In this document: one piece after another, positions 1 through 64,000 of the stretch
How positions within the stretch are numbered: the first letter of the stretch is position 1
Layout: each line of letters begins with the position of its first letter
DNA from: Phragmitibacter sp.
GTDB taxonomy: Bacteria; Verrucomicrobiota; Verrucomicrobiia; Verrucomicrobiales; Verrucomicrobiaceae
Direction of reading: 5' to 3'
DNA: 64,000 nucleotides
Assembly: GCA_965284365.1 (NCBI GenBank)
Contig: OZ260079.1
Location: 456,836-520,835 of the forward strand
Made by a program: the position numbers and the translations under genes
Notes under the pieces: generated by a model
Told to the model about the DNA's origin: nothing
Seen by the model: the letters and a program-made list of their open reading frames with translations, nothing else
Database searches by the model: none

Positions 1-2
1 AA

Positions 3-2093
3 GCCGCCAAGGAGCCGGAAGTTGAGCTGCCTTCTTCGCCACCAGAGGTTGTTTCAGTTCAAGCCCCGGATCCGGATCCGACCGAGTCAATCTCAGTGGA
101 AGTGCATGCCACTGCGGTGGCTGCTTTGGCAAGTGTTACGATACCAACACCAAAACCGGCACCGGTACCAACGCCGCCGTCATCTCCACCTGCACAGGAT
201 CTTCTTCAATCTTTACCGAAAGCGACGGGGCCGGTTGCCTCTCTTCCCTTGCCGACGAAAGCGCCATCGCGAGGCCGGCCCGACTTGCCGACTGCTTTTG
301 CTTCCACGCTGGAGTTGCCCCCTCTGCCTGCGATTGTTGCTGGAACTGAAAGCAAGGCGTTCACCGTATGGACGGAGGATGGTTGGCAGCCAACCCCTGT
401 CAGGTCATGGAAACAGCCTCCGGCCCGGGCATTCACGGTTTGGACGGAATATGTGCCCGTCATCATCCCGAAAGAGAAGCCTGCGCTTCCGGCAGGTGTG
501 TTTGTGACGTCACCGTCTCAGACACACACTCTTTCGGCCATCGCCGCCCTGCCCCTCATGCAGGACCCGCTGCCGGTGGAGCCGATGATCGTGGTCGATA
601 CTCCGCCGTCTGACTATGCTCCTCCATTTCCTCCTCCAAGTCAGGCCTTCGGCATTTGGACAGAGGAAAGCTGGCAGGCACCGTCATACTCCATCGCGCC
701 GCTTCCTGCCGGAGCAGGATTCTCCGTGTGGACGGACCACGGCTTTGAGCCAAGAGGCCGCAGCCCCCTGCCAGCGAGCCAGGCTTTCTCTGTCTGGACT
801 GAATCGGACTGGGTGATTCCCTTCGTATCACAGCCCCCCGCGCCATCCAGCGCGGCGTTCTCGCTTTGGACAGAGCCAGATTTTTCACCGCTGGGCCGAG
901 GGGCAATCATCCCGAGCACGGCCTTCAGTGTCTGGACGGAGCCAGGTTGGGAGCCTACTCCTGTTTATGGAGTTCCATTACCGCCCAGCCAGGCATTCTC
1001 GATCTGGACCCTGCCAGAATTTGAACCTCTGGGGCGGGGCCCGGTGATGCCCAGCCAAGCGTTTTGTGTTTGGACGGAAGCGGATTGGATTCCGTCTGTC
1101 TCTCCTTCATTTGTGTTACCCTCCAGCACAGCGTTTTCGATTTGGACGCTTCCGGAGTTCACGCCCCTGGCGAGAGGTCCTGTCCAACCCAGCCGAGCTT
1201 TCAGTTTGTGGATCGGGGAACCACCTGAACCTCAGGCAGCCATTACGTCCGCCGGAGTGAACGGTGTTTCCCCCCATCCCGCAGCGCCACCCGCGCCGGA
1301 AGCGAATTTTGTCCCTCCAGCCGCGCCCGCCAAAGCCAAGCATTCCAGCCAAAGCGCCATTGCCGCCGCGGCCGCAGCGGCCGTGAAGTCGGTTTCAACT
1401 CCTGTCCTCGGGAGCACTGCTGAGCAGCAGGCCGCAGCAGGTTCTGTAACCGTCGCGAAGGGGCAGCCGACTGGCAGAATCGTGCCTCGCAGCAGTTCCT
1501 CTCTCTTCTCACGAGCCTTTGCCGCGCTGAAAAGTGGTCTTGGCATTTTGCCGGACGCCATTTCACCGCCGCCGACCATTGTTGCGAAGCCAACCTCCGC
1601 CCCCAAGCCAGAGTCGCCGAAAATTTCGAAGAGCAAGGCTTTCACCCTTTGGACGGAAGCTCCGGCAGCGCCCGTTGTGCCGCCGGTTCGGCAGCGGGAA
1701 GCCCTGGCATCCATCATCGAGAGCCACTTCGCCTCAACCCCTGACTCCGTGACGCACGCAGTTCCGACCAATGCGATCGAGGCCTTTCAATCGGAGCTGC
1801 GAAACGGACTCATGCGCAATGATTTCCTGCTGGGTATGTTATACTTGCAGAAGCCTGCAGATGCTGATGATCTGACGCAGCTTCATGGGATCGCAGAGAC
1901 TTTGGAAAGGCACCTGCACAACCACGGGATTTTTACCTTCAAGCAGATTGCCTGGTGGACGCCGGACCAAGTGGAGAACTTTTCGCATCGTCTGGCGTTT
2001 GGTGATCGGATTCGCCGGGAGCGCTGGGTGGAACAAGCCAAAGCGCTACAAGCGGCAAAGACTGCGCCGCCCGCGCAGGAACGCGCGGTTTGA
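3..2093 (+). CDS. Pro-rich tandem-repeat protein with a helix-hairpin-helix-like C-terminal domain. It is 5'-partial: the frame is open to the window start.
   Basis: The 96..2093 frame has no stop back to nt 3, so the listed GTG at 96 is probably internal. It has about 12 copies of a ~22-24 aa unit with core 'QAFS(V/I)WTEP(D/G)W', spaced 66/72 nt across nt ~350-1240, plus one further copy at ~1637. The C-terminus 'DDLTQLHGIAETLERHLHNHGIFTFKQIAWWTPDQVENF' resembles a helix-hairpin-helix motif. Confidence 0.6.
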   Translation, partial: AAKEPEVELPSSPPEVVSVQAPDPDPTESISVEVHATAVAALASVTIPTPKPAPVPTPPSSPPAQDLLQSLPKATGPVASLPLPTKAPSRGRPDLPTAFASTLELPPLPAIVAGTESKAFTVWTEDGWQPTPVRSWKQPPARAFTVWTEYVPVIIPKEKPALPAGVFVTSPSQTHTLSAIAALPLMQDPLPVEPMIVVDTPPSDYAPPFPPPSQAFGIWTEESWQAPSYSIAPLPAGAGFSVWTDHGFEPRGRSPLPASQAFSVWTESDWVIPFVSQPPAPSSAAFSLWTEPDFSPLGRGAIIPSTAFSVWTEPGWEPTPVYGVPLPPSQAFSIWTLPEFEPLGRGPVMPSQAFCVWTEADWIPSVSPSFVLPSSTAFSIWTLPEFTPLARGPVQPSRAFSLWIGEPPEPQAAITSAGVNGVSPHPAAPPAPEANFVPPAAPAKAKHSSQSAIAAAAAAAVKSVSTPVLGSTAEQQAAAGSVTVAKGQPTGRIVPRSSSSLFSRAFAALKSGLGILPDAISPPPTIVAKPTSAPKPESPKISKSKAFTLWTEAPAAPVVPPVRQREALASIIESHFASTPDSVTHAVPTNAIEAFQSELRNGLMRNDFLLGMLYLQKPADADDLTQLHGIAETLERHLHNHGIFTFKQIAWWTPDQVENFSHRLAFGDRIRRERWVEQAKALQAAKTAPPAQERAV

Positions 2094-2334
2094 CCCGTCT
2101 CCTTTTAAATGGCCCAAAGGCGGGCGCGGAAAAGGCTCATTTAACTTGGATGTCCGTATTATAAATATCTATTATACAAATGGACGATTCTGTCTAGAAT
2201 GCGCGCGCAATCGGCCGAGCGGAAGGCTGATTGTGGCCAGCCGAGCAGCGGTGTCAGCGCGATTTGTTTCCACCTTGCCTTGACGTTGTGAGGCTCCCCC
2301 CATTTATTTTCCGACTGCATACCTTTAACTACTC

Positions 2335-3246
2335 ATGAGCAAACCGACACTTCTGATTTTGGCAGCCGGGATGGGCAGCCGTTACGGCGGCTTAAAACAA
2401 TTGGATCCCATGGGGCCCGCAGGGGAGACTGTGTTGGACTACTCCGTGTTCGACGCGCTGAGAGGTGGTTTTGGCAAAGTGGTTTTCGTGATCCGCAAAG
2501 ACTTCGAAGAAGATTTCAAAACGAAGATCGGCAGCAAGTTCGACCAGAAGGTGCCAGTCCATTACGCCTTCCAGGCACTGGATGATCTGCCAGCAGGATT
2601 TACGGTTCCTGAAGGACGCACCAAGCCATGGGGCACAACGCAAGCCGTTCTGGCAGCAGAAAGCGAGATCAATGAGCCTTTCGCGATGATCAACGCTGAT
2701 GACTTTTACGGGCGTGATGCTTTTGCCAAGCTGGCGGCGAATCTGCAGACCCTCACGCCGAAAGACGGCAAGTCCCAGTATTCCATGGTGGGCTTCCAAC
2801 TGAAGAACACGCTTTCGGAACACGGCAGCGTGGCGCGTGGCGTCTGCACCAGCAAGGACGGCAAGCTGGCATCCGTGACCGAGATGACGAAGATCGTGAA
2901 GAAGCCGACCGGGGCCACCAATGAAGAAGATCCCGCGAACCCTGTAGAACTGACCGGCAATGAACTGGTGAGCATGAACTTCTGGGGCTTCACGCCAGAG
3001 ATTTTCCCGCAGCTTCATGAAGCGTTTGAAAAGTTCCTTAAGGCGCATGGGACTGAGGAGAAGTCCGAGTGCTATGTCCCCAAGGAAGTGGACGTGCTGA
3101 TCAATCAGGGTAAGGCGGATGTGGAAGTGCTGGAGACGAGCAGTTCCTGGTTTGGCGTGACGTATCCTGAGGATAAGGCTGTGGTAGTTGGGAGCATCAA
3201 GAAGCTGACGGATGCGGGAGAGTATCCTTCGCCGTTGTGGGGTTGA
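2335..3246 (+). CDS. sugar-phosphate nucleotidyltransferase (NTP_transferase family)
   Basis: N-terminal 'LILAAGMGSRYGG' matches the G-x-G-(T/S)-R nucleotide-binding signature of glucose-1-phosphate nucleotidyltransferase-like enzymes. 303 aa. Good codon periodicity. Confidence 0.65.
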   Translation: MSKPTLLILAAGMGSRYGGLKQLDPMGPAGETVLDYSVFDALRGGFGKVVFVIRKDFEEDFKTKIGSKFDQKVPVHYAFQALDDLPAGFTVPEGRTKPWGTTQAVLAAESEINEPFAMINADDFYGRDAFAKLAANLQTLTPKDGKSQYSMVGFQLKNTLSEHGSVARGVCTSKDGKLASVTEMTKIVKKPTGATNEEDPANPVELTGNELVSMNFWGFTPEIFPQLHEAFEKFLKAHGTEEKSECYVPKEVDVLINQGKADVEVLETSSSWFGVTYPEDKAVVVGSIKKLTDAGEYPSPLWG

Positions 3247-3404
3247 GGGCACTGCTTGGCTCGGGTGTTTGCCCGACTCTGAGATAGAATTCGTGTTTTT
3301 TGTTTTTGGATTGGCGATGGTTCCGTTGCGACGGGGCCATCGCCAATGTGTTTGAAGGGTGGTGCGATGGAGAGGGCTTCCGTTTGGTGAGTCTGGGACG
3401 GATT

Positions 3405-3490
3405 GAGGTCGGGAGTGGGCGGTATGCTTTCCTACCCGTCGGAGCAAGCTCCTCCAACCGAGCGGTAGCGAGCTACCGCACTCCGGGTCG
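3405..3490. repeat. ~85-nt structured intergenic repeat, copy 1
   Basis: Near-identical framework to 7993..8078: 'gtcgggagtgggc...cccgtcg..gcaagctcct..caac.ga.cggt.gc.agc.accgcactccggg'. The closing stem is ggagtg/cactcc, with internal hairpins. Confidence 0.5.
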
Positions 3491-3617
3491 GTTGGCTGGA
3501 TGTCGTATAGAGTGGGGAGTGTGTGAGGGGCTGGCGACGAAGTTGGCGTCCCGGAGGGCCGCCACCACTATAATAAAGGAAACAATGGTGAGGGAGGTGG
3601 CGTTTGCTTGATCCGTC

Positions 3618-4481
3618 ATGTTCCGGCTCATCGCACTGCTTCTTTTTGTCTCGGTATCCTTGGCTTCGGCCATTGATGATTACAAGCTTGGTCCCCTTTC
3701 ACAGGAGGATGCCGCGGTGCCGAAAGGCAACGTCATTCCCATGCCGCCGATTGCGGACTCGAAGATTTATCCGGGCACTTCGCGGGACTGGTGGATCTAT
3801 GTGCCGGCGCAGTATGATGGGGCAAAACCAGCCGCCCTGATGGTGTTCCAGGATGGGCATGACTATGTGAAAGCCACTGGCGCGTGGCGGGTTCCCACGG
3901 TGTTCGACAATCTCATCGCCAAGGGGGAGATGCCTGTGACAATCGCGGTCTTCATCAATCCCGGACATGATACCTCCATCAAACCACCGGAGTCGGCCTG
4001 GAGGGTGAGCAACCGCAGTGTGGAATACAATTCGCTAGGGGGTGCGTATGCCAAATTCCTTCTGGAGGAGGTGCTACCTCACGTGACGAAGGACTACAAG
4101 TTGACCGATGATCCCAATCAGCGGGCTATCGGTGGGGCTAGCAGCGGGGCAATTGCGGCATTCAATGTGGCGTGGGAACGCCCCGAAAAATTCCGCAAGG
4201 TGTTCTCCACGATTGGAAGCTATGTGGATCTGCGGGGCGGACACGCGTTCCCCTACCTGATTCGCACAACGGAGCGCAAACCCATCCGGGTGTTTCTGCA
4301 GGACGGAGAGAATGATTTGGACAATCCCTATGGCAACTGGCCGCTGGCCAACAAGATGATGGATGCATCCCTAACGTTCATGGGGTACGACCATAAGTTT
4401 GTGCTTGGAAATGGCCAGCACAACAGCAAGCATGGCGGCGCCATTTTTCCTGAAGCCATGCAGTGGCTGTGGCGGAAGTAG
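3618..4481 (+). CDS. secreted esterase (putative esterase/enterochelin-esterase-like alpha/beta hydrolase)
   Basis: Has a signal peptide. 'GGASSGAIAAFNVAW' nucleophile-elbow motif. Family-typical 'LMVFQDGHDY'. Confidence 0.6.
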   Translation: MFRLIALLLFVSVSLASAIDDYKLGPLSQEDAAVPKGNVIPMPPIADSKIYPGTSRDWWIYVPAQYDGAKPAALMVFQDGHDYVKATGAWRVPTVFDNLIAKGEMPVTIAVFINPGHDTSIKPPESAWRVSNRSVEYNSLGGAYAKFLLEEVLPHVTKDYKLTDDPNQRAIGGASSGAIAAFNVAWERPEKFRKVFSTIGSYVDLRGGHAFPYLIRTTERKPIRVFLQDGENDLDNPYGNWPLANKMMDASLTFMGYDHKFVLGNGQHNSKHGGAIFPEAMQWLWRK

Positions 4482-4531
4482 CACCGGCTTGTCGCCTATT
4501 TTGATATCGTCATCGCTCACGCAATCTGCTT

Positions 4532-5434
4532 ATGAAGCCTTCCTTGTTTCTTATCGCCCTGACTGCCCTCGCTGGCATCACCCTGCACGCCCAAGACACT
4601 TCGCTGAAGGACAACCTGACGCCGGATGGAAAATGGGAATTGGCAGTGGAGGGTTACACGTTCACCGACGGCCTGGCCTCGGATGTGGCGGGGAATCTTC
4701 TCTTCTCCGATGTGAAGGAAGGCAAGGGTATCTATGTGCTGGGGCTGGATGGGAAGTCCTCTCTGCTGCATGACAATCTGCCGGGCGTAAGTGGCGTGCA
4801 TGTGGCCCAAGACGGCCGCATCTTTGCCTGCCAGAGCAAATTGGGACGCGTGATTTCCATCGGAAAGGACGGAGTGGTGAAAGAGTTGATCGCAGGCGTG
4901 AAGCCGAATGATCTGATCGTAACTCCAAGCGGTGTGGTGTATTTCACCGAAACAGGTTCCGGGCGGATCCATGCGATCCTGCCGGATGGCAAAGCCCTGG
5001 TGGCCGACGAAGGTCACGTGACAAAACCCAATGGCATTACCATTTCACCCGATGGCTCGACGCTCGCAGTGTCCGAGCATGGTGGCAAGAAAGTGTGGGC
5101 CTGGCAGATTCAACCGGACGGCACGCTGAAAGGCGCGGAAGCCTACATGACGCTGGAAGTGTCCCCTAACAATGCAAAGGGTGAAGCGCTGGGTGACGGC
5201 GGAACGACGGATGAGAAGGGCCGGTATTACTTCACCTCCGAGTCAGGCATTCAGGTCTTCGACTCCATGGGACGTCTCTCGGGTGTGATTGCCAAACCCT
5301 TCCCAGAGGCAAAAATTGTAAGTGCGGAATTCGCCGGAGAAGGGCATGCGTGGCTATTCATGGCTGCTGGCGACAAGATCTTCAAGCGCCGCATGAACAC
5401 GGCTGGAGCATGGTGGAAAGCCGCCGGGAAGTGA
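4532..5434 (+). CDS. SMP-30/gluconolactonase/LRE-like six-bladed beta-propeller protein, secreted
   Basis: Signal peptide 'MKPSLFLIALTALAGITLHA'. Repeated 'DG..Y(F)T' blade motifs: 'PSGVVYFTE', 'ITISPDGSTLAVSE', 'DEKGRYYFTS'. Confidence 0.55.
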   Translation: MKPSLFLIALTALAGITLHAQDTSLKDNLTPDGKWELAVEGYTFTDGLASDVAGNLLFSDVKEGKGIYVLGLDGKSSLLHDNLPGVSGVHVAQDGRIFACQSKLGRVISIGKDGVVKELIAGVKPNDLIVTPSGVVYFTETGSGRIHAILPDGKALVADEGHVTKPNGITISPDGSTLAVSEHGGKKVWAWQIQPDGTLKGAEAYMTLEVSPNNAKGEALGDGGTTDEKGRYYFTSESGIQVFDSMGRLSGVIAKPFPEAKIVSAEFAGEGHAWLFMAAGDKIFKRRMNTAGAWWKAAGK

Positions 5435-5518
5435 TTTTCCTACATAAGATTGTGGGGTTTTGGCCTGGAATTGCATTCCGTGCTTGCCAATTACCACAAC
5501 CTGAGGTGATTAGGGGCA

Positions 5519-7270
5519 ATGAGGCCAGCCTGGCTGAAATTTCCCCCTCCCCTCAGCATCACGATCCCCGCACTGGTCCTGGTGATCTGTTTCGTCGGCA
5601 TCCTCGTCAACGCTGCGATTCTGGCCAGATACAACGAGTCGGACGCTGAATTGCGAGCTCAACAGGTCGCTGCAGACCAGGCGAGGCGACTGGCAAAAAT
5701 TGAGGAGAAGGGCGTGCCCGATGGTGTTCTGGCGAGCGAAGCCGTTTATCTGGCGAGTTCCCCTGCCATTCTATGGATGGGCGTTTGTGATGCCGATGGC
5801 GCGATCCTGACTTCTACCAAACCAGAGTGGCAGGGCAAGAATTTGACTGAGGTGGAGAATGGCAAACTGGTGCCGTTGCTGAAAAGAACGCTAATCACCA
5901 ACAACCCATCTACCCTGACGGATGGAGAAACCCATCATGCGGCCTCCCACCCCATCAGCAGCCCGAAGATCGACAAGCCGCTTTTTGTCATCGTGGATCG
6001 CAGCATCAGCGATCCTGTGCTGGCATTGAAGCGATCCAGCGCGCTACGACAGGCAAAAATTTCCTCTCTCGTGCTGGTCATTGCGTGTGGCTTCCTATGG
6101 GCTGTGCTCCACTACATTCTTTCCAAACGCATGCGGCAGTTTATGGGCAGTGCGAGGATAGCTGCGAGTTGGGCCAGCGAGGCAAAACCGCTCAGTGGCG
6201 CCGACGAATTTGCGCAGCTTTCCCGGGCCATCAAAGACAGTGAGAGCCTGTTCCACCAGATCGCCGAGCACAGCCGCGATGTGTTTTACATGCTCTCCCG
6301 GGAGCGGAAAGTTCTATATGTGAGTCCGGCCTACAAAGAGATATGGGGGGTGCCGGCAGGATTTTTTGAGAAAGACTTGCGACCCTGGCTCGACACCGTG
6401 GTTGAAGAGGACAGGCAACTTTTCCTCACCATGTTAGATCCCCTCTTCCAAAAGAATCCGCCTCCATACGTGATGGCTGAATACCGGATCCGGCGCCCGG
6501 ATGGCGGGGTGCGCTGGCTGGAGAGCCGCGCGTTCCCGGTGAACGACTCTGATGGCAACTTCTGCCGGATTGGCGGTCTGACGCAGGACATCACGGAGCG
6601 ACGCAAGCTGGAAAAGGAAGTGCTGGACGTCAGTGACAAAGAACGCCGCAGGCTCGGGAATGATCTGCACGACGACCTCTGCCAACGGCTGGCGGCAATC
6701 AAACTACGCTGCGAACTGCTGGCCTCCTCCCTCGACATGCGCGACCCAATGATCCAGACGGATGCCCGGGAAATCAGCGCGCAGCTCGGAGAATCGGCCA
6801 TCCTCTGCCGCAATCTGGCCCGCGGCCTGTCCCCCGTAAATCTGGAAGGCGAGGGGCTCATGCATGCCCTGGAGAAACTGGTGATGACCTCCAAGAGCCT
6901 TTACAATGTGCTATGCTATTTTGAATGTCCCGAGCCGGTGGTGATCAACAACAACGTCACGGCAACGCATCTCTACCGGATCGCCCAGGAGCTGATTACC
7001 AATGCGGCCAAACATGCCATGCCGAGTCGGGTCTATGTGCGGCTGCTTAAAGGAGAAAAGCATGTGCGACTGGAAGTCACCAATGATGGCTCTGTTTTTG
7101 CTGAACCGGTACAAAACGACGACCAAGGCATGGGACTGCGCATCATCCGCTACCGCGCCTGCATCATCGGCGCGAGCGTCCAATTCCTGCGCCGGAGCCA
7201 TGGGATGGCCGGAACTGCGGCCATTTGCCTGGTGCCAGAAGCCGCTTGCGAATTTTCCCATACACGTTAG
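5519..7270 (+). CDS. sensor histidine kinase (NarX/DegS-like HisKA_3 family) with a PAS domain
   Basis: Two transmembrane segments. PAS region 'SLFHQIAEHSRDVFYML...RIRRPDGGVRWLESRAFPV'. H-box 'RRLGNDLHDDLCQRLAAIKL'. C-terminal HATPase region. Confidence 0.8.
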   Translation: MRPAWLKFPPPLSITIPALVLVICFVGILVNAAILARYNESDAELRAQQVAADQARRLAKIEEKGVPDGVLASEAVYLASSPAILWMGVCDADGAILTSTKPEWQGKNLTEVENGKLVPLLKRTLITNNPSTLTDGETHHAASHPISSPKIDKPLFVIVDRSISDPVLALKRSSALRQAKISSLVLVIACGFLWAVLHYILSKRMRQFMGSARIAASWASEAKPLSGADEFAQLSRAIKDSESLFHQIAEHSRDVFYMLSRERKVLYVSPAYKEIWGVPAGFFEKDLRPWLDTVVEEDRQLFLTMLDPLFQKNPPPYVMAEYRIRRPDGGVRWLESRAFPVNDSDGNFCRIGGLTQDITERRKLEKEVLDVSDKERRRLGNDLHDDLCQRLAAIKLRCELLASSLDMRDPMIQTDAREISAQLGESAILCRNLARGLSPVNLEGEGLMHALEKLVMTSKSLYNVLCYFECPEPVVINNNVTATHLYRIAQELITNAAKHAMPSRVYVRLLKGEKHVRLEVTNDGSVFAEPVQNDDQGMGLRIIRYRACIIGASVQFLRRSHGMAGTAAICLVPEAACEFSHTR

Positions 7271-7282
7271 TTCTTCTAATAA

Positions 7283-7978
7283 TTGTTCCTATCCCAACCT
7301 ATGGAAGTTGCCCAATCCGTTCACCGCATCGCCATTGTTGATGACCACCCAATGCTGCGTGCCGGTTTCCAGTCGCTCATTGACCGTCAACCGGACATGG
7401 AATGTGCGTGGGCTGCCACTGATACTCAGGAAGCATTGCAATTCATCGTGAGTGATCCGCCGGATGTTCTGACGGTGGATATTTCCCTGCCGGGGCGCAA
7501 TGGACTGGAACTGATCAAAGACACTTTGGCGCTCCAACCCAACCTCAGCATGCTGGTCATCTCCATGCATGATGAGAACTTTTATGCGCAACGCGTGCTA
7601 CGCGCCGGGGCCAAGGGTTACATCATGAAGACAGCGGGACTGGATGCGCTGCTGGCTGCCATCCGGACGGTTCTCTCCGGGCAGCGGTATGTCAGCCCGA
7701 TCATGAGTGCGCAGATTATGGATGCCTTTTCCAGTGGTGGAGCGGTCCGGCAGACTGATGGCGTGCAGCGGCTGAGCGACCGTGAGTTTGAAGTGTTCCA
7801 ATTGATCAGCGAGGGGAAAAGCACGATCCAGATCGGCGAGATCCTCAACATCTCTGCGAAGACCGCGGAGGTGCATCGCTCCCATATCCGCGACAAGCTT
7901 AACCTGGAAGACGGAGCTTCCGTGATGCGGTTTGCAGTGCGGTGGGCGGAGAGCCAGAGGTTGGGCGTGCCGCTGTAG
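7283..7978 (+). CDS. NarL/LuxR-family response regulator
   Basis: Receiver domain 'IAIVDDHPMLRAGF...VDISLPGRNGLEL'. C-terminal LuxR helix-turn-helix 'LSDREFEVFQLISEGKSTIQIGEILNISAKTAEVHRSHI'. Adjacent to the histidine kinase. Confidence 0.85.
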   Translation: MFLSQPMEVAQSVHRIAIVDDHPMLRAGFQSLIDRQPDMECAWAATDTQEALQFIVSDPPDVLTVDISLPGRNGLELIKDTLALQPNLSMLVISMHDENFYAQRVLRAGAKGYIMKTAGLDALLAAIRTVLSGQRYVSPIMSAQIMDAFSSGGAVRQTDGVQRLSDREFEVFQLISEGKSTIQIGEILNISAKTAEVHRSHIRDKLNLEDGASVMRFAVRWAESQRLGVPL

Positions 7979-7992
7979 GAGGGTTGGAGTTA

Positions 7993-8078
7993 GATGATGT
8001 CGGGAGTGGGCCTGTGCGGCTCCGCGCCCGTCGTGGCAAGCTCCTTCAACTGAACGGTGGCAAGCGACCGCACTCCGG
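7993..8078. repeat. ~85-nt structured intergenic repeat, copy 2
   Basis: Second copy of the 3405..3490 element. It begins 14 nt after the response-regulator stop. Confidence 0.5.
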
Positions 8079-8117
8079 GACAAGGGTGCGACAACGATCA
8101 AGGCAAGTGCTTGAGCA

Positions 8118-9095
8118 CTAGTCTTTGATGTGTTTCTCCAGCCAGTGGGTGGCGTCTTTTAAGACTTCGTCACGCTGTTTGTCGTGGAGGAGGAGGTGAT
8201 AGGATTCGCGATACCAGTTGATGGTCTTGTCCTCGCTGCCGATGGCTTCGTGAAGATCCTGAATCTGCTGTTCGCTGGCAATGACGTCATTGGGGCTGGC
8301 GAGGATCAAGACGGGCACTCGAAGCTTACGCGCTGAGGCGGGAGCGGTGCGCATCATCTTATCTACTTCGCCGAGGAGCCGCAGCGAAAAGGTCTTCACG
8401 AAGTGCGAGGTGACGGCCATCTGAGCGCCGTAGGTGGTGTCATGGGTAACTCGGATGTTCTTGTCATCCACACCTGCGAGACGCTCGAGGTTCACACGTG
8501 CCCAAGGGAGGGCTTTAACTGCGGCCGTGAGCGCTGCCGACTTCAGTCCTGAGGGTCGGAGCCGCAATCCGGCGGCTGGGGCGGACATGATGATACCGTC
8601 AGGATGAGTGTGGGAATCGGGCATCAACTCCGTAACCGTGTGCATGGCGATGAGGGTGCCCAGGCTCTCAGCATACCAATAGACAGGCACGCCGGGGTGT
8701 CTGGCCCGAATCAACTCGTGGAAGGTCAGCAAGTCTTTCTGCCAGACTGGGGCGGAGGCGATGTTGCCGCGCTGGCCTTTGTCCGGGTCATTGCCCTGGC
8801 CGCGCAGTTGCAAACCATAGACATCAATGCCGCGCGGAGGCCACTCTTCATCCAGCATCCAGAAGTCAGAGGATGCGCCACTGAGGCCGTGAATGGTGAT
8901 GACGACGGCGCGGGGTTTACCTTTGACCTCATTGCCGGGGTGCCACGGCATGACTTTGCCGTCATAGCTGCGCCACTGTTTTTCGAAGAGTTGCGGTTTC
9001 ACAGAGGTGCGGCCCACGCCTGCGCATCCGGTGAGGAGCAGGCCAAGCCAAAAGAGTAAAAGCTGGGCGGAGCCTCGTTTACAGTCCCAAGACAT
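8118..9095 (-). CDS. lipoprotein alpha/beta hydrolase (lysophospholipase / serine aminopeptidase S33-like)
   Basis: Real start is at the internal ATG (9095), giving the lipoprotein signal 'MSWDCKRGSAQLLLFWLGLLLTGC'. 'ITIHGLSGASSDFW' and 'YWYAESLGTLIAM' (GxSxG). The upstream 50 codons of the listed ORF overlap the neighbouring gene. Confidence 0.6.
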   Translation of the reverse strand: MSWDCKRGSAQLLLFWLGLLLTGCAGVGRTSVKPQLFEKQWRSYDGKVMPWHPGNEVKGKPRAVVITIHGLSGASSDFWMLDEEWPPRGIDVYGLQLRGQGNDPDKGQRGNIASAPVWQKDLLTFHELIRARHPGVPVYWYAESLGTLIAMHTVTELMPDSHTHPDGIIMSAPAAGLRLRPSGLKSAALTAAVKALPWARVNLERLAGVDDKNIRVTHDTTYGAQMAVTSHFVKTFSLRLLGEVDKMMRTAPASARKLRVPVLILASPNDVIASEQQIQDLHEAIGSEDKTINWYRESYHLLLHDKQRDEVLKDATHWLEKHIKD

Positions 9096-9843
9096 GGTGG
9101 ATGGCAGACTCCACAAATCGCTGCTGCACGGCCACACGGTCGGCCAGAGAGTACTCGGAGGGAGACTCAAACGTAAACGAAATGGGGGCACCAAGGTAGT
9201 GCAGCACAATCGCCTCTGGCTGGCCAGGCAATTCAGGTGGGACACGGCGTGCGATCACGCCATGGCGTGCGGCGCGGCCTTCGATCTTCGTACGGAGATC
9301 CGGGGGAATGATGCTGGCGCAGTCCGCGAGAAGGGCGGCTCCCATGCTGGGAAGTTTGCTGGAAAGTTCATACACGTAACAGCCCTGCCCATCATAGTCT
9401 TCATGCAGGCAGATGCAGATGGCAAAACGGCGAGTCTTCACCGTAGCAAGCCAGGCGCTGATGAGCGGATCATCCTCCAAATGAAAACTGCGATTGATAT
9501 CCATGCCCCGGTAGTCGGCACGGGTGTTCAGAATGAGGCCATGCGGGTTCAGGGCTGGAAACAACAGGACGCGCTGCTGTTTCAGAAGCGGGACGTTCGC
9601 CCGAGCCCACTCGAGAAGCCCCCAAGGCGCCGCGGCTTCATCCCCATGTACGCCTGCTGAGATGTAGATGACGGGACGATCATCGTCCCGTCGGTCCGGC
9701 GACGTGACGACATAGACCGGCTGATCCGCTACGCGCAACAGCACTGACATTTTCAGCCCTGCTTCCTTCACCAGCGCCTGCCAGCAACGGATGAGATGGC
9801 GGTAGTCGTGACTGCGGTGCTGGTGCAGCGGAGGATTCATCAT
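9079..9843 (-). CDS. succinylglutamate desuccinylase/aspartoacylase-family zinc peptidase, MpaA-like (murein tripeptide amidase candidate)
   Basis: Zinc motif 'ISAGVHGDEAA...FPALNPHG'. Overlaps the downstream hydrolase start by 17 nt. Lies directly downstream of mpl. Confidence 0.55.
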   Translation of the reverse strand: MMNPPLHQHRSHDYRHLIRCWQALVKEAGLKMSVLLRVADQPVYVVTSPDRRDDDRPVIYISAGVHGDEAAAPWGLLEWARANVPLLKQQRVLLFPALNPHGLILNTRADYRGMDINRSFHLEDDPLISAWLATVKTRRFAICICLHEDYDGQGCYVYELSSKLPSMGAALLADCASIIPPDLRTKIEGRAARHGVIARRVPPELPGQPEAIVLHYLGAPISFTFESPSEYSLADRVAVQQRFVESAIHHVLGL

Positions 9844-9859
9844 GAGCAGCGAGAACGTC

Positions 9860-11245
9860 TTACTTTAGACGCTCCAGCAGCTTTGCATGGATGCCATCAA
9901 ATCCGCCATTGCTGAAAACGATGACAACATCCTTCTTTTGGGCGCGGCTTTTCAGGCGCTCGATGATCGCGTCCACATTCGGCTCGTGGTAGGCTTCCCG
10001 GCCTGCGGCTCTAACCGCGTCCGCGACGGCATCCACATTCAAACGCTGGCCTTCTGGCACTTTCTCAGGGGCATTGACCGCGGCAATGATGCAGCCGTCT
10101 GCTTCCTTCAACGCATCGATGAGTTCCTGTTGCAGGATATTTCGACGGCTGGTGTTTGACCGTGGCTCGAAGAGCGCCCAGAGACGGCTCTTCGGATACA
10201 TCTGTCTCAGGCCTTTAAGTGTCTCGCGAATTGCGGTCGGATGGTGGCCGAAGTCGTCGATGATGGTGATGCCCTTCACGGTGCCACGCACGGTCTGCCG
10301 GCGTTTTACGCCTTTGAACTCGACCAGGGCGTCACGGATTTCCGCATCCGACAAGCCAGAGAAGCGCCCGCCGCAGACCGCCATGGCGGCATTGCGGACA
10401 TTAAACTCGCCAACCATCGGGAGACGGAATTTGTCTTTTCCAAGAGCGAAGTCGGTGTATTCCGGTGCAGCCTTGACCACTTTCAGACGCACATCGCAGT
10501 CTTCGCCGAAGCCAACGGTCTTGATCGGCGCGGGGCAGTCCTTGATGAGAGAGCGGCAGGAGGCTTCGTCGCCGTTTACAAAGACGCAGCCGTTTTTCGG
10601 CACGACGCGTAGAAGGTGCCGGAATGAGAGAAGGATGTCGTCCAGCGAGTTGAAGATATCCGCGTGATCAAACTCAATGTTGTTCACGATGACGACTTCC
10701 GGCAGGTAGCGCAGGAACTTTGACCGTTTGTCAAAGAAGGCGGTGTCATACTCATCCCCTTCGATGACAAAGAAGTCGGAATCGGTGATGCGGCCGCCGA
10801 CCGTGAAGTTTTCCGGCACGCCACCGATGAGGTAGCCCGGGTTCTTCAGGTTGTGCTCCAGCAGCCATGCCAGGATGGATGACGTGGTGGTTTTGCCATG
10901 CGTGCCGGTAACTACGAAGTTCCGTTTTCCCTGCAAGGCTTCCCACTGAAGCAACTCCGGCATGGATGTGTAAGGAAGCTTCCGCTCCAGCACGGCTTCC
11001 ACCTCGGGATTCCCCCGGGAGATGGCGTTTCCAACGATATACAAATCGGCATTATCGGGGAGATTCTCGGGCTTGTACCCTTCATAAATCTTGATTCCCT
11101 GCGATTCGAGCAAAGTGGACATGGGGGGATAGACGGCGCTGTCTGAGCCCGTCACGTCATGCCCCAATGCCCGGAAGGCGGCTGCGACAGACCCCATGGC
11201 CGTGCCGCAGATCCCTATGAAATGAAACTTTTTCAGTCGGATCAT
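9860..11245 (-). CDS. mpl: UDP-N-acetylmuramate:L-alanyl-gamma-D-glutamyl-meso-diaminopimelate ligase
   Basis: 'KFHFIGICGTAMGSVAAAFRALGHDVTGSD' and the 'VTGTHGKTTTSS' P-loop match the Mpl/MurC family N-terminus. 461 aa. Confidence 0.8.
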   Translation of the reverse strand: MIRLKKFHFIGICGTAMGSVAAAFRALGHDVTGSDSAVYPPMSTLLESQGIKIYEGYKPENLPDNADLYIVGNAISRGNPEVEAVLERKLPYTSMPELLQWEALQGKRNFVVTGTHGKTTTSSILAWLLEHNLKNPGYLIGGVPENFTVGGRITDSDFFVIEGDEYDTAFFDKRSKFLRYLPEVVIVNNIEFDHADIFNSLDDILLSFRHLLRVVPKNGCVFVNGDEASCRSLIKDCPAPIKTVGFGEDCDVRLKVVKAAPEYTDFALGKDKFRLPMVGEFNVRNAAMAVCGGRFSGLSDAEIRDALVEFKGVKRRQTVRGTVKGITIIDDFGHHPTAIRETLKGLRQMYPKSRLWALFEPRSNTSRRNILQQELIDALKEADGCIIAAVNAPEKVPEGQRLNVDAVADAVRAAGREAYHEPNVDAIIERLKSRAQKKDVVIVFSNGGFDGIHAKLLERLK

Positions 11246-11445
11246 ATCTCGTCCACGCCTCAGCGTGAACCGAGTCCATAGCCGCCACGGGAAGGGGACG
11301 CAAGTTTTGGTTTCTTCCCTTTGGGACGAGCCTTGGCGTGCGACGACTTATGATGTTTTGAAGACCGAAGATCACAACATTTTTTCCGCTTGGCGGTCTA
11401 AGCCTGCTCTCTGTTACTATTCACCGTTATCAACTCTTACCTCTC

Positions 11446-12036
11446 ATGAGAACCAATCCATTCACTGCTAGCTCATTCCTCCTGGCCGCCCTTTGCCTGA
11501 GCCTTCCCTTCGCTTCCCTGAAAGCTGCGGAAAACCATGAAATCGACCCGATGCACTCGACCGTGCTGCTGAAGGTGAAGCATTTGGGAGCCTCCACCGC
11601 GTGGGGACGGATCAATACGCTCTCCGGGTATGTGCAGTTGGATCCCGCGGACGCGGCGAAAAGCAAAGTCAGTCTGACGGCCTATGTGAACAGCCTCGAT
11701 ACGAACAATCAGAAGCGGGACGCTCACCTGAAGGGCCCCGACTTCTTCAACGCGCAGCAGTTTCCTGAAGTGACATTCAATAGCACGGCCGTTACCAAGA
11801 AGGATGACACGCACTATGAAGTGACGGGTAACTTTACGGTGCTGGGTGTGACCAAGCCGGTCACGACGACTGTGGAAGTGGTCGGCTCCGGCAAGAATCG
11901 CCAAGGCGAAACGGTGACGGGTTTTGATACGAGCTTCACCATCAAGCGGAGTGACTTCGGCATGAACTTCATGGTCGGGCCTTTGGGCGACGACGTCACG
12001 ATCATGGTCAGTCTGGAGACGGTGAAGCGCGGCTAA
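11446..12036 (+). CDS. YceI-like periplasmic protein
   Basis: Has a signal peptide. 'HSTVLLKVKHLGASTAWGRI...VNSLDTNNQKRDAHLKGPDFFNAQQFPEVTF' fits the YceI family. Confidence 0.7.
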   Translation: MRTNPFTASSFLLAALCLSLPFASLKAAENHEIDPMHSTVLLKVKHLGASTAWGRINTLSGYVQLDPADAAKSKVSLTAYVNSLDTNNQKRDAHLKGPDFFNAQQFPEVTFNSTAVTKKDDTHYEVTGNFTVLGVTKPVTTTVEVVGSGKNRQGETVTGFDTSFTIKRSDFGMNFMVGPLGDDVTIMVSLETVKRG

Positions 12037-12061
12037 GCGGCAAGTTCCGCCGCTCGGAATT

Positions 12062-12964
12062 ATGGATCCGGTGTTTCAGTCGCTCGCTGTGAGTATCGGC
12101 TTGCCGGTGCTGACGGCGGGAATCGTTTTGGTTCTGGCGGCGGTCGTCTGTGGCAGGCAGGCGACTTTCCGGACGACTGCGGGAATCAATGTGAATGGGG
12201 CCGTTGCGATGGGGTGCGGCCTGGGATTTGTGCTGGCGTTTTATTACGCGAATGGCTGGAAGGGGTGGCCGCCTAAAGATACCCTGCAGTGGCTCAGCGT
12301 GGCGGTTTTCCCGGCGATCCTGCTCGGGATCGTGGAAGGGCACACGCGGTTTGGTGTGTCGAAGTGGCGATGGCTTTTGCGCGTGCTGTTGTTAGGTGGA
12401 CTGCTAGTAACACAGTTGCTGCCGCGGTATCGATATCAGTGGAAGGAGGAGGCCGATGCGGTGCTTTACACGGTGGTTCTGCTGGCGCTTTGGATGGTGT
12501 TTTACGCAAGTCTGGAAGGCTGGCTGGAACGGCTGAAGGCTGGCTGGGCTGCGTTTGCGCTGATGGTGCTGGCCTCGGCTGTGAGCGTGACACTGGCGCT
12601 GAGTTCGAGCGCGTCTTTGGGGCAGACGACGGGCATGGCTGCTGCCGCTGCTGGGGCAGTGTGGTTTGTGACTTTGATCTGGAGACGAAGTTTGGCATGG
12701 AAGCGCGGGGCGCTGGCGATCTTTGGTATGCTGTTGCCTGCGCTGATGCTGAACGGGCGGTTTTATTCTGAGCTTAAGACGGACTGCGCGCTTTTGTTGT
12801 TGGCCAGTCCGGTCGTGGGTTGGCTGATCGGTGTGGGATTGCAGCGGTGGTTTCCGGGGCGGAGGTGGATTGGAGCGGCTCCGTTAGCGGGATTGCTGAC
12901 GGCCATTGCGGCTGTGATTCTGGCTTGGTCACGCTACGAGAGCCCGACTGAGTACGAGTGGTAG
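12062..12964 (+). CDS. polytopic membrane protein of unknown function (~8 TM)
   Basis: Hydrophobic helices throughout. No recognisable motif. Confidence 0.45.
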   Translation: MDPVFQSLAVSIGLPVLTAGIVLVLAAVVCGRQATFRTTAGINVNGAVAMGCGLGFVLAFYYANGWKGWPPKDTLQWLSVAVFPAILLGIVEGHTRFGVSKWRWLLRVLLLGGLLVTQLLPRYRYQWKEEADAVLYTVVLLALWMVFYASLEGWLERLKAGWAAFALMVLASAVSVTLALSSSASLGQTTGMAAAAAGAVWFVTLIWRRSLAWKRGALAIFGMLLPALMLNGRFYSELKTDCALLLLASPVVGWLIGVGLQRWFPGRRWIGAAPLAGLLTAIAAVILAWSRYESPTEYEW

Positions 12965-13014
12965 ATCACTCGCGCTCGACCGGAGAAGGTCAGCGTTGTC
13001 GTCGAGCCAATTTT

Positions 13015-16000
13015 CTATTTCGCCGCGTCGACTTGTTGAAGATGAGTCTCCAGATCTTTGACGACATTGAGCTTGCCCCACATGATGGCGAAGTGACCGG
13101 GGAAAGTGCAGACGTATTCGTGCTGGCCGGGTTCTGCGGGAGCGCGCAGTTGCAGGCGTTCGGTCTGGCCGGGCTCCAACATGTGGGTGAAGCCTTTCTT
13201 CCAGATGACTGGCATGTCCGGGATGTAGAGGTAGCCCCGGCGATCGGGCGTGGCGGTCATGGTCATGGCCTTGGTGCCGACGTCCATGTGCGAGGGGCCA
13301 TCAATAAAGACGAGGTTGTGCGGCATGATATCGTTGTTTTCGAAGATGATCTCGAATGGCTTCCCTGCTTCCACGGTGAGGTCGATGGTGTCGTAGCGCA
13401 TCTGTTCGCGCACGGTTTTGATGACAAACACACTGACGCCGAGGTCGCGGAGGCCTTTGCGAATCGCGGCACCTGCTTCACCGGGAACCAGCTTGCCGAG
13501 CTCCAGACCGAGCTGGGAAACTTCCACGTAGGCTTGTTTGGCACGCTGATTGGCGGGAACGGTCTTGGCAAAAGCGAGAATGCTATCTGCCAGCGGCAAA
13601 GCTTGCGCCTTGTCCCATGAGGAGGGCGGCAATTGCATGATGGCACGAGCGACAAGATCACGATATTGACCGGCGAGGAGTAGTTTGGAGAGGAGCTTGA
13701 AATTGGTGGTCGCGTGATCAAGGCCGGTCAGGGCCGCGGCGGCGATGACGGGTTTCATGACGATGGGTGGCAAATTACCCGTCAAGCCTTCCTCGACAAG
13801 CGGTTGGAACTTGGCGCGTAGTGCCGGGTCAGGGATCAAGGCGACGCTTTCCATGAGCACGCTGAGAGTTTCATGATTGTCCTTCCGTCCTTCCCAAGTC
13901 GGCTTGGGGTCACCACTCATGCGGACGAAAGCAGCCATACCGGCGATACGAGCGTCGCGCACGCCGTGATCTTTGGTGGCGATGCGTGTGACGCGATCCT
14001 GTGCGGCTTTCAAGGCCTTCGGATCGGAGCCGGCCAGCAATTTGCCGAGATCGGCATAGACTGGGGTTTGCACTTGCTGGTCATCCAGGCGGATGAGGGC
14101 TGCGACGAGTTCGGCTTCACGAGAGGTTTTGCGAAGCTTGGCGAGATCCGTGGCGGCGCTGTCTTTGGTGGCGGAATCCAGGCCTTTACGCTCGATCTGA
14201 GCGGCTAACACGGCTTCCTCGCGAGGAGCCAATTTCAGTTCGTCGTTGGTCATTTTATCCAACACATAAGCCAAGGCGGCGGGATTCGACTTGATGTCGA
14301 TCTCCTGCGGCGCGGGCTTCAGAGCGCGCATGGTTTCCCCAAGCGTGTAGTTGAGGTAGTAATCCATGGGGTGTTTCAGCACCTCCAGGGCGGCTTCCGC
14401 AGCGGCAACGCGATCTGACTTCACAAGCTCTGCGATCGCGGGCAGTGTGCCGTCCATGGAAGCGAAGAAGCTGCAAGCGCGCACGGCTTCAAGGCGCACG
14501 AGCGGGCTTTCGTCATTGGCGGCTTTCTTCAGAAGGCTCAGAGCTTCCGGGATTCGGTCGCGCCAGTAGCAGAGCACGCGCACACCGGCGGCACGAGCCT
14601 CTGGTGTTTGGGCAGTCAACTGCTCCTTCAGCCACGCGGGATTGACGAGGTTGAGATACTGCTGCAGCCAGAGAACCTCGGTGATGAAGTGTTCATTCTT
14701 GGCGACGTTGTCGCTGTCGTCGTAAGCTTTGGCGTCGAGGCTCTTGAGAATTTCTTCCGCAGAACGTTTGCTGAGTTCGAGCTTGGCACGTTCGCGGGTG
14801 CGGAATTCGGGAGCCTTGAGGAGACTGATGAGTTCGTGGACGGAGGCACCATCAATTTTAGCTGGCTTCACCAAGGGCTTCTCCGTATTCCAGACACGCC
14901 AGATGCGACCATACTTGTGGTCACGAAGGGGATCACGAATGCTGTACTGCATGTGGCCGATGAGGGCTTCCGCCCAGTCCACGAGGTAAAGCGAGCCATC
15001 GGGAGCAAATTCCATGTCCACAGGACGGAAGTTCGGATCGCTGCTCAGCACTAGAGGTTCGATCTCCTTGGCCTCGTAGCCGGAACCGACGGCTTTCACC
15101 CTGTGATTCAGGGTGCCCTGGACACCGATGCAATTGTTTAGCAGGAAGTTTCCCTGCATGTCATCCGGGAAGTTGCGGCTGCTGACGAATTCGCAGCCGC
15201 TTGTTGGGCGGACACGCTTCGTGAGAAAGGTCTGCATCGCGCTGTGTTTTTCCGGAAAGGGCAGATAACCGCTAAAGGCTGTCGCGAAGTAATTGCTGCC
15301 GCCGGAGGCATCCGCGATGAAGGTCTGCCCCCATTGGTCGAAGGCGATGCCATGTGGATTTGCGTAGTTGTAGCTGACGAAGACGCTTAGTTTGTTGCTG
15401 AGAGGTTCGTAACGATAGGTGCCGGCATTAACACAGCGAACGGGACCATAAGGCGTCTCGACCTGGGTATTGTGGAAGGTGCCTTCCTGGAAATAGAGGT
15501 CACCGCCAGGGCCTTTAGTAAAGGCATTGATGACGTGATGGCTGTCCGCGCTATCGAAGCCGCTCAGCACGACTTCCCTGTCATCCGCTTTGTCATCACT
15601 GTTCGTATCCCGCAGCCAGACCAGATCCCGCTGGCTGCTGACCAGAATGCCGTCCTTGTAGAACTCAAAGGAGATGGGCAGGTGCAGGTTGTCAGCGAAG
15701 GTCTTGCAGGTGTTCGCCTTGCCGTCGTTGTCGGTGTCTTCGAGGATGATGATCTTGTCCTCGAATTCATCTCCGGGGCGCCACTGAGGATAACTGGGCA
15801 TGGTGCAGACCCACAGGCGTCCTTTAGTATCGAACGCCATGGATGTGGCATTGGCGAGTTCCGGAAACTGTTCTTCGCTGGCGAAACACTCGACCTTGAA
15901 ACCCTTGGCCGTGGTGAGCGATTTCAGCGTGTCGGCGACACTGGGAATCAACGCGGAGCCGCCCTCCGAGTTCTTGCTGGACTGACCGCGTTGCCCGTCA

Positions 16001-17043
16001 TCGGTTTTGCGCTGATTCACGCCGAACGAAGTCTTCACTTCGAGGAAAGGGGGCACATCGGAGTCATCAATTTTGTCGGGGACTGTCTCGCCTTGAGCCA
16101 ATTTCCAGATGCGCGCATCGCGATTGGCCGTCATGACATCGAGCACTTCGCGCTCGCGCTGCATGACGTCGCGATTGGTTTGATCGCCATCGGCGAACTT
16201 CAGACCGCTGCGGCCACCATAGACATAGTAGCTGTCCACGATGCGGTAGCGATTATACCACTTCTGGTTCTTCGACTCGATCTCGGTGCGGAGTTGTTGC
16301 TCGTTCAGTGCACCCAATTGTTTGACACTCTCCTCCGCCTTCCAGCCGAAAAGCGCTGCTTCTAAAAGCTGTGCGACTGCTTGGTCCCCCTTTGCGGTGA
16401 CATGGATGCCATTAAAGGTGTAGCTCTTGAAATCGCGGTCTGCCCCTTCGTTGGTGAAGAGCTTTCGGGTCGGGTGGTAGATATCTGCGAACGCGACGCC
16501 ATGCTCTTCCGCCACTTCTTTCATGGCTGCCGTGTAAAGCACGAGGCGCTCATTGATAGCTTTACCGTCCGGCAGATTAGGATCACCGAGGTTCTCGGCA
16601 GCGATGGGAGAGACCAGCGCGATGCGGGGAGCGCCTTTGCCGCTGTAGTCCTGCTCCTTGGTGTGCTTGATCCACTCGGTAAGGTCGGCTTTGAACTTCT
16701 CCACACCCTGCGGCCCCTGGAAGGACTCGTTGAAGCCAAAAAAGGCGATCACCACGTCCGCTTTGCTGAAGGTCAGGTGCTCGTCCGGCGTGCCGAAGCC
16801 TTCCGCACGGGGGCGCAAGGCGACTTCGTCTGCGGACCATGAAAGATTGCGCACGACCAAATTGTGTTTGGGAAACCGCTGATACAGGAGTGTTTCCCAG
16901 TGGTTATGCCTCTCGAACTGCATGCGCTCGGCCAGTGTGTTTCCGATGAGACAGATGTGGTCGCCGGGACGAATTTCCAAGGGTGCGGCCGGGAGCCGGA
17001 CTAGGGCGAGGCCGAGAAACAGAAAAGGAAGCAGGCGTTTCAT
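13015..17043 (-). CDS. large secreted PVC-type protein with four regions: an SGNH-like domain, a glucose/sorbosone-dehydrogenase-like beta-propeller, HEAT repeats and a C-terminal cupredoxin
   Basis: Signal peptide 'MKRLLPFLFLGLALVRL'. N-terminus has 'GDHICLIGNT...FFGFNES...ADIYHP' (SGNH-like blocks, with Ser replaced by His in block I). Propeller 'WLRDTNSDDKADDREVV...GIAFDQWGQTFIADASGG'. Long alpha-helical repeats. The C-terminus has the type-1 copper ligands His, Cys, His and Met in 'PHNLVF...CTFPGHFAIMWGKLNVV'. Confidence 0.65.
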   Translation of the reverse strand: MKRLLPFLFLGLALVRLPAAPLEIRPGDHICLIGNTLAERMQFERHNHWETLLYQRFPKHNLVVRNLSWSADEVALRPRAEGFGTPDEHLTFSKADVVIAFFGFNESFQGPQGVEKFKADLTEWIKHTKEQDYSGKGAPRIALVSPIAAENLGDPNLPDGKAINERLVLYTAAMKEVAEEHGVAFADIYHPTRKLFTNEGADRDFKSYTFNGIHVTAKGDQAVAQLLEAALFGWKAEESVKQLGALNEQQLRTEIESKNQKWYNRYRIVDSYYVYGGRSGLKFADGDQTNRDVMQREREVLDVMTANRDARIWKLAQGETVPDKIDDSDVPPFLEVKTSFGVNQRKTDDGQRGQSSKNSEGGSALIPSVADTLKSLTTAKGFKVECFASEEQFPELANATSMAFDTKGRLWVCTMPSYPQWRPGDEFEDKIIILEDTDNDGKANTCKTFADNLHLPISFEFYKDGILVSSQRDLVWLRDTNSDDKADDREVVLSGFDSADSHHVINAFTKGPGGDLYFQEGTFHNTQVETPYGPVRCVNAGTYRYEPLSNKLSVFVSYNYANPHGIAFDQWGQTFIADASGGSNYFATAFSGYLPFPEKHSAMQTFLTKRVRPTSGCEFVSSRNFPDDMQGNFLLNNCIGVQGTLNHRVKAVGSGYEAKEIEPLVLSSDPNFRPVDMEFAPDGSLYLVDWAEALIGHMQYSIRDPLRDHKYGRIWRVWNTEKPLVKPAKIDGASVHELISLLKAPEFRTRERAKLELSKRSAEEILKSLDAKAYDDSDNVAKNEHFITEVLWLQQYLNLVNPAWLKEQLTAQTPEARAAGVRVLCYWRDRIPEALSLLKKAANDESPLVRLEAVRACSFFASMDGTLPAIAELVKSDRVAAAEAALEVLKHPMDYYLNYTLGETMRALKPAPQEIDIKSNPAALAYVLDKMTNDELKLAPREEAVLAAQIERKGLDSATKDSAATDLAKLRKTSREAELVAALIRLDDQQVQTPVYADLGKLLAGSDPKALKAAQDRVTRIATKDHGVRDARIAGMAAFVRMSGDPKPTWEGRKDNHETLSVLMESVALIPDPALRAKFQPLVEEGLTGNLPPIVMKPVIAAAALTGLDHATTNFKLLSKLLLAGQYRDLVARAIMQLPPSSWDKAQALPLADSILAFAKTVPANQRAKQAYVEVSQLGLELGKLVPGEAGAAIRKGLRDLGVSVFVIKTVREQMRYDTIDLTVEAGKPFEIIFENNDIMPHNLVFIDGPSHMDVGTKAMTMTATPDRRGYLYIPDMPVIWKKGFTHMLEPGQTERLQLRAPAEPGQHEYVCTFPGHFAIMWGKLNVVKDLETHLQQVDAAK

Positions 17044-17181
17044 GTGGAGAGACTACCGTACGGGGCAGTCCCGGACGTACGTTCAGCAAATAATTCCCAG
17101 TCCCCTCCCCTCTGGCGAAGGTTCGCATATCAAAATGCTCCTTTCCACCCTGCCCATCTGTGCTATGCTGCCCACCCTCTT

Positions 17182-18597
17182 ATGACGAAAGTAGGACTTG
17201 TTAGCCTTGGTTGCGCCAAAAACCTGATCGATTCCGAGATCATGGTCGGTCATTTGCAGCAGGCTGGCATGATCATGACACCCGAGCCGGAACTGGCTGA
17301 CGTGCTCATCATCAACACCTGCTCGTTCATCGACATGGCGAAGAAAGAGAGCATCTCGAGCGTGCACGATGCCGTTGATGGCCGCGCAGGCTCCAAAAAG
17401 CGGGCTAGGCAAAAGATCATTGTCGCGGGTTGCATGGCCCAGCGGTTTGCTCAGGAACTGCCTGGGTTGATGCCGGAAGTGGACGCTTTTATTGGGCTGG
17501 ATCAACTCACGAAGGTCGCCCCCATTATTGAAGGCCTAATGGGCCACAAGCGCGGGGTTGATGAAGAGCCAGAGAATCACGTCACGGAAAAGCCCAAGTA
17601 CATTCCGGACTACGACACTCCGCGCTTCCGGCTGACGCCGAACCATTACGCCTATATCAAGATCGCGGAAGGCTGCAATCACCCCTGTAGCTTCTGCATC
17701 ATCCCGAAAATTCGTGGGATGCACCGCTCACGCACGCAGGAAAGCGTGGTGCGCGAAGCCCGCGCGCTGGTCGCCAGCGGCGTAAAGGAGATCAATCTCA
17801 TCTCCCAAGACACGACCTATTTCGGCATGGACAAGTGGGAGGGATCCCGCCCGACGCCCCGCAGTGGTGTGGACAGCAGCCGTGGAGAAAGCCTTTCCAC
17901 ACTGATCCGCGCTCTACAGGAGATCGAGGGAGATTTCTGGATTCGTCTGCTTTACACCCACCCTGCCCACTGGAGCGATGAACTCATCCAGACGGTGGCA
18001 GAGTGCTCCAAGGTGGCCCGGTATGTGGACATCCCGCTCCAGCACGTGAGTGACAACATGCTCGGCCTGATGAAGCGGGAAACGAACGGCGCCTACATCC
18101 GGGATCTGATCAAGCGCATGCGCGCGGGCATTCCTGATCTGGCCATCCGCACGACGTTTATCGTAGGTTTCCCCGGTGAAACCGAGGCTGATTTCCAAGA
18201 ACTGCTCCAGTTCATGGATGAGACGAGATTCGAACGCGCCGGCGTGTTTAACTACTCCCGTGAGGAAGGCACGCGTGCCCACAAGATGGAGGGCCACATC
18301 CACCACGCCACCCGCCAGCGTCGTTGGAACCAAGCCATGCGTACATTGCAGATGCGGGCGGAAGAGTTCAATGCCTCCCAAGTGGGCCGCACCATGCGTG
18401 TGCTCGTGGAGCAGCCGGGGCAAGCCCGCAGTCACATGGATGCCCCGGAAATCGACGGCACTGTCTTCGTGGACGAGAGCCTGCCCGTCGGATCATTCGT
18501 GGAGGTCACGGTGAAGGATTGGCGCGGATATGATCTCGTCGCCACGGCTGAGAGCACCGATACGTTTCCCGTTCGTGAAGCAGCATTTCTACACTGA
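17182..18597 (+). CDS. rimO: ribosomal protein S12 methylthiotransferase
   Basis: 'MTKVGLVSLGCAKNLIDSE...LIINTCSFI' is an MTTase N-terminus. Radical-SAM 'EGCNHPCSFCIIP'. Has a C-terminal TRAM region. Start placed at the internal ATG 17182 by homology to RimO N-termini. Confidence 0.75.
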   Translation: MTKVGLVSLGCAKNLIDSEIMVGHLQQAGMIMTPEPELADVLIINTCSFIDMAKKESISSVHDAVDGRAGSKKRARQKIIVAGCMAQRFAQELPGLMPEVDAFIGLDQLTKVAPIIEGLMGHKRGVDEEPENHVTEKPKYIPDYDTPRFRLTPNHYAYIKIAEGCNHPCSFCIIPKIRGMHRSRTQESVVREARALVASGVKEINLISQDTTYFGMDKWEGSRPTPRSGVDSSRGESLSTLIRALQEIEGDFWIRLLYTHPAHWSDELIQTVAECSKVARYVDIPLQHVSDNMLGLMKRETNGAYIRDLIKRMRAGIPDLAIRTTFIVGFPGETEADFQELLQFMDETRFERAGVFNYSREEGTRAHKMEGHIHHATRQRRWNQAMRTLQMRAEEFNASQVGRTMRVLVEQPGQARSHMDAPEIDGTVFVDESLPVGSFVEVTVKDWRGYDLVATAESTDTFPVREAAFLH

Positions 18598-18612
18598 TCC
18601 CAAGTGATCGTG

Positions 18613-18879
18613 CTAGGCTTGACCGTTAGCCACGACGGCAGTTGCGATCGTTGAGACAGATTGCAGCACCTCCCGCGCGGTTTGCGCGTCCGGAATTTTG
18701 AGGCCGAACCGCTTTTCGAGGGCCACGGTCAGTTGCAGGGCATCCACACTATCCAATGCCAGACCGGTCGGACTGAAAAGGGCGGTATCGTCGCCGATTT
18801 CATCCGCTCCCTGGGGTAACATGAGCTCTTCCACCAGAGCCTGTTTCACCTGTTGTTTGATCGTTTCCAATTCAGCCAT
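18613..18879 (-). CDS. acyl carrier protein
   Basis: 88 aa. Phosphopantetheine-site-like 'GLALDSVDALQL'. Acidic helical protein. Confidence 0.7.
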   Translation of the reverse strand: MAELETIKQQVKQALVEELMLPQGADEIGDDTALFSPTGLALDSVDALQLTVALEKRFGLKIPDAQTAREVLQSVSTIATAVVANGQA

Positions 18880-18914
18880 TATCTATAAATCGTTCCAACT
18901 TATACGATTGGCGC

Positions 18915-19640
18915 TCAAAGGATGCCACCATCTATCTTAAGTATGGCTCCAGTGATATAGGACGCCTCCGGTGAAGCAAGGAAAAGCGCTGCTGCCGCCA
19001 CTTCTTCCGGCTTCCCCAGCCTCCGCATGGGGATCCGCATGGCGGCCTCGCGGAGTTGGCCCGCATCCATTTCGTTCAGTGCATCCGTGGCGATATATCC
19101 GGGGCAGAGGGCATTGACAGTGATGCCGGCTCTGGCCGTTTCCTTGGCGAAACTCTGGGTGAGCGCGACGAGCCCTGCCTTTGCCGCAGCGTAATTTGTC
19201 TGTCCGGCTGGGGCCAGCAGGGCGCTGAGAGACGCCACATTCAAGATGCGGCCGAAGCGCTGACCCATCATGACTTTCACCACGGCACGGCAGCCGAGGA
19301 ACGCTCCGGTCAGATTGCTTTGCAGCACCTCATGCCAAGCGACGTCACTCATGGTCGCGAGGAGCGAGTCATCATGGTGGCCGGCGTTGTTGATAAGCAC
19401 GTCCAGTCTTCCGCTTGCCGCGACGATGCACTGCACCGCGTCCTGCCACTGGGCATCCGAAGTGACATCGAGCTCGACGACATGACATCTTCCTGAAAAC
19501 TCGAGAGCAAGCTCATCAGCCCGAGTGCGGCCCTTCCTCACACCCAGCCAGACGTGCGCTTCCAAGTCTGCCTTTAGAAAACGGCGGCCAAAAGCAATAC
19601 CGAGACCGCCGTTCCCGCCGGTGATGAGGATGCTACGCAT
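18915..19640 (-). CDS. SDR-family 3-oxoacyl-ACP reductase-like ketoreductase
   Basis: 'ILITGGNGGLGIAF' Rossmann motif, 'LINNAG', and the catalytic 'S...YAAAKAG' triad region. Confidence 0.75.
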   Translation of the reverse strand: MRSILITGGNGGLGIAFGRRFLKADLEAHVWLGVRKGRTRADELALEFSGRCHVVELDVTSDAQWQDAVQCIVAASGRLDVLINNAGHHDDSLLATMSDVAWHEVLQSNLTGAFLGCRAVVKVMMGQRFGRILNVASLSALLAPAGQTNYAAAKAGLVALTQSFAKETARAGITVNALCPGYIATDALNEMDAGQLREAAMRIPMRRLGKPEEVAAAALFLASPEASYITGAILKIDGGIL

Positions 19641-19690
19641 GAGTTTTTTTCAGCCAGGAAGGGTGGCCGCGCCAGAAAGAATTGCCCGCC

Positions 19691-20731
19691 TCACAGTACG
19701 CGCGAAAAGACAGCGCCGAGCGCCTGCTGAGCCAGACCTATGGCGCTAACGTGAGCATTCTGAAGTCCGCTATTCCGCATCAGGGCTTCACAGGCCAGCA
19801 CCGTCTTCCAGCCTGCGGAGACACCAAAGCCCTCTCCGAGGACAGAATGCAGCCCGAGCCGACTGCCGGGCCAACCGGTCCAGGCAGCGCTCTCCGCGGC
19901 ATCCAGACGTGGGGAACCCCGCAGCCCATGGCACAATAGCGATCGCTCTGACTCCCATCCGGTGAGGTCGTGGTGCACGCGTTGGGCCGCTTCAGCCCGG
20001 CTGATACGATTTGTGTAAGCGTAAGGACCGGCAATGCGGTTCAAGCGGATGCCCGGGGCAGGTTCCCCTTTCTCCAAAAGCAACGCGGCTGCGCCTTCCC
20101 CGGCAACGCTGTTTTTCTGGAAGAGCATCATCGCCTCTTCTGTCATCCAGTCTGATTCTTCAGCTGCGATAACGAGGCACGCGGGCACGATGCCGTCTAT
20201 GAGCCATTGCATGGCCAAGTCCAAACCGCTGAGGAACTGTGAGTCGTCTCCCACCAAAGTCGCATTTACACCAGTGGAGCCGAGTTGCGCAGAGACATGG
20301 CTGGAGGGGGCATTGTATACGGTCTCGGGAAATAGAATAGGACTGGCGAGAGCTGGATCCGTAAGCACCTCTGCGAAGAAGCGGGTGCTGAATTGTACGC
20401 AACCACTCATGGCGCAAAAGATGACGCCCAAGTTCCACGAGCCGCCCCGGCTCGCCGCGAGCCGCTCTTCTCCCAGTGCGGTTGCAGCCGCATGGATGGA
20501 AAACCGCGATGCGGCTGAGGCACGTCTCAGCCTTGGATGTTTCATCCAGGCAGGAGCAGGGCCTTCCCACGCCGGCACATGCCGCAACTTTCGCCTGGGC
20601 GCATAATCTCCCCGGCTTGCTTCGGTGATGGGCAAGGGAGAGCCATCCTGGACGGCATCCCATAAGCCCGCCACGCTCCAGCCCGCAGGCGAAACCGCTC
20701 CCCACCCGGAAATTTTCAGAATCTGCTTCAT
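19691..20731 (-). CDS. beta-ketoacyl synthase-like protein lacking the active-site Cys (chain-length-factor-like ketosynthase partner)
   Basis: Ketosynthase N-terminal 'ISGWGAVSPAGW'. The position of the catalytic Cys reads 'TLVGDDSQFLSGL'. No His-His motifs are visible in the C-terminal half. Confidence 0.55.
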   Translation of the reverse strand: MKQILKISGWGAVSPAGWSVAGLWDAVQDGSPLPITEASRGDYAPRRKLRHVPAWEGPAPAWMKHPRLRRASAASRFSIHAAATALGEERLAASRGGSWNLGVIFCAMSGCVQFSTRFFAEVLTDPALASPILFPETVYNAPSSHVSAQLGSTGVNATLVGDDSQFLSGLDLAMQWLIDGIVPACLVIAAEESDWMTEEAMMLFQKNSVAGEGAAALLLEKGEPAPGIRLNRIAGPYAYTNRISRAEAAQRVHHDLTGWESERSLLCHGLRGSPRLDAAESAAWTGWPGSRLGLHSVLGEGFGVSAGWKTVLACEALMRNSGLQNAHVSAIGLAQQALGAVFSRVL

Positions 20732-20741
20732 GATCCTCTTT

Positions 20742-21995
20742 TCAAACGGCTCGCATCACCAACGTGGCATTCGAACCGCCGAAGCCAAATGAGTTGGTCA
20801 GCACGCAATCGAGTTTCCTTGCGCGAGGCTCACGCACAAAGTCGAAGGTGCAGACTGAGTCCGGCATTTCCACCATGGGCGTGGGCGGCACAAATCCCCC
20901 GTTCATGGCGAGCAAACAGATGACAGCCTCCACGGCTCCCGCACCACCCAGGAGGTGACCAATCGCTCCTTTCGTGCTGCTCACCATGATGTCCGGCGTG
21001 TGAAGGCCTGCCCATTCCTGAATGGCTCTTCCCTCAGCGATGTCATTCAGCGGCGTGCCGGTGCCGTGGGAGTTAATATACTGAACTGCATCCGGCGTGA
21101 TCTTCGCCTCTGCGCAAGCTTCTTGCATGCTTCTCAGTGCAGCTTTACCTTCAGGGTGGGGCTGAGTGAGATGATGCAGATCTGTGCTGGCGCCGTATCC
21201 CGTGACTTCAGCAAGAATTTCAGCACCGCGAGCTATGGCATCGTCTAGGCGTTCAAGCATGACAATCCCAGCGCCCTCACCCAAAGCCAAACCATCGCGG
21301 TTTGCATCGAACGGACGTGGACGATTGCTCAAGGCCTGGAGCGAGTCGAACCCCGCATAAACCATATGGGCGAGGGCATCATATCCACCAGCGATAGCCC
21401 GCCGAGCGCGGCCAGATTTGATCTGACGGAAAGCTTCGCCGATAGCATTCGCCCCGCTGGCGCAGGCATTTGTGATGATGGTTACCGGGCCATCCACTCC
21501 AAGTGCATCCGCAAGAAATCGGGCTTGGCTCGGCGGTTGGTAGGCGATGACTCTAGCGGCCAAGCCTGACTGCTTTCCCGGCGTGGCGACCTTTCGGCCG
21601 TAATACTCCTCGCCCAGGCTCATGCCCCCGGCACTGGTGCCAAGGAAGATGGGTATGCTTGCCTGTTCCAGCGTAGCGGGATTCCACCCGCACTGCTCCA
21701 TGGCCTCCAGGCCAGCGTAGAGAAGTAAGCGGGAGGGCCGGTCGAGACGGGACAGTTGCCGTTTGGTAAGGAGGTGCGTGGGGAGCGGCTGGTCGAAGAC
21801 AACTTCCCCACCTCGTTGCACGCGCTGCCGGGACGCATCGAAGACAGTGATGTCTCGCAAAGCGATGCGGCCCTCCCGAAACCCCGCGGCATTAGCGGCG
21901 CGGCCAATCCCCATGGACGTAATGATCCCGGCGCCCGTCACCGCCACGCGATGAGGGCCAGCACTGTCTGTGGGGTTGGGGTAGCCCATGGCCAC
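20742..21995 (-). CDS. beta-ketoacyl-ACP synthase (FabF/FabB-like ketosynthase)
   Basis: Active-site Cys 'IITNACASGANAIG'. His motifs 'INSHGTGTPLND' and 'STKGAIGHLLGGAG'. Confidence 0.8.
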   Translation of the reverse strand: MAMGYPNPTDSAGPHRVAVTGAGIITSMGIGRAANAAGFREGRIALRDITVFDASRQRVQRGGEVVFDQPLPTHLLTKRQLSRLDRPSRLLLYAGLEAMEQCGWNPATLEQASIPIFLGTSAGGMSLGEEYYGRKVATPGKQSGLAARVIAYQPPSQARFLADALGVDGPVTIITNACASGANAIGEAFRQIKSGRARRAIAGGYDALAHMVYAGFDSLQALSNRPRPFDANRDGLALGEGAGIVMLERLDDAIARGAEILAEVTGYGASTDLHHLTQPHPEGKAALRSMQEACAEAKITPDAVQYINSHGTGTPLNDIAEGRAIQEWAGLHTPDIMVSSTKGAIGHLLGGAGAVEAVICLLAMNGGFVPPTPMVEMPDSVCTFDFVREPRARKLDCVLTNSFGFGGSNATLVMRAV

Positions 21996-22062
21996 GAATA
22001 GAGGATCAATGCCCTACCCTCAAGCGAAAGCCGGTGGGGCGCTATGCGGCAGACATATTTGA

Positions 22063-23421
22063 ATGTATCATTGCGTCCTCCCGTCAGAAGAGATACCTCC
22101 CTTTGCCATGCTTTTCCGTCAGTGGTGTCAGATCCTACGAAGTCATCAAGCTCATGAGGCCGTGTATGATGCGGCCACTGGCGAGAGGGTGACTTTTGCT
22201 GATTTACAGAACGACCTGGACCGAGAACCGGGTCTCTCTGCTGGCGCCGTTCTGGCCCTGCCAATCTCGGTGGGAGCACGCGCTTTTCTAGTGCAAACGC
22301 TCCGGAGCTGGCGGGACGGCGCCGTGCTCTGCCCGGTGGAGGATGAAGTGCCCATGGAGCTTCCCGAAACAGGAGAGCTGCCCCCGGAAGTCTGTCACCT
22401 GAAATACACTTCCGGTACGACGGGTGAACCACGGTGGGTTATGTTCAACGAACATCAGCTCGCGGCAGATGCGCGGCAGATTCGGCACACGATGGGGCTG
22501 GATCGCGCATGCCCGAATCTTGCTGTGATCTCGCTGGCTCACAGCTACGGATTTTCGAATCTGGTTCTGCAATTGCTGCTGCACGGTCATCCCATGGTCA
22601 CGATGGCCGATGCTCTGCCAGGAACCCTGCGTATGGCTTTCACGCGGGATCATCGCTATACCCTCCCCGCTGTGCCGGCGATGTGGCGAGCCTGGCATCA
22701 GGTCGGCCTGCTCAAAGATGCGCCTATCGCATGCGCCATCACGGCAGGGGCGCCCATGCTCCTGGAATTGGAAATGCAGATTTTCCAGATGGATGGGCTC
22801 AAGGTGCACACCTTTTACGGGGCGAGCGAATGTGGCGGCATTGCCTATGACAGCTCGGACACGCCGCGTCAGGATGCCCATGTGATCGGGACGCCAGTGG
22901 AGCATGTCACTCTTTCACTGCATCGAAATGGTTGCGTGATAGTGGAGAGTCCCGCCGTGGCGCTTGGTTATTGGCCTGCGGCTTCTCTCGAGCAGGACAC
23001 GCTGAGTGTTGGGCGTTACCTGACGAGCGACCTTGGGCAGTTGCGGAGTGGCAAGATCAGTCTGCATGGACGCGCTTCCGATGCGATCAACATCGCGGGG
23101 CGCAAGCTGAATCCCAACGATGTGGAGTCGGCGCTGCTGACCTGCCCGGGAGTGCACCACTGTGTCGTCTTCGGCGCGCCCAGTCTGGATTCAGCACGTC
23201 ACGAAGACACGATTGCCTGTGTCAATGTCGCACCTGGGATCAAGACGAGTGACCTGAACCGGTGGCTCGGCGATCGCCTGCCTGCCTGGCAGCGGCCGCG
23301 TCACTACTGGCTCAATGAAGAACTACAGACCAACACTCGAGGCAAGACCCCTCGAAGCCATTGGCGGGCTCAATGGCTGCAGTTCTCCAAGGCTGCTCTC
23401 ATGGCCAACGAACTTCTATAG
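22063..23421 (+). CDS. AMP-dependent synthetase/ligase (adenylate-forming acyl-CoA/acyl-ACP ligase)
   Basis: AMP-binding motif 'YTSGTTGEPRW'. 'TFYGASECGGIA'. Divergent from the ketosynthase operon. The start codon is uncertain: 22063, or 22108 at 'MLFRQW'. Confidence 0.7.
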   Translation: MYHCVLPSEEIPPFAMLFRQWCQILRSHQAHEAVYDAATGERVTFADLQNDLDREPGLSAGAVLALPISVGARAFLVQTLRSWRDGAVLCPVEDEVPMELPETGELPPEVCHLKYTSGTTGEPRWVMFNEHQLAADARQIRHTMGLDRACPNLAVISLAHSYGFSNLVLQLLLHGHPMVTMADALPGTLRMAFTRDHRYTLPAVPAMWRAWHQVGLLKDAPIACAITAGAPMLLELEMQIFQMDGLKVHTFYGASECGGIAYDSSDTPRQDAHVIGTPVEHVTLSLHRNGCVIVESPAVALGYWPAASLEQDTLSVGRYLTSDLGQLRSGKISLHGRASDAINIAGRKLNPNDVESALLTCPGVHHCVVFGAPSLDSARHEDTIACVNVAPGIKTSDLNRWLGDRLPAWQRPRHYWLNEELQTNTRGKTPRSHWRAQWLQFSKAALMANELL

Positions 23422-23444
23422 CAGCGGCGGCGGCGAGTTGCCGC

Positions 23445-24344
23445 TTACGCTGGTTGTGCTCCACGTCGCAGAATGGACTTAGCGGCGGCTTGATTTGCGC
23501 GATGGATGGCTTCCGCCAGCGGGACATTCTTTGCGATGGCAGCGGCGAATACGCCGGCAAATGTGTCGCCCGCGCCTACGGTGTCGACGGGATTCACGGG
23601 TTGGGTTGCCACGGTTAGCATCGTGGGTTTATGGCCTTCGGCTTGCTTAGACAGGCAATGGACTGAGGCTGATCCGCGTGTGACGATCAGCGTGCCGATA
23701 GCCAGTTGCTTCATTCGTTTCCACCAAGGGGTGGGGTGCACGGCCAGAGTGGCTACACGATACCGGAAGATCGCCGCGGCTTCGCTTTCGTTGACCACCA
23801 GATAATCGACCCAGACTTCACCCCATTTGAATTCGGATGATATGGGAGACGGGTTCATCACCACGGCAACGCCTGCACGATTGGCCAACTGAAGCGCGGC
23901 CATCACACACGTCATGGGGGTCTCCCACTGGAGGAGCAAGACATCGGCGGACTCTATCAAGCGCCGATGCCGACGGACCCAAGCCGCGGTGAGTTTGCCG
24001 TTTGCCTCAGGGGCCACGATGATCTGATTCTCTCCAGAAGCTGCGACGCCGATGAGGGCGGTGCCTGTGAGGGCCTTGGGTGCAGTCATGATGCCGGAGT
24101 CATCGATGGCGAACTTTGTGAGGCGTGTGCGGTAGGCCGCGCCGTCGGCGTCAGCGCCGAGACATCCGATCATGCGAACTGTGGCACCAGCCCGGCTTGC
24201 GGCGATGGCCTGATTTGCCCCCTTCCCGCCAAATGCTTTGCGCAGTCTATGAGCTCGGACGGTCTCACCCGGCGAGGGAAGGTGTTTCGTCTCCCCCACC
24301 ATGTCGATATTCAGGGAGCCTACTACAGCGATGGAGGGTTTCAC
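23445..24344 (-). CDS. ribokinase / PfkB-family sugar kinase
   Basis: 'IAVVGSLNIDMV', 'GGKGANQAIAA', and the C-terminal 'DTVGAGDTFAGVFAAA' anion-hole motif. Confidence 0.75.
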   Translation of the reverse strand: MKPSIAVVGSLNIDMVGETKHLPSPGETVRAHRLRKAFGGKGANQAIAASRAGATVRMIGCLGADADGAAYRTRLTKFAIDDSGIMTAPKALTGTALIGVAASGENQIIVAPEANGKLTAAWVRRHRRLIESADVLLLQWETPMTCVMAALQLANRAGVAVVMNPSPISSEFKWGEVWVDYLVVNESEAAAIFRYRVATLAVHPTPWWKRMKQLAIGTLIVTRGSASVHCLSKQAEGHKPTMLTVATQPVNPVDTVGAGDTFAGVFAAAIAKNVPLAEAIHRANQAAAKSILRRGAQPA

Positions 24345-24363
24345 GGTGAGAGATGTAGTTCGT

Positions 24364-25203
24364 TTACACAGATTGTTTGGCCTGCATCCAAAGCCACACG
24401 AGGCCAGTGCCTCTGTGTTCTTCCGTGGCGAGCTTCAGTTCATCCTTCGAGATGGGTTCTTTTGAGTGGAGCGTATTGTTGGCTATCCACGTGTCACGGC
24501 TGAGCGCATCGATTCGCTCAATGTGATGAGTGGATTCAAATCGAGCTTTAAGGAGGTTTTCTACTTCGGTAGATGTGGGAGGTGCTTCGTGAACCTCGAC
24601 GAGTATGTCGTTGCGAATCAATGAAGGCGCCGCCTTTGGATCCAACAACTGGGCTTCAAAGCCTTCGATATCGCAAACCACCAGGGTTTTTCTGCCTGAG
24701 AGTTTATCCAGATCTGAATGGCTGCAGAACGAATTGATGTGGAGCCGATCTTCCACATTGTTCAATGCCGCCAAGCGCCGAACCTGTGAACGTGAGATAA
24801 AGTCTGTGTCGAAGGCGAAGACGTTTGCACCGGGGATGGCGACCGCCAATCCAACTGCGTAATAACCTTCGGCGCAACCGACGTCGATTATCACGGAGTA
24901 AGCGCGTTGGACGATGTGATTTACCACCGGATGGAGCTCAGCTTCATAGGAGCCAAGCCACTTTGGCGTGATGGAACCCCAGACCGTTTCATTAATATAG
25001 CGGAGGTCTTTGAAAGGGCCTGACTGGACCTGAATGGCGTCATTGCTTCCGAAGAGCTTTGTGCGGAATGCTGACTGATAGTCAAAAAACATCCGGCGGA
25101 AGTGGCGCCGGTTCCGCATGGCTCGAACTGCGTCGAAGAGCGCGGGGAACCGCTGACTAAGGAAAGATTTTAGAAAGGCCTTCACGAGAGGTCGCACGAG
25201 CAA
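24364..25203 (-). CDS. FkbM-family SAM-dependent methyltransferase
   Basis: 'VIIDVGCAEGYYAVGLA...NVFAFD' SAM-binding fold. Length is typical of Methyltransf_21. Confidence 0.65.
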   Translation of the reverse strand: MLVRPLVKAFLKSFLSQRFPALFDAVRAMRNRRHFRRMFFDYQSAFRTKLFGSNDAIQVQSGPFKDLRYINETVWGSITPKWLGSYEAELHPVVNHIVQRAYSVIIDVGCAEGYYAVGLAVAIPGANVFAFDTDFISRSQVRRLAALNNVEDRLHINSFCSHSDLDKLSGRKTLVVCDIEGFEAQLLDPKAAPSLIRNDILVEVHEAPPTSTEVENLLKARFESTHHIERIDALSRDTWIANNTLHSKEPISKDELKLATEEHRGTGLVWLWMQAKQSV

Positions 25204-25264
25204 GTGTCACGCAGCGCTGCATTGAGCAGTTACTGACAGTGGAGTGTACCAGTATTGTTTGCGG

Positions 25265-28200
25265 TTAACTCTCATTTTCATCGCCTTGCTCCACCTGACT
25301 ACGCACGGCTACGGGTTGGCTGCCGTCGGGGGCGCGTTCTACGGGTTGCACGCGGATCTCTACATCCACGGGAACGGCGCGAAGGCCTTCGATGATCTTT
25401 TGAAGCTGCGCCATGGTCGCATCCGTCAGTGTGGCCGGTTGTGCAAATGCGGTAAGCGAGTTCTGAATGCCTTCCAGGCCTGCGGTGAAGGCGCTCAAGT
25501 GGCCGGAGATTCGGCTGACGGGATCGTTCTCGCCCGCACCGCCAGTCAAGAGATTGCGTTTGAAGGTTCGTTTGATTTCATCCCAACGCGCGAGGTCTGC
25601 CGGAGAAGCAAAACCATTGATCTCTCGCCACTTCAGCAGGTTGGCCTCTGCGGCCTGACTGAGCGTCTGCGCTTCGCCGCGATAGTGGTCTTCGATCAAG
25701 CTTTTTACTTCATCGTCTGACATGAGCGGGAGGATCTTCTCCGCGATCTTGTTCATGTTCCGGTAGGAACCCTGGAGCTTGAAGGGTGGTTCGGTCCGGT
25801 AGGCATCTTCCATGGCGGCGCTGCGGATGTACTCCTGATTCACGCGCAACATCACCTGCCGCACGGTCAACAACTTTTCCATGACACGAACGCACTCCTC
25901 GATCTCCTCAGCGCTGTAATTGCCTTCGAACTCGATGTCCTCGCGATTTCCTGTAAGCGCGATCTTAAGGATGGCCAAGGCGTCGGCATGACTACGGGCG
26001 GCCACGCGAGCCAGGGTAGTATTGCTGGTCAATGCATTCTCGATGTAGCTGTCTTTAAAGGCGGCCTCATGATTCCCCAGGATGTCCCCAAGATTATAGG
26101 TGTCCGCGCGGTTCGCGAGCATATCCGGCACCTGAAACTTTCCGCCGACCTCCGTATATGGATTGCCTGCCATGACCACGGCCACCTTCCGGCCGCGCAG
26201 GTCATACGTTTGGGCTTTCCCACGGAACACGCCCTCGATTTTGCGTGAGCCGTCGCACAGCGAAATGAATTTCTGAAGAAACTCCGGGTTGGTATGCTGG
26301 ATGTCATCCACGTAGATCATGACATTGTCGCCCATGGCAAATGCCAAGTTCAGCCGCTCCACTTCTTCCCGGGCACTGGCGTTAGATGCTTCCGCTGGAT
26401 CGAGGGAAGTAACCTTGTGACCAAGCGCCGGACCGTTGATTTTTACTAAAGTAATCCCGAGGCGGTTCGCGACGTATTCCATCAGGGTGGTTTTGCCGTA
26501 GCCGGGCGGAGAGATGAGCAACAGCATGCCCATCCGGTCCGTGCGGGTAGCGCTGCCTGCCGCACCGATTTGCTTGGCGAGATTCGCGCCGATGAGCGGC
26601 AGATAGACTTGATCGAGCAAGCGGTTCCGAACGAAGGAACTCAGCACGTTGGCCTTGAAAGTATCCAGCCGCAGGGTTTCGCGACGCGTTTGGATGAGTT
26701 CGTGTTTGCGGCGCTGGAATTCCGCAAAGGCAGGCGCTGTCTCCGTGCAATAGCGCGTGAGGCGCGAGGAGAATTCATGGTAGTCGACTGACATCACCCC
26801 GCCCTGTTCAATATGCGGGTGTGATCCTGTCAGTCCGGTAATCTGAACTTTTGCGGTGGGCTCCGGAGGCAATGCCTGCGGGGGCTCGTCTTTGATCATT
26901 AGTAAGGCTGCGGCCTCCCATTTAACGAAGGTGTTCGCTTCCGGACAAAGAGCCGAAAGCCACTCCAAGGTTAACTCCCAATGCGTGTTGGGCTGATCAC
27001 GCAAGGAATCCAGCATCTCTGCAAAGGCGGTTCCTGCACGTTTCGCAGTCAGCAGTTTCCGGAAGGTGTGCACCAAATCCACAGCAGCATTGGAACGGGT
27101 AAGCGGCAGTTGGGGGTGTTTGGTGGTGAGGGCTTTCAGTTCGTCCACCAAGCAGGCTGCAGCCGCCGGGATGTCTGTTCCTAATGGCATACCGTGCTCC
27201 GTCATGTGCTTGGTGAGCACTGAGAGCGCGTCCACATCGGATGTCTTTCCACCCACGTGCTCTTCCATGCGTCCGCGGGCCTTCATTCGGCTGGCGAAGG
27301 CGTCTTTGTCCTGACCTCCGGGCCATGCATGCCAGAACCAGAGGGCGGCGCCACGGGCTTGAGGGCCATGCCTCAGCAATCCGAGGTCGCGCTGCATTTC
27401 CAGCAGGGGTGTGAGGATCAAAGTGGCATCGTGATCATGGACGCCCTTCGTGTAGCCTTCGTGATAACGCTGACTCATGAAGGCCTGCACCTGGGCTAAT
27501 CTCTCCTCAGGTGACGCTTTGAGATAAGCGCTAACGCCCGTGCCGGATTGGGAATGGAGCGCCATCATCATTTGCCAGGCCAAGTATTCACCGCGGTAAA
27601 CTTCTTCATTCTCCGCGATGACACTTTGTTCCCAGACTGCCCGCAATGAGGTCAGCGTGGGATCCTCAACTGACTCGAAGTACTGAGTGCCGGTGAGATG
27701 ATAGCAAAGCCCGCCCTCCCTTAGGAGGATCGTAAGTTCCAGCGGGAGCCGGTTCACGGTGAAGCGGTGCTTTCCGAGCTGGATAAGATCGCCCTCTACG
27801 AAAAGTTCGGATTTGTCCCGAATCTGCTTGAGCGAATCCTGCTGTAGCGTCTTCAGCTTCGTGGCGAGGTCGTCCGCCTGCACTTGGCCGCCGATCGCGC
27901 GCAATTGTTCAATGAGATCCCGCAGCTTTGCGACCATGACATCGCTGGCGATCCAGGAATGCACTTCCTCCGGTTTGGCGAAGCTCGCCAACCGGCTGCG
28001 CACGCTTGTCAGGATACGCTCTGCGGATTGCGTCAGACTTTGCGCGCGCCGGTTCCTCGCATCGACCAAGGATTGCCGCCGTGCCTCGAAGGCGCTTTGC
28101 ACTTCTTCCCGCTTACTGGTGAGTTCCTCTGCGTATTCGTCGAAGTCAGCAAAGCGGCCTTCGAGTTCTTCGATTTGAACCAGCACTCGTGTCAGCGACT

Positions 28201-30358
28201 CCTCACACTTCTCAGGCGTGGTCGCGATCTCGAGGTAATTCAGCACGGATTGGCTGAGAAGGCTGAGTTGCGCCTGAAACTGCGCTGCGCCTTCCGTGCG
28301 GGCCAACTCCTGACGGCGATTGCGCAAAACGGAGCGCACCTGATTGAGCTGTGCAAACAGGCCTGAGATGCTTTCAACGATCCGAGTCGTTTCAGTGGCA
28401 TCCTTGATTTTCAAGCCGCTCACGATTGAGATGAGCATCTCGAGTTCTGCGCTGGCTTTCGCGAGAGATTCTTCCACTTCCTCGGCTTCGGTCACTTTTG
28501 ACAGAGAAGGAACACGAGTTTTTTGCTCTTCGATTTGCTGCCGATAAGGATCGAGTGCTTCAGGCCGAAGAAGGAACGCGACGCACTTCTCCGAAAACTT
28601 TTCGACCCCCTCAGCGGCCCGCTTATCCATGTCCGCTGTTTCCGCGAGGTCGACATAGCGCACATCGCGCAGAGCGATGATCTGCCCTCGAAGCTCCCGC
28701 AGACTGGCGAGCAAATGCACATAGGCGAGGATGTTATCCGGCTCCGTGTTCGCCGCAGTGGTGATGGTCTTCGTGACCCTCTCCTGCAATGCCGCCGTTT
28801 GCTCGGCGGCCGACTTGCGCATGCGGCGCACTTTCTCAAATTCTGCGAGAGCCGCCTCCGCGCTGGTTTTGATATCGAGGAGCGTTACCTTCAGCGAATG
28901 CGCTTCAGGCTTGTCCACCCAGAAATAGCCGTCTGCAACGTCGCCGGTCGCGCGAGCCAATTCCACGTAGAGCCCGGAAAAGGAATCGTCCTTACCCAAC
29001 AAGGTCAAGACGCCACGGCATTCTGCCATACACCGCACGATTTCGGCATTGCCGATTTTAGCCAGGAACGATTTGCCATCACCATGAGCAGCCGTTTCAT
29101 GGGCCGCATAGGGTGTGCGCCAGGTCTGGACCACATGATGTTTGCGCGGTTCAAAGTCACTTTGAAACACCAACAACTCGCCATTAGGGAAAAGGCTGAA
29201 ACCATGGCAGGCAATGGGGGTAACCAATGACTGCGTGATCAGATTGTAGGAGAGCAATAGATAGGAACCATCCGTCAGATTGCTGAAGACAAACAGGGTA
29301 TCCTCCCCATTGATGGCCGCAATGCGGCGCTCAAAGCGCATCGCCGCCAGGCCTGTGTCGAACTCCTTGATCTCGCCCGTTTGCAGAGCAATCCCACGTG
29401 TCGTGATGACGCCGTGCCCGTCTGGCAAAAGGACACAGGACTCCGCGATGGCGTCCATGCGACGGGCCTCCTGACTCCGGTCATTATAAACGATGTAGCG
29501 CCAGACTTTTTCCTGGTAGGGCAACACCTTCAGGAGGATTAAGTTCCCAACCGTGGCATAATGGATCTCCGCGTCATCGAGTGTCTGATCCTTGTTGTCC
29601 ACAGGCTCGCTGTAGATGCCCGCGCCAGTGCTGGTGTTGTTCTCCACCTTGATGGTGAGATCACCGCCGATGGTTTCGACGAAGACGCGATCCTCAATAC
29701 TGATGTGCGGATGCAATCCGGAACGGTGCATATCGCGATGCGCCCGCTTCCATTCAAACTCCTGCTGTGGCGGGAAGACAAACTCGTGATCAAAGCGGTT
29801 CCCGAGATAGCTGATGGTTCCCGCTTCATCGTTCACCAGCCATTTGAAGGTTTTCACCTCGGTGGCGCCTCTGCCGCCCACGCTCATGCCCATGTAGAGG
29901 TGCGGTCCGACGCGGTGAAACTTCAGGAAGGACGCATGCTTGTAATAGCGGTAAAGATAATTGAAGTCCTCCTGGAATGCGGCGTCTCCCAGCAGATCAT
30001 CTTTGTTCGCCGCAAAAGTGTGATCTTTCGAATTATAGTCATAAATGGCGAAGACATCCGCCACATGCATTTGCGAACGCAAACCGAGTTGCACATTGTA
30101 GCCGAAGAGGAAATGGCTGGGGCCAATGCCCGTCATATCCTGCGGGACACAATTGTTCTCTGTGGTGAGACGCGCCGTTTCCACCAGCGCAATTTCCACA
30201 CCGCCGAAGATCGCTTTTCGATCGTCGTTCAGCAGATCCAGCCGCCGCTGGAGTTCCGCTCCATGCTTCTCCAACCGCTGCCGGATCACCTCGTACGCGC
30301 CGGCCTCGAGCTTCGTTTCGGAAGCAGGAGCAGAGGGGGTAGGGGTCGGTTCAGCCAT
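25265..30358 (-). CDS. giant (1697 aa) orphan AAA+ ATPase with a long coiled-coil region
   Basis: Single uninterrupted ORF. AAA+ core near the C-terminus (nt ~26050-26560): Walker A 'LLLISPPGYGKTTL', Walker B 'VMIYVDDIQH', 'VVMAGNPYTE'. Central ~500 aa are heptad-rich. N-terminal ~450 aa are aromatic and beta-rich. No signal peptide. Confidence 0.7.
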   Translation of the reverse strand: MAEPTPTPSAPASETKLEAGAYEVIRQRLEKHGAELQRRLDLLNDDRKAIFGGVEIALVETARLTTENNCVPQDMTGIGPSHFLFGYNVQLGLRSQMHVADVFAIYDYNSKDHTFAANKDDLLGDAAFQEDFNYLYRYYKHASFLKFHRVGPHLYMGMSVGGRGATEVKTFKWLVNDEAGTISYLGNRFDHEFVFPPQQEFEWKRAHRDMHRSGLHPHISIEDRVFVETIGGDLTIKVENNTSTGAGIYSEPVDNKDQTLDDAEIHYATVGNLILLKVLPYQEKVWRYIVYNDRSQEARRMDAIAESCVLLPDGHGVITTRGIALQTGEIKEFDTGLAAMRFERRIAAINGEDTLFVFSNLTDGSYLLLSYNLITQSLVTPIACHGFSLFPNGELLVFQSDFEPRKHHVVQTWRTPYAAHETAAHGDGKSFLAKIGNAEIVRCMAECRGVLTLLGKDDSFSGLYVELARATGDVADGYFWVDKPEAHSLKVTLLDIKTSAEAALAEFEKVRRMRKSAAEQTAALQERVTKTITTAANTEPDNILAYVHLLASLRELRGQIIALRDVRYVDLAETADMDKRAAEGVEKFSEKCVAFLLRPEALDPYRQQIEEQKTRVPSLSKVTEAEEVEESLAKASAELEMLISIVSGLKIKDATETTRIVESISGLFAQLNQVRSVLRNRRQELARTEGAAQFQAQLSLLSQSVLNYLEIATTPEKCEESLTRVLVQIEELEGRFADFDEYAEELTSKREEVQSAFEARRQSLVDARNRRAQSLTQSAERILTSVRSRLASFAKPEEVHSWIASDVMVAKLRDLIEQLRAIGGQVQADDLATKLKTLQQDSLKQIRDKSELFVEGDLIQLGKHRFTVNRLPLELTILLREGGLCYHLTGTQYFESVEDPTLTSLRAVWEQSVIAENEEVYRGEYLAWQMMMALHSQSGTGVSAYLKASPEERLAQVQAFMSQRYHEGYTKGVHDHDATLILTPLLEMQRDLGLLRHGPQARGAALWFWHAWPGGQDKDAFASRMKARGRMEEHVGGKTSDVDALSVLTKHMTEHGMPLGTDIPAAAACLVDELKALTTKHPQLPLTRSNAAVDLVHTFRKLLTAKRAGTAFAEMLDSLRDQPNTHWELTLEWLSALCPEANTFVKWEAAALLMIKDEPPQALPPEPTAKVQITGLTGSHPHIEQGGVMSVDYHEFSSRLTRYCTETAPAFAEFQRRKHELIQTRRETLRLDTFKANVLSSFVRNRLLDQVYLPLIGANLAKQIGAAGSATRTDRMGMLLLISPPGYGKTTLMEYVANRLGITLVKINGPALGHKVTSLDPAEASNASAREEVERLNLAFAMGDNVMIYVDDIQHTNPEFLQKFISLCDGSRKIEGVFRGKAQTYDLRGRKVAVVMAGNPYTEVGGKFQVPDMLANRADTYNLGDILGNHEAAFKDSYIENALTSNTTLARVAARSHADALAILKIALTGNREDIEFEGNYSAEEIEECVRVMEKLLTVRQVMLRVNQEYIRSAAMEDAYRTEPPFKLQGSYRNMNKIAEKILPLMSDDEVKSLIEDHYRGEAQTLSQAAEANLLKWREINGFASPADLARWDEIKRTFKRNLLTGGAGENDPVSRISGHLSAFTAGLEGIQNSLTAFAQPATLTDATMAQLQKIIEGLRAVPVDVEIRVQPVERAPDGSQPVAVRSQVEQGDENES

Positions 30359-30395
30359 ATCGGCAAAAAAATTGGATGGCTTTTCTTAAGAGAAG

Positions 30396-30695
30396 CTAGT
30401 CGAGCAATCTTTTCCGCAGCACTTCAGGGTCTTGTCGCAAGTCGAGAACAGCCGTGACGATGATTCGTTGCCCTTGCAGCTTGTAAAAGATGCCATAGGG
30501 AAAATCTCGAATGAGCATCCGACGGTAGCCTTTCGCCACTTGTCCGGCGATTTCTGGATATAAACGAATGAGGGTAAAAGCAGCATCAAGCCGACTGACG
30601 AAAACTTCGCCTCTGCCGCTTTGGTAATCTTCGTAGCGTGCATATGCGGATTGAACATCAACCTCCGCCTTCAGCAGCAAAATGAGCTCGTTCAT
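30396..30695 (-). CDS. type II toxin, RelE/ParE family
   Basis: Start at the internal ATG (30695), which overlaps the antitoxin stop as ATGA. C-terminus 'FPYGIFYKLQGQRIIVTAVLDLRQDP' is ParE-like. Confidence 0.6.
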   Translation of the reverse strand: MNELILLLKAEVDVQSAYARYEDYQSGRGEVFVSRLDAAFTLIRLYPEIAGQVAKGYRRMLIRDFPYGIFYKLQGQRIIVTAVLDLRQDPEVLRKRLLD

Positions 30696-30916
30696 GCATC
30701 GCGCCCGAGGATGCGCTGTTTGGCAGCTTCCCAAGTCGTGAACCGGTCAGGATGGCGGCGAAAATCCTCCATTCGTCCATCCAAGGTCTCGAGAATTTCA
30801 GGAGAAACAGGGATATCGGAAGGATGACTTTCGAGCTCATTCCAGAGTTCCGAAACAAAGACCAGCTTTTCCGATGGCGTAAGCTTCTGAATTTCAGGGA
30901 ATCTTTCCAGAATCAT
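30692..30916 (-). CDS. antitoxin (putative addiction-module component, TIGR02574-like)
   Basis: 'LTPSEKLVFVSELWNELE...FTTWEAAKQRI' matches the addiction-module antitoxin signature. 4-nt overlap with the toxin. Confidence 0.55.
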   Translation of the reverse strand: MILERFPEIQKLTPSEKLVFVSELWNELESHPSDIPVSPEILETLDGRMEDFRRHPDRFTTWEAAKQRILGRDA

Positions 30917-30961
30917 GATGTAAGGTGCATGCGATGACGACCAATGCAAGGCGGGGTCTTA

Positions 30962-33052
30962 TCACTTCTTTTTACCACCCCCTAAAATTGTGGAGGCATT
31001 TTCCTCCGTCAGTCCGAACCGCCCCGCAGCACCGATGAGACCAGTGAGTTTGTTCACGGTGGCACCATCCGGTTGCAGGCCCATCATCTTCATGAACAGC
31101 GCAGAGAGGGTCAGGTTCTTCGTGTCCTCGGCCGTGAGGCCGAATTGATCAATCAATGTCTTCAATTGGCTTTTGAAATACTCTGGGTCGCCGTTGAAGA
31201 AGGTTTCCTTCACATCGGTCAGGGTGCGGCTGCCTTCCACCAACCGATCCACTGCACGCGCGTTGCCGATGGCATTGGTAATCTTGTCAAAGAACTGGCT
31301 TTCGCCGCCCACGATTTCGATCTTGGCACTCTTCATGGCTTCCCCCAGCACCACAGCTTGTTGTGCTGCGATTTCGCCCTGAATGTTGATCTGAGCCAAC
31401 TCCACGGCCTTGTCCTTTTCGAGGTTGAGTTTGAACTCTTCGTGCTGACGACCGGCGTCCTCCAGTAGTTTCATGGCTTGAGCTTTCTTGGTGATGCCGT
31501 CCGCTTCTGCCGCCAGCTTGAGCTGCGCTACTTCCGCGTCCACTTGACCTACTTTCTGCGCCGCATCGGCCTTGGCCATCTGCACCTGCGCCTCGCCCAA
31601 GCCAGGCGCTGCCTCTCTGGCAGTAGTCGCTTCCGCCAGCAGTTTTTCCGCTTTGGCTTCCATCGCGGCGGATTCCTGTCGGGCCTCCGCCAGCGTGAGT
31701 ATTTCCTGAGCTTTCATCTGCGCTGCTTCGCGTGAAGCTTCGGCCGCTTTCACTGCCTGGAACGCGTCTTGCTCCGCTTTCAATTGTGAGGCCTGTTTCA
31801 CGCCCTCGGCTTCCTTAATCTTCTGGATCAAGAGCTCCTGCGCCGACTTTTCGGCCAGCGTCATTGCGACTGACTTCTGACGTTCCGCGCCAGCGAAGGC
31901 TTCGGTGTCCTTGATCTTCTCCTGCTCGATGACCACAGTCTTCTCCACCATGACGCGATCCTTGATCACGTCCTGGATGGCTTTCTTCTCGATTTCCACG
32001 GCCTTTTCTTTCTCGATCGACTTGAGCGTGGTGATGCGCTCCCGCTCGATGATCTCGAGTTCCTTGTCCCGAGTCACACGCTCCACTTCCACGGCGTCCG
32101 TGCGCTCCTTGTTCCTTTGCGCCACCAGCACCTGCCGATCCTTGTTCTCTGTGGCGATCGCGATTTCTTCGTCAGCGGCGATGCGGGCGCGCTCTGCCTT
32201 GAGGCGCTCTTCTTCCTGCACCTTCATGGTCTCGGCTTCTTCGCGAGCTTTGACGCTTTCGATGTCGCGCCTTTGCTTCGCTTCTGTCTCAGCAAGCTGG
32301 CGCTCCAATTCCAGGATGGCTTCACGTGCCTGCACGTCCTGTTGCTTGATAACCTTTTCCTTGTCGCGCTGGATGTTGTTGGCCAGTTTCGCCTGAGTGG
32401 CGGTCAATTCAGTGATCTTCTTGATGCCTTCCGCATCAAGGATGTTGTCCGGATCAAGGTTCTCCAGTTGCGTCTGTTCGAGGTAATCGATGGCGCAGTC
32501 ATCCAAAACGAATCCGTTCAGATCGGTGCCGATCACCTGCAGGATCTCATCTTTGAAATGGTCACGCTCGTTGTAGAGATCCACGAACTGAAAGCGCTTA
32601 CCCACCGTCTTCAAAGCTTCGGAGAACTTCGCATCGAAAAGCACGCGGATCATGTCTGTGCTGGAGGCTCGTTCGCAGCCGATGGACTGAGCGACACGCA
32701 GCACATCCTGGTCGGATTTGTTTACGCGCACGAAGAACGCCACCTTGATATCAGCGCGCATGTTGTCCTTGCAGATCAGACCTTCATTTCCCTGCCGCGC
32801 GATTTCAATCCGCTTCACAGAGATGTCCATGTATTCAATCTGCTGCACCACCGGCAGTACCAGGATGCCATTAAAGGATACTCGCGTGCCGCCTACGCCA
32901 TTGCGGACGACAGCTTGGCCTTGGTGCACTTTCCGGTAAAACCGGGATACAAGCACCAATATCCCCAACAGGATAATGATCCCAACCGTCATGCCGACGA
33001 AGATGGTTGGGGCAACAATGTCTAACAGCATCGGATTCATCTTAGGCGTCAA
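30962..33052 (-). CDS. flotillin-like SPFH/band-7 protein (YqiK/FloA-like)
   Basis: N-terminal transmembrane segment. SPFH core 'VRNGVGGTRVSFNGILVLPVVQQIEYMDISVKRIEI'. Long E/A/K-rich coiled coil. 696 aa. Confidence 0.75.
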   Translation of the reverse strand: MTPKMNPMLLDIVAPTIFVGMTVGIIILLGILVLVSRFYRKVHQGQAVVRNGVGGTRVSFNGILVLPVVQQIEYMDISVKRIEIARQGNEGLICKDNMRADIKVAFFVRVNKSDQDVLRVAQSIGCERASSTDMIRVLFDAKFSEALKTVGKRFQFVDLYNERDHFKDEILQVIGTDLNGFVLDDCAIDYLEQTQLENLDPDNILDAEGIKKITELTATQAKLANNIQRDKEKVIKQQDVQAREAILELERQLAETEAKQRRDIESVKAREEAETMKVQEEERLKAERARIAADEEIAIATENKDRQVLVAQRNKERTDAVEVERVTRDKELEIIERERITTLKSIEKEKAVEIEKKAIQDVIKDRVMVEKTVVIEQEKIKDTEAFAGAERQKSVAMTLAEKSAQELLIQKIKEAEGVKQASQLKAEQDAFQAVKAAEASREAAQMKAQEILTLAEARQESAAMEAKAEKLLAEATTAREAAPGLGEAQVQMAKADAAQKVGQVDAEVAQLKLAAEADGITKKAQAMKLLEDAGRQHEEFKLNLEKDKAVELAQINIQGEIAAQQAVVLGEAMKSAKIEIVGGESQFFDKITNAIGNARAVDRLVEGSRTLTDVKETFFNGDPEYFKSQLKTLIDQFGLTAEDTKNLTLSALFMKMMGLQPDGATVNKLTGLIGAAGRFGLTEENASTILGGGKKK

Positions 33053-33756
33053 TCTTGGGAATGGGTGGGTTGTTCTGAAAGGGTCAAGGGCTCAACAAAA
33101 TGGAAAGGGGCGTCAGGCGATCCTGAGATGATCTTCACCTTAGCGCCACGATGCAGGGTAGGCTCGCCACTCTTGACGCGCACGTTCACCAGCACAGGCG
33201 CCGCTTTCGTAGCAATCTCCGCCTGACCGTAGTGCTCCGTCACTCCCGCTGAGATTACGGTAGCTTCGCGTCCGACGACTTCCTCGCTCTCGGTAGCTGT
33301 CCGCTGCATTGCGGAAAACAGCTTATCAAAAGGAATGATCAAGATCCGGGTGAGGATCAGACTCAAGATCACATTGGGAATCAGAAGCAACAATGCCACG
33401 GTGTAAGACCGATTTCCCGGCGTGCCATTTAGGTAGTAGTTGGAGATCATTGAGATCATCCACATGAAGATCGCGAGGAAGGTCCCCACGATGTTCAGCG
33501 GCACATCACCAAAGCTGAAGAGACGGCTTTTCATCTCTGGCATTGGCCCACCACCGCCGGCAGAGGAAGAATGGCTTGTGTGCAAGGGAGCAGGCGAGTC
33601 ATTTCCCCCATCGCCGAATCCTTCTCCCGCGTCCGCTTCGATGTCAGCGTCGAGCACGCCCAGGATCACGAGAAGCCAATACAATACCACCATGCCCAGC
33701 AGCGCTGTGCATGGGAGGTTATGAATGGATATGAATTCGCGGATAAACTCGAACAC
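33049..33756 (-). CDS. NfeD-like membrane protein (flotillin partner)
   Basis: Transmembrane helices plus a C-terminal OB-fold-like 'EATVISAGVTEHYGQAEIATK...VNVRVKSGEPTLHRGAKVKI'. 4-nt overlap with the flotillin gene. Confidence 0.6.
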   Translation of the reverse strand: MFEFIREFISIHNLPCTALLGMVVLYWLLVILGVLDADIEADAGEGFGDGGNDSPAPLHTSHSSSAGGGGPMPEMKSRLFSFGDVPLNIVGTFLAIFMWMISMISNYYLNGTPGNRSYTVALLLLIPNVILSLILTRILIIPFDKLFSAMQRTATESEEVVGREATVISAGVTEHYGQAEIATKAAPVLVNVRVKSGEPTLHRGAKVKIISGSPDAPFHFVEPLTLSEQPTHSQD

Positions 33757-33918
33757 AGCGGGAGCGTGGTAAAACCGCGCTCATTAAAGCAAACCCTACC
33801 TCCCACGCCAGCGAGATCGGTAGAAATCGTAACCAAAAGCTTAGGATTTCCTTATAGTCCCTTGTTTGCGCGAGGAGGGCGCTCCGCTGAGGAATCCACC
33901 ACTTACCTGATTCCAAGT

Positions 33919-36198
33919 CTATTGGCCGGTGCCCACCGCCGTGTTTTTGCGCATGTAGGGGTCATTTCCAATCACCAAGGCTTCACGGGGAGTGACCGCG
34001 ATCTGATTCACATCTCCAGTAGGTTGAACTTTCTTCGCTTCTTGAGGGGCGGCGTCGCTCATCACAACCTCCTTATCAGGCACGACGGCCACGAGGCTAT
34101 CAGACGGACGCAGGCCATCGACCGCGTGGCGCGTGCACACATTAGGGAAAGCATCCTTAGCACGGGCTGAGAGCGCCACCAACAATCTTCCCTGCGACTG
34201 ACACGCCTGAGTGGCTACGCATCCGCTTTCGAGGCAAAGTCTGGGCTCATTCGCTTTCTGCGGCCAACCTAGCGCGCTGTCTCCCAGCGCCGTGGCCATG
34301 ACTTCGGCCCATAGAGGGAAGGCGGCATCTCTTGCCCAGGCTCCATCAGCCATCTTCTTTGTCTGATCGTATCCGATCCAGACCGCACAGGTCACATTGT
34401 GATCCGATCCGATAAACCACGCGTCGCTGAAGCCATAAGACATGCCGCCCCACCCTGCCAAGCCTTTGCCGGACAGACCATGATTTTGCAGCGCTTCCTT
34501 GAAAGATCCTTTCTCGAGAGAAGCTGCCATCACGGCCCGGACCTGATCCGATGCGGCTTCATGGAATACTCGCACCAAATGGGAGCCTCCATCTGTGCGG
34601 CGCTCCTCGGATTGATACGTCTTTGCCGAGGCCACGATGGGAAGGTCTGGAGGAAGCTCTCCTCCGTTGGCCAAGGCGGCGAAAGCTCGAGCCAGATCCT
34701 TCATTTTCATCGCGCTGTTTCCGAGCAGCACCGATGCATATTCCGACAAGTCCGAGGTGAATCCGCATTTCACCAGGTTAGCTCTCGTCGACTCGAAGCC
34801 GGCTTCATAAGCCAGCCGGCCGGCAGCCCCCGTTTTGCCTTTGGCCAATGCATAGAGCGCGGGAACGTATCCCTCATATCCGGGCTGTCCGCCCTCAGTT
34901 CCCCATTCCCCCAATATGCCATTTTCACCGCCGATCATGATACGGCGATTGTCCATCGGTGCATCTAGCACCATGGCGCTCATAAGCTCAGGTTTCACTG
35001 AGAAGATGGCTGCGTAGCTCAGCGGCAACAGAGCACTGCCGACTGGTCTCTCACCTTGCATGGCTCGGTCAAATGGACTGCTTTGGAAATGCCGTCCGCC
35101 ACAGGTGGCGAGAATGGCGCCGCTGCGATTGTCGATCACGATGGCGGCGCCTTGCAGCTTGTCGGCGTCCTTCGCTTTGGCCTTGTCCGCATCAGTAGCC
35201 GCACCTTGCAATGCTTCCTCCACCCGCGCGACATGGCTTGCCACAATGGTCTCCATTTGCCCCTGTAGTTGGGAGTTAACCGTGACCGCAACTGACTTCC
35301 AGGGGCCGGTGATGCCTCGCTTCGACAATTCATTCAAATCCCGCTCCACGGCAGCCAGGAGATAACTCGGTTGTCCAAAGCGGGAGCCTTCGGGAACAAC
35401 TCCCAAAGGTGAAGCCAGCGCCAGTTCACATCGCGATGCATCCAGCTTACCCGTTACTTTCATGCGGCGGAAGGTGTGATCCCGCACTTTTTTGGCCGCT
35501 TCAGGATTCTTGAATGGCGAAAAGCTGACGGGGGCTTTGATGATCCCTACCAGCAGGGCGCATTCTTCCAGCTTCAACTCATGTATATCTTTGCCAAAGT
35601 AGCCACGCGCGGCCGGTCCCATGCCGTAGAAACCGCTGCCCAAGTAGATTTGATTGAGGTAAGCCTCCAGAATTTCCTCTTTGGTATATTGATCCTCCAG
35701 CCTCGATGCCACGAATGACTCCAGCAGCTTCCGGTGCAGCGTGCGGCCCTTTAGCTTGAACGACTGCCTGGCCAATTGTTGCGTCAGAGTGCTCCCACCT
35801 TGCTTCACACCACCACCCTTAACATTGCTGATGAAGGCGCGCAGGATGCCTTTGTAATCAACGCCGTGGTGCTCATAAAAGCGGGTATCCTCTGTGGCAA
35901 TGAGCGCGTCGATCATGTCTTTCGGAACATCAGCCAGAGTGACCAGCTTGCCGTTGTTGCCAAAGAGTGCCCCGAGCGGCCGCCCTGTCCCATCAAGCAC
36001 TTGCGTGCCTTCTTTGAAATCCTTCAGCAAGCCGATATCGATTTTCGATGCCTCGGTAGAATACCGGTGCCATAGCCATGCCCCCGTGGCGATACCAATG
36101 ATTGTGCAGCCAATGGCTGAGAAGACCAGGATCTTTTTTAGCTTGGGACTGATGCGCGGAAACCACTTCCGCTTCGGAGTTGAAGTCTGTAATGCCAT
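33919..36198 (-). CDS. mrcA: class A penicillin-binding protein 1A (transglycosylase plus transpeptidase)
   Basis: GT51 motifs 'ATEDTRFYEHHGVD', 'GGSTLTQQLAR', 'YLNQIYLGSGFYGM'. Downstream transpeptidase domain. N-terminal transmembrane anchor. Confidence 0.8.
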   Translation of the reverse strand: MALQTSTPKRKWFPRISPKLKKILVFSAIGCTIIGIATGAWLWHRYSTEASKIDIGLLKDFKEGTQVLDGTGRPLGALFGNNGKLVTLADVPKDMIDALIATEDTRFYEHHGVDYKGILRAFISNVKGGGVKQGGSTLTQQLARQSFKLKGRTLHRKLLESFVASRLEDQYTKEEILEAYLNQIYLGSGFYGMGPAARGYFGKDIHELKLEECALLVGIIKAPVSFSPFKNPEAAKKVRDHTFRRMKVTGKLDASRCELALASPLGVVPEGSRFGQPSYLLAAVERDLNELSKRGITGPWKSVAVTVNSQLQGQMETIVASHVARVEEALQGAATDADKAKAKDADKLQGAAIVIDNRSGAILATCGGRHFQSSPFDRAMQGERPVGSALLPLSYAAIFSVKPELMSAMVLDAPMDNRRIMIGGENGILGEWGTEGGQPGYEGYVPALYALAKGKTGAAGRLAYEAGFESTRANLVKCGFTSDLSEYASVLLGNSAMKMKDLARAFAALANGGELPPDLPIVASAKTYQSEERRTDGGSHLVRVFHEAASDQVRAVMAASLEKGSFKEALQNHGLSGKGLAGWGGMSYGFSDAWFIGSDHNVTCAVWIGYDQTKKMADGAWARDAAFPLWAEVMATALGDSALGWPQKANEPRLCLESGCVATQACQSQGRLLVALSARAKDAFPNVCTRHAVDGLRPSDSLVAVVPDKEVVMSDAAPQEAKKVQPTGDVNQIAVTPREALVIGNDPYMRKNTAVGTGQ

Positions 36199-36269
36199 GG
36201 GAATTTATGTCACAGTGGGAGCTGGTGAGGGAATCAGGAGCCTGCTGTTATTGTCGGATTGGGCGGTCC

Positions 36270-39089
36270 TTAGTTGTCGTCTTCGTCTTTGCCAAAGAGA
36301 CGGAACTTTTTCGGCTTCGGTGGCGGCGGCGCTTCTTCCACAGGCTGAGCGACGACCGGTTGTGCGGCAGATGGCGTGTCGGCTGCCACTGCTTTCGGAA
36401 TGGCAGCTTTGCCTGGGCTTTGATCTGCTACTACGGGGGTTGGAGCGACTGGTATTTTTTCGGGGACCAGCGCGGCAGGCTTTGTTCGTTTTCCTTTAGA
36501 CTTTACCGGGGGCTCTGCAATCGTCGGCGTTGCTGGCGCCGGCTCCACTGCCTCTGCTTTGGGCGGCGCTGATTTCGGCGACCTTTGCGTATTGTTCGCA
36601 GTACTATCCGGTGAAGCGACGCTAACCGCGACTGGTGTCTCTGTTGACATGGCGACGGGTGTCGGTCCCGATGCGGGATTGGCGACTGGAGCCGGGGGTA
36701 TCGACTCCTCGACAGCGACGGCTTTAGGAGGCGCTGGTTTTTTCTTAAACAAGCTGAATCCTCGCTTGGGCTGCGGGGGCGCTTCGTTCACGGCTACGGC
36801 AGGTGGAGCTTCTGAGACCACAGGCGTTTGCTCAGGCTGGCCTAGCTGAGGGGCATTTGACATCGCTACTGGTGGCTCTTCCAGCACAAGGGTGGTGCCC
36901 GGAGGAACCTGTCGAGGCATCGCGGGTTGTTGTTGTGGACCTGGAGGTGCAGTAGATAGCGTGACGGCAGGTGTGGCCGCTGCGGGTTGGACGCGAACGG
37001 TGTTAGGGGCGACCTGTGTCTGCAAGGCTGCGACAGGAGGCTGATTGGCCAATACGGGCATGGCTGCGGGTGGAGGCGCGACACCATACGGGTCGACTGG
37101 CGCCGGCGCCGTTGGGATGCCAGGGTCATTTGCAAGAACTGGGAGTGCCTGAGGCGCCTTCAACAAAGGATCTTTGAGATAAGGGGCCGGCGCATTTTGA
37201 TTTTGAATACCGTGCTTTGCGGGATCCCCGAAAATATCTGCCAAGACACGCCCCATCACGGGCGCAGCCGTCATGCCTCCCGAAATATCATCTCCTTCCT
37301 CCCCTTCCAAGACCGCGGCAAAAGCGATGGGTGGGGAACTGTCTGCCACGAAGCCGCCGAACCAGACCACATTGGCCATTGTGCCTTTGTTGGACCACTG
37401 GGCTGTCCCTGTCTTGCCAAAGACTCTCGTCTCCTTAAGCCGGGCCTTGGTCGCAGTGCCTTGTTCGTGATTCACGACTGCGTACATGCCTTCCCGGACA
37501 AGCTGGAGGTGTTCTTCGGAAAAATTGAGCGCATGAACCGGGCCTGTTCCGGCTGACCAGACCACTTCCTGCTGCTGATTCTGCAACTGTGATACTACGG
37601 TTGCATTGGGCCGCTGACGGCCATGGGCAAGGCCCGCCATCGCTGCTGTCACTTGCAGAGGCGATGCGAGAACTTCGCCCTGACCAATGGACAGATTGGC
37701 GAGCGCTCGCCGATTTGCCGCCTTCTTCGGAATTGTGCCAGTGGCTCGATCCTTCAACGCAAAATCAAAAGTCTCTCCAAAGCCAAATTCTCTGGCCGTG
37801 TCCAACATGGCCCGGTCGCCTGTGCCGATGGCCACCTGATAAAAATACGTGTTACATGATCTGACCAACGCGGCCCGGAGGTCAAACCAGCCCTCGTCAG
37901 TCTTCGACCAGTTGCGGAAGGTTCGACCATCAATGTCCAGCTTTGGGCCGCACAGCAAAATGGTGTTTGGCATGACGGTACCGGCACGCAAAAAGCCGAG
38001 CGCCATGAATGGTTTAAACACAGAGCCAGGGGGATATTGAGAGACGGCAGCTCGATCTACAAGAGGATCGCCCTTCTGCTTCGCAAAGCGGTCGAACTCT
38101 TCCTGACTCATCCCTGCCGCGAATGACATGGGATCAAAGGTAGGATAGGAAGCCATGGCAATGACCGCTCCAGTCAGGGCATTCATGACCACGACGGCTC
38201 CCGGCCGTTTCGACTCTGCGAGCAACTTTTCCGCAGAACCTTGGGTCGCCATGTTCAGCGTGGTGACGACGTCTTCTCCTGGAGTAGGCGGGATGAGTAC
38301 GCGCTCTTCCAGTTCCTGTGTTTTGAGATCGCAGGTGACCAGCATCAAGCCGGGTTTGCCTGCCAACTGCTTGTTGAGGGAACTCTCTAATCCATCGCGA
38401 CCAACGGTTTCCCGCCAGAGCGATTCGAAATCATGCAAAGGGCCATTCGCAATCGGTCCCTCAGGCGAAACATAACCCACCACGTGAGCTGCCGAGGCAC
38501 CATGGGGATATTCACGCTGGTATTCAGCCCGCCAACGACCAATGCCTTGCGGGTCTTTGGCATGCTCCTGTGCGTAGGCCTCAGGAAATGTGCCCGACAT
38601 GGGGAATGGAAGCATCCGACGGTGCTTAAAATGGCTCTCCAGGCTTTCCAATGAAGGCTTGGCGATCCCAGGGTAGGACTTCGATAGTTCATCCCAGCGT
38701 TCATCAAACCATCTCGCATAGGAGTGCACCGTCTCCTCCGGGAGCGGCGGCACCCTCAGCATGAGTCTCATCACCAGCTTTGTGCGAGCGAGTGCTCCGC
38801 CTTGGGCATCCAATATTTGTCCCCGAGGCGCGGGTATCTTGAAATACATGGGTGCACGCGTTGGGTCAGTGCTGGTTGAGGCTGGCATCAGGGGCGCAGC
38901 GCCTAACACATGGACGGTCGCAACCAAGACTCCAAGAGAAAGTGTGATGGACCGCAATAGTCCGTCACTTCGTTCTTTGCATAAGGACGAGCCGATGCCC
39001 CGGCAGGCCTGATCTCTGCCTATCCTATCCCCTCCGGGACCGCTCTTGACCTTGTGGCTTTCCATCATGCTTCTGTTCCGAGTAATCAC
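36270..39089 (-). CDS. class B penicillin-binding protein (PBP2/MrdA-like transpeptidase) with a ~300-aa Pro/Ala-rich C-terminal extension
   Basis: Transpeptidase motifs 'GSVFKPF' (SxxK), 'SCNTY' (SxN), 'KTGTAQW' (KTG). The C-terminal ~308 aa are low-complexity P/A/V-rich and end in 'KPKKFRLFGKDEDDN'. Confidence 0.75.
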   Translation of the reverse strand: MITRNRSMMESHKVKSGPGGDRIGRDQACRGIGSSLCKERSDGLLRSITLSLGVLVATVHVLGAAPLMPASTSTDPTRAPMYFKIPAPRGQILDAQGGALARTKLVMRLMLRVPPLPEETVHSYARWFDERWDELSKSYPGIAKPSLESLESHFKHRRMLPFPMSGTFPEAYAQEHAKDPQGIGRWRAEYQREYPHGASAAHVVGYVSPEGPIANGPLHDFESLWRETVGRDGLESSLNKQLAGKPGLMLVTCDLKTQELEERVLIPPTPGEDVVTTLNMATQGSAEKLLAESKRPGAVVVMNALTGAVIAMASYPTFDPMSFAAGMSQEEFDRFAKQKGDPLVDRAAVSQYPPGSVFKPFMALGFLRAGTVMPNTILLCGPKLDIDGRTFRNWSKTDEGWFDLRAALVRSCNTYFYQVAIGTGDRAMLDTAREFGFGETFDFALKDRATGTIPKKAANRRALANLSIGQGEVLASPLQVTAAMAGLAHGRQRPNATVVSQLQNQQQEVVWSAGTGPVHALNFSEEHLQLVREGMYAVVNHEQGTATKARLKETRVFGKTGTAQWSNKGTMANVVWFGGFVADSSPPIAFAAVLEGEEGDDISGGMTAAPVMGRVLADIFGDPAKHGIQNQNAPAPYLKDPLLKAPQALPVLANDPGIPTAPAPVDPYGVAPPPAAMPVLANQPPVAALQTQVAPNTVRVQPAAATPAVTLSTAPPGPQQQPAMPRQVPPGTTLVLEEPPVAMSNAPQLGQPEQTPVVSEAPPAVAVNEAPPQPKRGFSLFKKKPAPPKAVAVEESIPPAPVANPASGPTPVAMSTETPVAVSVASPDSTANNTQRSPKSAPPKAEAVEPAPATPTIAEPPVKSKGKRTKPAALVPEKIPVAPTPVVADQSPGKAAIPKAVAADTPSAAQPVVAQPVEEAPPPPKPKKFRLFGKDEDDN

Positions 39090-39260
39090 GTTTACGCAGC
39101 GCGTGTGTAAGAATTTGCCTGCGCTTGCATCCAGTTTGATTCGCGGGCTTTGGTAGCGATGGCCGTTTCAACCTAGCGCATCGCTTACATTCATGCATGC
39201 ACCGTGACGCAGCCAACCCCATGCAAGCGGTGATAGAGGGCATGCCATTGATGGCTCCTA

Positions 39261-39301
39261 ATTACAAAAACGCCCGAGAGCAGCGGCGCTGCCATCGGGC
39301 G
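39261..39301 (-). terminator. intrinsic terminator for the 39334..40938 gene
   Basis: Hairpin cgcccga-(17 nt)-tcgggcg at 39271..39301. On the minus strand it is followed by TTTTTGTAAT and sits 33 nt after the stop. Confidence 0.55.
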
Positions 39302-39333
39302 ATCTCTACTTGTTAAGCCAATCGTGCTGAAAG

Positions 39334-40938
39334 CTATTCACGCTTGTTCTTGCGCTCACCACCTTCACCAGGCTTGGGGCGCTCGCTACCAGCCCCAGGA
39401 GACGATTTTTCTGGACTGGCTTCCGCACCTTTGCCGCCCTCGCTTTTTTCGCGGCTGGAAGAACCGGCCTCACCGGATTTCTTTGGCGAATCACTCGCGC
39501 CGCGACCGCTCTCTGTCTCCGATTTTGAAGCAGAAGACGCTGTCTTTGCTTCTCCAGCACCGGAGGAAGACGATGATGACGAAGAGGGACGATCTGCTTT
39601 TTCTTTCTCGCTATTGCCACCAGAGCCAGGGCTCTTGCTGCTGCTGCTGCTTTCGGCGCTGCCGTTTCGACCTGACGGTGAGGAAGATTCTTCACGATTC
39701 ATGCGTGCGCCTGAACCATCATTGGAAGACTTTGTTTTTGAGCTGGAACTTTCGTTTCCACTCTGATTAGGGCGCGCACTGCTACCTTCACTTCCGCTTT
39801 TGCTGCTAGAAGGACGTCCGCCAGCTGCTCCATTGCTGCTGCCATCTGAGGAAGGTGGCGATGACTGACTAGCCCCGGAGGAACCAGGACGAGCCTCTGA
39901 TTCGCTCCCGCCAGGTGTTTGACTACCGCTGGGGCGTTGGGAGGCCTCATTGGAGGATGAAGGACTTTTGCTGTTACCGGTTGCTGAAGGACCCTGCCGG
40001 CCTTCCTGCCCTTGCCCTTGCTTTTGTGAGGTGGAACCTGACCGACTGCTATCACTACTGCGGGATCCGTTTTGCTCTCCACCCGCCGAGTTGCCTGTGC
40101 TAGTGCTTGCAGGCTTTTGTTGGCTATTATCGCCGGACTTTGATTGCATATCGCGGCTTGCCCCTTGTTGGCTTGGGTTACTGCTGGTGCGATTGCCGTC
40201 GGGTGTGTCGGAACCGGTGTCAGGGCGGCGGCTGCCTTCGCTCTCGGAAGATTGTTCTCCTACGCGACGGTCACCTTGCGCGGTTCCGGTTTGGCCCTGC
40301 ATGGGCTGGCCTTCACGGCCTTGTCCCTGGGGCTGGCCTGCCCCGGAAGGGCTCGTACCAGTGGGTGGTGTGTTCCCAGCCTGACCTTGTTCTGAAGCCG
40401 GTCTTTGTGATTGTTGGCCAGAGGGGTCATTACGGCCGCTTTGACCTTGGGAAGAAGTCTGCATGCTCGTGCGATCCCTCCATGAGGTGGTCACACCGAA
40501 GTGCTGAAATGACCGGTCAACGATCGCAGGCTCGAATTGCGTGATATTCGTGATTTGAGTGCGCTCGATGATGGGTGCACGCTCGAGCCGTTCACGATTG
40601 ATTTCGGTCAATGTCACTTCCTTCTGGCCAAACCGGACTGAGGCGATGGGCACCGGCACCATACGCTCGGCAAGGAATCCCCCGGTAACCACGGCCGAGA
40701 CAACCTGACCGTTGGAGGGTTCCATGATGAAGTAGGATATGTGGCCGGCATCGGCTCCGTCCGAAGTGCGCAGGGTCAGGTCATCCTGGCATACTCGAAT
40801 GACGCTAAGAGTGCTTGTAGTGGATGAAGTCGCTGTCGCTGTCTGCGCTGGCGAAGGTATACACCACAGTAAACTGAGGGCAGAAGCCGTGGCTCCGGCA
40901 GTGAAGAATCGAATAGGTTTCATGATAGGTGAGGGCAC
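39334..40938 (-). CDS. secreted PRC-barrel-like domain protein with a ~370-aa Ser/Gly/Gln-rich disordered tail
   Basis: The signal peptide starts at the second ATG (40923) as 'MKPIRFFTAGATASALSLLW'. PRC-barrel-like region 'GQVVSAVVTGGFLAERMVPVPIASVRFGQKEVTLTEINRERLERAPII'. The remainder is low-complexity S/G/Q/P. Confidence 0.55.
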   Translation of the reverse strand: MPSPIMKPIRFFTAGATASALSLLWCIPSPAQTATATSSTTSTLSVIRVCQDDLTLRTSDGADAGHISYFIMEPSNGQVVSAVVTGGFLAERMVPVPIASVRFGQKEVTLTEINRERLERAPIIERTQITNITQFEPAIVDRSFQHFGVTTSWRDRTSMQTSSQGQSGRNDPSGQQSQRPASEQGQAGNTPPTGTSPSGAGQPQGQGREGQPMQGQTGTAQGDRRVGEQSSESEGSRRPDTGSDTPDGNRTSSNPSQQGASRDMQSKSGDNSQQKPASTSTGNSAGGEQNGSRSSDSSRSGSTSQKQGQGQEGRQGPSATGNSKSPSSSNEASQRPSGSQTPGGSESEARPGSSGASQSSPPSSDGSSNGAAGGRPSSSKSGSEGSSARPNQSGNESSSSKTKSSNDGSGARMNREESSSPSGRNGSAESSSSSKSPGSGGNSEKEKADRPSSSSSSSSGAGEAKTASSASKSETESGRGASDSPKKSGEAGSSSREKSEGGKGAEASPEKSSPGAGSERPKPGEGGERKNKRE

Positions 40939-41213
40939 AATTTTCTTGCAGTTTTGCGCGCCACCGTCGGAAGACGGCTGGTAGTGTCACCAAAGAACGT
41001 TTAGGCACTCTGGGGCGTCGCGGGCTGTCTACAACATCGAGAGTCACCGCGCTCCAGGCTCTCCACCGTTTCCCCTAGGGATTCGTAAGGGGCAGAGACA
41101 TGTTTTTCTGCGTCACTTGGCTTATTTATCCCTTTTTTCTGGTATTTATTGATCACTTCAGGTATCTGTTCACCGCGTAAATTCTGAGTTAGTTCTAACC
41201 CCCTACTCTTTTA

Positions 41214-42263
41214 TTGAGCCCTCCTCCTGGTTTGATGAAAAGCGAACTCCTTATCCTCATCGGCGAAGCCATAGCCGTCTATTTCCTCGTCCTCTGGGCT
41301 CACTCGCTCAGAAACCGCCTCGGTCTTGCTCACTTTTACGCCCTCATTGGTAGCCTTACCGCTGTCATGGTCTGGACGACCGACGCCGGGGTAACTGTAA
41401 ATCTACCGGGGGTGACCTTGATGGTTGGGTCTACGGTGTTTTTCACCGCCCTCCTGCTGGCCGTCTTTGTGATTTACGTCTTCGATGGGCCCCGAGCCAC
41501 GCGGATTGCCATCTCAACGATCATCGGCGTTTCCGTCATGGTGCCCCTCATCACGATGGCTTTGCATTGGCAGATCAAGATCACGGGGCAGACCTCGGCA
41601 GGCTACTTTCCGCCTCAGGAGTTGCGCATTTATGCAGCCTCTATCTTCGCTGCCTTCGCAGATCTGATCTTCCTTGCCATGGCGTGGGAGTTCTTCGGCA
41701 AGCCCCGTTTTAATGTCAGCCTCTGGATGCGTGCTTTTGCGACGCTTCTGGGCGTCATGTGGCTGGATGTGGTGCTTTTCGCGACTGGCGCCTTCTTTGG
41801 CACGCCCGGCTACATCGAGATCATGACGGGCACCTTCGCCAGCCGTCTCCTTATCAGCGTTTTTGCCTTCCCCTTCCTGTATTTTTACATCATTTGGCAG
41901 AATCGCATCAATGGGATGCAGATTGAGAATCGGCCCATTCTTGCCATCCTGAAAGAGGTTACTGAAGTCCGGCTCGAACTTAATCTAGCCCAACAGGAGA
42001 TTGAGCGCCGGAAGCAGGTCGAGCGGGAAAAGGAAGCCCTCATCCGCTCGCTGCAACTAGCCCTACAGGAAGTGAAAACCCTTCGTGGTATCCTACCCAC
42101 TTGCGCCTACTGCAAGGACATCCGTGATGACGATGGGCATTGGCATCCTCTGGAGGTCTACATCCAGCGCCACACGGAAACGCAGTTTACCCACGGCATC
42201 TGCGAAGACTGCCTCCATGAACATTTCCCGGAACTGAATCTCGAACTCGATCCGAAGCGCTAG
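41214..42263 (+). CDS. integral membrane (~7 TM) protein with a coiled coil and a C-terminal Cys/His-rich putative metal-binding module
   Basis: Hydrophobic N-terminal ~230 aa. Coiled coil 'LELNLAQQEIERRKQVEREKEALIRSLQLALQEVKTLRG'. C-terminus 'CAYCKDIRDDDGHWHPLEVYIQRHTETQFTHGICEDCLHEHF'. Confidence 0.6.
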   Translation: MSPPPGLMKSELLILIGEAIAVYFLVLWAHSLRNRLGLAHFYALIGSLTAVMVWTTDAGVTVNLPGVTLMVGSTVFFTALLLAVFVIYVFDGPRATRIAISTIIGVSVMVPLITMALHWQIKITGQTSAGYFPPQELRIYAASIFAAFADLIFLAMAWEFFGKPRFNVSLWMRAFATLLGVMWLDVVLFATGAFFGTPGYIEIMTGTFASRLLISVFAFPFLYFYIIWQNRINGMQIENRPILAILKEVTEVRLELNLAQQEIERRKQVEREKEALIRSLQLALQEVKTLRGILPTCAYCKDIRDDDGHWHPLEVYIQRHTETQFTHGICEDCLHEHFPELNLELDPKR

Positions 42264-42283
42264 CACGCAACTGCAATCCCCCC

Positions 42284-42643
42284 ATGTCCGAGTTCGCCAA
42301 TGTTGCCGAATCGCGCATACAGGAAGCCCTCGAGGCAGGGCAGTTTGAAAATCTTCAGGGACACGGACAGCCCCTGGATCTCTCGGCCTACTTTGCGGCG
42401 CCCTCGTCGCTTCGGGCTGGCTTTAGTCTTCTGAAGAGCGCCTCCATCGTCCCGCCGGAAGTACTCGCCATGCAAGACATTGCCCGGCTGCGGGAGATCC
42501 TTGCCACCATAGCGGAGCAAAAAGGGGATGCCCATGATCGTGAGACGGCAGCTCTTCGTGCCGAGCTCCGACTACGGGAAACTGAGCTCGCCATGGCCTT
42601 GGAGCGCATGAAGCTCAGTTTGAAGGCTGACGCTACTTCCTAG
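42284..42643 (+). CDS. DUF1992 (DnaJ-C28-like conserved domain) protein
   Basis: 'AESRIQEALEAGQFENLQGHGQPLDL' matches the DUF1992 signature. Confidence 0.55.
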   Translation: MSEFANVAESRIQEALEAGQFENLQGHGQPLDLSAYFAAPSSLRAGFSLLKSASIVPPEVLAMQDIARLREILATIAEQKGDAHDRETAALRAELRLRETELAMALERMKLSLKADATS

Positions 42644-42777
42644 CCATAGCGAGAGGGCCACCGCAGTGCGGTGGCGAGGCTGCAGTTCTGCCAAACCATT
42701 CCTCCTTGCAATTTCGTGCAATCCCCGCAAACTACCGCCCCCTTTCCTTTCGGATCCTTCACACGCACAGACCAGCC

Positions 42778-43341
42778 ATGCCAAGCACACCCGTCATAAA
42801 CCTTCGCAAAGGACATGCCGTCCGTTACAACAACGACGTTTGCGTCGTCTCCGACACTGAGCTCAAGACGCCTCCGCGCATGGCCTCCTACGTGCAGATG
42901 TCCATCAAGAGCATCACCTCCGGAAAGGTCCACAACCTCCGTATGACGTCGAATGAGTCGCTGGACTCCGTAGTGTTGAACAAGGACGCCCACGAATACA
43001 GCTATAAGGATGGGGACGGCTACCACTTCATGCATCCTGAAACTTTTGACGACGTGGTCCTCAACGAAGACCTTGTCAAAGGTGTGAAGCTCTATCTCAT
43101 CGAAGGTCAGAAATACCTCATCGTCTTCACGGATGACTCCGTTGCCGGTATCGAGCTTCCTCCGAGCATGGTGATGACCATCACGGAGGCTCCTGAAGGT
43201 GTGAAGGGCGACTCCGCCAACAACGTGTATAAAGCCGCGATCACCGAGACCGGCCTGACGGTCCAAGTGCCTCTTTTTATCGGGCCTGGCCAAAAGATCA
43301 GCGTGAAGACCGAAGACGGTTCTTACCTCGGCAAGGCGTAA
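42778..43341 (+). CDS. efp: translation elongation factor P
   Basis: Start at the internal ATG 42778. 188 aa with EF-P three-domain pattern 'NLRKGHAVRYNNDVCVV...' and C-terminal 'GLTVQVPLFIGPGQKISVKTEDGSYLGKA'. The modification loop is atypical ('LKTPPRMAS'). Confidence 0.75.
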   Translation: MPSTPVINLRKGHAVRYNNDVCVVSDTELKTPPRMASYVQMSIKSITSGKVHNLRMTSNESLDSVVLNKDAHEYSYKDGDGYHFMHPETFDDVVLNEDLVKGVKLYLIEGQKYLIVFTDDSVAGIELPPSMVMTITEAPEGVKGDSANNVYKAAITETGLTVQVPLFIGPGQKISVKTEDGSYLGKA

Positions 43342-43370
43342 GCGGAACAACTCCGTTTCGCCCCCTAACA

Positions 43371-43391
43371 GAAGTGGCGTGTCGCCGCTTC
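43371..43391 (+). terminator. candidate intrinsic terminator downstream of efp
   Basis: 9-bp stem gaagtggcg/cgccgcttc (one G-U pair) with loop tgt, followed by a T-rich 'tgtcttccctct'. Confidence 0.4.
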
Positions 43392-43450
43392 TGTCTTCCC
43401 TCTCGAAGTCCGCCACCCCGGCGGACTTTCTTTTTACACGGCAACAAGTC

Positions 43451-45517
43451 TCACTTCGCCGCGCCCGTCTGCGGTGCACTAAAACGCCAGAACTTGTCGA
43501 AGAACCCGGCATCGACCACCTTGCCCGCCTTCTCCGCATCTGCCGCAGTCGTGATATCCACTACCGCCCAATCAGGAAGCTTCGGGTTCTGCAGGGAGTT
43601 GGTCTTGTCATGCGCTTCACGGAAGGTGAGTCCGGAATTCAATACCACATATGGACGGCCAGGCTTGTACGGCTGATCAGGATAGATGATGATGGGGACA
43701 TGCTTGGTCGCGTCGAAGACCAAACCGTTGTTGAGGAGGAGATTGTTATTGCTGTCCCAGCGCACAGGGAGTTCGGCGGAGCGGGCCGCAATGCATTCGT
43801 TCGACTTGTCGTCTCCCCAAAGGATGAGATGCTCATCTTCGGCCCGAGCTGCGCCTACGTCGGAAGCCTTGGCCACGATTGGATCACCCCGCATAAGGCG
43901 GCGCCAGCGTTGGATGAAATGTTCGCTTTCTGCTTTCACCCATGCGTCCGTCTGCGGGCTGCGTCCCGGCTTGTCTGGCAGGACAACGACAAAGCGCTTC
44001 AAGAATGCGTCGTCGATGCAGGTCCCACCGGCTTTGCGCGCGCTATCCAGCTTGCGGTCATCATTCCCGGAAATGGTCCAAACGCCTGTTTCTGAGCGGG
44101 CACCAAAATAACGGAGGGTGTTGCCCAAGCCAGGGCTGAACTTGCGTGTGTCTTTGGCGGTGAACATCTGCCCATCCACCACCATGGTCCGCTCCGCTGC
44201 CGCCTTTGGCCAAGGCACATCCACTGCGAACACATCGACATTCTTGGTGACCAAGCGCAGGATACCTGTACTGGCGTCCAAATCTGCATCCAGACGCGTG
44301 TCTTCCCAAGGTTTCGCCACTTCCAGAACCCGCACCCAATGCTTGCGGGCATAGCGCGCGGACTTTGTCTGCAACCAGACTTTGTTCGGAAAAGGATTGC
44401 GGCCTCGTTCCACGTGTTTTTCCATCAACTGGGAAACTTCGTCGCGGACGGCGGGATCGTATTTATGCCCAATTTTCGGGCCAATGAGATGCCTCAGCGC
44501 GATGCCCTCCTTGGCGAGGACTTCAGTCATATACTCCGCGGAGTCACGCTGCTTGTCCTCCTCACCGCTGTAGGAAATCAGCGGCACATTAAAGAAGTTT
44601 CGCGCGTAGTCCGGCACATCGTAGAGACCCCACAACGTTTGCTCGTACCACACCGGCATGCGATCCGGCGTCAGCTTTTGGTAGCGCTTCACATCCACAA
44701 ATCCCGCGCCGGTGTGCACCGCTGCCCACTGGTCAGCATAATGCGCCCCCATGTGCCAGGCGCCCGCGCCACCCATGCTGAATCCCAACAGGGCAATGCG
44801 ATTTACATCCACGCCAAAGCGCTGGGTGGCATCCGCTCCACATTCGAGCACATCGGTCTCGCCAGCGGATTTGTAACCATTGCAATAGCGGCCAAAGGGA
44901 TGCACCACGATGGTGGACTTCGGTTTGAATTCACCTCCTTTGCTCTTCATGCGGCTGGCGATGAAGTGCAGATCCGTAGCGGTATCTCCCCTGCCATGCA
45001 GCCAGATCCACATGGGCACCGGCTTTTTGCCGGGTCCCCATTCGAGGCCTTCCGGAATTTCCACGCCATAAGGCTGGGGCGAGTCGTCGATCCGCGAATA
45101 AAAGCCGAGCACTTTTGACCCCGCGCCTTCCATCCATGGCGTAAGGCCCTCTTTGAGAGCCGCAGTCCGGCGTCCGGCTTCAGCCAGCAAGTCACGAGCT
45201 TTTTTCACGCCATCTTCCGGCGTCTTGTCATACCACTCATGGAAGTCCAAGGCATAACGCACGGCCTTAAGGAATATCTCCACATCTGCCGCGCGAGGAT
45301 GCCCTTTAACGGGCAGAAAAGCTTCCCTGGCGGCGGCCAGTTCCTTCTCCAGTTCCGCTTGCTGACCGGCAGAGATGTCAGACTTGGCTTGCGGAGGCAG
45401 GCTGCCCAGCCAGGATGCTGTCGCGCCACTTGGATCAAGTTGGGCAAACGTCGCGGTGACCGGTAAAGCTGCAAACGCAACCAAGGCGGACCAGATGGTA
45501 ACTTTCGAGAATTTCAT
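43451..45517 (-). CDS. secreted alpha/beta hydrolase (esterase/peptidase S9-like) with an extra C-terminal domain
   Basis: Signal peptide 'MKFSKVTIWSALVAFAALPVTA'. Nucleophile elbow 'LLGFSMGGAGAW'. 688 aa. Confidence 0.6.
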   Translation of the reverse strand: MKFSKVTIWSALVAFAALPVTATFAQLDPSGATASWLGSLPPQAKSDISAGQQAELEKELAAAREAFLPVKGHPRAADVEIFLKAVRYALDFHEWYDKTPEDGVKKARDLLAEAGRRTAALKEGLTPWMEGAGSKVLGFYSRIDDSPQPYGVEIPEGLEWGPGKKPVPMWIWLHGRGDTATDLHFIASRMKSKGGEFKPKSTIVVHPFGRYCNGYKSAGETDVLECGADATQRFGVDVNRIALLGFSMGGAGAWHMGAHYADQWAAVHTGAGFVDVKRYQKLTPDRMPVWYEQTLWGLYDVPDYARNFFNVPLISYSGEEDKQRDSAEYMTEVLAKEGIALRHLIGPKIGHKYDPAVRDEVSQLMEKHVERGRNPFPNKVWLQTKSARYARKHWVRVLEVAKPWEDTRLDADLDASTGILRLVTKNVDVFAVDVPWPKAAAERTMVVDGQMFTAKDTRKFSPGLGNTLRYFGARSETGVWTISGNDDRKLDSARKAGGTCIDDAFLKRFVVVLPDKPGRSPQTDAWVKAESEHFIQRWRRLMRGDPIVAKASDVGAARAEDEHLILWGDDKSNECIAARSAELPVRWDSNNNLLLNNGLVFDATKHVPIIIYPDQPYKPGRPYVVLNSGLTFREAHDKTNSLQNPKLPDWAVVDITTAADAEKAGKVVDAGFFDKFWRFSAPQTGAAK

Positions 45518-45674
45518 GACGAGAAAGCGGAACGAAGGAAACGAGCATAGCTTGGTGGACGAGCAGCAAGCCCTTTCAGTTTAGCGAAGTCGTGGCTGGG
45601 AAGGAAAGACAATCCTCCCTCTCTCCTGCCGTAGAGCCGACAGGGCGAAGTAACCCATCGCATAGCGCGGTCCG

Positions 45675-47021
45675 CTAGGAATTGCTGATGAAGTAAAGAC
45701 GATCCTGCGCGCGAATGTACAGACCGCCGTTCGCGGCGACAATGCAGGCCCGGCAAATGTTGTCCTTGTTCACACTTGTCGCGCCTTCCAAGCCAAATAC
45801 GGTCTGATGGATGATCTCAAAGCTTTCTCCGCCAGCCTTGACCACGAACACCCCGCCGAGCTGATCGATGGCGTAAATTTTTCCATCCGCTCCGGTAGGC
45901 GAAGCTTCGATCTTATTCCGTGTGGGAAACTCCCCGCGCCAGATGACCCTGCCGGATTTCGCATCCACACAGGCCAACGCCTTGCGATCACTGTCCAGGA
46001 CATAAAATTTTCCCTGGTAAAAGAGCGGCGTGCTGACATCACTGGAAACCTCCTTGCTGTCGGAGGTCCAAAGGGGCTGGACCTTGCCGGAAGCGTTTAA
46101 TCGGACAGCGAACACCGGCTCCTTCTTTGGGGCACAGCCAAGAGCAATGCCATCACCAGCGACGGGTGAAACCACCATCCGCCAATGGCCAATTTTCGCA
46201 TGATTCCATGACTCGAGACGCCACAGTTCCTTGCCCGTGTCTGCCAAATGGCCAGACATGGTGTCCCCACCAGTGACCAACATGAGGCGCTTCCCTTCAA
46301 AGGTAGTAAAGACTGGGGTTGAAAAACTCTCCAAAGACTCCTCTAAGGCGTCACTGGGACGGACATGCCGCCAGATTTCTTTCCCTGTGGCCGGTTCGAG
46401 TGCCAGGACGTAGCTCTCGTTCTTGCCATTAGGGTCCCCTTTTTGCACGCCGTGATAGACAAAGGCGTGATTCCTCTGGAGCACCTGAATGTACAGTTTC
46501 CCTCCATCAATTGCAGGGCTGCTTGAATAAGTCCACTGGGTGCCGAAGGAACCATAGTCTTTGCCCAGGTCACGCTTCCACACTTCCTTGCCGTCGAAAT
46601 CAAATGCGGCCAGCACACTGGACCCGTAGAAGAAAAAAACGTGCTGCCCGTCTGTGCAGGGCGATGGGGATGCCAGATTGCTGCGCTCGTCATGCTGATA
46701 GCCATCCGTGACATCTTTCTGCCACTTCACTTCACCCGTTTTGGCGCTTAGGCATATCGCTACAAGTTTTTGGCGGGCCGGATCTGAGGAGCTAACGAAA
46801 ACGTGGTCACCCCATACCGCGGGGACTGATGCTGCGGGACCGGGCATCACCGCCGTCCACTTGACCTTTTCGGTTTTGGAGAATGTCTCGGGCAGGTTGG
46901 TTTCGGGCGAAGAACCATCCTGATTCGGTCCGCGGAACTGGGGCCAGTTCGCCGCGTGAGCCAAGCTGGAAGCTAGTAAAAGAGAACAGGTGAGCACGAA
47001 GCGAGAACGGATATTCATCAT
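45675..47021 (-). CDS. PQQ-repeat beta-propeller protein (BamB-like fold), secreted
   Basis: Start at the internal ATG (47021 or 47018), giving signal peptide 'MMNIRSRFVLTCSLLLASSLAHA'. Repeated 'ANWPQFRGPNQDG...VWGDHVFV', 'GEVKWQ', 'GKEIWR', 'GRVIWR' are PQQ-repeat signatures. Confidence 0.65.
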   Translation of the reverse strand: MMNIRSRFVLTCSLLLASSLAHAANWPQFRGPNQDGSSPETNLPETFSKTEKVKWTAVMPGPAASVPAVWGDHVFVSSSDPARQKLVAICLSAKTGEVKWQKDVTDGYQHDERSNLASPSPCTDGQHVFFFYGSSVLAAFDFDGKEVWKRDLGKDYGSFGTQWTYSSSPAIDGGKLYIQVLQRNHAFVYHGVQKGDPNGKNESYVLALEPATGKEIWRHVRPSDALEESLESFSTPVFTTFEGKRLMLVTGGDTMSGHLADTGKELWRLESWNHAKIGHWRMVVSPVAGDGIALGCAPKKEPVFAVRLNASGKVQPLWTSDSKEVSSDVSTPLFYQGKFYVLDSDRKALACVDAKSGRVIWRGEFPTRNKIEASPTGADGKIYAIDQLGGVFVVKAGGESFEIIHQTVFGLEGATSVNKDNICRACIVAANGGLYIRAQDRLYFISNS

Positions 47022-47361
47022 GAGATAAGTCAGTGGCGGGCTGGTGGTATTCAAAACGACGCATGGCAGATCTGCCATGTAAAAGCCGCACGAAAAACAA
47101 GCACAGAACAAACGCGGCGGCACGCCCAACCATTTCAGGATCAGACCAAATGTTGTCTGCATTCGCATAAACACGAGTGGTGCTCACCTCCCCAAAAGCG
47201 CCATCAAGTTAGCTCGCCTCTCGTCTGGAAGAATTTCAGCTTCCTTCCCCATCCACACCGTCCTGCTGGAAATGAAGAAGCGGCTCCGTCGGATCTACTC
47301 TAGGAAAAAAACCCCCAAAACCTAGAACAGACTGGCCGACGGAGCCGCTTTAGGCGAGATT

Positions 47362-48195
47362 ATGCACGCAGGTCGACACTGTAAAGAGATTTGTGGAGCG
47401 ATGATGGCTTTCTCAAAACATTTTTCGATGATGAAATGCCATTGTAACTACTACGTCAATTTTCTGAAAAATATCGGTGTGGCAGCCGTACTTGCGCTTT
47501 CCGGAGGGGCCGCCAAGGCGCAGATTCCAGACGATTGCCGCCAAGTGATTGTTAGCAAAACCGATGGCTGGAGCAGCTTCCGGGCGACCATGCAATGCTA
47601 CGAACGGGAGAATGCCAAGAGCCCCTGGATACCAGTTTTCCAGAACGAGTGGCCGGCACTTTTGGGAAGGAAGGGCTCTGCTTGGGGCCGGGGCGTTTCT
47701 CTACCAGTTCATGATAAAGTTTCCTGGAAAGTGGAAAAGGACGGCAAAGCGCCAGCCGGTGTTTTCGCACTAGGAAAACTTTACGGCTACGCTGCCCGTC
47801 CACCCGAAGGTTCCGTGTGGCCCTACCTGCAAGTGGGCCCCTGGGATGCCTGGGTGGACGACCCAAAACTCCCAGAATACAACAAGCACGTTCGGGTGGA
47901 TCCTAGCGCTGTGCCGGCATGGTTCGAGTCGCAGCGCATGCGATTAGGCGACAACGCCTACAAATGGCTGCTGGAGATCAGGCACAACAGTAATCCCCCT
48001 ACGGCGGGCTATGGCAGCGCCATCTTCTTCCATGTGAGGCGTGGACCAGACAAGCCCACGGCAGGATGCACCACCATGACACAGTCCGATCTGGAAAAAA
48101 TGATCCGGTGGCTGCGGCCAGATCGCAAACCGTATTATGTGCTCCTGCCGGTCGCGGAGTATGGTCAGGTCCGCAAGGAATGGAAACTGCCCTGA
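47362..48195 (+). CDS. L,D-transpeptidase (YkuD)-like secreted protein
   Basis: C-terminal 'GSAIFFHVRRGPDKPTAGCTTMTQSDLEKMIRWL' fits the His...Gly-Cys catalytic signature. Has a signal peptide. The true start is probably 47431 at 'MKCHCNYY'. Confidence 0.5.
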   Translation: MHAGRHCKEICGAMMAFSKHFSMMKCHCNYYVNFLKNIGVAAVLALSGGAAKAQIPDDCRQVIVSKTDGWSSFRATMQCYERENAKSPWIPVFQNEWPALLGRKGSAWGRGVSLPVHDKVSWKVEKDGKAPAGVFALGKLYGYAARPPEGSVWPYLQVGPWDAWVDDPKLPEYNKHVRVDPSAVPAWFESQRMRLGDNAYKWLLEIRHNSNPPTAGYGSAIFFHVRRGPDKPTAGCTTMTQSDLEKMIRWLRPDRKPYYVLLPVAEYGQVRKEWKLP

Positions 48196-48242
48196 CTAGG
48201 GATGTCAGTCAGCTATTCAGCTTTTTTTGAATTTCATTTCTC

Positions 48243-48422
48243 ATGACTGTCACGGTTTATTGCCCAGCCTGTTTTGAAGCATTCGACGTGCCTGCCCCTC
48301 ATCTCTCAGAGGTACCCTGCACAGTGGACTACGATTGCGAGGTTTGCTGCCGCCCCATGACGATCGACTTCTGGGAGGAAGATGATGAGGTGGCGGGCGA
48401 AGCCGCAGGTTTGGCCGATTGA
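48243..48422 (+). CDS. small cysteine-rich CPxCG-family protein (59 aa); not in the ORF track
   Basis: ATG 48243 to TGA 48420-48422. Translates to 'MTVTVYCPACFEAFDVPAPHLSEVPCTVDYDCEVCCRPMTIDFWEEDDEVAGEAAGLAD', giving CPxC...DCEVCCRP and an acidic tail. Confidence 0.6.
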   Translation: MTVTVYCPACFEAFDVPAPHLSEVPCTVDYDCEVCCRPMTIDFWEEDDEVAGEAAGLAD

Positions 48423-48546
48423 AAGCTTATCTTGATCCCCTCCGTACCCTTTTTCTGTCATCAATGCCTTCCCCAGGCTGACCGGACGCTGAAGCCTGCC
48501 AGCGGAATCTATTGTCTCGGGAGCGGATTGTTGCTACCTGTGCGTC

Positions 48547-50790
48547 ATGCGTTTGATCTTTTTCCTAACGCTCAGTTGTGCTCTCACGGGCGTGGCGTGG
48601 TCAGCCGACCCGCCCAAGGAAGAACCGGCGTCAAAATCCGGCGCTTCGCACGGTGTGCCGGAACTCATGGATGCCGTGCGTGAATCCATTGTCACGGTCA
48701 TGCAAATCGGACGGGGCGGCGGCCAGGATGCCCTGGGCACGGGATTCGTGGTCAGCCAGGATGGTCTGATCGCCACAAATCAGCACGTCATCGGAAATGC
48801 CCGGCGCATTCAGGTGCGCTTCAGCGACGGCAAAACGGAGGATGTCAAAGAGGTGCATGCCACCGATCCGAAATTTGATCTGGCTCTCATCAAAGTGAGC
48901 CGTAAAGGTCTCACCCCACTGCCGCTGGGAAATTCGGACAAGGTGAAGCAGGGACAGCCGGTGGTCGCGATCGGTCATCCGCAAGGGCTGGAATATAGTG
49001 TGGTGGAAGGCGTCATCTCCGCGACCCGCGAGGTCGAGAATGCGAAGATGCTGCAACTGGCCATCCCCATTGAAGAAGGCAACAGCGGTGGGCCTCTGCT
49101 TGATCTGCAAGGCAACGTGCAAGGCATCCTGACGCTGAAATCCGCCATCACCCATAATCTTGGCTTTGCCCATACGGTGAATGATTTGAAGCTGCTCATC
49201 GAAAAGCCAAATCCCATCTCAATGAGCCGGTGGCTGACCATTGGCCGGCTGGATGCGCAACGCTGGGAGCCTGTCATGGGCGGGCACTGGACTCAGCATG
49301 TAGGCATCATTCAGGTTGAAGGCATGGGTCAGGGATTTGGTGGTCGTACCATTTGCCTGAATAAAGATGGCGCTCCCGGGCTTCCCTTCGAAGTCAGCGT
49401 AAAAGTAAAACTCGATAGCGAGGACGGAGCAGCCGGCCTGATCTTTTGCGCGGATGGCAGGGACCGACACTATGGCTTTTACCCCAGTGGCGGACAGTTG
49501 CGTCTGACCCGGTTTGAAGGCCCGGACTTGTTCTCATGGAAGGTGCTTAGCGAAGTCCCCTCTCCCGCCTACCTTTCCGGCGAGTGGAATACGCTCCGGG
49601 TGCATGTGGATGAAGATCGCATCCGCTGCTTCGTGAATGACCAACAAGTCATTGAGTTGGAAGATGCTGAATTGCGTGGCGGTAAAGTCGGCCTCTGCAA
49701 ATTCCGCCAGACCAACGCGAGCTTCAAATCCTTCCGGACAGGCGTTTCTCTTCAGGATAAGCAGGTGCCCGAGACACTGGCGGCGTCTCTACAGGAAGAA
49801 TTGGATCTCTACCTGCAAAAACCGGCGAAAGACAAAACCGCGCCTGAAAAGCTGCTCGCTGAGCCTGCCGCTGTGCGCAGGCTTCTGGAAGACCGGACCA
49901 AGGCACTGGAACTGCAAGTCGAGAAGCTGCGCAGTCTGGAGAAGGCTGTTCACCGGCAGGCCATTGCTCGCGAAATGGTGCGATTGCTGCAACGGCCTGC
50001 GGATCAAACAGAACTTTTGCATGCCGCCCTTCTGGTAGCGAAACATGACAATCCAGATGTGGATGTAGATGGATATCTGCAAATGATGGAGCGCATGCAG
50101 TCCGATCTGCACGCAGACCCGGAGATCAAAAAAGGATCTCTAGCCGCAGCGAAGCGGCTCGCAGCTTACCTGTTCGAAGAATCCGGTTTCCATGGCACAC
50201 GCGGCGAGAGCATTGATGACTTCTCCAACAGCTATATGAACGAGGTGCTGGATGACCGGGAAGGCATCCCCATCAGTCTTTCTATCGTTTACCTGGAACT
50301 GGCCAGACGGCTTGGTCTGAATGAAATCCAAGGAGCCGGATTGCCCGGCAGGTTCATGGTTTCAGTGGCTCCGCCCGCGCCGCAAGAACCGGCGTCTCCG
50401 GACGCGAACACAGGGAAGGGCATCACCTACATTGATGTGTTCAACGGAGGCAAGTTCCTCAGCCAGTCGGAAGCCGAACAGTTCATCTTCCAGACGACCG
50501 GCCAGACAGTGGAGGATGAGCAAAGAGTGGCAGCGACGCCGCGCGCGATGATCTTGCGCCTGCTCTTCAATCTGACCAGCTTCGCCAAGCAGCCGGAGCA
50601 GGCGCTGCCCTATCTGGACCTCATCCTGGCGATTGATCCAGACGCTTACACCGAGAGACTAAACCGGGCGCTGCTCCGCATCCGGGCAAGAGATCATCAG
50701 GGGGCGAAAGAGGATTTGCAGGCGCTGTTGGAAGCCGCGCCTGCGGAGCTCGATCTTCAGAAGATCGATACGCTCTATCACTCACTCTGA
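48547..50790 (+). CDS. secreted three-domain fusion: trypsin-like (S1C/DegP-type) serine protease, DUF1080/LamG-like domain and transglutaminase-like/TPR (SirB1/YchA-type) domain
   Basis: Has a signal peptide. Protease 'GTGFVVSQDGLIATNQHVI...DLALIKV...GNSGGPLLD' (His/Asp/Ser). Middle domain 'GAAGLIFCADGRDRHYGFY...GEWNTLRVHVDEDRIRCFVNDQQV'. C-terminus 'GIPISLSIVYLELARRLGLNEIQGAGLPGRFMV' plus helical repeats. Confidence 0.6.
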   Translation: MRLIFFLTLSCALTGVAWSADPPKEEPASKSGASHGVPELMDAVRESIVTVMQIGRGGGQDALGTGFVVSQDGLIATNQHVIGNARRIQVRFSDGKTEDVKEVHATDPKFDLALIKVSRKGLTPLPLGNSDKVKQGQPVVAIGHPQGLEYSVVEGVISATREVENAKMLQLAIPIEEGNSGGPLLDLQGNVQGILTLKSAITHNLGFAHTVNDLKLLIEKPNPISMSRWLTIGRLDAQRWEPVMGGHWTQHVGIIQVEGMGQGFGGRTICLNKDGAPGLPFEVSVKVKLDSEDGAAGLIFCADGRDRHYGFYPSGGQLRLTRFEGPDLFSWKVLSEVPSPAYLSGEWNTLRVHVDEDRIRCFVNDQQVIELEDAELRGGKVGLCKFRQTNASFKSFRTGVSLQDKQVPETLAASLQEELDLYLQKPAKDKTAPEKLLAEPAAVRRLLEDRTKALELQVEKLRSLEKAVHRQAIAREMVRLLQRPADQTELLHAALLVAKHDNPDVDVDGYLQMMERMQSDLHADPEIKKGSLAAAKRLAAYLFEESGFHGTRGESIDDFSNSYMNEVLDDREGIPISLSIVYLELARRLGLNEIQGAGLPGRFMVSVAPPAPQEPASPDANTGKGITYIDVFNGGKFLSQSEAEQFIFQTTGQTVEDEQRVAATPRAMILRLLFNLTSFAKQPEQALPYLDLILAIDPDAYTERLNRALLRIRARDHQGAKEDLQALLEAAPAELDLQKIDTLYHSL

Positions 50791-51357
50791 CTCGGGAGCT
50801 ACCAGAGGCCCTTTCTTTTCCTCTCTGTGCAAACCGGGGATGGGCGTGGCGGTAAGACGATCAATCCACGCCAACGCCAAAGCTGACAACAGGAACAGGC
50901 CGTGGATGATGACCTGCCACATCAAGGCCTTGTCCTCCATCTTCTCGGAATTGATGAAACTCTTGAGCAGGTGAATGGATGAGATGCCGATGAGCGCCAT
51001 GGCCAGCTTCACCTTCAGGATGCCAGCATTCACATGGGAGAGCCATTCCGGCTGGTCAGGGTGACCGTCGATTTCCAGCCGTGAAACGAAAGTCTCGTAT
51101 CCGCCGATGATGACCATGATCAGGAGGTTCGCGATCATCACCACATCGATCAGCCCCAGTACGGTAAGCATGATCTCTGTCTCCTCAAGTCCCCGCGTGT
51201 GGGAGATGAGATGAATCAGCTCGGCGATGAAGTGGTACACATACACACCCTGAGCCAATATGAGGCCCAGATACAATGGGGCCTGGAGCCAGCGGCTCAG
51301 GAAGATCAGCGTGGCCAGGGTGCGGCGAAAGGAGTTTTGCGGGGGAGACAGGGGCAT
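50782..51357 (-). CDS. yqhA: YqhA-family (UPF0114) inner-membrane protein
   Basis: 'FLSRWLQAPLYLGLILAQGVYVYHF...GGYETFVSRLEI...ISSIHLLKSFI...LMWQVIIHGLFLLSA' is collinear with E. coli YqhA. Confidence 0.75.
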   Translation of the reverse strand: MPLSPPQNSFRRTLATLIFLSRWLQAPLYLGLILAQGVYVYHFIAELIHLISHTRGLEETEIMLTVLGLIDVVMIANLLIMVIIGGYETFVSRLEIDGHPDQPEWLSHVNAGILKVKLAMALIGISSIHLLKSFINSEKMEDKALMWQVIIHGLFLLSALALAWIDRLTATPIPGLHREEKKGPLVAPESE

Positions 51358-51527
51358 GCCTGAAACTGCTTCCCGAATCTGCGGCCTTCGTCAACCCGGA
51401 GCGGACAGTTTCAATGCGGCAAAGCGACGAAAGCATGAAGGAACCCATTGATGCTCAGTAAAATTCCGCGCAAAACGGGACCGTCATATCAACGGCCCGC
51501 CTACTTCAAAGATGGATGCTATGGAGC

Positions 51528-51926
51528 TTACCGATGCCCGCCACGAGGTGGCCTCGCTCCGCCTCGGTAACCTCCGCCACCTGCGGGGCGATGATAATTC
51601 CGCACGCCGTGATCAATGCGGTGATTGATCCGGTCGCTGCGGGCATCGATGCGGTGGTCGCGAGTTTCATTGCGCTCATGAATGCCATAGGCTCTGGCAC
51701 CCGCCCACATGGCGTTCGAAGCGACTCGCCCGGTGGCTCCATATCCACCGTAGTATCCGCCGCCATAGTAGGGCGTCCCATAGGCTGGACGATAAGCGGC
51801 GACGGGGGCCACAATCGGCCCGGGCCCCGGCGCCAGGATAGGCTCGGGAACAGGAGCTACGACACATTGACTCAGAGTCATGGAAAGCAGAAGCACCGCA
51901 GCCAGACGAAGAAGAGACGTTTTCAT
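51528..51926 (-). CDS. small secreted Gly/Tyr/Arg-rich protein of unknown function
   Basis: Has a signal peptide. Contains 'YYGGGYYGGYGATG' and 'GGGGYRGGARPPRGG'. Confidence 0.4.
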   Translation of the reverse strand: MKTSLLRLAAVLLLSMTLSQCVVAPVPEPILAPGPGPIVAPVAAYRPAYGTPYYGGGYYGGYGATGRVASNAMWAGARAYGIHERNETRDHRIDARSDRINHRIDHGVRNYHRPAGGGGYRGGARPPRGGHR

Positions 51927-51958
51927 GGGAATGGAAAGGGTAAAGGTTAAAACGGCTC

Positions 51959-52402
51959 CTATTGTTTTTTAAGTCCGGCCCGGATTTTGGCGGCATAAGC
52001 CTCCGCTTCCGGAAGGGTTACGTAGCCGTCGCGATCGGCATCAATGCCGGGGAAATCCTGAGAGAAGCTTTTGTGCTTCTTGGTGGTGGCAAGAGCTTCG
52101 TCGAGAGTCACTTTCCCATCCTTATTCGGGTCATGCGAGGTGAAGTGGGAATTGGCATCGTTGCCCTCCAGATTCTGCCATTCCGCGAGAGTCACCGAGC
52201 CATCTTCATTCTCGTCAAAAGCGATGAAGACGATGCGCGTGGCCACTTCGGCATACTCCTGCGGGGAGATTTTGCCGTCGTCATTAAGATCGTAGCTCGC
52301 AAACTTTTGCTGCACGGTCGTTTCACCTTTCTGCGTAATCGCACAAGAGGAAAGACTTAACGTCAGAGCGAATGCCGCCAAAGGGGCGATCAAAATTTTC
52401 AT
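51959..52402 (-). CDS. EF-hand calcium-binding lipoprotein
   Basis: Lipobox 'LSLSSC'. Four EF-hand loops: 'DLNDDGKIS', 'DENEDGSVT', 'DPNKDGKVT', 'DADRDGYVT'. Confidence 0.7.
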   Translation of the reverse strand: MKILIAPLAAFALTLSLSSCAITQKGETTVQQKFASYDLNDDGKISPQEYAEVATRIVFIAFDENEDGSVTLAEWQNLEGNDANSHFTSHDPNKDGKVTLDEALATTKKHKSFSQDFPGIDADRDGYVTLPEAEAYAAKIRAGLKKQ

Positions 52403-52535
52403 AGTAATGGCAGAATGGGTTGATAGAACGAAATTTGGCAGGGCATCTGCGATGCCCGGTGCAGCAGCATTAACAATACTCCAATAATTTACCCAAACTT
52501 TTTCGGGGATGGAATCCTAAAATTCCGCAGCCATA

Positions 52536-55500
52536 TCACCAAACGATCGAGACATCTGGCCGCGCTGCTTTGAAGGCGGCCACGCCTGCATCGGTGACTT
52601 GAGTCTTTTGCATTTGGAGGCTCTTAAGTGAGGTCATCTTCTGGAGAAGATTGAGGCCATTGTCAGTGATTGCATTGCCATACAAATTCAGTGATTTCAG
52701 AGTCTTGCTTCTGAGGAACGGCGTCAAGCTCTCGTCCCTGATGCCAGTTTCGCTAATGGCAAGTTCCGTCAGCGCGGGAAGGTCCGCGAAATAACGAAAA
52801 TCATCCTGCGAGAGCCCTTTCCTCCACCAGAAAACGGACTTGAGTTTGGGTAGTTTGGCTAACTCTTTGATACTGGCTGCTGTGCAGGTGGCACCAAGAG
52901 AGATCGAGATCAGTTCCAGATTGGGGAAATTCGCTACGATGTCGCGGACGCCTTCATCACTCACGGTGGCGCCGTATTGCATTTGCAGTTCGCGTAGAGA
53001 ATTCCCTAAAGCTTTCAAATAACCAAAGCCCGTGTTGTCTATCTTGGAATTGGTAAGCTCCAGCTTCTCAAGCCGATTCAGGGCTGCCAGCTGCATGAAG
53101 CCCTCCTTGGAGACGACACCCGCGGTGAGCGCCAAGCTCTTGAGATTCTTCATGTCGGCGATGTGACGGAGGAGTCCTTGATTGGTATCGTCAAGTCCCC
53201 GATCAAGCTGGAGCGTTACAAGGTTATCCAGACGCATGAGAGCCAGTGCACCTTGCTCATTCACTTTGCAGCCCCTGAGAGACAAACTATTCAAGCTTTT
53301 AAGCCCGGACAAATGCGCGCACCCCGCTCCTGCCTCGCCCTTAAGACGGACGGTCAGAGAAGTAAGCTTCTGTAACTGCGTCAGATGGCGCAATTCATCG
53401 TCAAGGATGCTACCGCCACCTCCCAATTCAATCGTTTCAAGTTGTGTGAGCCCGGCCAGTGCTTCCAGAGAGGTGATTTCATCAGGCAGGAAAACTATGC
53501 GCAGAGTCGACAGTGCGCTCGCCAACGACAGGAGAGAGAAATCCGCGGCTTTAATCTTCTTGAAATTTGTCATGTCCAAGTAGTTGATGCGCGTCAAAAC
53601 GACCGGCCCCGAAGGAAGTTGTGCCTTCTCCCTGATTTCGATCTCCCGGGCACGATCACGGACGGTGACAATGCCGCCCAGCGATAAAATCCATTCCGCT
53701 GTGTCTCGAGCAGTCTTGGTAGACGCTGGTTGAGGATATCCCCACCCCAACGCCTTCAGTGGATCCGCCACGCCGTCCAGTTTCACGTACTCGAAATCCT
53801 TGAACTGCTTCCATGTGAATCCCAGCGTGTTCCATCCCGTCCGCCGGACCATGGGCGCCTTGAAATGCCCCACCTGCCCATTGACCCGAACCCAGAATTC
53901 ATCGCCCACGCCCAGAATGGCAAACTCCGTTTCCTCCCCCGGCTCAAAGGCACGGGCGAATTTCATTTCATACAGGGTGTTCTTCTCATTGGGCTGCGCC
54001 CAATCATTGAGCGCTACCAGCTTGTCCTTCCAGCAGAAACAAACGACACCCGCGCCCGGGTTTGACTGGAGCGTGTCCTGCCGGGCTGCGATGAGGAATG
54101 GCTCCTCCATCTCCTTTCCACCCCACAGCAGGCGCACCCTGAAAGCACCGTCTTTCATCCTTAGAAACTCTCCCGGCCGCTCAGCCGTGTTCAACCACGG
54201 AGTATCCGCGCCTGTCTCCAGCCAGCCCTTCCCGTCCCGAATGATGGGTTCGGGGCGGTCCAAATCGCTCTTGATATAGGCTTTCTGCCAGGCCAGCCCC
54301 GGTATCGTCAGAGCCTCTCCTTGCCGGGTGCCGGGGGGGCTGTCAGCCCAATGACGGTACTCTGCCTGTTCGATCAGAGCGCCCTTCCCGCCAAGGAGAC
54401 CGAGCCGTCCGCCTGTCCGTGGGGCGGCTTGGTTATCCTGAAAGCCGATCTTCCGCACACCATCTAGGTAGACAAGCACATCCCTGCCTTCCGTGCGCAG
54501 TTGCAGCGTATGGCTCGCGCCGGGATCAAAGCTCTTGTCGCCATTGGCCTTTTCGAGTGTGGTGGGACTGGGAGCCTGGCGACGCAGGGTCACCATGCCG
54601 GAGCCCCACAATTCCGCGATGTACCCCTCGCCTTTTTCATTCATATGGGAGCAAACCCCCCAGGAGGAGGCATTCCCAAATTGGCCCGTGGCTCGCACGA
54701 TGAGGTTTTGCTTATGGCTTATGCTGAGAGAAAGGCCATCGCCCTGCGTGATCCGCCACGCATCGCCTTCTTGGGCCACTGGGAGCGCCTTGCTGGTGAG
54801 GCCTTCCGGAGAGGTTCGCCACTCGGCCAGGATATCCCGCCACCATTCGCCTGCCGCGCCCCCAACAAGGGCTTGCAGCGGATCAGCCTCGCCCTCCAGT
54901 ACTGTCATCTTCGGATACCTGATAAAGACGGGGCCTTCAGTTCCCCCGTTGTCCACGGTGATCGACCCCGGCTCGGTAGCCGTGAGGCCCGGCAAACTCA
55001 GTGATACTCCGTTTATCCATGCGTAAGCCACGTCCTTGATCACAGCAAAGCTCACCACTGACCCGTCTCCAGACTTGAGCCGAGGCATTTGGGTCACGCG
55101 GCGTTTCCCGGGCAGCACCTTCCCATCTTTCAATTCAGCCAATTCCACCCGTCCGCTGCCGGAGAGGGCAAGACGCACCTGGCTCTGACCCTGCTCCCGG
55201 ACACTCAAGGTGAGTGCCCCCTTTTCCCCCCACACCGGGGCCAGACTGATGGCTCCATCCCTGAATCCCTTCAAGACGTGCTTCTCGGGCACAGGGTGGG
55301 CGAAACCATCTTCCGGCTTTACTCTCTTGGAGCCAATGGAGAGCGGCTGCCAGAGCAACTGCGCAGGGAGAGCGACCCGGGCCGGCGCAGTAGCGTTGCC
55401 ATCGCCACGACTGGTCGTGCCCTCTTCCCACCCCAACGCCTTCAGTGGATCCGCCACGCCCACCAGGCTCACATATTCCACATCCCTAACCGAGGCAGGA

Positions 55501-58500
55501 GTTTCCATATATCCATTCCCGATCACACACATGCCTGAATTCGAGTTGGAAAGCGCCAAAGGAGAAAGGCTCTGACCATTGCGGCGGGCGTAGGCACGCT
55601 GACCGATGACTGCGAACTCCAGGATGCCCTCATGCGGCGCGAGATCGGGACCGAGTTCCAGCTTCGACTTTGGACGCTGAGCTTCTGTCTGGGCTTGCTT
55701 TTCCCAGTTGTCGATCTCCAGTTTCCCTGAGCCATTCAAGGTCACCCGCGCTGAATAGTCTTTCGTGTCGCGCAAGCTGATCGAGAGTAGGGATCCCTTC
55801 ACCCACCGGTAACGCAGGCGCAAGGCGCAATCGGCAAACTCCGGTTTGTTCAGCATCCCCAGGTACCATCGGGAAAGCGTGACCCAGCCATGGTTGGTGG
55901 CAGCCTGTTCCGCCACGTCCGGCTGCATTGTCACAGATTTCCACGTCAACCCACCCTCGTCTGGTTTTTTGGCACTTGCAGTCACAGGAATCTCCCACCC
56001 CAACGCCTTCAGCGGATCCGTCACGCCGTCCAGTTTCACGTACTCGGGAGCCTTGAACCGCTTCCACCAGCCGCCCATCATGCTCCATCCCATGGGCCGC
56101 ATATGCGGAGCCTTGAAGTGCCCCACCTGGCCGTTCACACGCACCCAGAAATCGTTGCCAATGCCTGCGATGCCCAATTCCGTTTCCTCACCCGCCTCGA
56201 AGGCGCGAGGGAGTTTCATCTCCAATAGAGTATTGGTCTCATCAGGCTCTCCCCATCCGGTAATGACAAACAGCCGATCTCTGCGAAGACTGCAACTGAA
56301 TGAATCTCCGGAATTCGCACTGTTTGTGTCATAACGGAAGTGGAAGCCGAATGGATCCTCGAGGCTATTATCCTCCCACAACACTCGCGTCCTGAACGCC
56401 CCATCCTTTAACATAAGATATGATCCCGGTTTTTCGGCCGTGGCCACTCGGAGGTAACCCGAGCCAGTTTCCAGCCATCCGTCCCGATCTCTGTTGATGG
56501 GTTCCGGGCGGGCAGTGTCCTCAAAAATGAGGGCTTTAGTCCACTTTAACCCAGGGACGGCCAATGCCTCGCCCTGCGGAGGGTTTGGCGGGTATTCGGC
56601 CCACTGGCGATACTCCACCTGTTCCATGAGCGCGCCCTTCGCCCCCACCAGCCCGATGCCCCCGCCGTTAGTATTGACGGGTTTGTCCTCCCGGTAGGCA
56701 AGCATTCGCTTGCCATCCAGATGTACCACCACATCCTGCCCTTCCGTGCGCAACTGAAGCGTATGGCTGGCGTTTGCATCGAAAGGCGGGCCACCACTAA
56801 ACTGCACCGCGGTGGGACTGGATGCCAGGCGTCGGAGCGTCACCCTGCCGGAGGTCCACAGCTCCGCAATAAAGCCTTCGCCCTTGGCATTCATTTGCGA
56901 GTAAACTCCCCATGAAGGAGCAGTCCCGAATCTCCCCGTGGCTCGCACCATCAGATTCTGGTCAGATGCGCGGCTGAGCGAAGGACCGGTGGTCTGTGAT
57001 AGCCTCCATGCATCGCCTTCCTGAACAAGAATGGGATTGTCAGCGGCGCGGCCTTCCGGAGACGCCCGCCATTCTGCCAAAAAGTCTTTCCACCATGCAC
57101 CTCGCACACTCCACGAGAGAGCTTTAAGCGGATCGAGCACGCCGTCCAGAACCATGAGTTTCGGATACCTGATGTTATTTACCGCGTTCTCCGGCCCGCC
57201 ATTATTCGCCGAGATGGAGCCTGCCTCACCAGCCTTGATTCCCGGCAGGATCAACGATACCCCGTTTACCCAGGCATAGGCCACATCTTTGATCACGGCA
57301 AAGTCCACACTCCATGCTTCTTCAGGCGCGGGCGGATTGACCTTCACGAAGCGGCGCATTCCCGGCAGCAACTTGCCATCCTGTAACTCGGCGAGTTCAA
57401 TAAGCCCGTTGTGGGACAGTACCAACTGCACTCCATCCTGACCCTGCTGACGAACCTTCAAGGTGAGCGATCCCTTCTTTGACCAGCGCACCGTCAGATT
57501 GATCGCACCATCTTTGAAACCAGGCAGGATGCGGTTTTCGGCCACGGTTCGGATGGATCCATCGGGCAGCTTTTCTTCTTTGGACGCGATAGGAAGCGGT
57601 TGCCAGACAGGTTGCGGGTCCTGGGCGGCTACCGATGCTTCAGCAGGGTTATCGTCACTCGCAGGTTGCGCCGCACCGCTCTGATTGCCCCTGCGCTCGA
57701 TTCCGTCTTTTAGACGAATGAGAAACGGTACTGCCAGCCCCAGAACAACAAGCACAATGCACGCAAGCGCCAGCCCTACCAACTTTCGCAACAAGGAGAT
57801 TCCTTCTCCCCGCTGCTTTTGCGGTGCCGGCCCACTTTCATCGGCGCCTCTATCGACAGGCACCTTCGCTTTTACGCCCGCATTGGCTTTTCCTTTCTTC
57901 AAGCGGATCGGCGTCGTCCGAATGACCTCGACATCTGTTTTAAGCTCGCTCGCTTGTTGGTAGCGGCGCTCTGGGTCTTCCTGAAGCGCGCGGATGATCA
58001 CCTGATCCAGGCGAATGTCCACCTGCACCTTTTGGCTGGGCGGCATCCAGCTTCCCCGGGGCGGACGCCCGGTGAGCATCTCATAGAGCATCACTCCCAA
58101 GGAGTATAAATCCGCCCGATGGTCAGGCGTGCCGTACATCTGCTCCGGGGCGATGTAGTCCGGCGTCCCCATCACAATGTCGCTGCGCGTCATTGCGCCA
58201 CTGTCTTCCTCCACGGGACGGGCCAGACCAAAGTCCGCCAGCTTGGCACGGCCATCTAATGTCAGCAGCACATTGGCGGGCTTGATGTCCCGGTGCATGA
58301 CTCCGCGACCGTGCGCGTATTGCAGCGCATCACAGACCTGCGTGACAATCTCCAGCGACTGCGCCGCATTCAAGCCCGGCCCACGAATTAGTTTATGCAA
58401 GTCCGTGCCATTCACGAACTCCATGATGAAATACAAATGACCCTCGCTGGTTTGGCCGAAGTCATGGACTGCCACGATGCCCGGATGCTGGAGCCGCGCC

Positions 58501-58817
58501 AGGGTCTTGGCTTCGCGCTTGAACCGCGCCACGAACGACTCGTCCGCGGCGACTTCGGAAGGCAGCAGTTTGACGGCCACTTCACGTTCCAGCGCCACCT
58601 GACTGCCTTTGTAAACAGCTCCCATGCCGCCTCTGCCCAGCAGACACTCAATATGATACTGAGGCAGCAGCTTCCCCAGGTCTTCTGGACTCGGTGGCTC
58701 CCAGTTCCCTGGGTCACCCGTAACAGGTCGCGACTGGAGGCCGCGGCGTAACAATTCGGCAGCATCGACTTCCGGATCTCCGCTCCCTGGAAAGGTTGGG
58801 TTATCGTCCTGGTTCAT
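52536..58817 (-). CDS. giant (2093 aa) receptor Ser/Thr protein kinase. Layout: N-terminal Hanks kinase, one TM helix, internally duplicated ectodomain modules, C-terminal leucine-rich repeats.
   Basis: Kinase 'GRGGMGAVYKG...VAVK...HRDIKPANVLL...DFGLAR...GTPDYIAPE'. Transmembrane 'LVGLALACIVLVVLGLAVPFLI'. Five ectodomain modules each end in 'DG[VA].DPLKALGW'. C-terminal 'LTSL.L....L..L..L.NL..L.L' leucine-rich-repeat pattern. Confidence 0.8.
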   Translation of the reverse strand: MNQDDNPTFPGSGDPEVDAAELLRRGLQSRPVTGDPGNWEPPSPEDLGKLLPQYHIECLLGRGGMGAVYKGSQVALEREVAVKLLPSEVAADESFVARFKREAKTLARLQHPGIVAVHDFGQTSEGHLYFIMEFVNGTDLHKLIRGPGLNAAQSLEIVTQVCDALQYAHGRGVMHRDIKPANVLLTLDGRAKLADFGLARPVEEDSGAMTRSDIVMGTPDYIAPEQMYGTPDHRADLYSLGVMLYEMLTGRPPRGSWMPPSQKVQVDIRLDQVIIRALQEDPERRYQQASELKTDVEVIRTTPIRLKKGKANAGVKAKVPVDRGADESGPAPQKQRGEGISLLRKLVGLALACIVLVVLGLAVPFLIRLKDGIERRGNQSGAAQPASDDNPAEASVAAQDPQPVWQPLPIASKEEKLPDGSIRTVAENRILPGFKDGAINLTVRWSKKGSLTLKVRQQGQDGVQLVLSHNGLIELAELQDGKLLPGMRRFVKVNPPAPEEAWSVDFAVIKDVAYAWVNGVSLILPGIKAGEAGSISANNGGPENAVNNIRYPKLMVLDGVLDPLKALSWSVRGAWWKDFLAEWRASPEGRAADNPILVQEGDAWRLSQTTGPSLSRASDQNLMVRATGRFGTAPSWGVYSQMNAKGEGFIAELWTSGRVTLRRLASSPTAVQFSGGPPFDANASHTLQLRTEGQDVVVHLDGKRMLAYREDKPVNTNGGGIGLVGAKGALMEQVEYRQWAEYPPNPPQGEALAVPGLKWTKALIFEDTARPEPINRDRDGWLETGSGYLRVATAEKPGSYLMLKDGAFRTRVLWEDNSLEDPFGFHFRYDTNSANSGDSFSCSLRRDRLFVITGWGEPDETNTLLEMKLPRAFEAGEETELGIAGIGNDFWVRVNGQVGHFKAPHMRPMGWSMMGGWWKRFKAPEYVKLDGVTDPLKALGWEIPVTASAKKPDEGGLTWKSVTMQPDVAEQAATNHGWVTLSRWYLGMLNKPEFADCALRLRYRWVKGSLLSISLRDTKDYSARVTLNGSGKLEIDNWEKQAQTEAQRPKSKLELGPDLAPHEGILEFAVIGQRAYARRNGQSLSPLALSNSNSGMCVIGNGYMETPASVRDVEYVSLVGVADPLKALGWEEGTTSRGDGNATAPARVALPAQLLWQPLSIGSKRVKPEDGFAHPVPEKHVLKGFRDGAISLAPVWGEKGALTLSVREQGQSQVRLALSGSGRVELAELKDGKVLPGKRRVTQMPRLKSGDGSVVSFAVIKDVAYAWINGVSLSLPGLTATEPGSITVDNGGTEGPVFIRYPKMTVLEGEADPLQALVGGAAGEWWRDILAEWRTSPEGLTSKALPVAQEGDAWRITQGDGLSLSISHKQNLIVRATGQFGNASSWGVCSHMNEKGEGYIAELWGSGMVTLRRQAPSPTTLEKANGDKSFDPGASHTLQLRTEGRDVLVYLDGVRKIGFQDNQAAPRTGGRLGLLGGKGALIEQAEYRHWADSPPGTRQGEALTIPGLAWQKAYIKSDLDRPEPIIRDGKGWLETGADTPWLNTAERPGEFLRMKDGAFRVRLLWGGKEMEEPFLIAARQDTLQSNPGAGVVCFCWKDKLVALNDWAQPNEKNTLYEMKFARAFEPGEETEFAILGVGDEFWVRVNGQVGHFKAPMVRRTGWNTLGFTWKQFKDFEYVKLDGVADPLKALGWGYPQPASTKTARDTAEWILSLGGIVTVRDRAREIEIREKAQLPSGPVVLTRINYLDMTNFKKIKAADFSLLSLASALSTLRIVFLPDEITSLEALAGLTQLETIELGGGGSILDDELRHLTQLQKLTSLTVRLKGEAGAGCAHLSGLKSLNSLSLRGCKVNEQGALALMRLDNLVTLQLDRGLDDTNQGLLRHIADMKNLKSLALTAGVVSKEGFMQLAALNRLEKLELTNSKIDNTGFGYLKALGNSLRELQMQYGATVSDEGVRDIVANFPNLELISISLGATCTAASIKELAKLPKLKSVFWWRKGLSQDDFRYFADLPALTELAISETGIRDESLTPFLRSKTLKSLNLYGNAITDNGLNLLQKMTSLKSLQMQKTQVTDAGVAAFKAARPDVSIVW

Positions 58818-58950
58818 GGCTCAGCGGAACGGGTAAGGCGGCAGCACCGCCAGCTTGTTACAAAGAAAAGGGGTGATTGACAGAAAAACTTCCAGCAGGA
58901 GCTGGTGAAAATTAATTCGGCAGTATTAAGCATTCACGGCCTGTGGCCGG

Positions 58951-59679
58951 CTAAACACATCCAATGAGTTCGGCGAGTTCAGCCTTGATGTTGTCCGAGG
59001 TGGGATCATCCAAGGTGCATGCCACTTGTTGGAGGAGCAGTTCCCGCCAATTCTCCCGCAGCCGGTGAATGTGAGACTTTAGCGTATTCACCTTCACGTT
59101 CATCCGCGCCGCTACGGTCTCGTACGCCTCTTCACGGCTCTGGCTGAAACCAAGGAAAGGCCGCAGTTCCTGGAACTGCTCTTGCTTGCCTTCTGCGGAC
59201 ATCTGCTGCTCCAACAAGGTCATGGTTTGATCGACTATGGTCAGAGCCCAGCGACGCTGATACAGCCTGTCTGGCGTCAGATGGTCTACGGGTTCCTTTG
59301 CGTAGCGATCTTCCGCCCAATCGCCATCCAGGGAAGTCAATACCTTTGCCCCACGCTTGATGGCCATGGCGCGTGCGTGCTCATTGGCCAAATGGTGACG
59401 CACACATGTCAGGAGAAAGGAACGCAGATTTCCTTTCTCACGATCCGCAACAGCCAGCGTCTCACGCCGTAGCAACTGCGCGAAGAATCCCTGCGTCAGA
59501 TCCTCAGCATCGTGAGGGCCTCGGCCCGTGCGGCGGATATAGGCGTAGATCGGATACCAATAGTTCCCGCACAGCATAGTGAGCGCCGACATCGCCTCCA
59601 CATCTCCCCCATCGACGGCCTTTCTGACGATACTCCAGCGTGTCGTCTGAAAAGAATGCGGTCCCTGCTGGTGTGACAT
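58951..59679 (-). CDS. ECF-subfamily RNA polymerase sigma-70 factor (PVC type with N-terminal TTRWS motif)
   Basis: 'FQTTRWSIVRKA'. Sigma-2 region 'AEDLTQGFFAQLL'. Sigma-4-like C-terminus. Lies immediately upstream of, and co-directional with, the Ser/Thr kinase. Confidence 0.7.
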   Translation of the reverse strand: MSHQQGPHSFQTTRWSIVRKAVDGGDVEAMSALTMLCGNYWYPIYAYIRRTGRGPHDAEDLTQGFFAQLLRRETLAVADREKGNLRSFLLTCVRHHLANEHARAMAIKRGAKVLTSLDGDWAEDRYAKEPVDHLTPDRLYQRRWALTIVDQTMTLLEQQMSAEGKQEQFQELRPFLGFSQSREEAYETVAARMNVKVNTLKSHIHRLRENWRELLLQQVACTLDDPTSDNIKAELAELIGCV

Positions 59680-59878
59680 GATGGGTTAGAATGGGTGTCT
59701 GCCAGGAAATTACGGAATGCCGGAGAGGAGTTGCAAAAAAGTCTAAACTTTCGCTACAGCACCTCAATCCGTCTTTTAAGGCGATCGCTGAGAAGCACCG
59801 GACCTCGACTCCAGGATCGTGAAAGATCATCAGATTCAATGAGTAATCCAAACGGTTCAGAGACACGCGATCCTCCGT

Positions 59879-62062
59879 TTGACGACCTATGCCCGGATGT
59901 CCGGGGCGTTGGCCGCTGGGCGCAGCATTGCCCGAAGCCCATCACGTCACGCCATGTCATCTTCATCGCACGATCAGCTCTCTTCCCGCCGGGAACTTCT
60001 CCAACTCACGGGACTAACTGCCGCGGGATTGGCGCTGGGTGATCCATGGCTTCTGACCGCGGCCGCTGCGGAGACGAAAATTGCAGCAGCCCCTTCGCTG
60101 CCGACTTTCAATCGCTTCCCCCGCATGGCGCAGGAGTATTTCGTCAGACGACTGCGCGACATAGAAGCCGGTGCGGAGAAACGGAGAAACGCACTCTCCA
60201 CAAAAGCTGATGCGGAGAACTACATCCGTGAAGTGCGACAGAAGATCCAAGAATGCTTTGGTCCCTGGCCTGAGAAGACGCCGTTGAATGCGCGCATCAC
60301 CGGAGTCGTCGAGAGAGACCCTTACACGATTGAGAAGGTGATCTTTGAGAGCCGCCCCAATTTTCTGGTGACGGCCAATCTCTACCTGCCGAAGAACCGA
60401 CCAGCGCCAGCGCCCGGTGTGGTGGGCTCTTGCGGGCACTCTGCGAATGGCAAGGCCGCTGAGGCGTATCAGTCCTTTGCCCAAGGTTTGGCGCGGCAGG
60501 GTTATGTGTGCCTCATCTTTGATCCCATCGGGCAGGGTGAGCGGCTCCAGTATGTGAGCGACGATCTCAAGCCACGCCACGGCACGGGTGTGAGCGAGCA
60601 TCTGTATGGGGGCAATCAGCAGTTCCTCGTGGGTGAATTCTTCGGAGCCTGGCGTGCATGGGATGGCATACGCGCGCTCGACTACCTGCTTACGCGGCCT
60701 GAGGTGGATCCTAAGCATGTCGGCATTACCGGAAACTCCGGGGGTGGCACGATGACGACGTGGCTGTGCGGTGTGGAAACACGATGGACCATGGCTGCGG
60801 CGAGTTGTTTTGTGACCACGTTCCTCCGCAATCTGGAGAACGAACTTCCTGCAGACACGGAACAATGCCCGCCGCGTGCTCTGGCACTCGGGCTCGATCA
60901 CTCCGATTTCATCGCTGCGATGGCGCCAAAGCCAGTCGTGCTGTTGGGCCAGGAGAAGGACTTCTTCGATGTTCGTGGACTTGAGCAAGCGCACGCTCGT
61001 CTCAGCAAACTGTATGCGCTACTGGGAGCTGAAAAGAACATCGGCCTCTTCGTTGGGCCTACTTATCATGGCTACTCACCGGAGAATCGTGAGGCCATGT
61101 ATCGCTGGTTCAACAGTGTGACCAAGGTCTCGGACGCGAAGGCCGAACCTGCACTGGTCATTGAGAAGGATGAAACTCTCTGGTGCACACCACACGGACA
61201 GATTGGCGAATTGAAATCGCGTCCGCTCTTTTCCTTCACAAAGGAGCGGTCCCAAGCTCTTCAACGGCAGCGCGGCGAGATCGGTGCAGAGGCACTGAAG
61301 CAACGCCTCACCGATATTTTGCGGTTGCCGAAACGTGAGGGCCAGAGTCCGAGTGCCGTCAGCTATCGCATTCTACGAGGCTCAGGGAAACGGCAGTATC
61401 CCAAGAAGTTCTCAGCCACTTATGCCGTAGAGACGGAGGAAGACATCTTCGCCCTGGTTGTCCGGCTTGATGATGCGGAGTTGATCTCCCGTCCACCACG
61501 CGGCGCCAAACGCGCCATCCTTTATATCTCCCACCAATCGGCCGATGCCGAACTGCGGGAGGAACCGCTGATTACGGAACTCATCAAGTCCGAACCGGAG
61601 TCAGCCTTCTTCGCGTGTGACGTACGCGGTATTGGCGAGTCTCAGCCAGATACCTGCGGCCAAAAGTCATTCTTGAGCCCATATGGTTCTGACTACTTCT
61701 ACGCCATCCACTCGATCATGCTGGATCATCCGTATGCCGGACAGAAAACGCATGATGTGCTGCGAGTGCTGGACTGGCTACGGGCGCAAGGTCACGAGGA
61801 AATCCATCTTATTGGAAAAGGCTGGGGAGCAATCCCAGCCACCTTTGCTGCCCTGCTGTCCGACGACGTGAAGCAGGTCACCCTCAAGAACGCCCTGACA
61901 AGCTACAGCGAGATCGCTGAGTCTGAAGACTATCAATGGCCGCTTTCATCTTTTGTTCCAGGGGTGCTGGCGCAATTTGATTTGCCCGACTGCTACCGGG
62001 CTCTTGCGGCCAAACAGCTTCGTCAGATTGAACCTTGGGGCGCTCTCGCCGCGAATGCCTGA
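59879..62062 (+). CDS. Tat-secreted protein with two alpha/beta-hydrolase-like domains (acetyl-xylan-esterase / dienelactone-hydrolase-like)
   Basis: Tat motif 'SRRELLQLTGLTAAGLAL'. Domain 1 carries the nucleophile 'GITGNSGGGTMT'. The second alpha/beta-like region carries 'HLIGKGWGAIPA'. The start codon is uncertain, between 59879 and 59954. Confidence 0.6.
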   Translation: MTTYARMSGALAAGRSIARSPSRHAMSSSSHDQLSSRRELLQLTGLTAAGLALGDPWLLTAAAAETKIAAAPSLPTFNRFPRMAQEYFVRRLRDIEAGAEKRRNALSTKADAENYIREVRQKIQECFGPWPEKTPLNARITGVVERDPYTIEKVIFESRPNFLVTANLYLPKNRPAPAPGVVGSCGHSANGKAAEAYQSFAQGLARQGYVCLIFDPIGQGERLQYVSDDLKPRHGTGVSEHLYGGNQQFLVGEFFGAWRAWDGIRALDYLLTRPEVDPKHVGITGNSGGGTMTTWLCGVETRWTMAAASCFVTTFLRNLENELPADTEQCPPRALALGLDHSDFIAAMAPKPVVLLGQEKDFFDVRGLEQAHARLSKLYALLGAEKNIGLFVGPTYHGYSPENREAMYRWFNSVTKVSDAKAEPALVIEKDETLWCTPHGQIGELKSRPLFSFTKERSQALQRQRGEIGAEALKQRLTDILRLPKREGQSPSAVSYRILRGSGKRQYPKKFSATYAVETEEDIFALVVRLDDAELISRPPRGAKRAILYISHQSADAELREEPLITELIKSEPESAFFACDVRGIGESQPDTCGQKSFLSPYGSDYFYAIHSIMLDHPYAGQKTHDVLRVLDWLRAQGHEEIHLIGKGWGAIPATFAALLSDDVKQVTLKNALTSYSEIAESEDYQWPLSSFVPGVLAQFDLPDCYRALAAKQLRQIEPWGALAANA

Positions 62063-63029
62063 TGTCATGCGACTACTCTTTTTGTTTGTGATCGCATTTG
62101 CGCTCGAGGCCTCCGCCGAGACTCGATATGAATTGGTGCGGGGGTGGCCCGTTCTCCCGGCAGAGCATTCACTTGGACTGTGTGCCAGAGTCGGCGTGGA
62201 CTCGCACAACCACGTTTTTGTCTACCACCGGAACGCTCGTGTTTGGAGCAAGCCATTCCCCGATGAACCGATCGCCGAACCGACGGTGAGCATCATCGAT
62301 GGTCAGACGGGGAAACTGCTTTCGTCATGGGGAGGGGGCGAATTCATTATGCCTCATGGACTCACGATTGATCACGAAGACCATGTCTGGCTCACTGATG
62401 TGGGACGGCATCAGGTCTTTAAATACACGAAGGATGGACGTCTTCTCATGACCTTGGGTGAGCGGGGCAAGCCGGGAGATGATCACACCCATTTCAATTT
62501 ACCGACGGATGTTGCTGTTTTACCAGACGGCTCGTTTTACGTGAGCGACGGTTACCGCAACACCCGGGTAGTGAAATTCACCGCCGCCGGGCAATACGAG
62601 TTTGAGTGGGGAGGCAAAGGCAGTGAGCCCGGGAAGCTTCACCTGCCTCACGGCATCGCGGTGGATAAGGGACGATGCGTGTACGTGTGTGACCGCAGCA
62701 ATGCGCGTCTTCAGGTATTTGATTCTCGCGGCGCCTTCATTGCTCAATGGGCCGGCCCGGAGATTGGTCGCCCGTATGGCGTGAGTGCTGCCAGCGATGG
62801 CCATATTTTTCTGATCGATGGCGGGGATGCGTCCGCGACCCGTCCCATGCCCTCAAAGGCGGTGGAGTTGGATGCCAATGGGCAAGTGTTAAGCACCTTC
62901 GGCTTTGCTGGAGAAGCAGCTACACGACTCAAACTCGGCCACGATGTCTGCGTGGGTTCCGATGGTTCCGTTTATGTCGCCGACGCGAAGGGCCGGCGTG
63001 TGCAGAAATTTATCAGGAAAATTCAATGA
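62055..63029 (+). CDS. NHL-repeat six-bladed beta-propeller protein, secreted
   Basis: Start at the internal ATG 62055 or 62067, giving signal 'MRLLFLFVIAFALEASA'. NHL-like blades 'MPHGLTIDHEDHVWLTDVGRHQVFKY', 'LPTDVAVLPDGSFYVSDGYRNTRVVKF', 'LPHGIAVDKGRCVYVCDRSNARLQVF'. Confidence 0.6.
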   Translation: MPDVMRLLFLFVIAFALEASAETRYELVRGWPVLPAEHSLGLCARVGVDSHNHVFVYHRNARVWSKPFPDEPIAEPTVSIIDGQTGKLLSSWGGGEFIMPHGLTIDHEDHVWLTDVGRHQVFKYTKDGRLLMTLGERGKPGDDHTHFNLPTDVAVLPDGSFYVSDGYRNTRVVKFTAAGQYEFEWGGKGSEPGKLHLPHGIAVDKGRCVYVCDRSNARLQVFDSRGAFIAQWAGPEIGRPYGVSAASDGHIFLIDGGDASATRPMPSKAVELDANGQVLSTFGFAGEAATRLKLGHDVCVGSDGSVYVADAKGRRVQKFIRKIQ

Positions 63030-64000
63030 AGAAACTAGCGACAATCACTCTCACCATTTCTCTAATCCTGAGCACGTCGTTAGCACACGCAGAGCTCCGC
63101 GCTGGGGCGGCGACAAGCAACATCACTCCAGAGTTGGGAGCGGAAATCATTGGAGGATTTGTCCCCTTTCCCGCCACGGGAGTTCATGACGAACTGCACG
63201 CACGCTGCCTGGTCCTGGATGACGGCAAGACAAAGCTCGCACTGGTGGTCTGCGATCTTCTTGGCTTGCACCGGAGCGTGAGCATTGAAGCGCGGCGGCT
63301 CATTGAAGAAGCCACCGGCATCAAGCCTTCGCACGTGGCTATCTCCGGCACGCATACCCACTCTGCGGCGAGCGCTTTGGGTGAGCGGGGTTACAAGTCC
63401 GAGCAGCCGCTCAATGACTATCAGCGTTTCGTCGCCAAGCGGATTGCGGATGGTGTGCGTCGTGCCGTGAACAACCTCCGTCCGGCGCAGGTTGCCTTCG
63501 GCACTGCGGAAGCTCCAGAGCATGTCTTCAATCGCCGGTGGTTAATGCGCGAAGGTACCGCGCCGCCCAATCCCTTTGGCAAAGTGGACAAGGTGAAGAT
63601 GAATCCGCCAAGTGGAAGCCCCAATCTCGTTGAGCCCGCAGGCACTACTGATCCTACCGTTTCCTTCATCGCCTTGCGTGAACCCAGTGGTCGCCTGATT
63701 TCGGTCTATAGCGCCTACTCGCTGCATTATGTGGGTGGCGTCGGTAACGGCGAGATCTCTGCGGATTATTATGGGATGTTCTGCGCCGCACTGTCAAAGC
63801 TGCAGAACGCAACGGAACAGGAGCCACCCTTTGTAGCGATGATGGCCAACGGCACCAGCGGGGACATTAACAACATCAACTTCCGTACACCGCGCGCTTC
63901 ATCTCCCCCCTACTCGCAGATGCGCAAAGTCGCCGAGGATGTAGCGAGCAAGGTAAGTACGGCACTCGCAAAGGTGGAGTGGAAGGATGAAGCGGAATTA
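63026..64000 (+). CDS. neutral/alkaline ceramidase-like hydrolase. It is 3'-partial and continues past the window end.
   Basis: ATG 63026 overlaps the previous stop as ATGA. Has a signal peptide. 'GAATSNITPELGAEIIGGF...GVHDELHARCLVLDDG...HVAISGTHTHSA...YSLHYVGG' are neutral-ceramidase N-terminal hallmarks. The frame is open to nt 64000. Absent from the ORF track because it is incomplete. Confidence 0.55.
   Translation, partial: MKKLATITLTISLILSTSLAHAELRAGAATSNITPELGAEIIGGFVPFPATGVHDELHARCLVLDDGKTKLALVVCDLLGLHRSVSIEARRLIEEATGIKPSHVAISGTHTHSAASALGERGYKSEQPLNDYQRFVAKRIADGVRRAVNNLRPAQVAFGTAEAPEHVFNRRWLMREGTAPPNPFGKVDKVKMNPPSGSPNLVEPAGTTDPTVSFIALREPSGRLISVYSAYSLHYVGGVGNGEISADYYGMFCAALSKLQNATEQEPPFVAMMANGTSGDINNINFRTPRASSPPYSQMRKVAEDVASKVSTALAKVEWKDEAEL

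Follow-up and report, generated by a model that had tools for sequence, protein, structure and literature searches.

A predicted membrane-anchored protein of Verrucomicrobiales with an unnamed tryptophan repeat and a helix-hairpin-helix end domain: a possible docking scaffold

Results

The gene and its features

The window, i.e., the whole stretch of 64,000 nt of a Phragmitibacter sp. contig that was analysed, opens within a gene (Table 1). Its plus-strand frame from position 3 stays open up to a TGA at 2091–2093 and encodes the last 696 residues of a protein. An 878-aa database protein (P0001) ends in the same 696 residues (100% identity), so the gene runs past the window start, as the first-pass annotation had it, and 182 residues are missing. 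Located 5' of the window, the missing part has a short outside tail followed by a transmembrane helix and a coiled coil, and an acidic linker begins in it. The fragment within the window is composed of 15.5% proline, 13.8% alanine, 10% serine and 3% tryptophan. Downstream of the stop codon no terminator-like sites were found, and the spacer had only two weak promoter-like matches (9/12).

Table 1. Features of the tryptophan-repeat gene, in window coordinates (nt).
Position	Strand	Feature	Evidence
3..2093	+	Coding sequence, C-terminal 696 aa and stop of an 878-aa protein	Open frame; P0001 100% match
3..350	+	Pro/Ala-rich linker without repeat motif; variable length, poorly conserved in homologues	A1 columns 100-340 mostly gaps; AF2 pLDDT 32-48
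351..452	+	First Trp-motif pair, SKAFTVWTEDGW and ARAFTVWTEY, 24 residues apart	
453..632	+	Non-repeat insert between first pair and main array; GVFVTSPSQTH common to homologue P0002	
633..1184	+	Four 46-aa super-repeats: 633-770, 771-908, 909-1046, 1047-1184	Nucleotide identity 45-61%
1188..1226	+	Eleventh motif, degenerate, PSRAFSLWIGEPP; array end	
1347..1397	+	Ala-rich conserved segment SQSAIAAAAAAAVKSVS	A1 columns ~820-840; AF2 short low-confidence helix
1500..1547	+	Amphipathic helix, conserved, SLFSRAFAALKSGLGI; family consensus GFFARxxAAAxxALGL	A1 consensus; AF2 helix P0001 684-694
1626..1664	+	Twelfth Trp motif, solitary, SKSKAFTLWTEAP; conserved in most family members	Regular-expression scan, A1
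1767..2090	+	C-terminal globular domain: short helix, beta-hairpin MRNDFLLGMLY (1812-1844), (HhH)2-like helical bundle	
1866-1958	+	HhH core DDLTQLHGIAETLERHLHNHGIFTFKQIAWW	
starts 2007	+	Terminal helix RIRRERWVEQAKAL	

The tryptophan-motif array

A regular-expression scan of the ORF identified 12 copies of [AG]F[TSGC][VILF]W[TI]x, 11 of them in the array and one solitary, with motif starts at nt 357, 429, 645, 717, 783, 855, 921, 993, 1059, 1131, 1197, and 1638, i.e., with 24, 72, 24, 22, 24, 22, 24, 22, 24, 22, and 147 residues between successive starts. Copies 1 and 2 form a separate pair and are followed by the 72-residue gap, while the alternation of 72 and 66 nt and the resulting 46-aa super-repeat are exact for copies 3–11. 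Each super-repeat begins with an A-type motif, AF[SGC][VI]WTExxW, from which there are 24 residues to a B-type motif, AFS[VLI]WT[ELD]xxF, and a further 22 to the next unit. The first-pass annotation had described about 12 tandem repeats with this alternation and super-repeat as well as one further copy near 1637, and both descriptions hold, the further copy starting at 1638. When all 64 kb were scanned in six frames with a stricter form of the motif, 10 matches came up, each of them inside this ORF; by our own estimate chance would give about 0.1. Tryptophan content is 6–10% within arrays, and the 14–20% proline is spread through every unit.

At the DNA level the 46-aa units are 45–61% identical to each other, over half of the residues that are identical between units are encoded by different codons, and Tandem Repeats Finder detected no DNA repeat of the array period within the array. 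Together this indicates that the array is old and held by protein-level selection, in agreement with the earlier view of an old, maintained array and not of recent slippage.

Conservation and distribution of the repeat family

A homology search with the window protein returned 26 proteins at E ≤ 1e-3, with their common architecture visible in alignment A1, and this bears out the initial call of the ORF as coding. Family members begin with a short outside N-terminus and one transmembrane helix; a cluster of K/R residues and a short coiled coil lead to the Trp array, and behind the array come an amphipathic helix and a final Trp motif. Most family members, not all, have the C-terminal domain in addition: P0022 (519 aa) and P0024 (455 aa) are complete homologues that lack it and keep everything else including the upstream partner described below, and the amphipathic helix is retained in homologues of this kind. 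Within the motif W4 is conserved in 100%, W9 in 96% of A-type units, and T5 in 93%. Over 25 homologues, 101 A-to-B intervals measure 24 residues, against 18 to 23 for those from B to A, and copy number ranges from about 5 to 13. Conserved prolines occupy linker positions 11, 18, and 20.

No Pfam family matched the window fragment at E ≤ 1, the NCBIfam matches were all confined to residues 611–686 in the C-terminal domain and left the repeat unmatched, and a repeat-profile search of PDB sequences gave no significant match (best E 0.5). The repeat had not been recognised as a named family at first reading, and by these searches it is unnamed, a new repeat family clean enough for inclusion in Pfam even if its function should turn out to be mundane. 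Pfam was scanned with the N-terminal 208 residues as well as with the fragment and its C-terminal domain by itself, and the one match, to TMEM192 (E 0.21), was dismissed as chance.

The repeat profile had 40 matches among 1.84 billion (1.84e9) representatives, and the few named ones are Verrucomicrobiales. A four-sequence alignment (A3) run against the genome collection found one locus, located in a Phragmitibacter MAG. Judged by these sequence matches the gene family is known so far only from Verrucomicrobiales. The motif itself is also found in other proteins: P0037 carries it on a coiled-coil protein in which no hydrophobic helix was seen, with motifs also occurring singly or in threes with long unrelated linkers, and P0042 has a transmembrane helix, with the motif on the side of it that is rich in K/R. 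Two further matches of the repeat profile, P0039 and P0052, were rejected as family members as they are near-perfect long unrelated repeats that merely contain "SLWT" or "CVWT". The loci of the motif-bearing P0058 and P0057 had no common neighbour fit to be a receptor. PADLOC defence models matched neither the Trp-repeat protein nor its upstream partner, and a literature search for a Trp-rich repeat in Verrucomicrobia found nothing relevant.

Membrane topology and the upstream gene

Across 41 sequences of the family, the mean K/R count is 0.3 on the N-terminal side of the transmembrane helix, where there are also 2–3 acidic residues, and 4.5 in the 15 residues that follow the helix. This K/R cluster suggests that the bulk of the protein is cytoplasmic, and the positive-inside rule, the sole basis of the topology, predicts a bitopic inner-membrane protein, N-out/C-in, with an outside tail of about 5–20 residues. 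That NuoE, L21, S2, and PhaH, which carry relatives of the end domain (see below), are cytoplasmic proteins was counted as support for C-in.

At each of six homologue loci the gene lies directly 3' of a gene for a 417–466-aa protein with an N-terminal membrane helix and BON and OmpA-like domains, the two genes overlapping by 4 nt at one extreme and lying 20 nt apart at the other. This synteny was read in the homologue loci, the window itself starting inside the Trp-repeat gene. The Trp-repeat protein may interact with this upstream BON/OmpA-like protein.

The C-terminal helix-hairpin-helix domain

AlphaFold confidently predicts an (HhH)2 fold for the C-terminal domain, i.e., a compact five-helix bundle with two HhH motifs and a connector helix. 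The C-terminus had been noted as HhH-like from the outset, and the predicted fold and homology of the PhaH/NuoE type agree with this; a Pfam HhH match did not materialise, as the isolated C-terminal 107 residues matched no family at E ≤ 10, HHH_5 (PF14520) and DUF4332, which had been proposed as a check, included. With the domain profile, three relatives were found that do have PF14520. In NCBIfam, residues ~611–686 match the NuoE model with an E-value of 2e-17 and PhaH with 1.7e-12, the matches ranging from 2e-17 to 2e-10, and the family profile matches 9wqv_a and 8yy9_O with E-values of 1e-13 to 1e-11. Used alone as the query of a word-index homology search, the 97-aa C-terminal domain gave no candidate; the relatives were found with profile A5. 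Identity of the whole protein with NuoE (NF009040; 63.8 bits against an equivalog cut-off of 514) or PhaH (NF045508; 48.1 bits against a cut-off of 250) was rejected, as only the last ~66 profile positions align in either case.

On this sequence evidence the end domain is homologous to the C-termini of alphaproteobacterial NuoE, L21, S2, PhaH, and Urf1, the last being protein-O of the Dinoroseobacter RC-LH1 and protein-3h of the Rhodovulum LH1-RC. The terminal helix GRIxRERWVEQAK (R-E-R-W-V-x-Q-A-K) is common to this domain type of about 65 residues. The small proteins P0069 and P0071–P0074 consist of a membrane helix, a coiled coil or linker, and then the same domain, and in these as in Urf1/protein-O the domain hangs off a membrane anchor via a long linker, as it does in the Trp-repeat protein. 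The rest of the Trp-repeat protein is unrelated to the PhaH, NuoE, and Urf1 proteins. It also differs from them in an extra beta-hairpin, RNDFLLG, before the domain and in its first hairpin, which is H-G-I-A in the window protein and G-[IV]-[AST] in the family, whereas the alphaproteobacterial relatives have G-[IV]-G, in line with the canonical G-h-G. The hosts here are Verrucomicrobiota and not Alphaproteobacteria, and part of the family does without the domain.

The C-terminal domain of the Caulobacter phasin PhaH is reported to bind DNA (review PMC13052382, citing Salinas et al., 2023; PMC12678847). Urf1/protein-O is an example of a membrane anchor joined to an HhH domain, the function of the domain being called obscure and the domain being unresolved in structures (PMC12079452; PMC13066640). 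A literature search on the NuoE extension found nothing relevant. By its homology to PhaH, the HhH domain of the window protein may bind DNA or RNA, as the first-pass annotation suggested. Such DNA binding may, on the other hand, not have been retained, as there is no Pfam HhH match, the first hairpin is G-I-A, and the net charge of the domain is about −1. The AR1 and AR2 domains of NusA are likewise (HhH)2 domains, with 14–18% identity to the end domain. NusA AR domains are mainly protein-protein modules that bind the C-terminal domain of the RNA polymerase alpha subunit, lambda N and SuhB, so the (HhH)2 fold alone does not predict DNA binding. As P0022 and P0024 are without the HhH domain, attachment to DNA or the nucleoid cannot be the core function of the family.

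Discussion

A possible docking scaffold

An inner-membrane anchor, an array of Trp motifs and an HhH end related to a reported DNA binder together point to what is probably a docking or tethering scaffold. In its complete form, as a membrane-anchored and wall-linked scaffold with cytoplasmic Trp motifs as docking sites, the proposal is made tentatively, its chance being somewhat short of even. The cytoplasmic Pro-rich chain would display about a dozen copies of PPSxAF[ST][LVI]WTExDW, followed by the amphipathic helix, one more motif and the (HhH)2 end. The Trp motifs would serve as docking sites for a putative cytoplasmic partner, with A/B pairs working at a fixed distance, and the whole would be a multivalent scaffold fixed to the cell envelope. 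The HhH domain may provide a second attachment, by analogy with PhaH most likely to non-specific DNA, i.e., the nucleoid. The transmembrane helix and the conserved outside stub would pair with the putatively co-transcribed, membrane-anchored BON/OmpA-like protein, which in turn may tie the assembly to peptidoglycan.

In AlphaFold (AF2), with an MSA of 17 sequences, the array has a pLDDT of 28–40 in every one of five models, whereas its flanks on either side reach 81–96, and short low-confidence strands are placed on two neighbouring motifs. The charge-hydropathy plot is uninformative, as every region falls on the "folded" side, even obvious linkers. According to the models the array probably lacks structure, with no predicted fold. 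Two points count against a disordered string of motifs: a chain with 6–10% tryptophan plus Phe, Val, and Leu is unusually hydrophobic to be disordered, and a distance fixed at 24 residues would be explained no worse by a small folded unit than by motifs acting independently of each other.

Alternative explanations

That the frame is a gene at all can be taken as settled. The repeats might otherwise be a translated DNA repeat or the shadow of another frame, and shorter ORFs do overlap on both strands, as is expected at about 60% GC; nothing else was found for this reading, which is already refuted by the homologues and has a negligible probability, as full-length homologues with 35–45% identity keep the N-terminal, repeat, and C-terminal parts together with synteny, the array has no repeat at the DNA level, and the synonymous scrambling amounts to visible purifying selection. 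A more serious alternative is that the A/B pair is a small unit, e.g., a Trp-zipper-like hairpin on polyproline, of a new folded repeat that forms a rod or solenoid and acts as a rigid spacer or ligand binder. The invariant A-to-B spacing, the conserved linker prolines, the high aromatic and aliphatic content, the charge-hydropathy value and the predicted strands are in its favour, and with an MSA this small AF2 could have missed a new fold. We nevertheless consider it unlikely, if the likeliest of the alternatives, as the array scores low in every model next to confident flanks, proline is abundant in every unit, B-to-A linkers and copy number vary freely among close homologues, and the motif also occurs singly or in threes with long unrelated linkers in P0037. 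It is also possible, though rather doubtful, that there is no specific partner and that the aromatic residues are "stickers" that place the chain against the membrane from the cytoplasmic side or cause it to self-associate into a membrane-bound condensate or mesh. Evenly spaced aromatics with Pro/Ser-rich spacers between them would suit this, as would the preference of Trp for membrane interfaces, the membrane anchor, a coiled coil that could make multimers, and the conserved amphipathic helix. Conservation extends beyond the aromatics, however, with A, F, S/T, the aliphatic residue, W, T, and E each being kept; the conserved acidic residues beside the Trp would repel an anionic membrane, and stickers do not predict a fixed 24-residue spacing.

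The remaining alternative concerns topology. If reversed, the protein would span the periplasm in the manner of TonB or TolA, and its proline-rich Trp repeats, along with the OmpA-like neighbour, would reach peptidoglycan, polysaccharide or the outer membrane and bind there. The operon with a periplasmic BON/OmpA-like protein and an envelope-related neighbourhood, with genes for PfkB, ABC-transporter, and CTP-transferase domains, would be in line with this; it is also general knowledge that an N-terminal anchor followed by a Pro-rich region resembles TonB and that aromatic repeats are common in wall- and sugar-binding modules. On the other hand the charge asymmetry is strong and universal in the 41 sequences, the end domain has homologues in the cytoplasmic proteins NuoE, L21, S2, and PhaH, no TonB_C or other periplasmic Pfam domain was matched, and P0037 bears the motif without an apparent membrane helix or signal peptide. 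TonB is itself N-in/C-out and has TonB_C, whereas the charge bias of the Trp-repeat protein predicts N-out/C-in. A reversed orientation is therefore improbable, more so than either the folded repeat or the stickers.

Likeness to known scaffolds and implications

The docking scaffold has counterparts elsewhere. The polar landmark proteins HubP/FimV are described as having a periplasmic module that binds peptidoglycan, a single transmembrane helix with coiled coil flanking it, and a long cytoplasmic region of acidic repeats that recruits clients (PMC8789113). This working plan is similar to that of the Trp-repeat protein, as an analogy only and with no sequence relationship. In HubP/FimV the LysM module is in the same chain, whereas here the wall-binding part would be the separate BON/OmpA-like polypeptide and the outside tail is short; the FimV/TPR end domain is absent here (no Pfam domains), and the repeats are Trp/Pro-based and not Asp/Glu-rich. 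ZipA combines an N-out/C-in bitopic topology, which is rare, with a long unstructured Pro-rich tether that ends in a small globular binding domain. The Trp-repeat protein has this predicted topology and tether plan in common with ZipA, but the FtsZ-binding ZipA_C domain is absent (no Pfam match), the end domain is (HhH)2, and the ZipA linker has no repeated motif. Arrays of Trp-based motifs are known from unstructured regions of eukaryotic adaptors, e.g., Trp-acidic motifs recognised by kinesin light chain and DPW/WxxF motifs recognised by clathrin adaptors. They share the format of the Trp-repeat protein, with many short Trp and acidic motifs on a membrane-attached, Pro-rich chain without a predicted fold, while the motif sequence differs and the present case is bacterial, so the parallel is purely conceptual.

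It is tempting to speculate that the two-gene module is a new Verrucomicrobiales hub between envelope and cytoplasm, in which motif pairs 24 residues apart would act as a ruler gripping a periodic or dimeric structure, such as a cytoskeletal filament or a coat, and in which the HhH end, where present, would hold the nucleoid. This specific form of the proposal is a long way from likely. If it were true, it would mean a new family of short linear motifs and its receptor. The cell organisation of Verrucomicrobia is poorly understood, and very few bacterial arrays of short linear motifs are known. The Trp motif is sharply defined, strongly selected, multi-copy and present in at least three protein architectures, and could be used as bait for a receptor. 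The family also extends the HhH domain of the PhaH/NuoE/Urf1 type outside Alphaproteobacteria, and the recurrence of a membrane anchor, a linker and an HhH domain suggests a general means by which membrane complexes may be tethered to the nucleoid or another shared partner.

The Repeat Array and Its Family

Upon in-frame translation the part of the Trp-repeat gene inside the window is a 696-codon frame open without interruption to a TGA stop. Its product matches the last 696 residues of P0001 (878 aa), a database protein from a 6.4-Mb NCBI contig, without a single difference, so the gene starts 182 codons upstream of the window, as expected from the first-pass annotation, which had it continue beyond the window start. 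The pattern [AG]F[TSGC][VILF]W[TI]x occurs 12 times in this frame, in agreement with the approximately 12 tandem copies originally described, and the outlying copy placed at about nt 1637 is found at nt 1638. The proposed alternation of 66 and 72 nt holds for copies 3–11, which are spaced alternately by 24 and 22 residues. When all six frames of the 64-kb window were scanned with a stricter motif, it occurred 10 times, each time within the Trp-repeat ORF. Because the super-repeats share 45–61% pairwise identity in DNA (41–63% in protein), use different codons at more than half of the residues identical between two units, and contain no DNA repeat of the array's period detectable by Tandem Repeats Finder, the sequence argues firmly, as did the earlier reading, for an ancient array kept by selection on the protein and not for recent slippage. 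That the repeat belongs to no named family also stands: the window protein fragment matched no Pfam family at E ≤ 1, NCBIfam matches were confined to residues 611–686 with none over the repeat, the repeat profile had no significant match among PDB sequences, and PADLOC gave no match.

A word-index search matched 26 proteins, which bears out the coding nature of the frame. The family is rare: in an exhaustive search of 1.84 billion cluster representatives, a profile of the super-repeat (alignment A4) retrieved only 40 proteins at E ≤ 1e-3, 26 of them at E ≤ 1e-10. Named sources are Roseimicrobium, Phragmitibacter and 'Verrucomicrobiales bacterium' MAGs. The family alignment (A1) has a common plan, i.e., a short N-terminal tail with an invariant D-A-x-x-Y-F, a hydrophobic helix of ~30 residues, a K/R cluster (RYKRRFR), a short coiled coil (LKxEVAxLKRRIAEQ), a linker that varies, the Trp array, an Ala-rich patch, an amphipathic helix (GFFARxxAAAxxALGL), one further Trp motif and, in most members, a C-terminal domain of ~100 residues. 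Each super-repeat holds an A-type and a B-type motif. Among 25 homologues, carrying about 5 to 13 motifs each, the distance from A to B is 24 residues without exception (101 intervals), and that from B to A varies from 18 to 23 residues. A-type units conserve W4 (100%), W9 (96%), T5 (93%), F1 (77%) and A0 (74%), with frequent prolines at +11, +18 and +20.

The motif also occurs in other architectures. In P0036 and P0047 the repeats precede a transmembrane helix and coiled coil, in P0042 PPSRAFTVWT is repeated five times on the K/R side of a transmembrane helix, with a long coiled coil thereafter, and the coiled-coil protein P0037 carries three copies of LPPGAGFSVWTEEDWxPP. Two weak profile matches, P0039 (916 aa) and P0052 (882 aa), are near-perfect long tandem repeats merely containing 'AVSLWTQEG' or 'AFCVWTV', and are probably translated repetitive DNA, not relatives. 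The 90%-identity cluster of P0027, a 784-aa homologue, includes many members of 51 aa, which occur on as many as 71 contigs and are probably fragments predicted where contigs end.

Topology and Structure

In 41 family sequences K/R residues average 0.3 on the N-terminal side of the helix, where there are 2–3 D/E, and 4.5 in the 15 residues that follow the helix. Because of this asymmetry the bulk of the protein is predicted by the positive-inside rule to be cytoplasmic, in agreement with an end domain common to cytoplasmic proteins and with the motif on P0037, where no membrane helix was seen.

The first-pass annotation left a choice between solenoid and disorder. AlphaFold2, run on A1, gave a confident N-terminal helix (residues 3–68, pLDDT 88–96) and a confident C-terminal domain (pLDDT 81–93), and left the array between them without structure (pLDDT 28–40). 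The leading reading is that the array displays linear motifs in a disordered chain. A new folded repeat is nevertheless a serious rival, favoured chiefly by the fixed 24-residue spacing, and as the alignment held only 17 sequences such a fold may have been missed. A charge-hydropathy plot was uninformative on order or disorder.

The C-Terminal Domain

The helix-hairpin-helix (HhH)-like end described earlier was recovered by NCBIfam, PDB sequences and relatives, but the window's own domain sequence reached no Pfam model, DUF4332 included. Residues 611–686 align to the last ~66–75 positions of four equivalog models, NuoE (2e-17), L21 (1e-13), PhaH (1.7e-12) and S2 (3e-11), all scoring far under the whole-protein cut-offs. 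Among PDB sequences the family profile matches protein-O of Dinoroseobacter shibae RC-LH1 (8yy9_O; E 1e-13) and Urf1/protein-3h of Rhodovulum sulfidophilum (9wqv_a; E 2e-11). The HhH-type domain is not resolved in either structure, and its function is called obscure or unknown in the reports (PMC12079452, section 2.3; PMC13066640). The domain profile also recovers small proteins in which a membrane helix is followed by a coiled coil or linker and the HhH domain, and three of these carry PF14520 (HHH_5). The end domain is identified as the (HhH)2 domain of PhaH, the NuoE C-terminus and Urf1.

The sole functional statement available for this domain family comes from Caulobacter PhaH, whose N-terminus binds PHB granules and whose helix-hairpin-helix end binds DNA non-specifically, as stated in a 2025 review (PMC13052382, citing Salinas et al., 2023) and in PMC12678847. 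By analogy the window's domain may, with caution, be regarded as DNA-binding; it is not basic, and the verrucomicrobial hairpin reads G-I-A as opposed to G-h-G.

Outside Verrucomicrobia, P0069 and P0071–P0074 (157–200 aa) join an N-terminal membrane helix, through a coiled coil or Ala/Pro/Lys linker, to a PhaH-type HhH domain, a plan that matches published Urf1/protein-O (8yy9_O, 9wqv_a). Membrane-tethered HhH proteins look like a general, uncharacterised class.

Genomic Context

At six homologous loci a gene for a 417–466-aa protein lies directly 5' of the Trp-repeat gene on the same strand, the two genes overlapping by 4 nt at one extreme and lying 20 nt apart at the other. In this partner a membrane helix at the N-terminus is combined with a BON domain and, at the C-terminus, an OmpA-like domain; Pfam scores are at or near the gathering threshold, the OmpA-like domain being weak, and there are faint matches to the BON-like ring-building domain of YscD/CdsD. 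We take its architecture to be reminiscent of M. tuberculosis ArfA/OmpATb. Because the pairing persists at P0022 and P0024, complete genes without the HhH domain, the gene order indicates that the invariant module is a putative wall-binder gene plus the TM/coiled-coil/Trp-array gene, the HhH domain being an add-on.

A divergent PfkB-family gene lies upstream at homologous loci and, as in the window, a nucleotidyl-transferase gene downstream in most. The intervening spacer in the window has no terminator-like site. Beyond lie an esterase, an SMP-30-like protein and a PAS histidine kinase/LuxR regulator pair, and farther downstream ordinary chromosomal genes. In all likelihood the 351-aa antisense ORF is the shadow of a GC-rich gene; the 300-aa ORF has a YceI-like gene on one side and the large DUF7133 gene on the other.

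Coordinates of features in the window and of the upstream partner at homologous loci
Feature	Position	Strand	Remarks
Trp-repeat gene	3-2093	+	
Trp-motif copies	357, 429, 645, 717, 783, 855, 921, 993, 1059, 1131, 1197, 1638	+	pattern scan
Four exact 46-aa super-repeats	633-1184	+	alternating 24/22-residue spacing
Nucleotidyl-transferase gene	2335-3246	+	next after 241-nt spacer
351-aa ORF	2392-3447	-	antisense to nucleotidyl-transferase gene; no Pfam match
300-aa ORF	12062-12964	+	no Pfam match at E ≤ 1e-5
1341-aa protein	13015-17043	-	GDSL lipase-like, DUF7133, HEAT repeats, plastocyanin/azurin-like copper-binding domain
Partner, L001	4262-5581		
Partner, L002	6727-8001		
Partner, L003/L004	1797-3098		in L003
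Partner, L005	997-2397		
Partner, L006/L007	6727-7983		in L006
Partner, L010	4732-5985		

A Possible Role

We propose, at somewhat less than even probability, that the protein serves as a cytoplasmic scaffold anchored in the membrane and linked to the wall. The Trp motifs would be multivalent docking sites acting as A/B pairs, the HhH domain an extra attachment, most plausibly to DNA, and the conserved outside stub and helix would contact the BON/OmpA-like partner. In working plan the protein comes closest to HubP/FimV, in which a wall-binding domain in the periplasm is joined to a transmembrane helix with coiled coils, and clients are recruited in the cytoplasm through repeated acidic modules (PMC8789113); ZipA is another analogue, and neither is related in sequence. 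Tested for membership, the Trp-repeat protein fell outside HubP/FimV, ZipA, TonB, DUF4332, whole-protein PhaH and whole-protein NuoE.

The first-pass annotation was correct in description and interpretation. It is extended here by the family-wide architecture, a predicted location in the cytoplasm, the pairing of motifs at a fixed distance of 24 residues, the presence of the motif in proteins of other architecture, the identity of the end domain and the conserved partner. The array represents a repeat family not described before, carried by a rare protein that is lineage-specific and built on a known general plan.

Follow-up and report, generated by a model that had tools for sequence, protein, structure and literature searches.

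A predicted five-gene cassette for a special acyl chain in Verrucomicrobiota, with a ketosynthase and its Cys-less partner

Described pathways with a partnered ketosynthase

In cispentacin biosynthesis, an adenylate-forming enzyme (AmcH) loads the starter on a dedicated ACP (AmcB), a heterodimer of a ketosynthase (KS) and a motif-less partner (AmcF-AmcG) extends it, and a four-gene 'minimal type' of the cluster exists (PMC10698177). A heterodimer of FabF and a Cys-less FabF is found in anammox bacteria, in a context resembling fatty acid synthesis (FAS) (bioRxiv 10.64898/2026.05.19.726425). Like the locus described here, this amxFabF2/amxFabFmut pair (9s5h) belongs to the PVC superphylum and combines a FabF-derived KS with a dead FabF-like partner and an ACP of its own. 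In Verrucomicrobia, antiSMASH 'ladderane' calls are reported to be common (PMC7298704, PMC8692599). A KS with a short Cys-less partner, a discrete ketoreductase (KR) and an ACP likewise occur together in the highly reducing type II PKS systems of the ishigamide pathway (Iga11-Iga12, 6kxd/6kxe) and of Photorhabdus (AntD-AntE, 6smo). The aryl-polyene (APE) cluster of E. coli CFT073 (ApeC/D/E/F/H/I/J/K/O/P/Q/R; L085 in our comparison) parallels our locus in having an adenylating enzyme, a KS, a KS partner, a FabG-like KR and small ACPs. In aryl-polyene synthesis, ApeH is a precedent for the loading of a starter onto an ACP.

The five genes and their predicted products

The window, that is, the whole 64-kb stretch of DNA that we analysed, contains five genes that are predicted to form a set for a special acyl chain, comprising a KS, a catalytically dead partner that resembles a chain length factor (CLF), a reductase, an ACP and a loading enzyme (Table 1). 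All five ORFs lie exactly where the preliminary description of this DNA had placed them, and every element of the compact type II PKS/FAS-like set that it proposed was upheld, including the divergent orientation of the ligase gene and the KS operon. The cassette is flanked by housekeeping genes encoding RimO, a ribokinase and a Mur ligase. No sigma-70 consensus or Rfam match was found in the divergent intergenic region. When all 64 kb were searched by tblastn with the Ape proteins of E. coli, no homologue of a dehydratase, a thioesterase, the ApeJ-like family 2 glycosyltransferase (GT2) or the ApeD-like acyltransferase was returned, in agreement with the earlier statement that neither a dehydratase nor a thioesterase is visible in the window. 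Its only radical-SAM enzyme is RimO, and it has neither a CrtI-like gene nor a gene for FabZ.

Table 1. Features of the cassette, with positions in the window.
Feature	Position	Strand	Evidence
ACP (88 aa)	18613..18879	-	PF00550, E 2.7e-8; phosphopantetheine-attachment Ser44 in 'LDSVDA'
FabG-like SDR beta-ketoacyl-ACP reductase (241 aa)	18915..19640	-	adh_short_C2, E 1.1e-56
Cys-less ketosynthase partner, CLF-like (346 aa)	19691..20731	-	PF00109, E 1.7e-6, N-terminal half only
FabF-like KS (417 aa)	20742..21995	-	PF00109, E 1.2e-34; PF02801, E 5.6e-33
Divergent intergenic region between KS operon and ligase gene; presumed shared promoter region	21996..22107		gene arrangement only
Short ANL-superfamily adenylate-forming enzyme (ORF 452 aa)	22063..23421	+	PF00501, E 1e-20; PF13193, E 4.4e-8

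The KS carries the Cys and His-His motifs attributed to it before (Cys178, His310 and His347) together with Lys342, and it is predicted to be active and FabF-derived. It reached 357 bits against the FabF model TIGR03150, under the cut-off of 494, and was 37% identical to housekeeping FabF and 32-34% identical to the Ape KSs. Its match to ordinary FabFs (283 bits) exceeded that to amxFabF2 (9s5h_B, 247 bits). In a rough neighbour-joining tree of few taxa, with reference sequences transcribed from OCR, the cassette KSs formed a clade of their own (100% bootstrap) outside the FabF clade (84%), which included a verrucomicrobial FabF. This KS clade was sister to ApeO and ApeR (82%) and did not group with Iga11.

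In the CLF, the sequence 'GDDSQF' occupies residues 161-166 and places Asp163 in the column of the catalytic Cys. None of 23 aligned relatives has Cys in this column (0/23; D, S, P or Q instead), G161 and D162 are invariant, and the family, present in at least 571 species genomes of Verrucomicrobiota, retains 49 invariant columns in an alignment of 23 sequences that are 44-54% identical. The missing Cys is therefore a family-wide trait and not a sequencing error. The claim that the His motifs are absent as well stood only in part: neither the second His nor the catalytic Lys is present, but the first catalytic-His column holds H268. Since the relatives carry Asp, Asn or Ser there, this His is not conserved.

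The CLF, some 70 aa shorter than a KS, was modelled by AF2 as a complete thiolase-fold subunit (pLDDT 88), with AntE (6smo) and Iga12 (6kxe_B) as the top Foldseek matches (TM 0.75-0.77, at a sequence identity of only about 17-18%). The CLF profile gave a full-length alignment to Iga12 (E 7e-8), and its best PDB sequence match was Brocadia amxFabFmut (9s5h_C, E 1.3e-12), in the N-terminal half only. In the rough tree, the CLFs stood apart from FabF and grouped with the polyene-type Iga12 and a Streptomyces CLF (94%). By fold and by this tree, the protein thus appears to resemble the short CLFs Iga12 and AntE. Among NCBIfam models it matched none besides those of FabF. It and ApeC are unrelated (hhalign probability 0.3%, BLASTP E 1.9), and we rejected the cassette as an orthologue of the aryl-polyene cluster on this ground.

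The reductase has the motifs of an SDR ketoreductase, as had been described (TGxxxGxG, Ser137 and Tyr150-x3-Lys154); it scored 239 bits against the FabG model TIGR01830 (cut-off 298) and shared 41% identity with a housekeeping FabG from Verrucomicrobiota and 33% with ApeQ. The ACP, likewise confirmed as a dedicated carrier, scored 28 bits against the AcpP model TIGR00517 (cut-off 70) and was 30% identical to housekeeping AcpP. Its best NCBIfam matches, both sub-threshold, were PRK07081 and PRK09184, which we take to be ACP models of aryl-polyene type, and it matched AmcB weakly (38 bits).

The ligase reading frame is as long as ApeH (452 aa), but its true start is probably Met16 at 22108 (437 aa), because homologues are ~425 aa long and cover 94% of the ORF. 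Motifs A3, A5, A7, A8 and A10 are all present, with the P-loop 'YTSGTTGEPR' and Lys428 as the A10 lysine. No curated NCBIfam cut-off was reached, and identity to the Ape counterpart was 23%. The AF2 model (pLDDT 90) was nearest in fold to oxalate, malonate, o-succinylbenzoate (OSB), benzoate and FadD13-type ligases, and this fold does not discriminate among fatty, aryl and dicarboxylic acid substrates. The top PDB sequence match, barely above the rest, was Cfl, presumably coronafacate ligase. We propose that the enzyme is a starter-acid:ACP ligase; alternatively, it could act downstream, such as in forming an amide or ester.

Conservation among relatives and the housekeeping set

The CLF has 983 homologues (404 clusters at 50% identity, E<1e-30), and the core of the cassette is a family of its own that extends across Verrucomicrobiota. 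The KS gene lies directly upstream of the CLF gene in 82/82 related loci, usually with a 4-bp overlap, and the pair also occurs as natural single-chain fusions (P0133 and P0147, 61% and 56% identical to the KS), which gene calling across that overlap could, in principle, have produced as artefacts. The other genes are each linked to the pair in roughly half the loci, in varying arrangements. A KR orthologue adjoins the pair in 39/66 loci, an ACP orthologue (53-73% identity) follows the CLF in 35 of the 60 with enough flank, and a ligase orthologue (40-57% identity) is divergently adjacent in 22/63 and within 9 kb in 23/44. Not every locus has the whole five-gene unit: those of the Akkermansiaceae type have neither a KR nor an ACP adjacent.

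Across the 82 related loci, dehydratases, enoyl reductases and thioesterases are not a recurring feature; we found a single weak match to ApeI and a single weak one to ApeK. An ApeJ-like GT2 is present in 21 of these loci (up to 42% identity) and an ApeD-like acyltransferase in three; in other lineages, FAD enzymes and radical-SAM enzymes also adjoin the core. Six relatives (L073, L064, L069, L036, L056 and L078) have a B12-radical-SAM gene and a CrtI-like desaturase gene beside KS-CLF-KR, and the B12-radical-SAM proteins of relatives scored 69-94 bits against TIGR04072, under its cut-off of 360.

Housekeeping type II FAS is the superfamily and the evident ancestry of the cassette KS, KR and ACP. 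Common membership of the FabF, FabG and ACP superfamilies, together with the housekeeping nature of the flanking genes, might suggest that the locus is simply the organism's fabF-fabG-acpP set with a decaying duplicate beside it. The scores of the KS, KR and ACP below the curated cut-offs argue against this, as does the position of the cassette KSs outside the FabF clade. Furthermore, one relative has its cassette 8 kb from genes for canonical FabF, AcpP and FabG, which exceed their cut-offs with 632, 121 and 338 bits; the KS of that cassette reaches 359 bits, short of the FabF cut-off of 494. Judged from this relative, the cassette is not the only such set, and the preliminary description was right to set it apart from housekeeping fabF. 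Decay of the Cys-less gene is incompatible with its phylum-wide conservation, its 49 invariant positions and its confident fold, and we regard the housekeeping explanation as extremely improbable. The cassette also differs from housekeeping FAS in having a Cys-less partner and a loader and in lacking FabD, FabH, FabZ and FabI.

Proposed mechanism and comparison with known systems

We consider it fairly likely that the cassette is a dedicated elongation module that resembles type II FAS/PKS systems, derives from FabF, is specific to Verrucomicrobiota and works beside the housekeeping FAS. The short adenylate-forming enzyme would activate a carboxylic-acid starter and pass it to the dedicated ACP. 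The KS (Cys178-His310-His347) would form an obligate heterodimer with the Cys-less partner. Because this partner lacks both a conserved nucleophile and a decarboxylating Gln, its most probable role is to shape the acyl pocket and determine chain length or the choice of substrate, not to initiate chains. The pair would condense the starter with malonyl-ACP, charged by housekeeping FabD, and the FabG-like KR would reduce the beta-keto group to yield 3-hydroxyacyl-ACP. Since no dehydratase, enoyl reductase or thioesterase lies in the window or recurs in the 82 loci, we infer, with regard to both cycle number and product, that either a 3-hydroxyacyl or oligo-hydroxy chain would be handed over or housekeeping FabZ and FabI would finish the cycles. 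The GT2, acyltransferase, FAD and radical-SAM neighbours in other lineages suggest that the chain may end up on an envelope lipid.

The gene content, in which ligase, KS, CLF, KR and ACP parallel ApeH/O/C/Q/E, would also fit a pigment pathway, either a reduced version of the aryl-polyene type or another highly reducing type II PKS, in which a dehydratase from elsewhere in the genome would help to make a polyene chain. The placement of the KSs and CLFs in the tree, the best ACP matches and the ApeJ-like and ApeD-like neighbours in some relatives point the same way. However, that tree comprises few taxa and OCR-transcribed references, the CLF has no relationship to ApeC, and the score against PRK09185 was 281 bits, under the cut-off of 407. 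Identities to Ape counterparts (23-34% pairwise) are lower than, or about equal to, those to housekeeping FabF and FabG. The window lacks ApeI/ApeP-type and other hot-dog dehydratases, the ApeK thioesterase, LolA/MMPL export genes and the methyltransferase; neither the dehydratases, ApeK nor the export genes recur in the 82 loci. Such a pigment pathway is therefore unlikely.

Slightly less probable still is a pathway of the cispentacin or coronafacic-acid type, in which a dicarboxylic or keto acid would be loaded, elongated once and possibly cyclised to a small molecule and no lipid. An adenylating enzyme, an ACP, a KS and a Cys-less partner do make up the amcH/B/F/G cluster (PMC10698177), and the weak AmcB match and the dicarboxylic acid ligases among the nearest folds are consistent with it. 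Against it, the KS reached 191 bits with the AmcF model, whose cut-off is 325 and on which a housekeeping FabF scores 205, and the ACP was also below the AmcB cut-off and no better than its housekeeping counterpart. No similarity to AmcG was detected in the cassette, the CLF matched FabF models only, the KR is absent from the Amc minimal set, and the GT2, acyltransferase and FAD-enzyme neighbours in relatives point to lipid chemistry. The CLF and KS matches to amxFabFmut and amxFabF2, the radical-SAM and CrtI-like genes of six relatives and the common 'ladderane' calls could instead indicate a counterpart of the ladderane-associated anammox 'Cluster I', making an unusual radical-SAM-modified fatty acid. 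Yet the anammox cluster has FabZ, a B12-radical-SAM enzyme and a phytoene-desaturase homologue, which the window lacks, and the relatives' radical-SAM enzymes are not orthologous to those of the cluster. In addition, amxFabFmut is full length (412 aa), FabF-like with Val/Thr for Cys and apart from the verrucomicrobial CLFs in the rough tree, it matches the CLF over half its length, and the KS is closer to ordinary FabFs. We regard this reading as very unlikely.

For aryl-polyene, ladderane and cispentacin membership alike, at least one defining feature disagrees with the locus. A dedicated verrucomicrobial elongation module remains our preferred reading, and of the known systems the Amc machinery (AmcB, AmcF-AmcG and AmcH; PMC10698177) comes closest in function to the mechanism we propose. 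Compared with the Iga and Ant pairs, the cassette has no dedicated dehydratase and has its own short adenylating enzyme; unlike a sporadic biosynthetic cluster, it is limited to Verrucomicrobiota and conserved there like a core function.

The cassette and its surroundings

All five reading frames set out in the preliminary description were found exactly where it had placed them (see table), with spacers of 35, 50 and 10 nt within the minus-strand four-gene run. In the ketosynthase (KS), Cys178, His310 and His347 fall in the catalytic columns of an alignment with FabF and ApeO, which bears out the claim of an active-type enzyme with Cys and His-His motifs. In the same alignment, the Cys column of the chain-length-factor (CLF)-like partner is occupied by Asp163, the second D of 'GDDSQF', as had been noted. 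The partner's His motifs had been described as absent altogether; this is correct for the second catalytic His, and the catalytic Lys is also missing, but H268 does sit in the first catalytic-His column, where relatives carry Asp, Asn or Ser. The partner is about 70 residues shorter than a KS, through five deletions.

The ligase carries all of motifs A3, A5, A7, A8 and A10 (Lys428). Since its homologues, of about 425 aa, cover 94% of the open reading frame and all align from Met16 onward, translation probably starts at this residue (22108) rather than at the listed position 22063. With such a start, about 112 nt of divergent intergenic sequence would separate ligase and KS. An Rfam scan of the whole window at gathering thresholds matched no RNA family, and we therefore place no riboswitch in the divergent region; a consensus scan of 18300-23700 for promoters and terminators gave nothing exceeding shuffled expectation.

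The genes around the cassette, over about 15 kb, are unrelated ones of housekeeping or unknown type: a Mur ligase, YceI, the GDSL/DUF7133/cupredoxin protein, an FkbM-like methyltransferase, the DUF3686-AAA protein and PBPs. The methyltransferase gene is not conserved beside the cassette in relatives, and a PADLOC scan assigned no defence family to the DUF3686/AAA gene and its two partners. The GDSL/DUF7133 gene lies two genes from the cassette, and a related locus (L002) has, directly upstream of its KS, a protein of similar Pfam architecture (GDSL-like lipase, DUF7133, faint cytochrome c), likened by architecture alone. This proximity in both places may be coincidence, as proteins of this type have many paralogues in PVC genomes.

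Features of the window and of related loci (handles beginning with L denote loci in other Verrucomicrobiota)
Feature	Coordinates	Strand	Remarks
ACP, 88 aa	18613-18879	-	PF00550, E 2.7e-8; Ser44 in 'LDSVDA'
SDR ketoreductase (KR), 241 aa	18915-19640	-	adh_short_C2, E 1.1e-56; TGxxxGxG and Ser-Tyr-Lys motifs
Partner/CLF, 346 aa	19691-20731	-	PF00109, E 1.7e-6, weak, N-terminal half only
KS, 417 aa	20742-21995	-	PF00109 and PF02801, E about 1e-34 and 1e-33
Ligase, ANL-superfamily adenylate-forming	22063-23421	+	PF00501 and PF13193; divergent from the other four
Secreted multidomain protein, 1342 aa	13015-17043	-	GDSL-like lipase, DUF7133, HEAT repeats, C-terminal cupredoxin
Weak FkbM-family/class I methyltransferase-like protein, 279 aa	24364-25203	-	between ribokinase and DUF3686 genes
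DUF3686 protein, 1697 aa	25265-30358	-	'ATPase involved in DNA repair', E 7e-172; DUF7902; C-terminal AAA
696-aa and 235-aa proteins	30962-33052, 33049-33756	-	co-directional after DUF3686 gene; no Pfam family
Very long open reading frame, 2093 aa	52536-58817	-	
GDSL/DUF7133 protein of a relative	L002 5163-8630		
HydE/PylB/BioB-like radical-SAM	L055 7725-8765; also L011, L014, L016, L046, L050, L051, L067, L068		163 bits on HydE model, cut-off 255
Conserved 269-aa protein, no family match	e.g. L050 1318-2127		
Enlarged locus around KS-CLF-KR	L073 2305-17254; also L064, L069, L056, L036, L078		some Verrucomicrobiae MAGs
ApeJ-like GT2 / ApeD-like acyltransferase by ligase-KS-CLF core	L072 238-2836, L076 about 620-2580, L029 6305-7048		few Verrucomicrobiaceae and Luteolibacter MAGs

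A Cys-less partner and its linkage to the ketosynthase

A search with the window partner protein returned 983 homologues, the best 120 of which all had E<1e-79; the named ones among these 120 all come from Verrucomicrobiota (Roseimicrobium, Phragmitibacter, Verrucomicrobium, and Verrucomicrobiales and Verrucomicrobiae MAGs). A partner profile run against 1.8 billion cluster representatives matched 404 clusters at E<1e-30, and when one genome per species was scanned, at least 571 species had a relative. Of the species matches listed, almost every one carries a Verrucomicrobiota label, with Verrucomicrobiales, Limisphaerales, Akkermansiaceae and Luteolibacter represented. The window's own organism belongs to this group as well, and the closest matches listed are only 52-54% identical to its protein. 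Automated pipelines name the family 'hypothetical', 'KS N-terminal-like' or 'chain length factor', and our literature search found no paper characterising it.

The preliminary description had allowed that the missing Cys might be a sequencing error. In an alignment of 23 partners (44-54% identical to the window protein), however, none has Cys at the catalytic column, which holds Asp in the window protein and Ser, Pro, Gly or occasionally Gln in relatives; the catalytic-His columns are likewise unconserved. The alignment has 49 invariant columns in all, among them G161 and D162 immediately before the Cys column, and an AlphaFold2 model built from it shows a complete thiolase fold (pLDDT 88, pTM 0.90). 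With the family present in so many species, the Cys-less state of the partner is neither error nor decay.

The active KS is encoded directly upstream of the partner in all 82 distinct related loci compared, often with a 4-bp overlap. The other genes, counted only in loci with sufficient flank, are less constant: the KR orthologue adjoins the pair in 39 of 66 loci and the ACP in 35 of 60, while an orthologue of the ligase (40-57% identity) is the divergent neighbour in 22 of 63 loci and lies no more than 9 kb away in 23 of 44. The window shares its flanking RimO and ribokinase genes only with the closest relatives (L006 and L007); other loci differ. The cluster search also brought up single polypeptides of 734-781 aa with the KS N-terminal and the partner C-terminal (representatives P0133, P0147, P0222 and P0229); the two that were compared, P0133 and P0147, match the window KS at 61% and 56% identity across 400 residues. 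Such chains are true fusions or else arise from reading through the 4-bp overlap of the two genes. Adjacency in every locus, the overlaps and the fusions P0133 and P0147 lend indirect support to a putative KS-partner heterodimer. The original description and interpretation of the cassette as KS/CLF plus KR, ACP and ligase are supported.

Could these genes simply be the organism's housekeeping fatty-acid set? The preliminary description had argued that the set was not housekeeping fabF, and indeed the KS scores 357 bits on the FabF model TIGR03150 (cut-off 494), the KR 239 bits on the FabG model TIGR01830 (cut-off 298) and the ACP 28 bits on the AcpP model TIGR00517 (cut-off 70). In the related locus L002, canonical FabF (632 bits), AcpP (121 bits) and FabG (338 bits) are encoded 8 kb from that organism's own cassette, whose KS scores 359 bits on the FabF model. 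By these scores, and as judged from this relative, where it coexists with the true set, the cassette is distinct from housekeeping FAS II.

Accessory genes, proposed chemistry and wider reading

Elsewhere in the phylum the core has further neighbours, none of which occurs in the window. A polyprenyl-phosphate-type GT2, up to 42% identical to ApeJ, lies beside it in 19-21 loci. An FAD enzyme resembling Trp halogenases and GG reductases accompanies it in 19 loci, a radical-SAM enzyme of the B12-binding kind in 7-8, a CrtI-like oxidoreductase in 7 and, in 3, an ApeD-like lysophospholipid acyltransferase; a second, full-length acyl-CoA-ligase-like gene is also found there. In 9 loci the gene next upstream of the KS is the HydE/PylB/BioB-like radical-SAM one, often together with the GT2 and the conserved 269-aa protein. 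Loci of the enlarged L073 type combine the acyl-CoA-ligase-like, FAD, GT2, B12 radical-SAM and CrtI-like genes with WG-repeat and phosphodiesterase-like ones and have their ACP 6-7 kb downstream. Their content superficially resembles anammox Cluster I; the relatives' B12 enzymes, however, are not orthologues of the ladderane-associated TIGR04072, since they score 69-94 bits against a cut-off of 360. The ApeJ-like GT2 and ApeD-like acyltransferase neighbours hint that a lipid anchor receives the acyl chain. In locus L072, the co-directional genes behind the ligase (1021, 308, 114 and 119 aa) were set aside as unconserved or spurious-looking.

The window encodes an intact KS together with a conserved, folded, non-catalytic partner, always encoded beside the KS and sometimes fused to it. 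Also encoded are a FabG-like reductase and an ACP, both bearing the motifs expected of them, as well as a complete adenylating enzyme, whose gene is linked to the others in many lineages. On balance we favour a scheme in which these proteins act in sequence. The ligase would load a starter acid onto the ACP, much as AmcH loads 2-oxoglutarate onto AmcB (PMC10698177). Its fold is nearest to oxalate, malonate, o-succinylbenzoate, benzoate and FadD13-type enzymes, with no discrimination of substrate. The KS-partner heterodimer would then condense the starter with malonyl-ACP, the partner defining the pocket; it would presumably not prime, since its 'Cys' position varies and is not a conserved Gln. 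The KR would yield 3-hydroxyacyl-ACP, and the chain might be handed on in this form or cycled by FabZ and FabI in trans.

Verrucomicrobiota are abundant in soil, freshwater and guts, and to our knowledge almost nothing has been described of their specialised lipids. A far more speculative reading, which we hold to be improbable, would make the KS-CLF pair the conserved core of a Verrucomicrobiota-wide pathway for an undescribed envelope lipid. A FAS-derived, CLF-gated module would build a special (hydroxy)acyl chain that in some lineages is processed further by B12- or HydE-type radical-SAMs, a CrtI-like desaturase, FAD enzymes and a polyprenyl-phosphate-type GT2. If true, it would offer a culturable, possibly genetically tractable parallel to anammox Cluster I, which cannot itself be studied genetically, and would account for the unexplained 'ladderane' and 'arylpolyene' calls that genome mining has reported in Verrucomicrobia (PMC7298704, PMC8692599, PMC7343977).

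Although nothing here overturns expectations, the cassette is a phylum-wide, uncharacterised, FAS-derived KS/CLF system, and its family is present in hundreds of species without any assigned product. Next to the anammox pair it would stand as the superphylum's second FAS-derived KS/CLF system, far more widespread than the first and carried by organisms that can be grown. Once its starter acid and product are defined, they would illuminate the role of a CLF outside polyketide antibiotics and might reveal a phylum-specific membrane component.

Comparison with known KS-CLF systems

Among proteins of solved structure, ordinary FabFs give the KS its highest scores (Thermus 283 bits, Synechocystis 278), followed by the anammox amxFabF2 chain 9s5h_B (247), the actinorhodin KS (216), E. 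coli FabF (204), FabB (about 185) and Iga11 (174). The best PDB match of the partner profile is 9s5h_C (E 1.3e-12), confined to the N-terminal half; this chain is Brocadia fulgida amxFabFmut, its N-terminal sequence being identical to Broful02170 in Supplementary Fig. S1 of bioRxiv 10.64898/2026.05.19.726425. The profile also matches AntE (6smo_C, E 3e-7) and aligns over its full length with Iga12 (6kxd_B, E 7e-8). In a Foldseek search with the partner model, the CLF subunits AntE and Iga12 were the nearest solved structures, before the FabFs, with TM scores of 0.75-0.77 normalised either way.

The phylogeny proposed for the two ketosynthases was run as a rough neighbour-joining tree (Kimura distances, 404 columns, 100 bootstraps), limited by long-branch effects and a small taxon set. 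Its references were partly transcribed from OCR of a supplementary figure of the same preprint, with E. coli CFT073 ApeO and ApeR, a Streptomyces plasmid KS/CLF and a verrucomicrobial FabF added. In this rough tree the cassette KSs group together with 100% support and fall outside the canonical FabF clade (84%, including the verrucomicrobial FabF). The partners, too, have a clade of their own at 100%; it groups with Iga12 and the Streptomyces CLF, apart from amxFabFmut and the actinorhodin CLF and not with FabF. When plasmids were searched with the CLF by tblastn, the only matches were four distant CLF-like genes of Streptomyces, set in ACP-KS-CLF contexts.

We do not file the cassette as a member of any known KS-CLF system compared, because at least one defining feature of each fails. 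A classical aromatic type II PKS was rejected: the partner's Cys column is variable, without a conserved priming Gln, actB groups elsewhere in the tree, and neither the annotated genes in the surrounding 15 kb or so nor those that recur beside the core in the 82 loci include a cyclase or aromatase. The ishigamide-type highly reducing PKSs share with the cassette an Iga12-like short CLF (Foldseek TM 0.75 to 6kxe_B; full-length profile match at E 7e-8; 94% in the rough tree), but they use a dedicated dehydratase that acts with the KR to give a polyene, and the cassette has none. No hot-dog or DH gene was found in the cassette or window, and no hot-dog dehydratase or thioesterase recurs beside the core in the 82 related loci. 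As the preliminary description had observed for dehydratases and thioesterases, tblastn with all E. coli Ape proteins found neither in the 64 kb, nor a GT2 or acyltransferase.

The aryl-polyene systems have an ApeC-type partner (PF13723), on which model the cassette partner scores 17.8 bits, below the cut-off of 25; it has no detectable similarity to ApeC (hhalign probability 0.3%; BLASTP E 1.9). Searches with ApeI, ApeP and ApeK (tblastn) against the window and related loci gave nothing significant, and LolA/MMPL export genes are absent from the annotated neighbours (about 15 kb) and the recurrent neighbours of related loci. The KS is sister to ApeO/ApeR in the small neighbour-joining tree (82%), but scores 281 bits on PRK09185 (cut-off 407) and is 32-34% identical to ApeR and ApeO versus 37% to verrucomicrobial FabF. 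The KR is 33% identical to ApeQ versus 41% to FabG, and the ligase is 23% identical to ApeH. For the cispentacin (CFA, Amc) system, the KS scores 191 bits on the AmcF model (cut-off 325), against 205 for a housekeeping FabF, and the ACP 38 on AmcB (cut-off 80). The ACP also matches NF052616, 'ACP_for_OlsHI', at only 40 bits (cut-off 130), and this ornithine-lipid lead was dropped because the OlsHI pathway uses a GH3-like OlsH and an alpha/beta-hydrolase, with no KS (PMC12493201).

Anammox FabF2/FabFmut is a KS/CLF-like heterodimer that has been termed the first chain-length factor in a fatty-acid pathway (bioRxiv 10.64898/2026.05.19.726425). In Cluster I it stands beside a TIGR04072 B12-radical-SAM, a phytoene-desaturase homologue and amxFabZ, whereas the window lacks all three. 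General features of the class are nonetheless present in the cassette, namely an active KS triad, an adjacent thiolase-fold Cys-less paralogue and a dedicated ACP. We are confident that it is a specialised KS/CLF module, one that works like the highly reducing type II PKS, aryl-polyene, cispentacin 'minimal type' and anammox FabF2/FabFmut systems.

Follow-up and report, generated by a model that had tools for sequence, protein, structure and literature searches.

The giant ATPase gene analyzed here comes third in a conserved bacterial cassette, and its cytoplasmic product is probably an ATP-driven remodeller of a flotillin membrane complex. Remodelling of the flotillin scaffold is the most likely role because the genes of this family almost always adjoin a flotillin gene pair. 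The locus lies in a 64-kb window (the whole stretch of DNA that was analyzed, to which all positions refer). It is a typical instance of an operon already described, in the abbreviated form that lacks PspA. Ravi et al. 2024 (mSystems 9:e00847-23, PMC11237479) found this operon, in which a 3-TM YqiJ/YuaF protein and a band-7/flotillin protein accompany the ATPase, by comparative genomics, with or without CesT/Tir-PspA, and proposed a role in sub-membrane dynamics. The preliminary description, which had put the gene forward as an undescribed system, must be corrected on this point, since the protein family is present in both Pfam and NCBI and the operon is in print. Among the three roles that it had suggested, membrane-associated remodelling is the one favoured, and a defence ATPase or a cytoskeletal motor less so.

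An intact gene of a large family

The ATPase is encoded by a single, intact ORF (25265..30358, minus strand) that begins with ATG and specifies 1697 aa, as expected from the uninterrupted 5.1-kb ORF originally reported. A fusion or frameshift artefact can be dismissed because homologues from many phyla are colinear with it over 98-100% of its length and are of the same size (1540-1930 aa). The product carries no TM segment, again in line with the earlier reading (the maximum Kyte-Doolittle mean over 19 residues is 1.17). A promoter and terminator scan of positions 23000-36500 was uninformative, as shuffled sequence gave more sites than the locus itself.

The protein had been called an orphan, which it is not. 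Among the candidates scored, 3871 homologues were found at E<=1e-10, and the best 120 of these are 1615-1748 aa long with 98-100% query coverage, one exception standing at 80%. Identity between phyla is 48-50% across ~1650 aa, and a search with just the N-terminal domain reaches 698 clusters (50% identity). DUF3686, DUF7902, one C-terminal AAA+ module and full-length colinearity together place the protein in this family, whose members NCBI names 'DNA repair ATPase' and for which the Pfam label is 'ATPase involved in DNA repair'. Full-length homology to a characterized family was to count against novelty; the homology is there over the full length, and a tested function is not. A literature search on DUF3686/PF12458, or on 'DNA repair ATPase' with flotillin, found no papers, and one on flotillin/MoxR, YqiK/YqiJ and SPFH/AAA+/propeller yielded no experimental work on the ATPase.

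Domain architecture of the ATPase

From N to C terminus, the protein consists of a propeller with a helical bundle, a stalk, a middle segment, a helical domain, the AAA+ module and a helical C-terminus. The DUF3686 domain (aa 35-479; 28922..30256, minus strand) is matched by PF12458 over profile positions 1-448 of 448 with E=7e-172 and comprises an N-terminal helix, a divergent beta-propeller and a helical bundle. Predicted models of the protein reached pLDDT 92.2 and 88.2. The N-terminus is modelled as a divergent propeller with this bundle, and the model of the N-terminal ~450 aa agrees with the earlier view of residues ~1-450 as beta-rich. DUF7902 (PF25472, E=1e-27; aa 600-684; 28307..28561, minus strand) is found within a coiled-coil-like stalk at aa ~505-860, where Pro and Gly are scarce, charged residues are abundant and a 3.5-residue periodicity peaks at aa ~645-800. 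A coiled coil had been placed at residues ~450-1000; a coiled-coil-like stretch is indeed present, with a length of ~380 aa rather than 500. Next comes a middle segment (aa ~845-1000; 27359..27826, minus strand), delimited with an alignment of 73 diverse family members, which is conserved, is richer in Pro and Gly than the stalk and contains the invariant residues D848, G862, E916, G972, H974 and D977. Pfam searches with aa 480-860, 840-1010, 1000-1270 and 1430-1697 returned DUF7902 alone. The AAA+ core is thus not the sole recognizable module, as had been claimed, given the DUF3686 and DUF7902 matches; the description of a giant ATPase with no recognizable enzymatic effector domain is supported.

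The AAA+ module (aa ~1266-1515; 25814..26563, minus strand) is MoxR-like and carries a pre-sensor-1 beta-hairpin. Its Walker A (SPPGYGKTT, aa 1283-1291, nt 26486-26512), Walker B (MIYVDDIQH, aa 1347-1355, nt 26294-26320) and sensor-1 (MAGNP, aa 1396-1400, nt 26159-26173) all fall within nt ~26050-26560, where they had first been located. The catalytic residues are retained in 72-73 of the 73 aligned sequences, and judged by this alignment the family has kept its ATP site almost without exception. Walker B reads DD, not DE, throughout the family, which suggests that ATP turnover may be slow and switch-like. Inspection by eye of the segment after beta-2 (GPALGHKVTSLDP) revealed no aromatic pore-loop motif, which counts against substrate threading.

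Assigning the module to a clade draws on both sequence and structure. Pfam scores PF00004 (AAA) at 32.9 bits (cut-off 21.2) and AAA_5 lower and narrowly, at 24.2 bits (cut-off 22); AAA_3 is not listed. In the predicted model the fold, with its pre-sensor-1 hairpin, is nearest to MoxR members, and the nearest structures are those of the MoxR relatives CbbQ and NorQ. By sequence, the PDB yields generic P-loop matches only, to RuvB and p97, and an NCBIfam search gave nothing significant except P-loop matches. Pfam found no vWA match within the ATPase, and no vWA gene occurs among its conserved neighbours.

These comparisons also bear on the database name, which would place the protein among DNA repair ATPases such as SMC/SbcC/RecN or RuvB. 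Besides the NCBI and Pfam labels, weak RuvB sequence matches over the P-loop region (aa 1265-1314) and the best Foldseek E-value, also to RuvB, speak for such a role. The split ABC head of SMC, SbcC and RecN is not seen, however, as Walker A and Walker B lie in a single AAA+ domain (aa 1283-1355), and JetC and LmuB models matched the ATPase only at E>=0.05. We regard a DNA repair function as barely credible.

A near-obligate flotillin neighbourhood

Upstream of the ATPase gene, and on the same minus strand, lie a gene for a YqiJ/DUF1449-type (NfeD-like) membrane protein of 235 aa (33049..33756), which is the first gene of the cassette, and a gene for a YqiK-type (SPFH2) flotillin of 696 aa (30962..33052), the two overlapping by 4 nt. 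Between the flotillin and ATPase genes are an antitoxin gene (30692..30949, minus strand; Unstab_antitox, PF09720, E=5.6e-8) and a ParE-family toxin gene (30396..30734, minus strand; PF05016, E=6e-6).

The conservation of this arrangement was assessed in two sets of loci. The first comprised 78 loci, with ORFs taken from 7 kb before to 5 kb after the ATPase gene. Three families alone were conserved: the ATPase in all 78 loci, the flotillin in 70 and the YqiJ-like protein in 59. Other recurrent ORF clusters were overlaps with these genes. In 70 loci the flotillin gene lay directly upstream of the ATPase gene on the same strand. The second consisted of 85 further metagenome and plasmid loci with 39-70% identity, 65 of which had enough DNA; here the flotillin was directly upstream on the same strand in 63/65 and the YqiJ-like gene upstream in 50/58. 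The order YqiJ-like, flotillin, ATPase is found across at least six phyla, and annotations of Pseudomonas pQBR103, Streptomyces, Deinococcus and Hymenobacter list the triad too. Taken together, these gene orders show linkage to a flotillin that is near-obligate in at least six phyla. The flotillin/NfeD context that had been flagged at the outset proves to be the key feature of the locus. Gene linkage of this kind does not say what the substrate of the ATPase is.

A CesT/Tir-PspA pair lies farther upstream in 23/65 loci, and just upstream in Hymenobacter and pQBR103. Searching the 64-kb window by tblastn with Tir, YjfI and PspA from Hymenobacter and pQBR103 gave no match, which identifies the present locus as the abbreviated form of the operon. 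Two of the 65 loci lack flotillin, and one of these carries AIM24 and an M48 membrane peptidase instead.

Other neighbours do not share the flotillin's constancy. Homologues of the antitoxin and ParE toxin were found beside the ATPase in 0/80 genome loci, and the pair, which separates the flotillin gene from the ATPase gene here, is an insertion specific to the lineage and stands outside the conserved system. The toxin-antitoxin pair, the methyltransferase, a PfkB kinase and a PBP were all considered as partners and rejected, since in 80 loci none was found repeatedly next to the ATPase. Thus, of the neighbours singled out in the preliminary description, the flotillin recurs, while the toxin-antitoxin pair and the methyltransferase do not; the latter, which had been labelled FkbM, scores 28.3 bits against that model, under its cut-off of 37.7. 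The gap between flotillin and ATPase genes repeatedly houses small genes of a mobile or selfish kind, namely ParE/antitoxin in this window, PDDEXK_3 in 12 loci and DUF3800 in Pontibacter.

Two alternative readings can be weighed against this neighbourhood. The three genes could form an anti-phage or conflict system, in which the flotillin/YqiJ pair senses membrane perturbation and the ATPase executes an abortive or protective response. Such a system would fit the patchy distribution of the cassette, its presence on large plasmids and chromids, flanks that vary even between related Verrucomicrobia and the recurrence of small mobile genes in the gap. We nevertheless consider it clearly unlikely. 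A scan of the ATPase with PADLOC-DB v2 was non-significant (the best match, PbeC, had E=0.022 and 11.5 bits and fell in the coiled-coil region), so that the suggested link to anti-phage defence found no backing. No nuclease, protease, pore-forming or NADase effector is present, the recurrent partner is a PspA envelope-stress module, and the identity between phyla over ~1650 aa is, in our judgement, unusually high for defence proteins. Alternatively, the ATPase could work mechanically, like dynein or midasin, as a motor or tether of the cytoskeleton that uses the flotillin only as an anchor. This is highly improbable: matches to dynein and midasin do occur, but they reflect a common AAA+ clade, the protein has a single AAA module instead of six, and no tubulin or actin homologue or other track-forming partner is conserved nearby in the 78 loci.

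The flotillin and its YqiJ-like partner

Pfam matches nothing in either the 235-aa or the 696-aa protein, and the C-terminal Flot domain of the flotillin is not detected, so that a direct comparison with E. coli yqiJK was needed. In BLASTP, the 696-aa protein matches YqiK with E=1e-47 and 29% identity over 472 aa, and the flotillin family profile aligns with YqiK in hhalign at 99.96% (E=8e-39). It is composed of an N-terminal TM segment (aa 7-42), an SPFH domain, a Glu/Ala-rich coiled coil and a conserved C-terminal tail. The YqiJ-like family profile and E. coli YqiJ can be aligned over their whole length (hhalign 95.5%, E=1.5e-8); the protein has three hydrophobic segments (aa 13-41, 79-107 and 116-148) and is matched at E=1.6e-17 by an annotated Hymenobacter 'DUF1449 family protein'. 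YqiJ and YuaF are NfeD homologues of SPFH2 flotillins, and the flotillin and NfeD labels first given to the two genes prove correct. Comparison with the PDB was less telling. The flotillin-like sequence alone found no match there, and searches with family profiles were weak (QmcA, E=0.015), the best match of the YqiJ-like profile being B. subtilis YuaF at a non-significant E=0.13.

The flotillins linked to the ATPase form a distinct subfamily, as sequence comparison within a plasmid collection shows. For the 319 records with a YqiK-like SPFH region, the best 13 (41-63% identity) are exactly the 13 that carry the ATPase, and the next-best have at most 33% identity and no ATPase. That the linked flotillins have a subfamily of their own suggests direct co-adaptation with the ATPase.

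A proposed model for flotillin remodelling

By analogy with SPFH-NfeD pairs, the flotillin and its YqiJ partner would build a cage or microdomain scaffold at the cytoplasmic face of the inner membrane. The ATPase would form oligomers by way of its AAA+ module, probably hexamers like those of MoxR ATPases. The propeller/stalk arm might, as a conjecture, dock it on the flotillin complex, for which the conserved tail at the C-terminus of the linked flotillins is a candidate site. ATP could then be spent to open, disassemble, recycle or load the complex, in the service of membrane maintenance or of an envelope-stress response. A B. subtilis SPFH protein is reportedly required for recruitment of PspA to the membrane (Scholz 2021). 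The FtsH-HflK/C, m-AAA-prohibitin and Vps4-ESCRT-III/PspA pairings can be proposed as parallels. The DD of Walker B, the missing aromatic pore loop and vWA partner, the absence of PspA and CesT/Tir genes from the window and the two loci without flotillin count against the model. A narrower version of it, which we offer tentatively, is that the ATPase is devoted to opening or disassembling flotillin (SPFH2) cages with the energy of ATP, as a MoxR-clade motor in which a propeller-on-stalk adaptor replaces the vWA partner and reads the C-terminal tail of the cognate flotillin.

It is also conceivable, if somewhat unlikely, that the flotillin complex is only a platform and that the ATPase acts on other recruits, either PspA/IM30 polymers in a Vps4-like recycling reaction or client membrane proteins. 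The CesT/Tir-PspA pair seen upstream in some loci points this way, as does the suggestion of Ravi et al. that abbreviated operons use PspA encoded elsewhere. MoxR relatives, here with CbbQ and NorQ as nearest structures, remodel specific client complexes, and at one locus AIM24 and the M48 peptidase replace the flotillin. On the other hand, PspA is missing from most loci and from this window while the flotillin is nearly always there, the co-adaptation suggested by the flotillin subfamily would be direct, and the ATPase has neither an MIT-like domain nor a Vps4-type aromatic pore loop. Remodelling of the flotillin complex itself is for these reasons the reading that we prefer.

Significance

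How flotillin/SPFH scaffolds are assembled, opened and recycled is a question that concerns bacteria and eukaryotes alike, and we know of no dedicated energy-consuming flotillin regulator. A family that is large, conserved, flotillin-linked and often adjacent to PspA provides a concrete candidate. Should the cage-opening proposal be true, the ATPase would be, as far as we are aware, the first enzyme demonstrated to regulate the assembly dynamics of a flotillin, and would open a way to study what bacterial flotillin microdomains do. The locus itself adds no new principle, as comparative genomics had already flagged the operon. For annotation, nothing in our analysis supports the widely propagated name 'DNA repair ATPase'.

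Comparison with known systems

MoxR ATPases are proteins of ~250-350 aa that are normally paired with a vWA/MIDAS partner. The ATPase described here differs from CbbQ, NorQ and RavA in its 1697 aa, in having no vWA partner and in the DD of its Walker B. HflK/C-FtsH and prohibitin-m-AAA, with an SPFH scaffold functionally coupled to an AAA+ protein on the cytoplasmic or matrix side of a membrane, resemble the cassette. In those pairs the cage encloses a classical AAA protease (FtsH or m-AAA) that is anchored in the membrane, whereas the present ATPase is soluble, has no protease domain and belongs to another AAA+ clade, and its flotillin is of the SPFH2 type and not HflK/C. Vps4-ESCRT-III/PspA offers a likeness in the genetic linkage of an ATPase to membrane-remodelling scaffolds, PspA being found in about one third of loci; Vps4 is a classical-clade AAA protein that has an MIT domain and threads substrates through a pore, and neither feature is found here.

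Both upstream genes have homologues in E. coli YqiJ-YqiK and Shewanella SO1376-SO1377, and knock-out of SO1377 alters iron metabolism and peroxide tolerance. Neither pair is accompanied by an ATPase gene, the next element being a terminator or small RNA genes. Their flotillins share at most 33% identity with the linked subfamily and have no counterpart of its conserved C-terminal tail.

The operon of Ravi et al. is exemplified in Dokdonia by CesT_Tir, YqiJ-YuaF, a Band-7, coiled-coil and flotillin protein and a beta-propeller, coiled-coil and AAA-ATPase protein (PMC11237479). That paper presents no structure, AAA+ clade assignment or experiment. The present locus differs in the ParE/antitoxin genes inserted between the flotillin and ATPase genes. 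Its three proteins, their order and their architectures (propeller, coiled coil and AAA+ in the ATPase) match the published operon, and it corresponds to the abbreviated form that Ravi et al. also mention, while the Hymenobacter plasmid homologue, at 49% identity, represents the full five-gene form.

Family and operon membership

The giant ATPase (window 25265..30358, minus strand) typifies a catalogued family and belongs to an operon already described, and both memberships can be regarded as almost certain. Its gene is, as first reported, one uninterrupted ORF; it has 1697 codons and an ATG start. The preliminary description also took the protein for an orphan whose AAA+ core was its sole recognizable module, neither of which holds. 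Pfam matches the entire DUF3686 profile at aa 35-479 (E=7e-172), DUF7902 at aa 600-684 (E=1e-27), and AAA at aa 1279-1399 (E=1e-7); AAA_22, RuvB_N, and AAA_5 match less strongly. Of the candidates scored in a search of ~5.8 billion proteins, 3871 were homologues at E<=1e-10. The best 120 of these 3871 are 1615-1748 aa long with 53-72% identity and 98-100% query coverage (one exception at 80%), and the named proteins among them are from Verrucomicrobiaceae, for example, Prosthecobacter, Phragmitibacter, and Brevifollis, making this family the probable origin of the window. Assemblies of Planctomycetota, Bacteroidota (Pontibacter), and Desulfobacterales encode full-length relatives with 48-53% identity; Hymenobacter, Pseudomonas, Streptomyces, and Deinococcus have relatives with 37-49%, and Nonomuraea, Proteus, Vibrio, Photobacterium, and Halomonas have N-terminal-domain matches of 34-42%. 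Searched by themselves against a library of 1.84 billion representatives, the N-terminal 500 aa matched 698 clusters at 50% identity. Complete members span 1540-1930 aa, and the N-terminal domain begins close to the N terminus in the full-length proteins listed. Full-length homologues of like size in several phyla rule out a fusion or frameshift artefact.

The locus had also been put forward as an undescribed system, a proposal overtaken by comparative genomics. CesT/Tir-PspA is combined in operons with three proteins (a YqiJ/YuaF protein, a flotillin, and the ATPase), and abbreviated PspA-less operons, which have a wider distribution, may cooperate with PspA from a gene elsewhere (Ravi et al. 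2024, mSystems 9:e00847-23; preprint 2020). The Dokdonia example tabulated there has exactly the gene order seen here. Since neither PspA nor CesT/Tir homologues were found within the 64-kb window, the locus represents the abbreviated form. Added here are the placement of the motor in the MoxR group by fold, a confident DUF3686 model, linkage counts, the recognition that the linked flotillins are a separate subfamily whose tail is conserved, and the finding that the database name 'DNA repair ATPase' is unsupported. A literature search found no experimental work on any family member, and the function of the ATPase is a worthwhile question for experiment.

Anatomy of the ATPase

The motifs quoted earlier are all present on the minus strand: Walker A SPPGYGKTT (aa 1283-1291, nt 26486-26512), Walker B MIYVDDIQH (aa 1347-1355, nt 26294-26320), and sensor-1 MAGNP (aa 1396-1400, nt 26159-26173). 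Active-site residues K1289, D1351, D1352, and N1399 are kept in 72/73 family sequences, and R1417, R1521, and R1533 in all 73. Walker B carries DD at aa 1351-1352 rather than the usual DE (72/73 members), which may indicate slow, switch-like ATP turnover. No hydrophobic segment able to span a membrane was found (Kyte-Doolittle 19-residue mean, maximum 1.17), in agreement with the earlier reading. The ATPase is soluble, and its active site is conserved.

The protein can be described as a long stalk topped by a propeller head. For aa 1-500, AlphaFold2 gave a confident model from 73 diverse sequences (pLDDT 92.2, pTM 0.90), in which a long helix at aa 19-51 is followed by an all-beta region at aa 57-414 and by four further helices at aa 431-499. 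Comparison of the N-terminal domain with helical bundles aligned ~100 residues, and DUF3686 is modeled as a divergent propeller with a helical bundle attached. The stretch at aa ~505-860 contains 2-7% Pro+Gly and mostly ~30-43% Glu/Lys/Arg/Gln, with 3.5-residue hydrophobic periodicity peaking at aa ~645-800. By composition and periodicity, it is a predicted coiled-coil-like stalk; the preliminary description was right about its nature, but its length is ~380 aa rather than ~500. A conserved segment at aa ~845-1000 (invariant D848, G862, E916, G972, H974, and D977) has no Pfam match. The model of aa 1000-1697 (pLDDT 88.2, pTM 0.73) contains, in order, a helical domain, the AAA+ alpha/beta core, a lid, and then another helical extension, with a beta-hairpin (aa 1372-1385) ahead of sensor 1. 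Foldseek with this C-terminal-half model gave similar E-values for RuvB and CbbQ, but TM-scores per target were ~0.6 for CbbQ and NorQ versus ~0.41 for RuvB. In its fold, the modeled motor appears MoxR-like, and at that level the suggested AAA_5/MoxR-type core is borne out. A dynein-like motor, for which a shared AAA+ clade is the sole basis, is very improbable.

Partner genes and conserved context

Pfam did not match the two proteins encoded upstream of the ATPase or their Prosthecobacter counterparts, so the flotillin and NfeD labels proposed for them were tested directly, and both stood. The 696-aa YqiK-type flotillin (30962..33052, minus strand) matches E. coli YqiK, an annotated flotillin-family inner-membrane protein, by BLASTP (E=1e-47), and the 472 aligned residues take in both the N-terminal TM and the SPFH domain. 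A family profile matches YqiK with 99.96% hhalign probability. The 235-aa YqiJ-like protein (33049..33756, minus strand) has three hydrophobic segments, and its family profile matches E. coli YqiJ (DUF1449) end-to-end (hhalign, 95.5% probability, E=1.5e-8). Both YqiJ and YuaF are classed as NfeD homologues and partners of SPFH2 flotillins (Hinderhofer et al. 2009). The two genes overlap by 4 nt. At E<=0.01, neither Band_7 nor Flot matched the ATPase-linked flotillins (window 30962-33052, minus strand; locus L088:5619-7787), whereas YqiK itself scores on both; being invisible to Pfam, the linked flotillins are often 'hypothetical' in automated annotation.

In a first set of 80 genome loci, searched by tblastn with the window's neighbours, the YqiJ-like, flotillin-like, and ATPase genes follow one another in this order on one strand at almost all loci whose upstream DNA reaches far enough, Planctomycetota and Pontibacter included. 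The ParE toxin, antitoxin, methyltransferase, PfkB kinase, and PBP do not recur beside the ATPase in these loci, so ParE/antitoxin and FkbM are not constant neighbours. The downstream 'FkbM methyltransferase' (24364-25203, minus strand) itself has marginal Pfam methyltransferase matches, while TIGR01444 scores 28.3 bits, below its cut-off of 37.7, which makes this a weak call. Unsupervised ORF clustering from 7 kb upstream to 5 kb downstream of the ATPase gene found only three conserved families, namely the ATPase (78 loci), flotillin (70), and YqiJ-like protein (59); the remaining recurrent clusters overlap these genes. NCBI labels homologues 'DNA repair ATPase' or 'AAA family ATPase', but the former is unsupported and very improbable, as both Walker motifs lie within one AAA+ domain, no DNA-binding or nuclease domain is present, and no DNA-metabolism neighbour is conserved.

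A second set comprised 85 more distant loci (39-70% identity), counted where enough DNA was available. The flotillin lies directly upstream on the same strand in 63/65, answering whether it is a constant neighbour; a YqiJ-like gene is detectable in 50/58, and a PspA homologue lies further upstream in 23/65, most of which also have a CesT/Tir or YjfI gene. Genetically, the ATPase is therefore coupled near-obligately to an NfeD-like partner and to a flotillin subfamily of its own, and the cassette is frequently coupled to PspA. The same triad appears in annotated records of Pseudomonas fluorescens pQBR103, Streptomyces, Deinococcus, and Hymenobacter, where a plasmid has the full order of Tir chaperone, PspA/IM30, DUF1449, flotillin-like, and 'DNA repair ATPase'. 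On pQBR103 (84452-101900), a cluster of YjfI, PspA/IM30, rhomboid, DUF2491, DUF350, DUF1190, and glutathionylspermidine-synthase genes precedes the cassette, so that the plasmid carries a whole envelope-stress and polyamine module alongside it. In one of the two flotillin-less loci (L167:3853-5654), the ATPase gene is immediately preceded by genes for an AIM24-family protein and an M48 (HtpX-like) membrane peptidase, which may be an alternative membrane-quality-control partner.

A dedicated flotillin

A YqiK-like SPFH region occurs in 319 records of the plasmid collection. The 13 that match the window flotillin best (41-63% identity) coincide exactly with the 13 bearing the ATPase; the next-best show <=33% identity and lack it. 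All matches to the conserved C-terminal tail (aa ~585-696) in this collection come from records linked to the ATPase (5/5). Together, this co-occurrence and the restricted tail define the linked flotillins as a dedicated subfamily. Many residues of the tail (30965-31300, minus strand; FFD...FFNGDPEYF...) are invariant across phyla; YqiK shows no alignment to it, and it may be a candidate docking site. In the same collection, 229 E. coli and 27 Shigella records carry a YqiK-like flotillin gene (~31% identity) without the ATPase, and 261 of the 319 records have a conjugative typing.

Between the flotillin and ATPase genes, the window carries a ParE toxin and Unstab_antitox antitoxin pair (30396-30949, minus strand), starting 12 nt past the flotillin stop, with the ParE stop 37 nt from the ATPase start. 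As the pair occupies this gap in 0/80 related genome loci, it represents a lineage-specific insertion into the operon. The gap also holds a 139-aa PD-(D/E)XK_3 protein in 12 Verrucomicrobial loci (e.g., L030:9504-9923) and a 387-aa DUF3800 protein in Pontibacter (L075:8684-9847), and it seems to be a place where selfish or accessory genes repeatedly insert. Such insertions and the patchy, plasmid-borne distribution would suit a defence system, a reading made improbable by a PADLOC scan of the ATPase that gave no significant match and by the absence of any effector domain.

A possible mechanism

As in other SPFH-NfeD pairs, the flotillin and YqiJ-like proteins would build a cage or scaffold on the membrane's inner face. 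The ATPase would oligomerize via its AAA+ module, dock onto this scaffold through its propeller/stalk arm, and use ATP to open, disassemble, recycle, or load it in membrane maintenance or envelope stress. Taken as a whole, this mechanism is slightly favoured. Its main rival, which keeps the membrane setting and makes PspA or client proteins the substrate, is rather unlikely. The studied relatives are pairs without an ATPase, such as E. coli YqiJK and Shewanella SO1376/SO1377. For an ATP-driven remodeller of the flotillin/YqiJ scaffold, precedents can be found in HflK/C-FtsH and prohibitin-m-AAA, in which an SPFH scaffold is coupled to an AAA+ machine, and the genetic link of the cassette to PspA recalls Vps4 with ESCRT-III.
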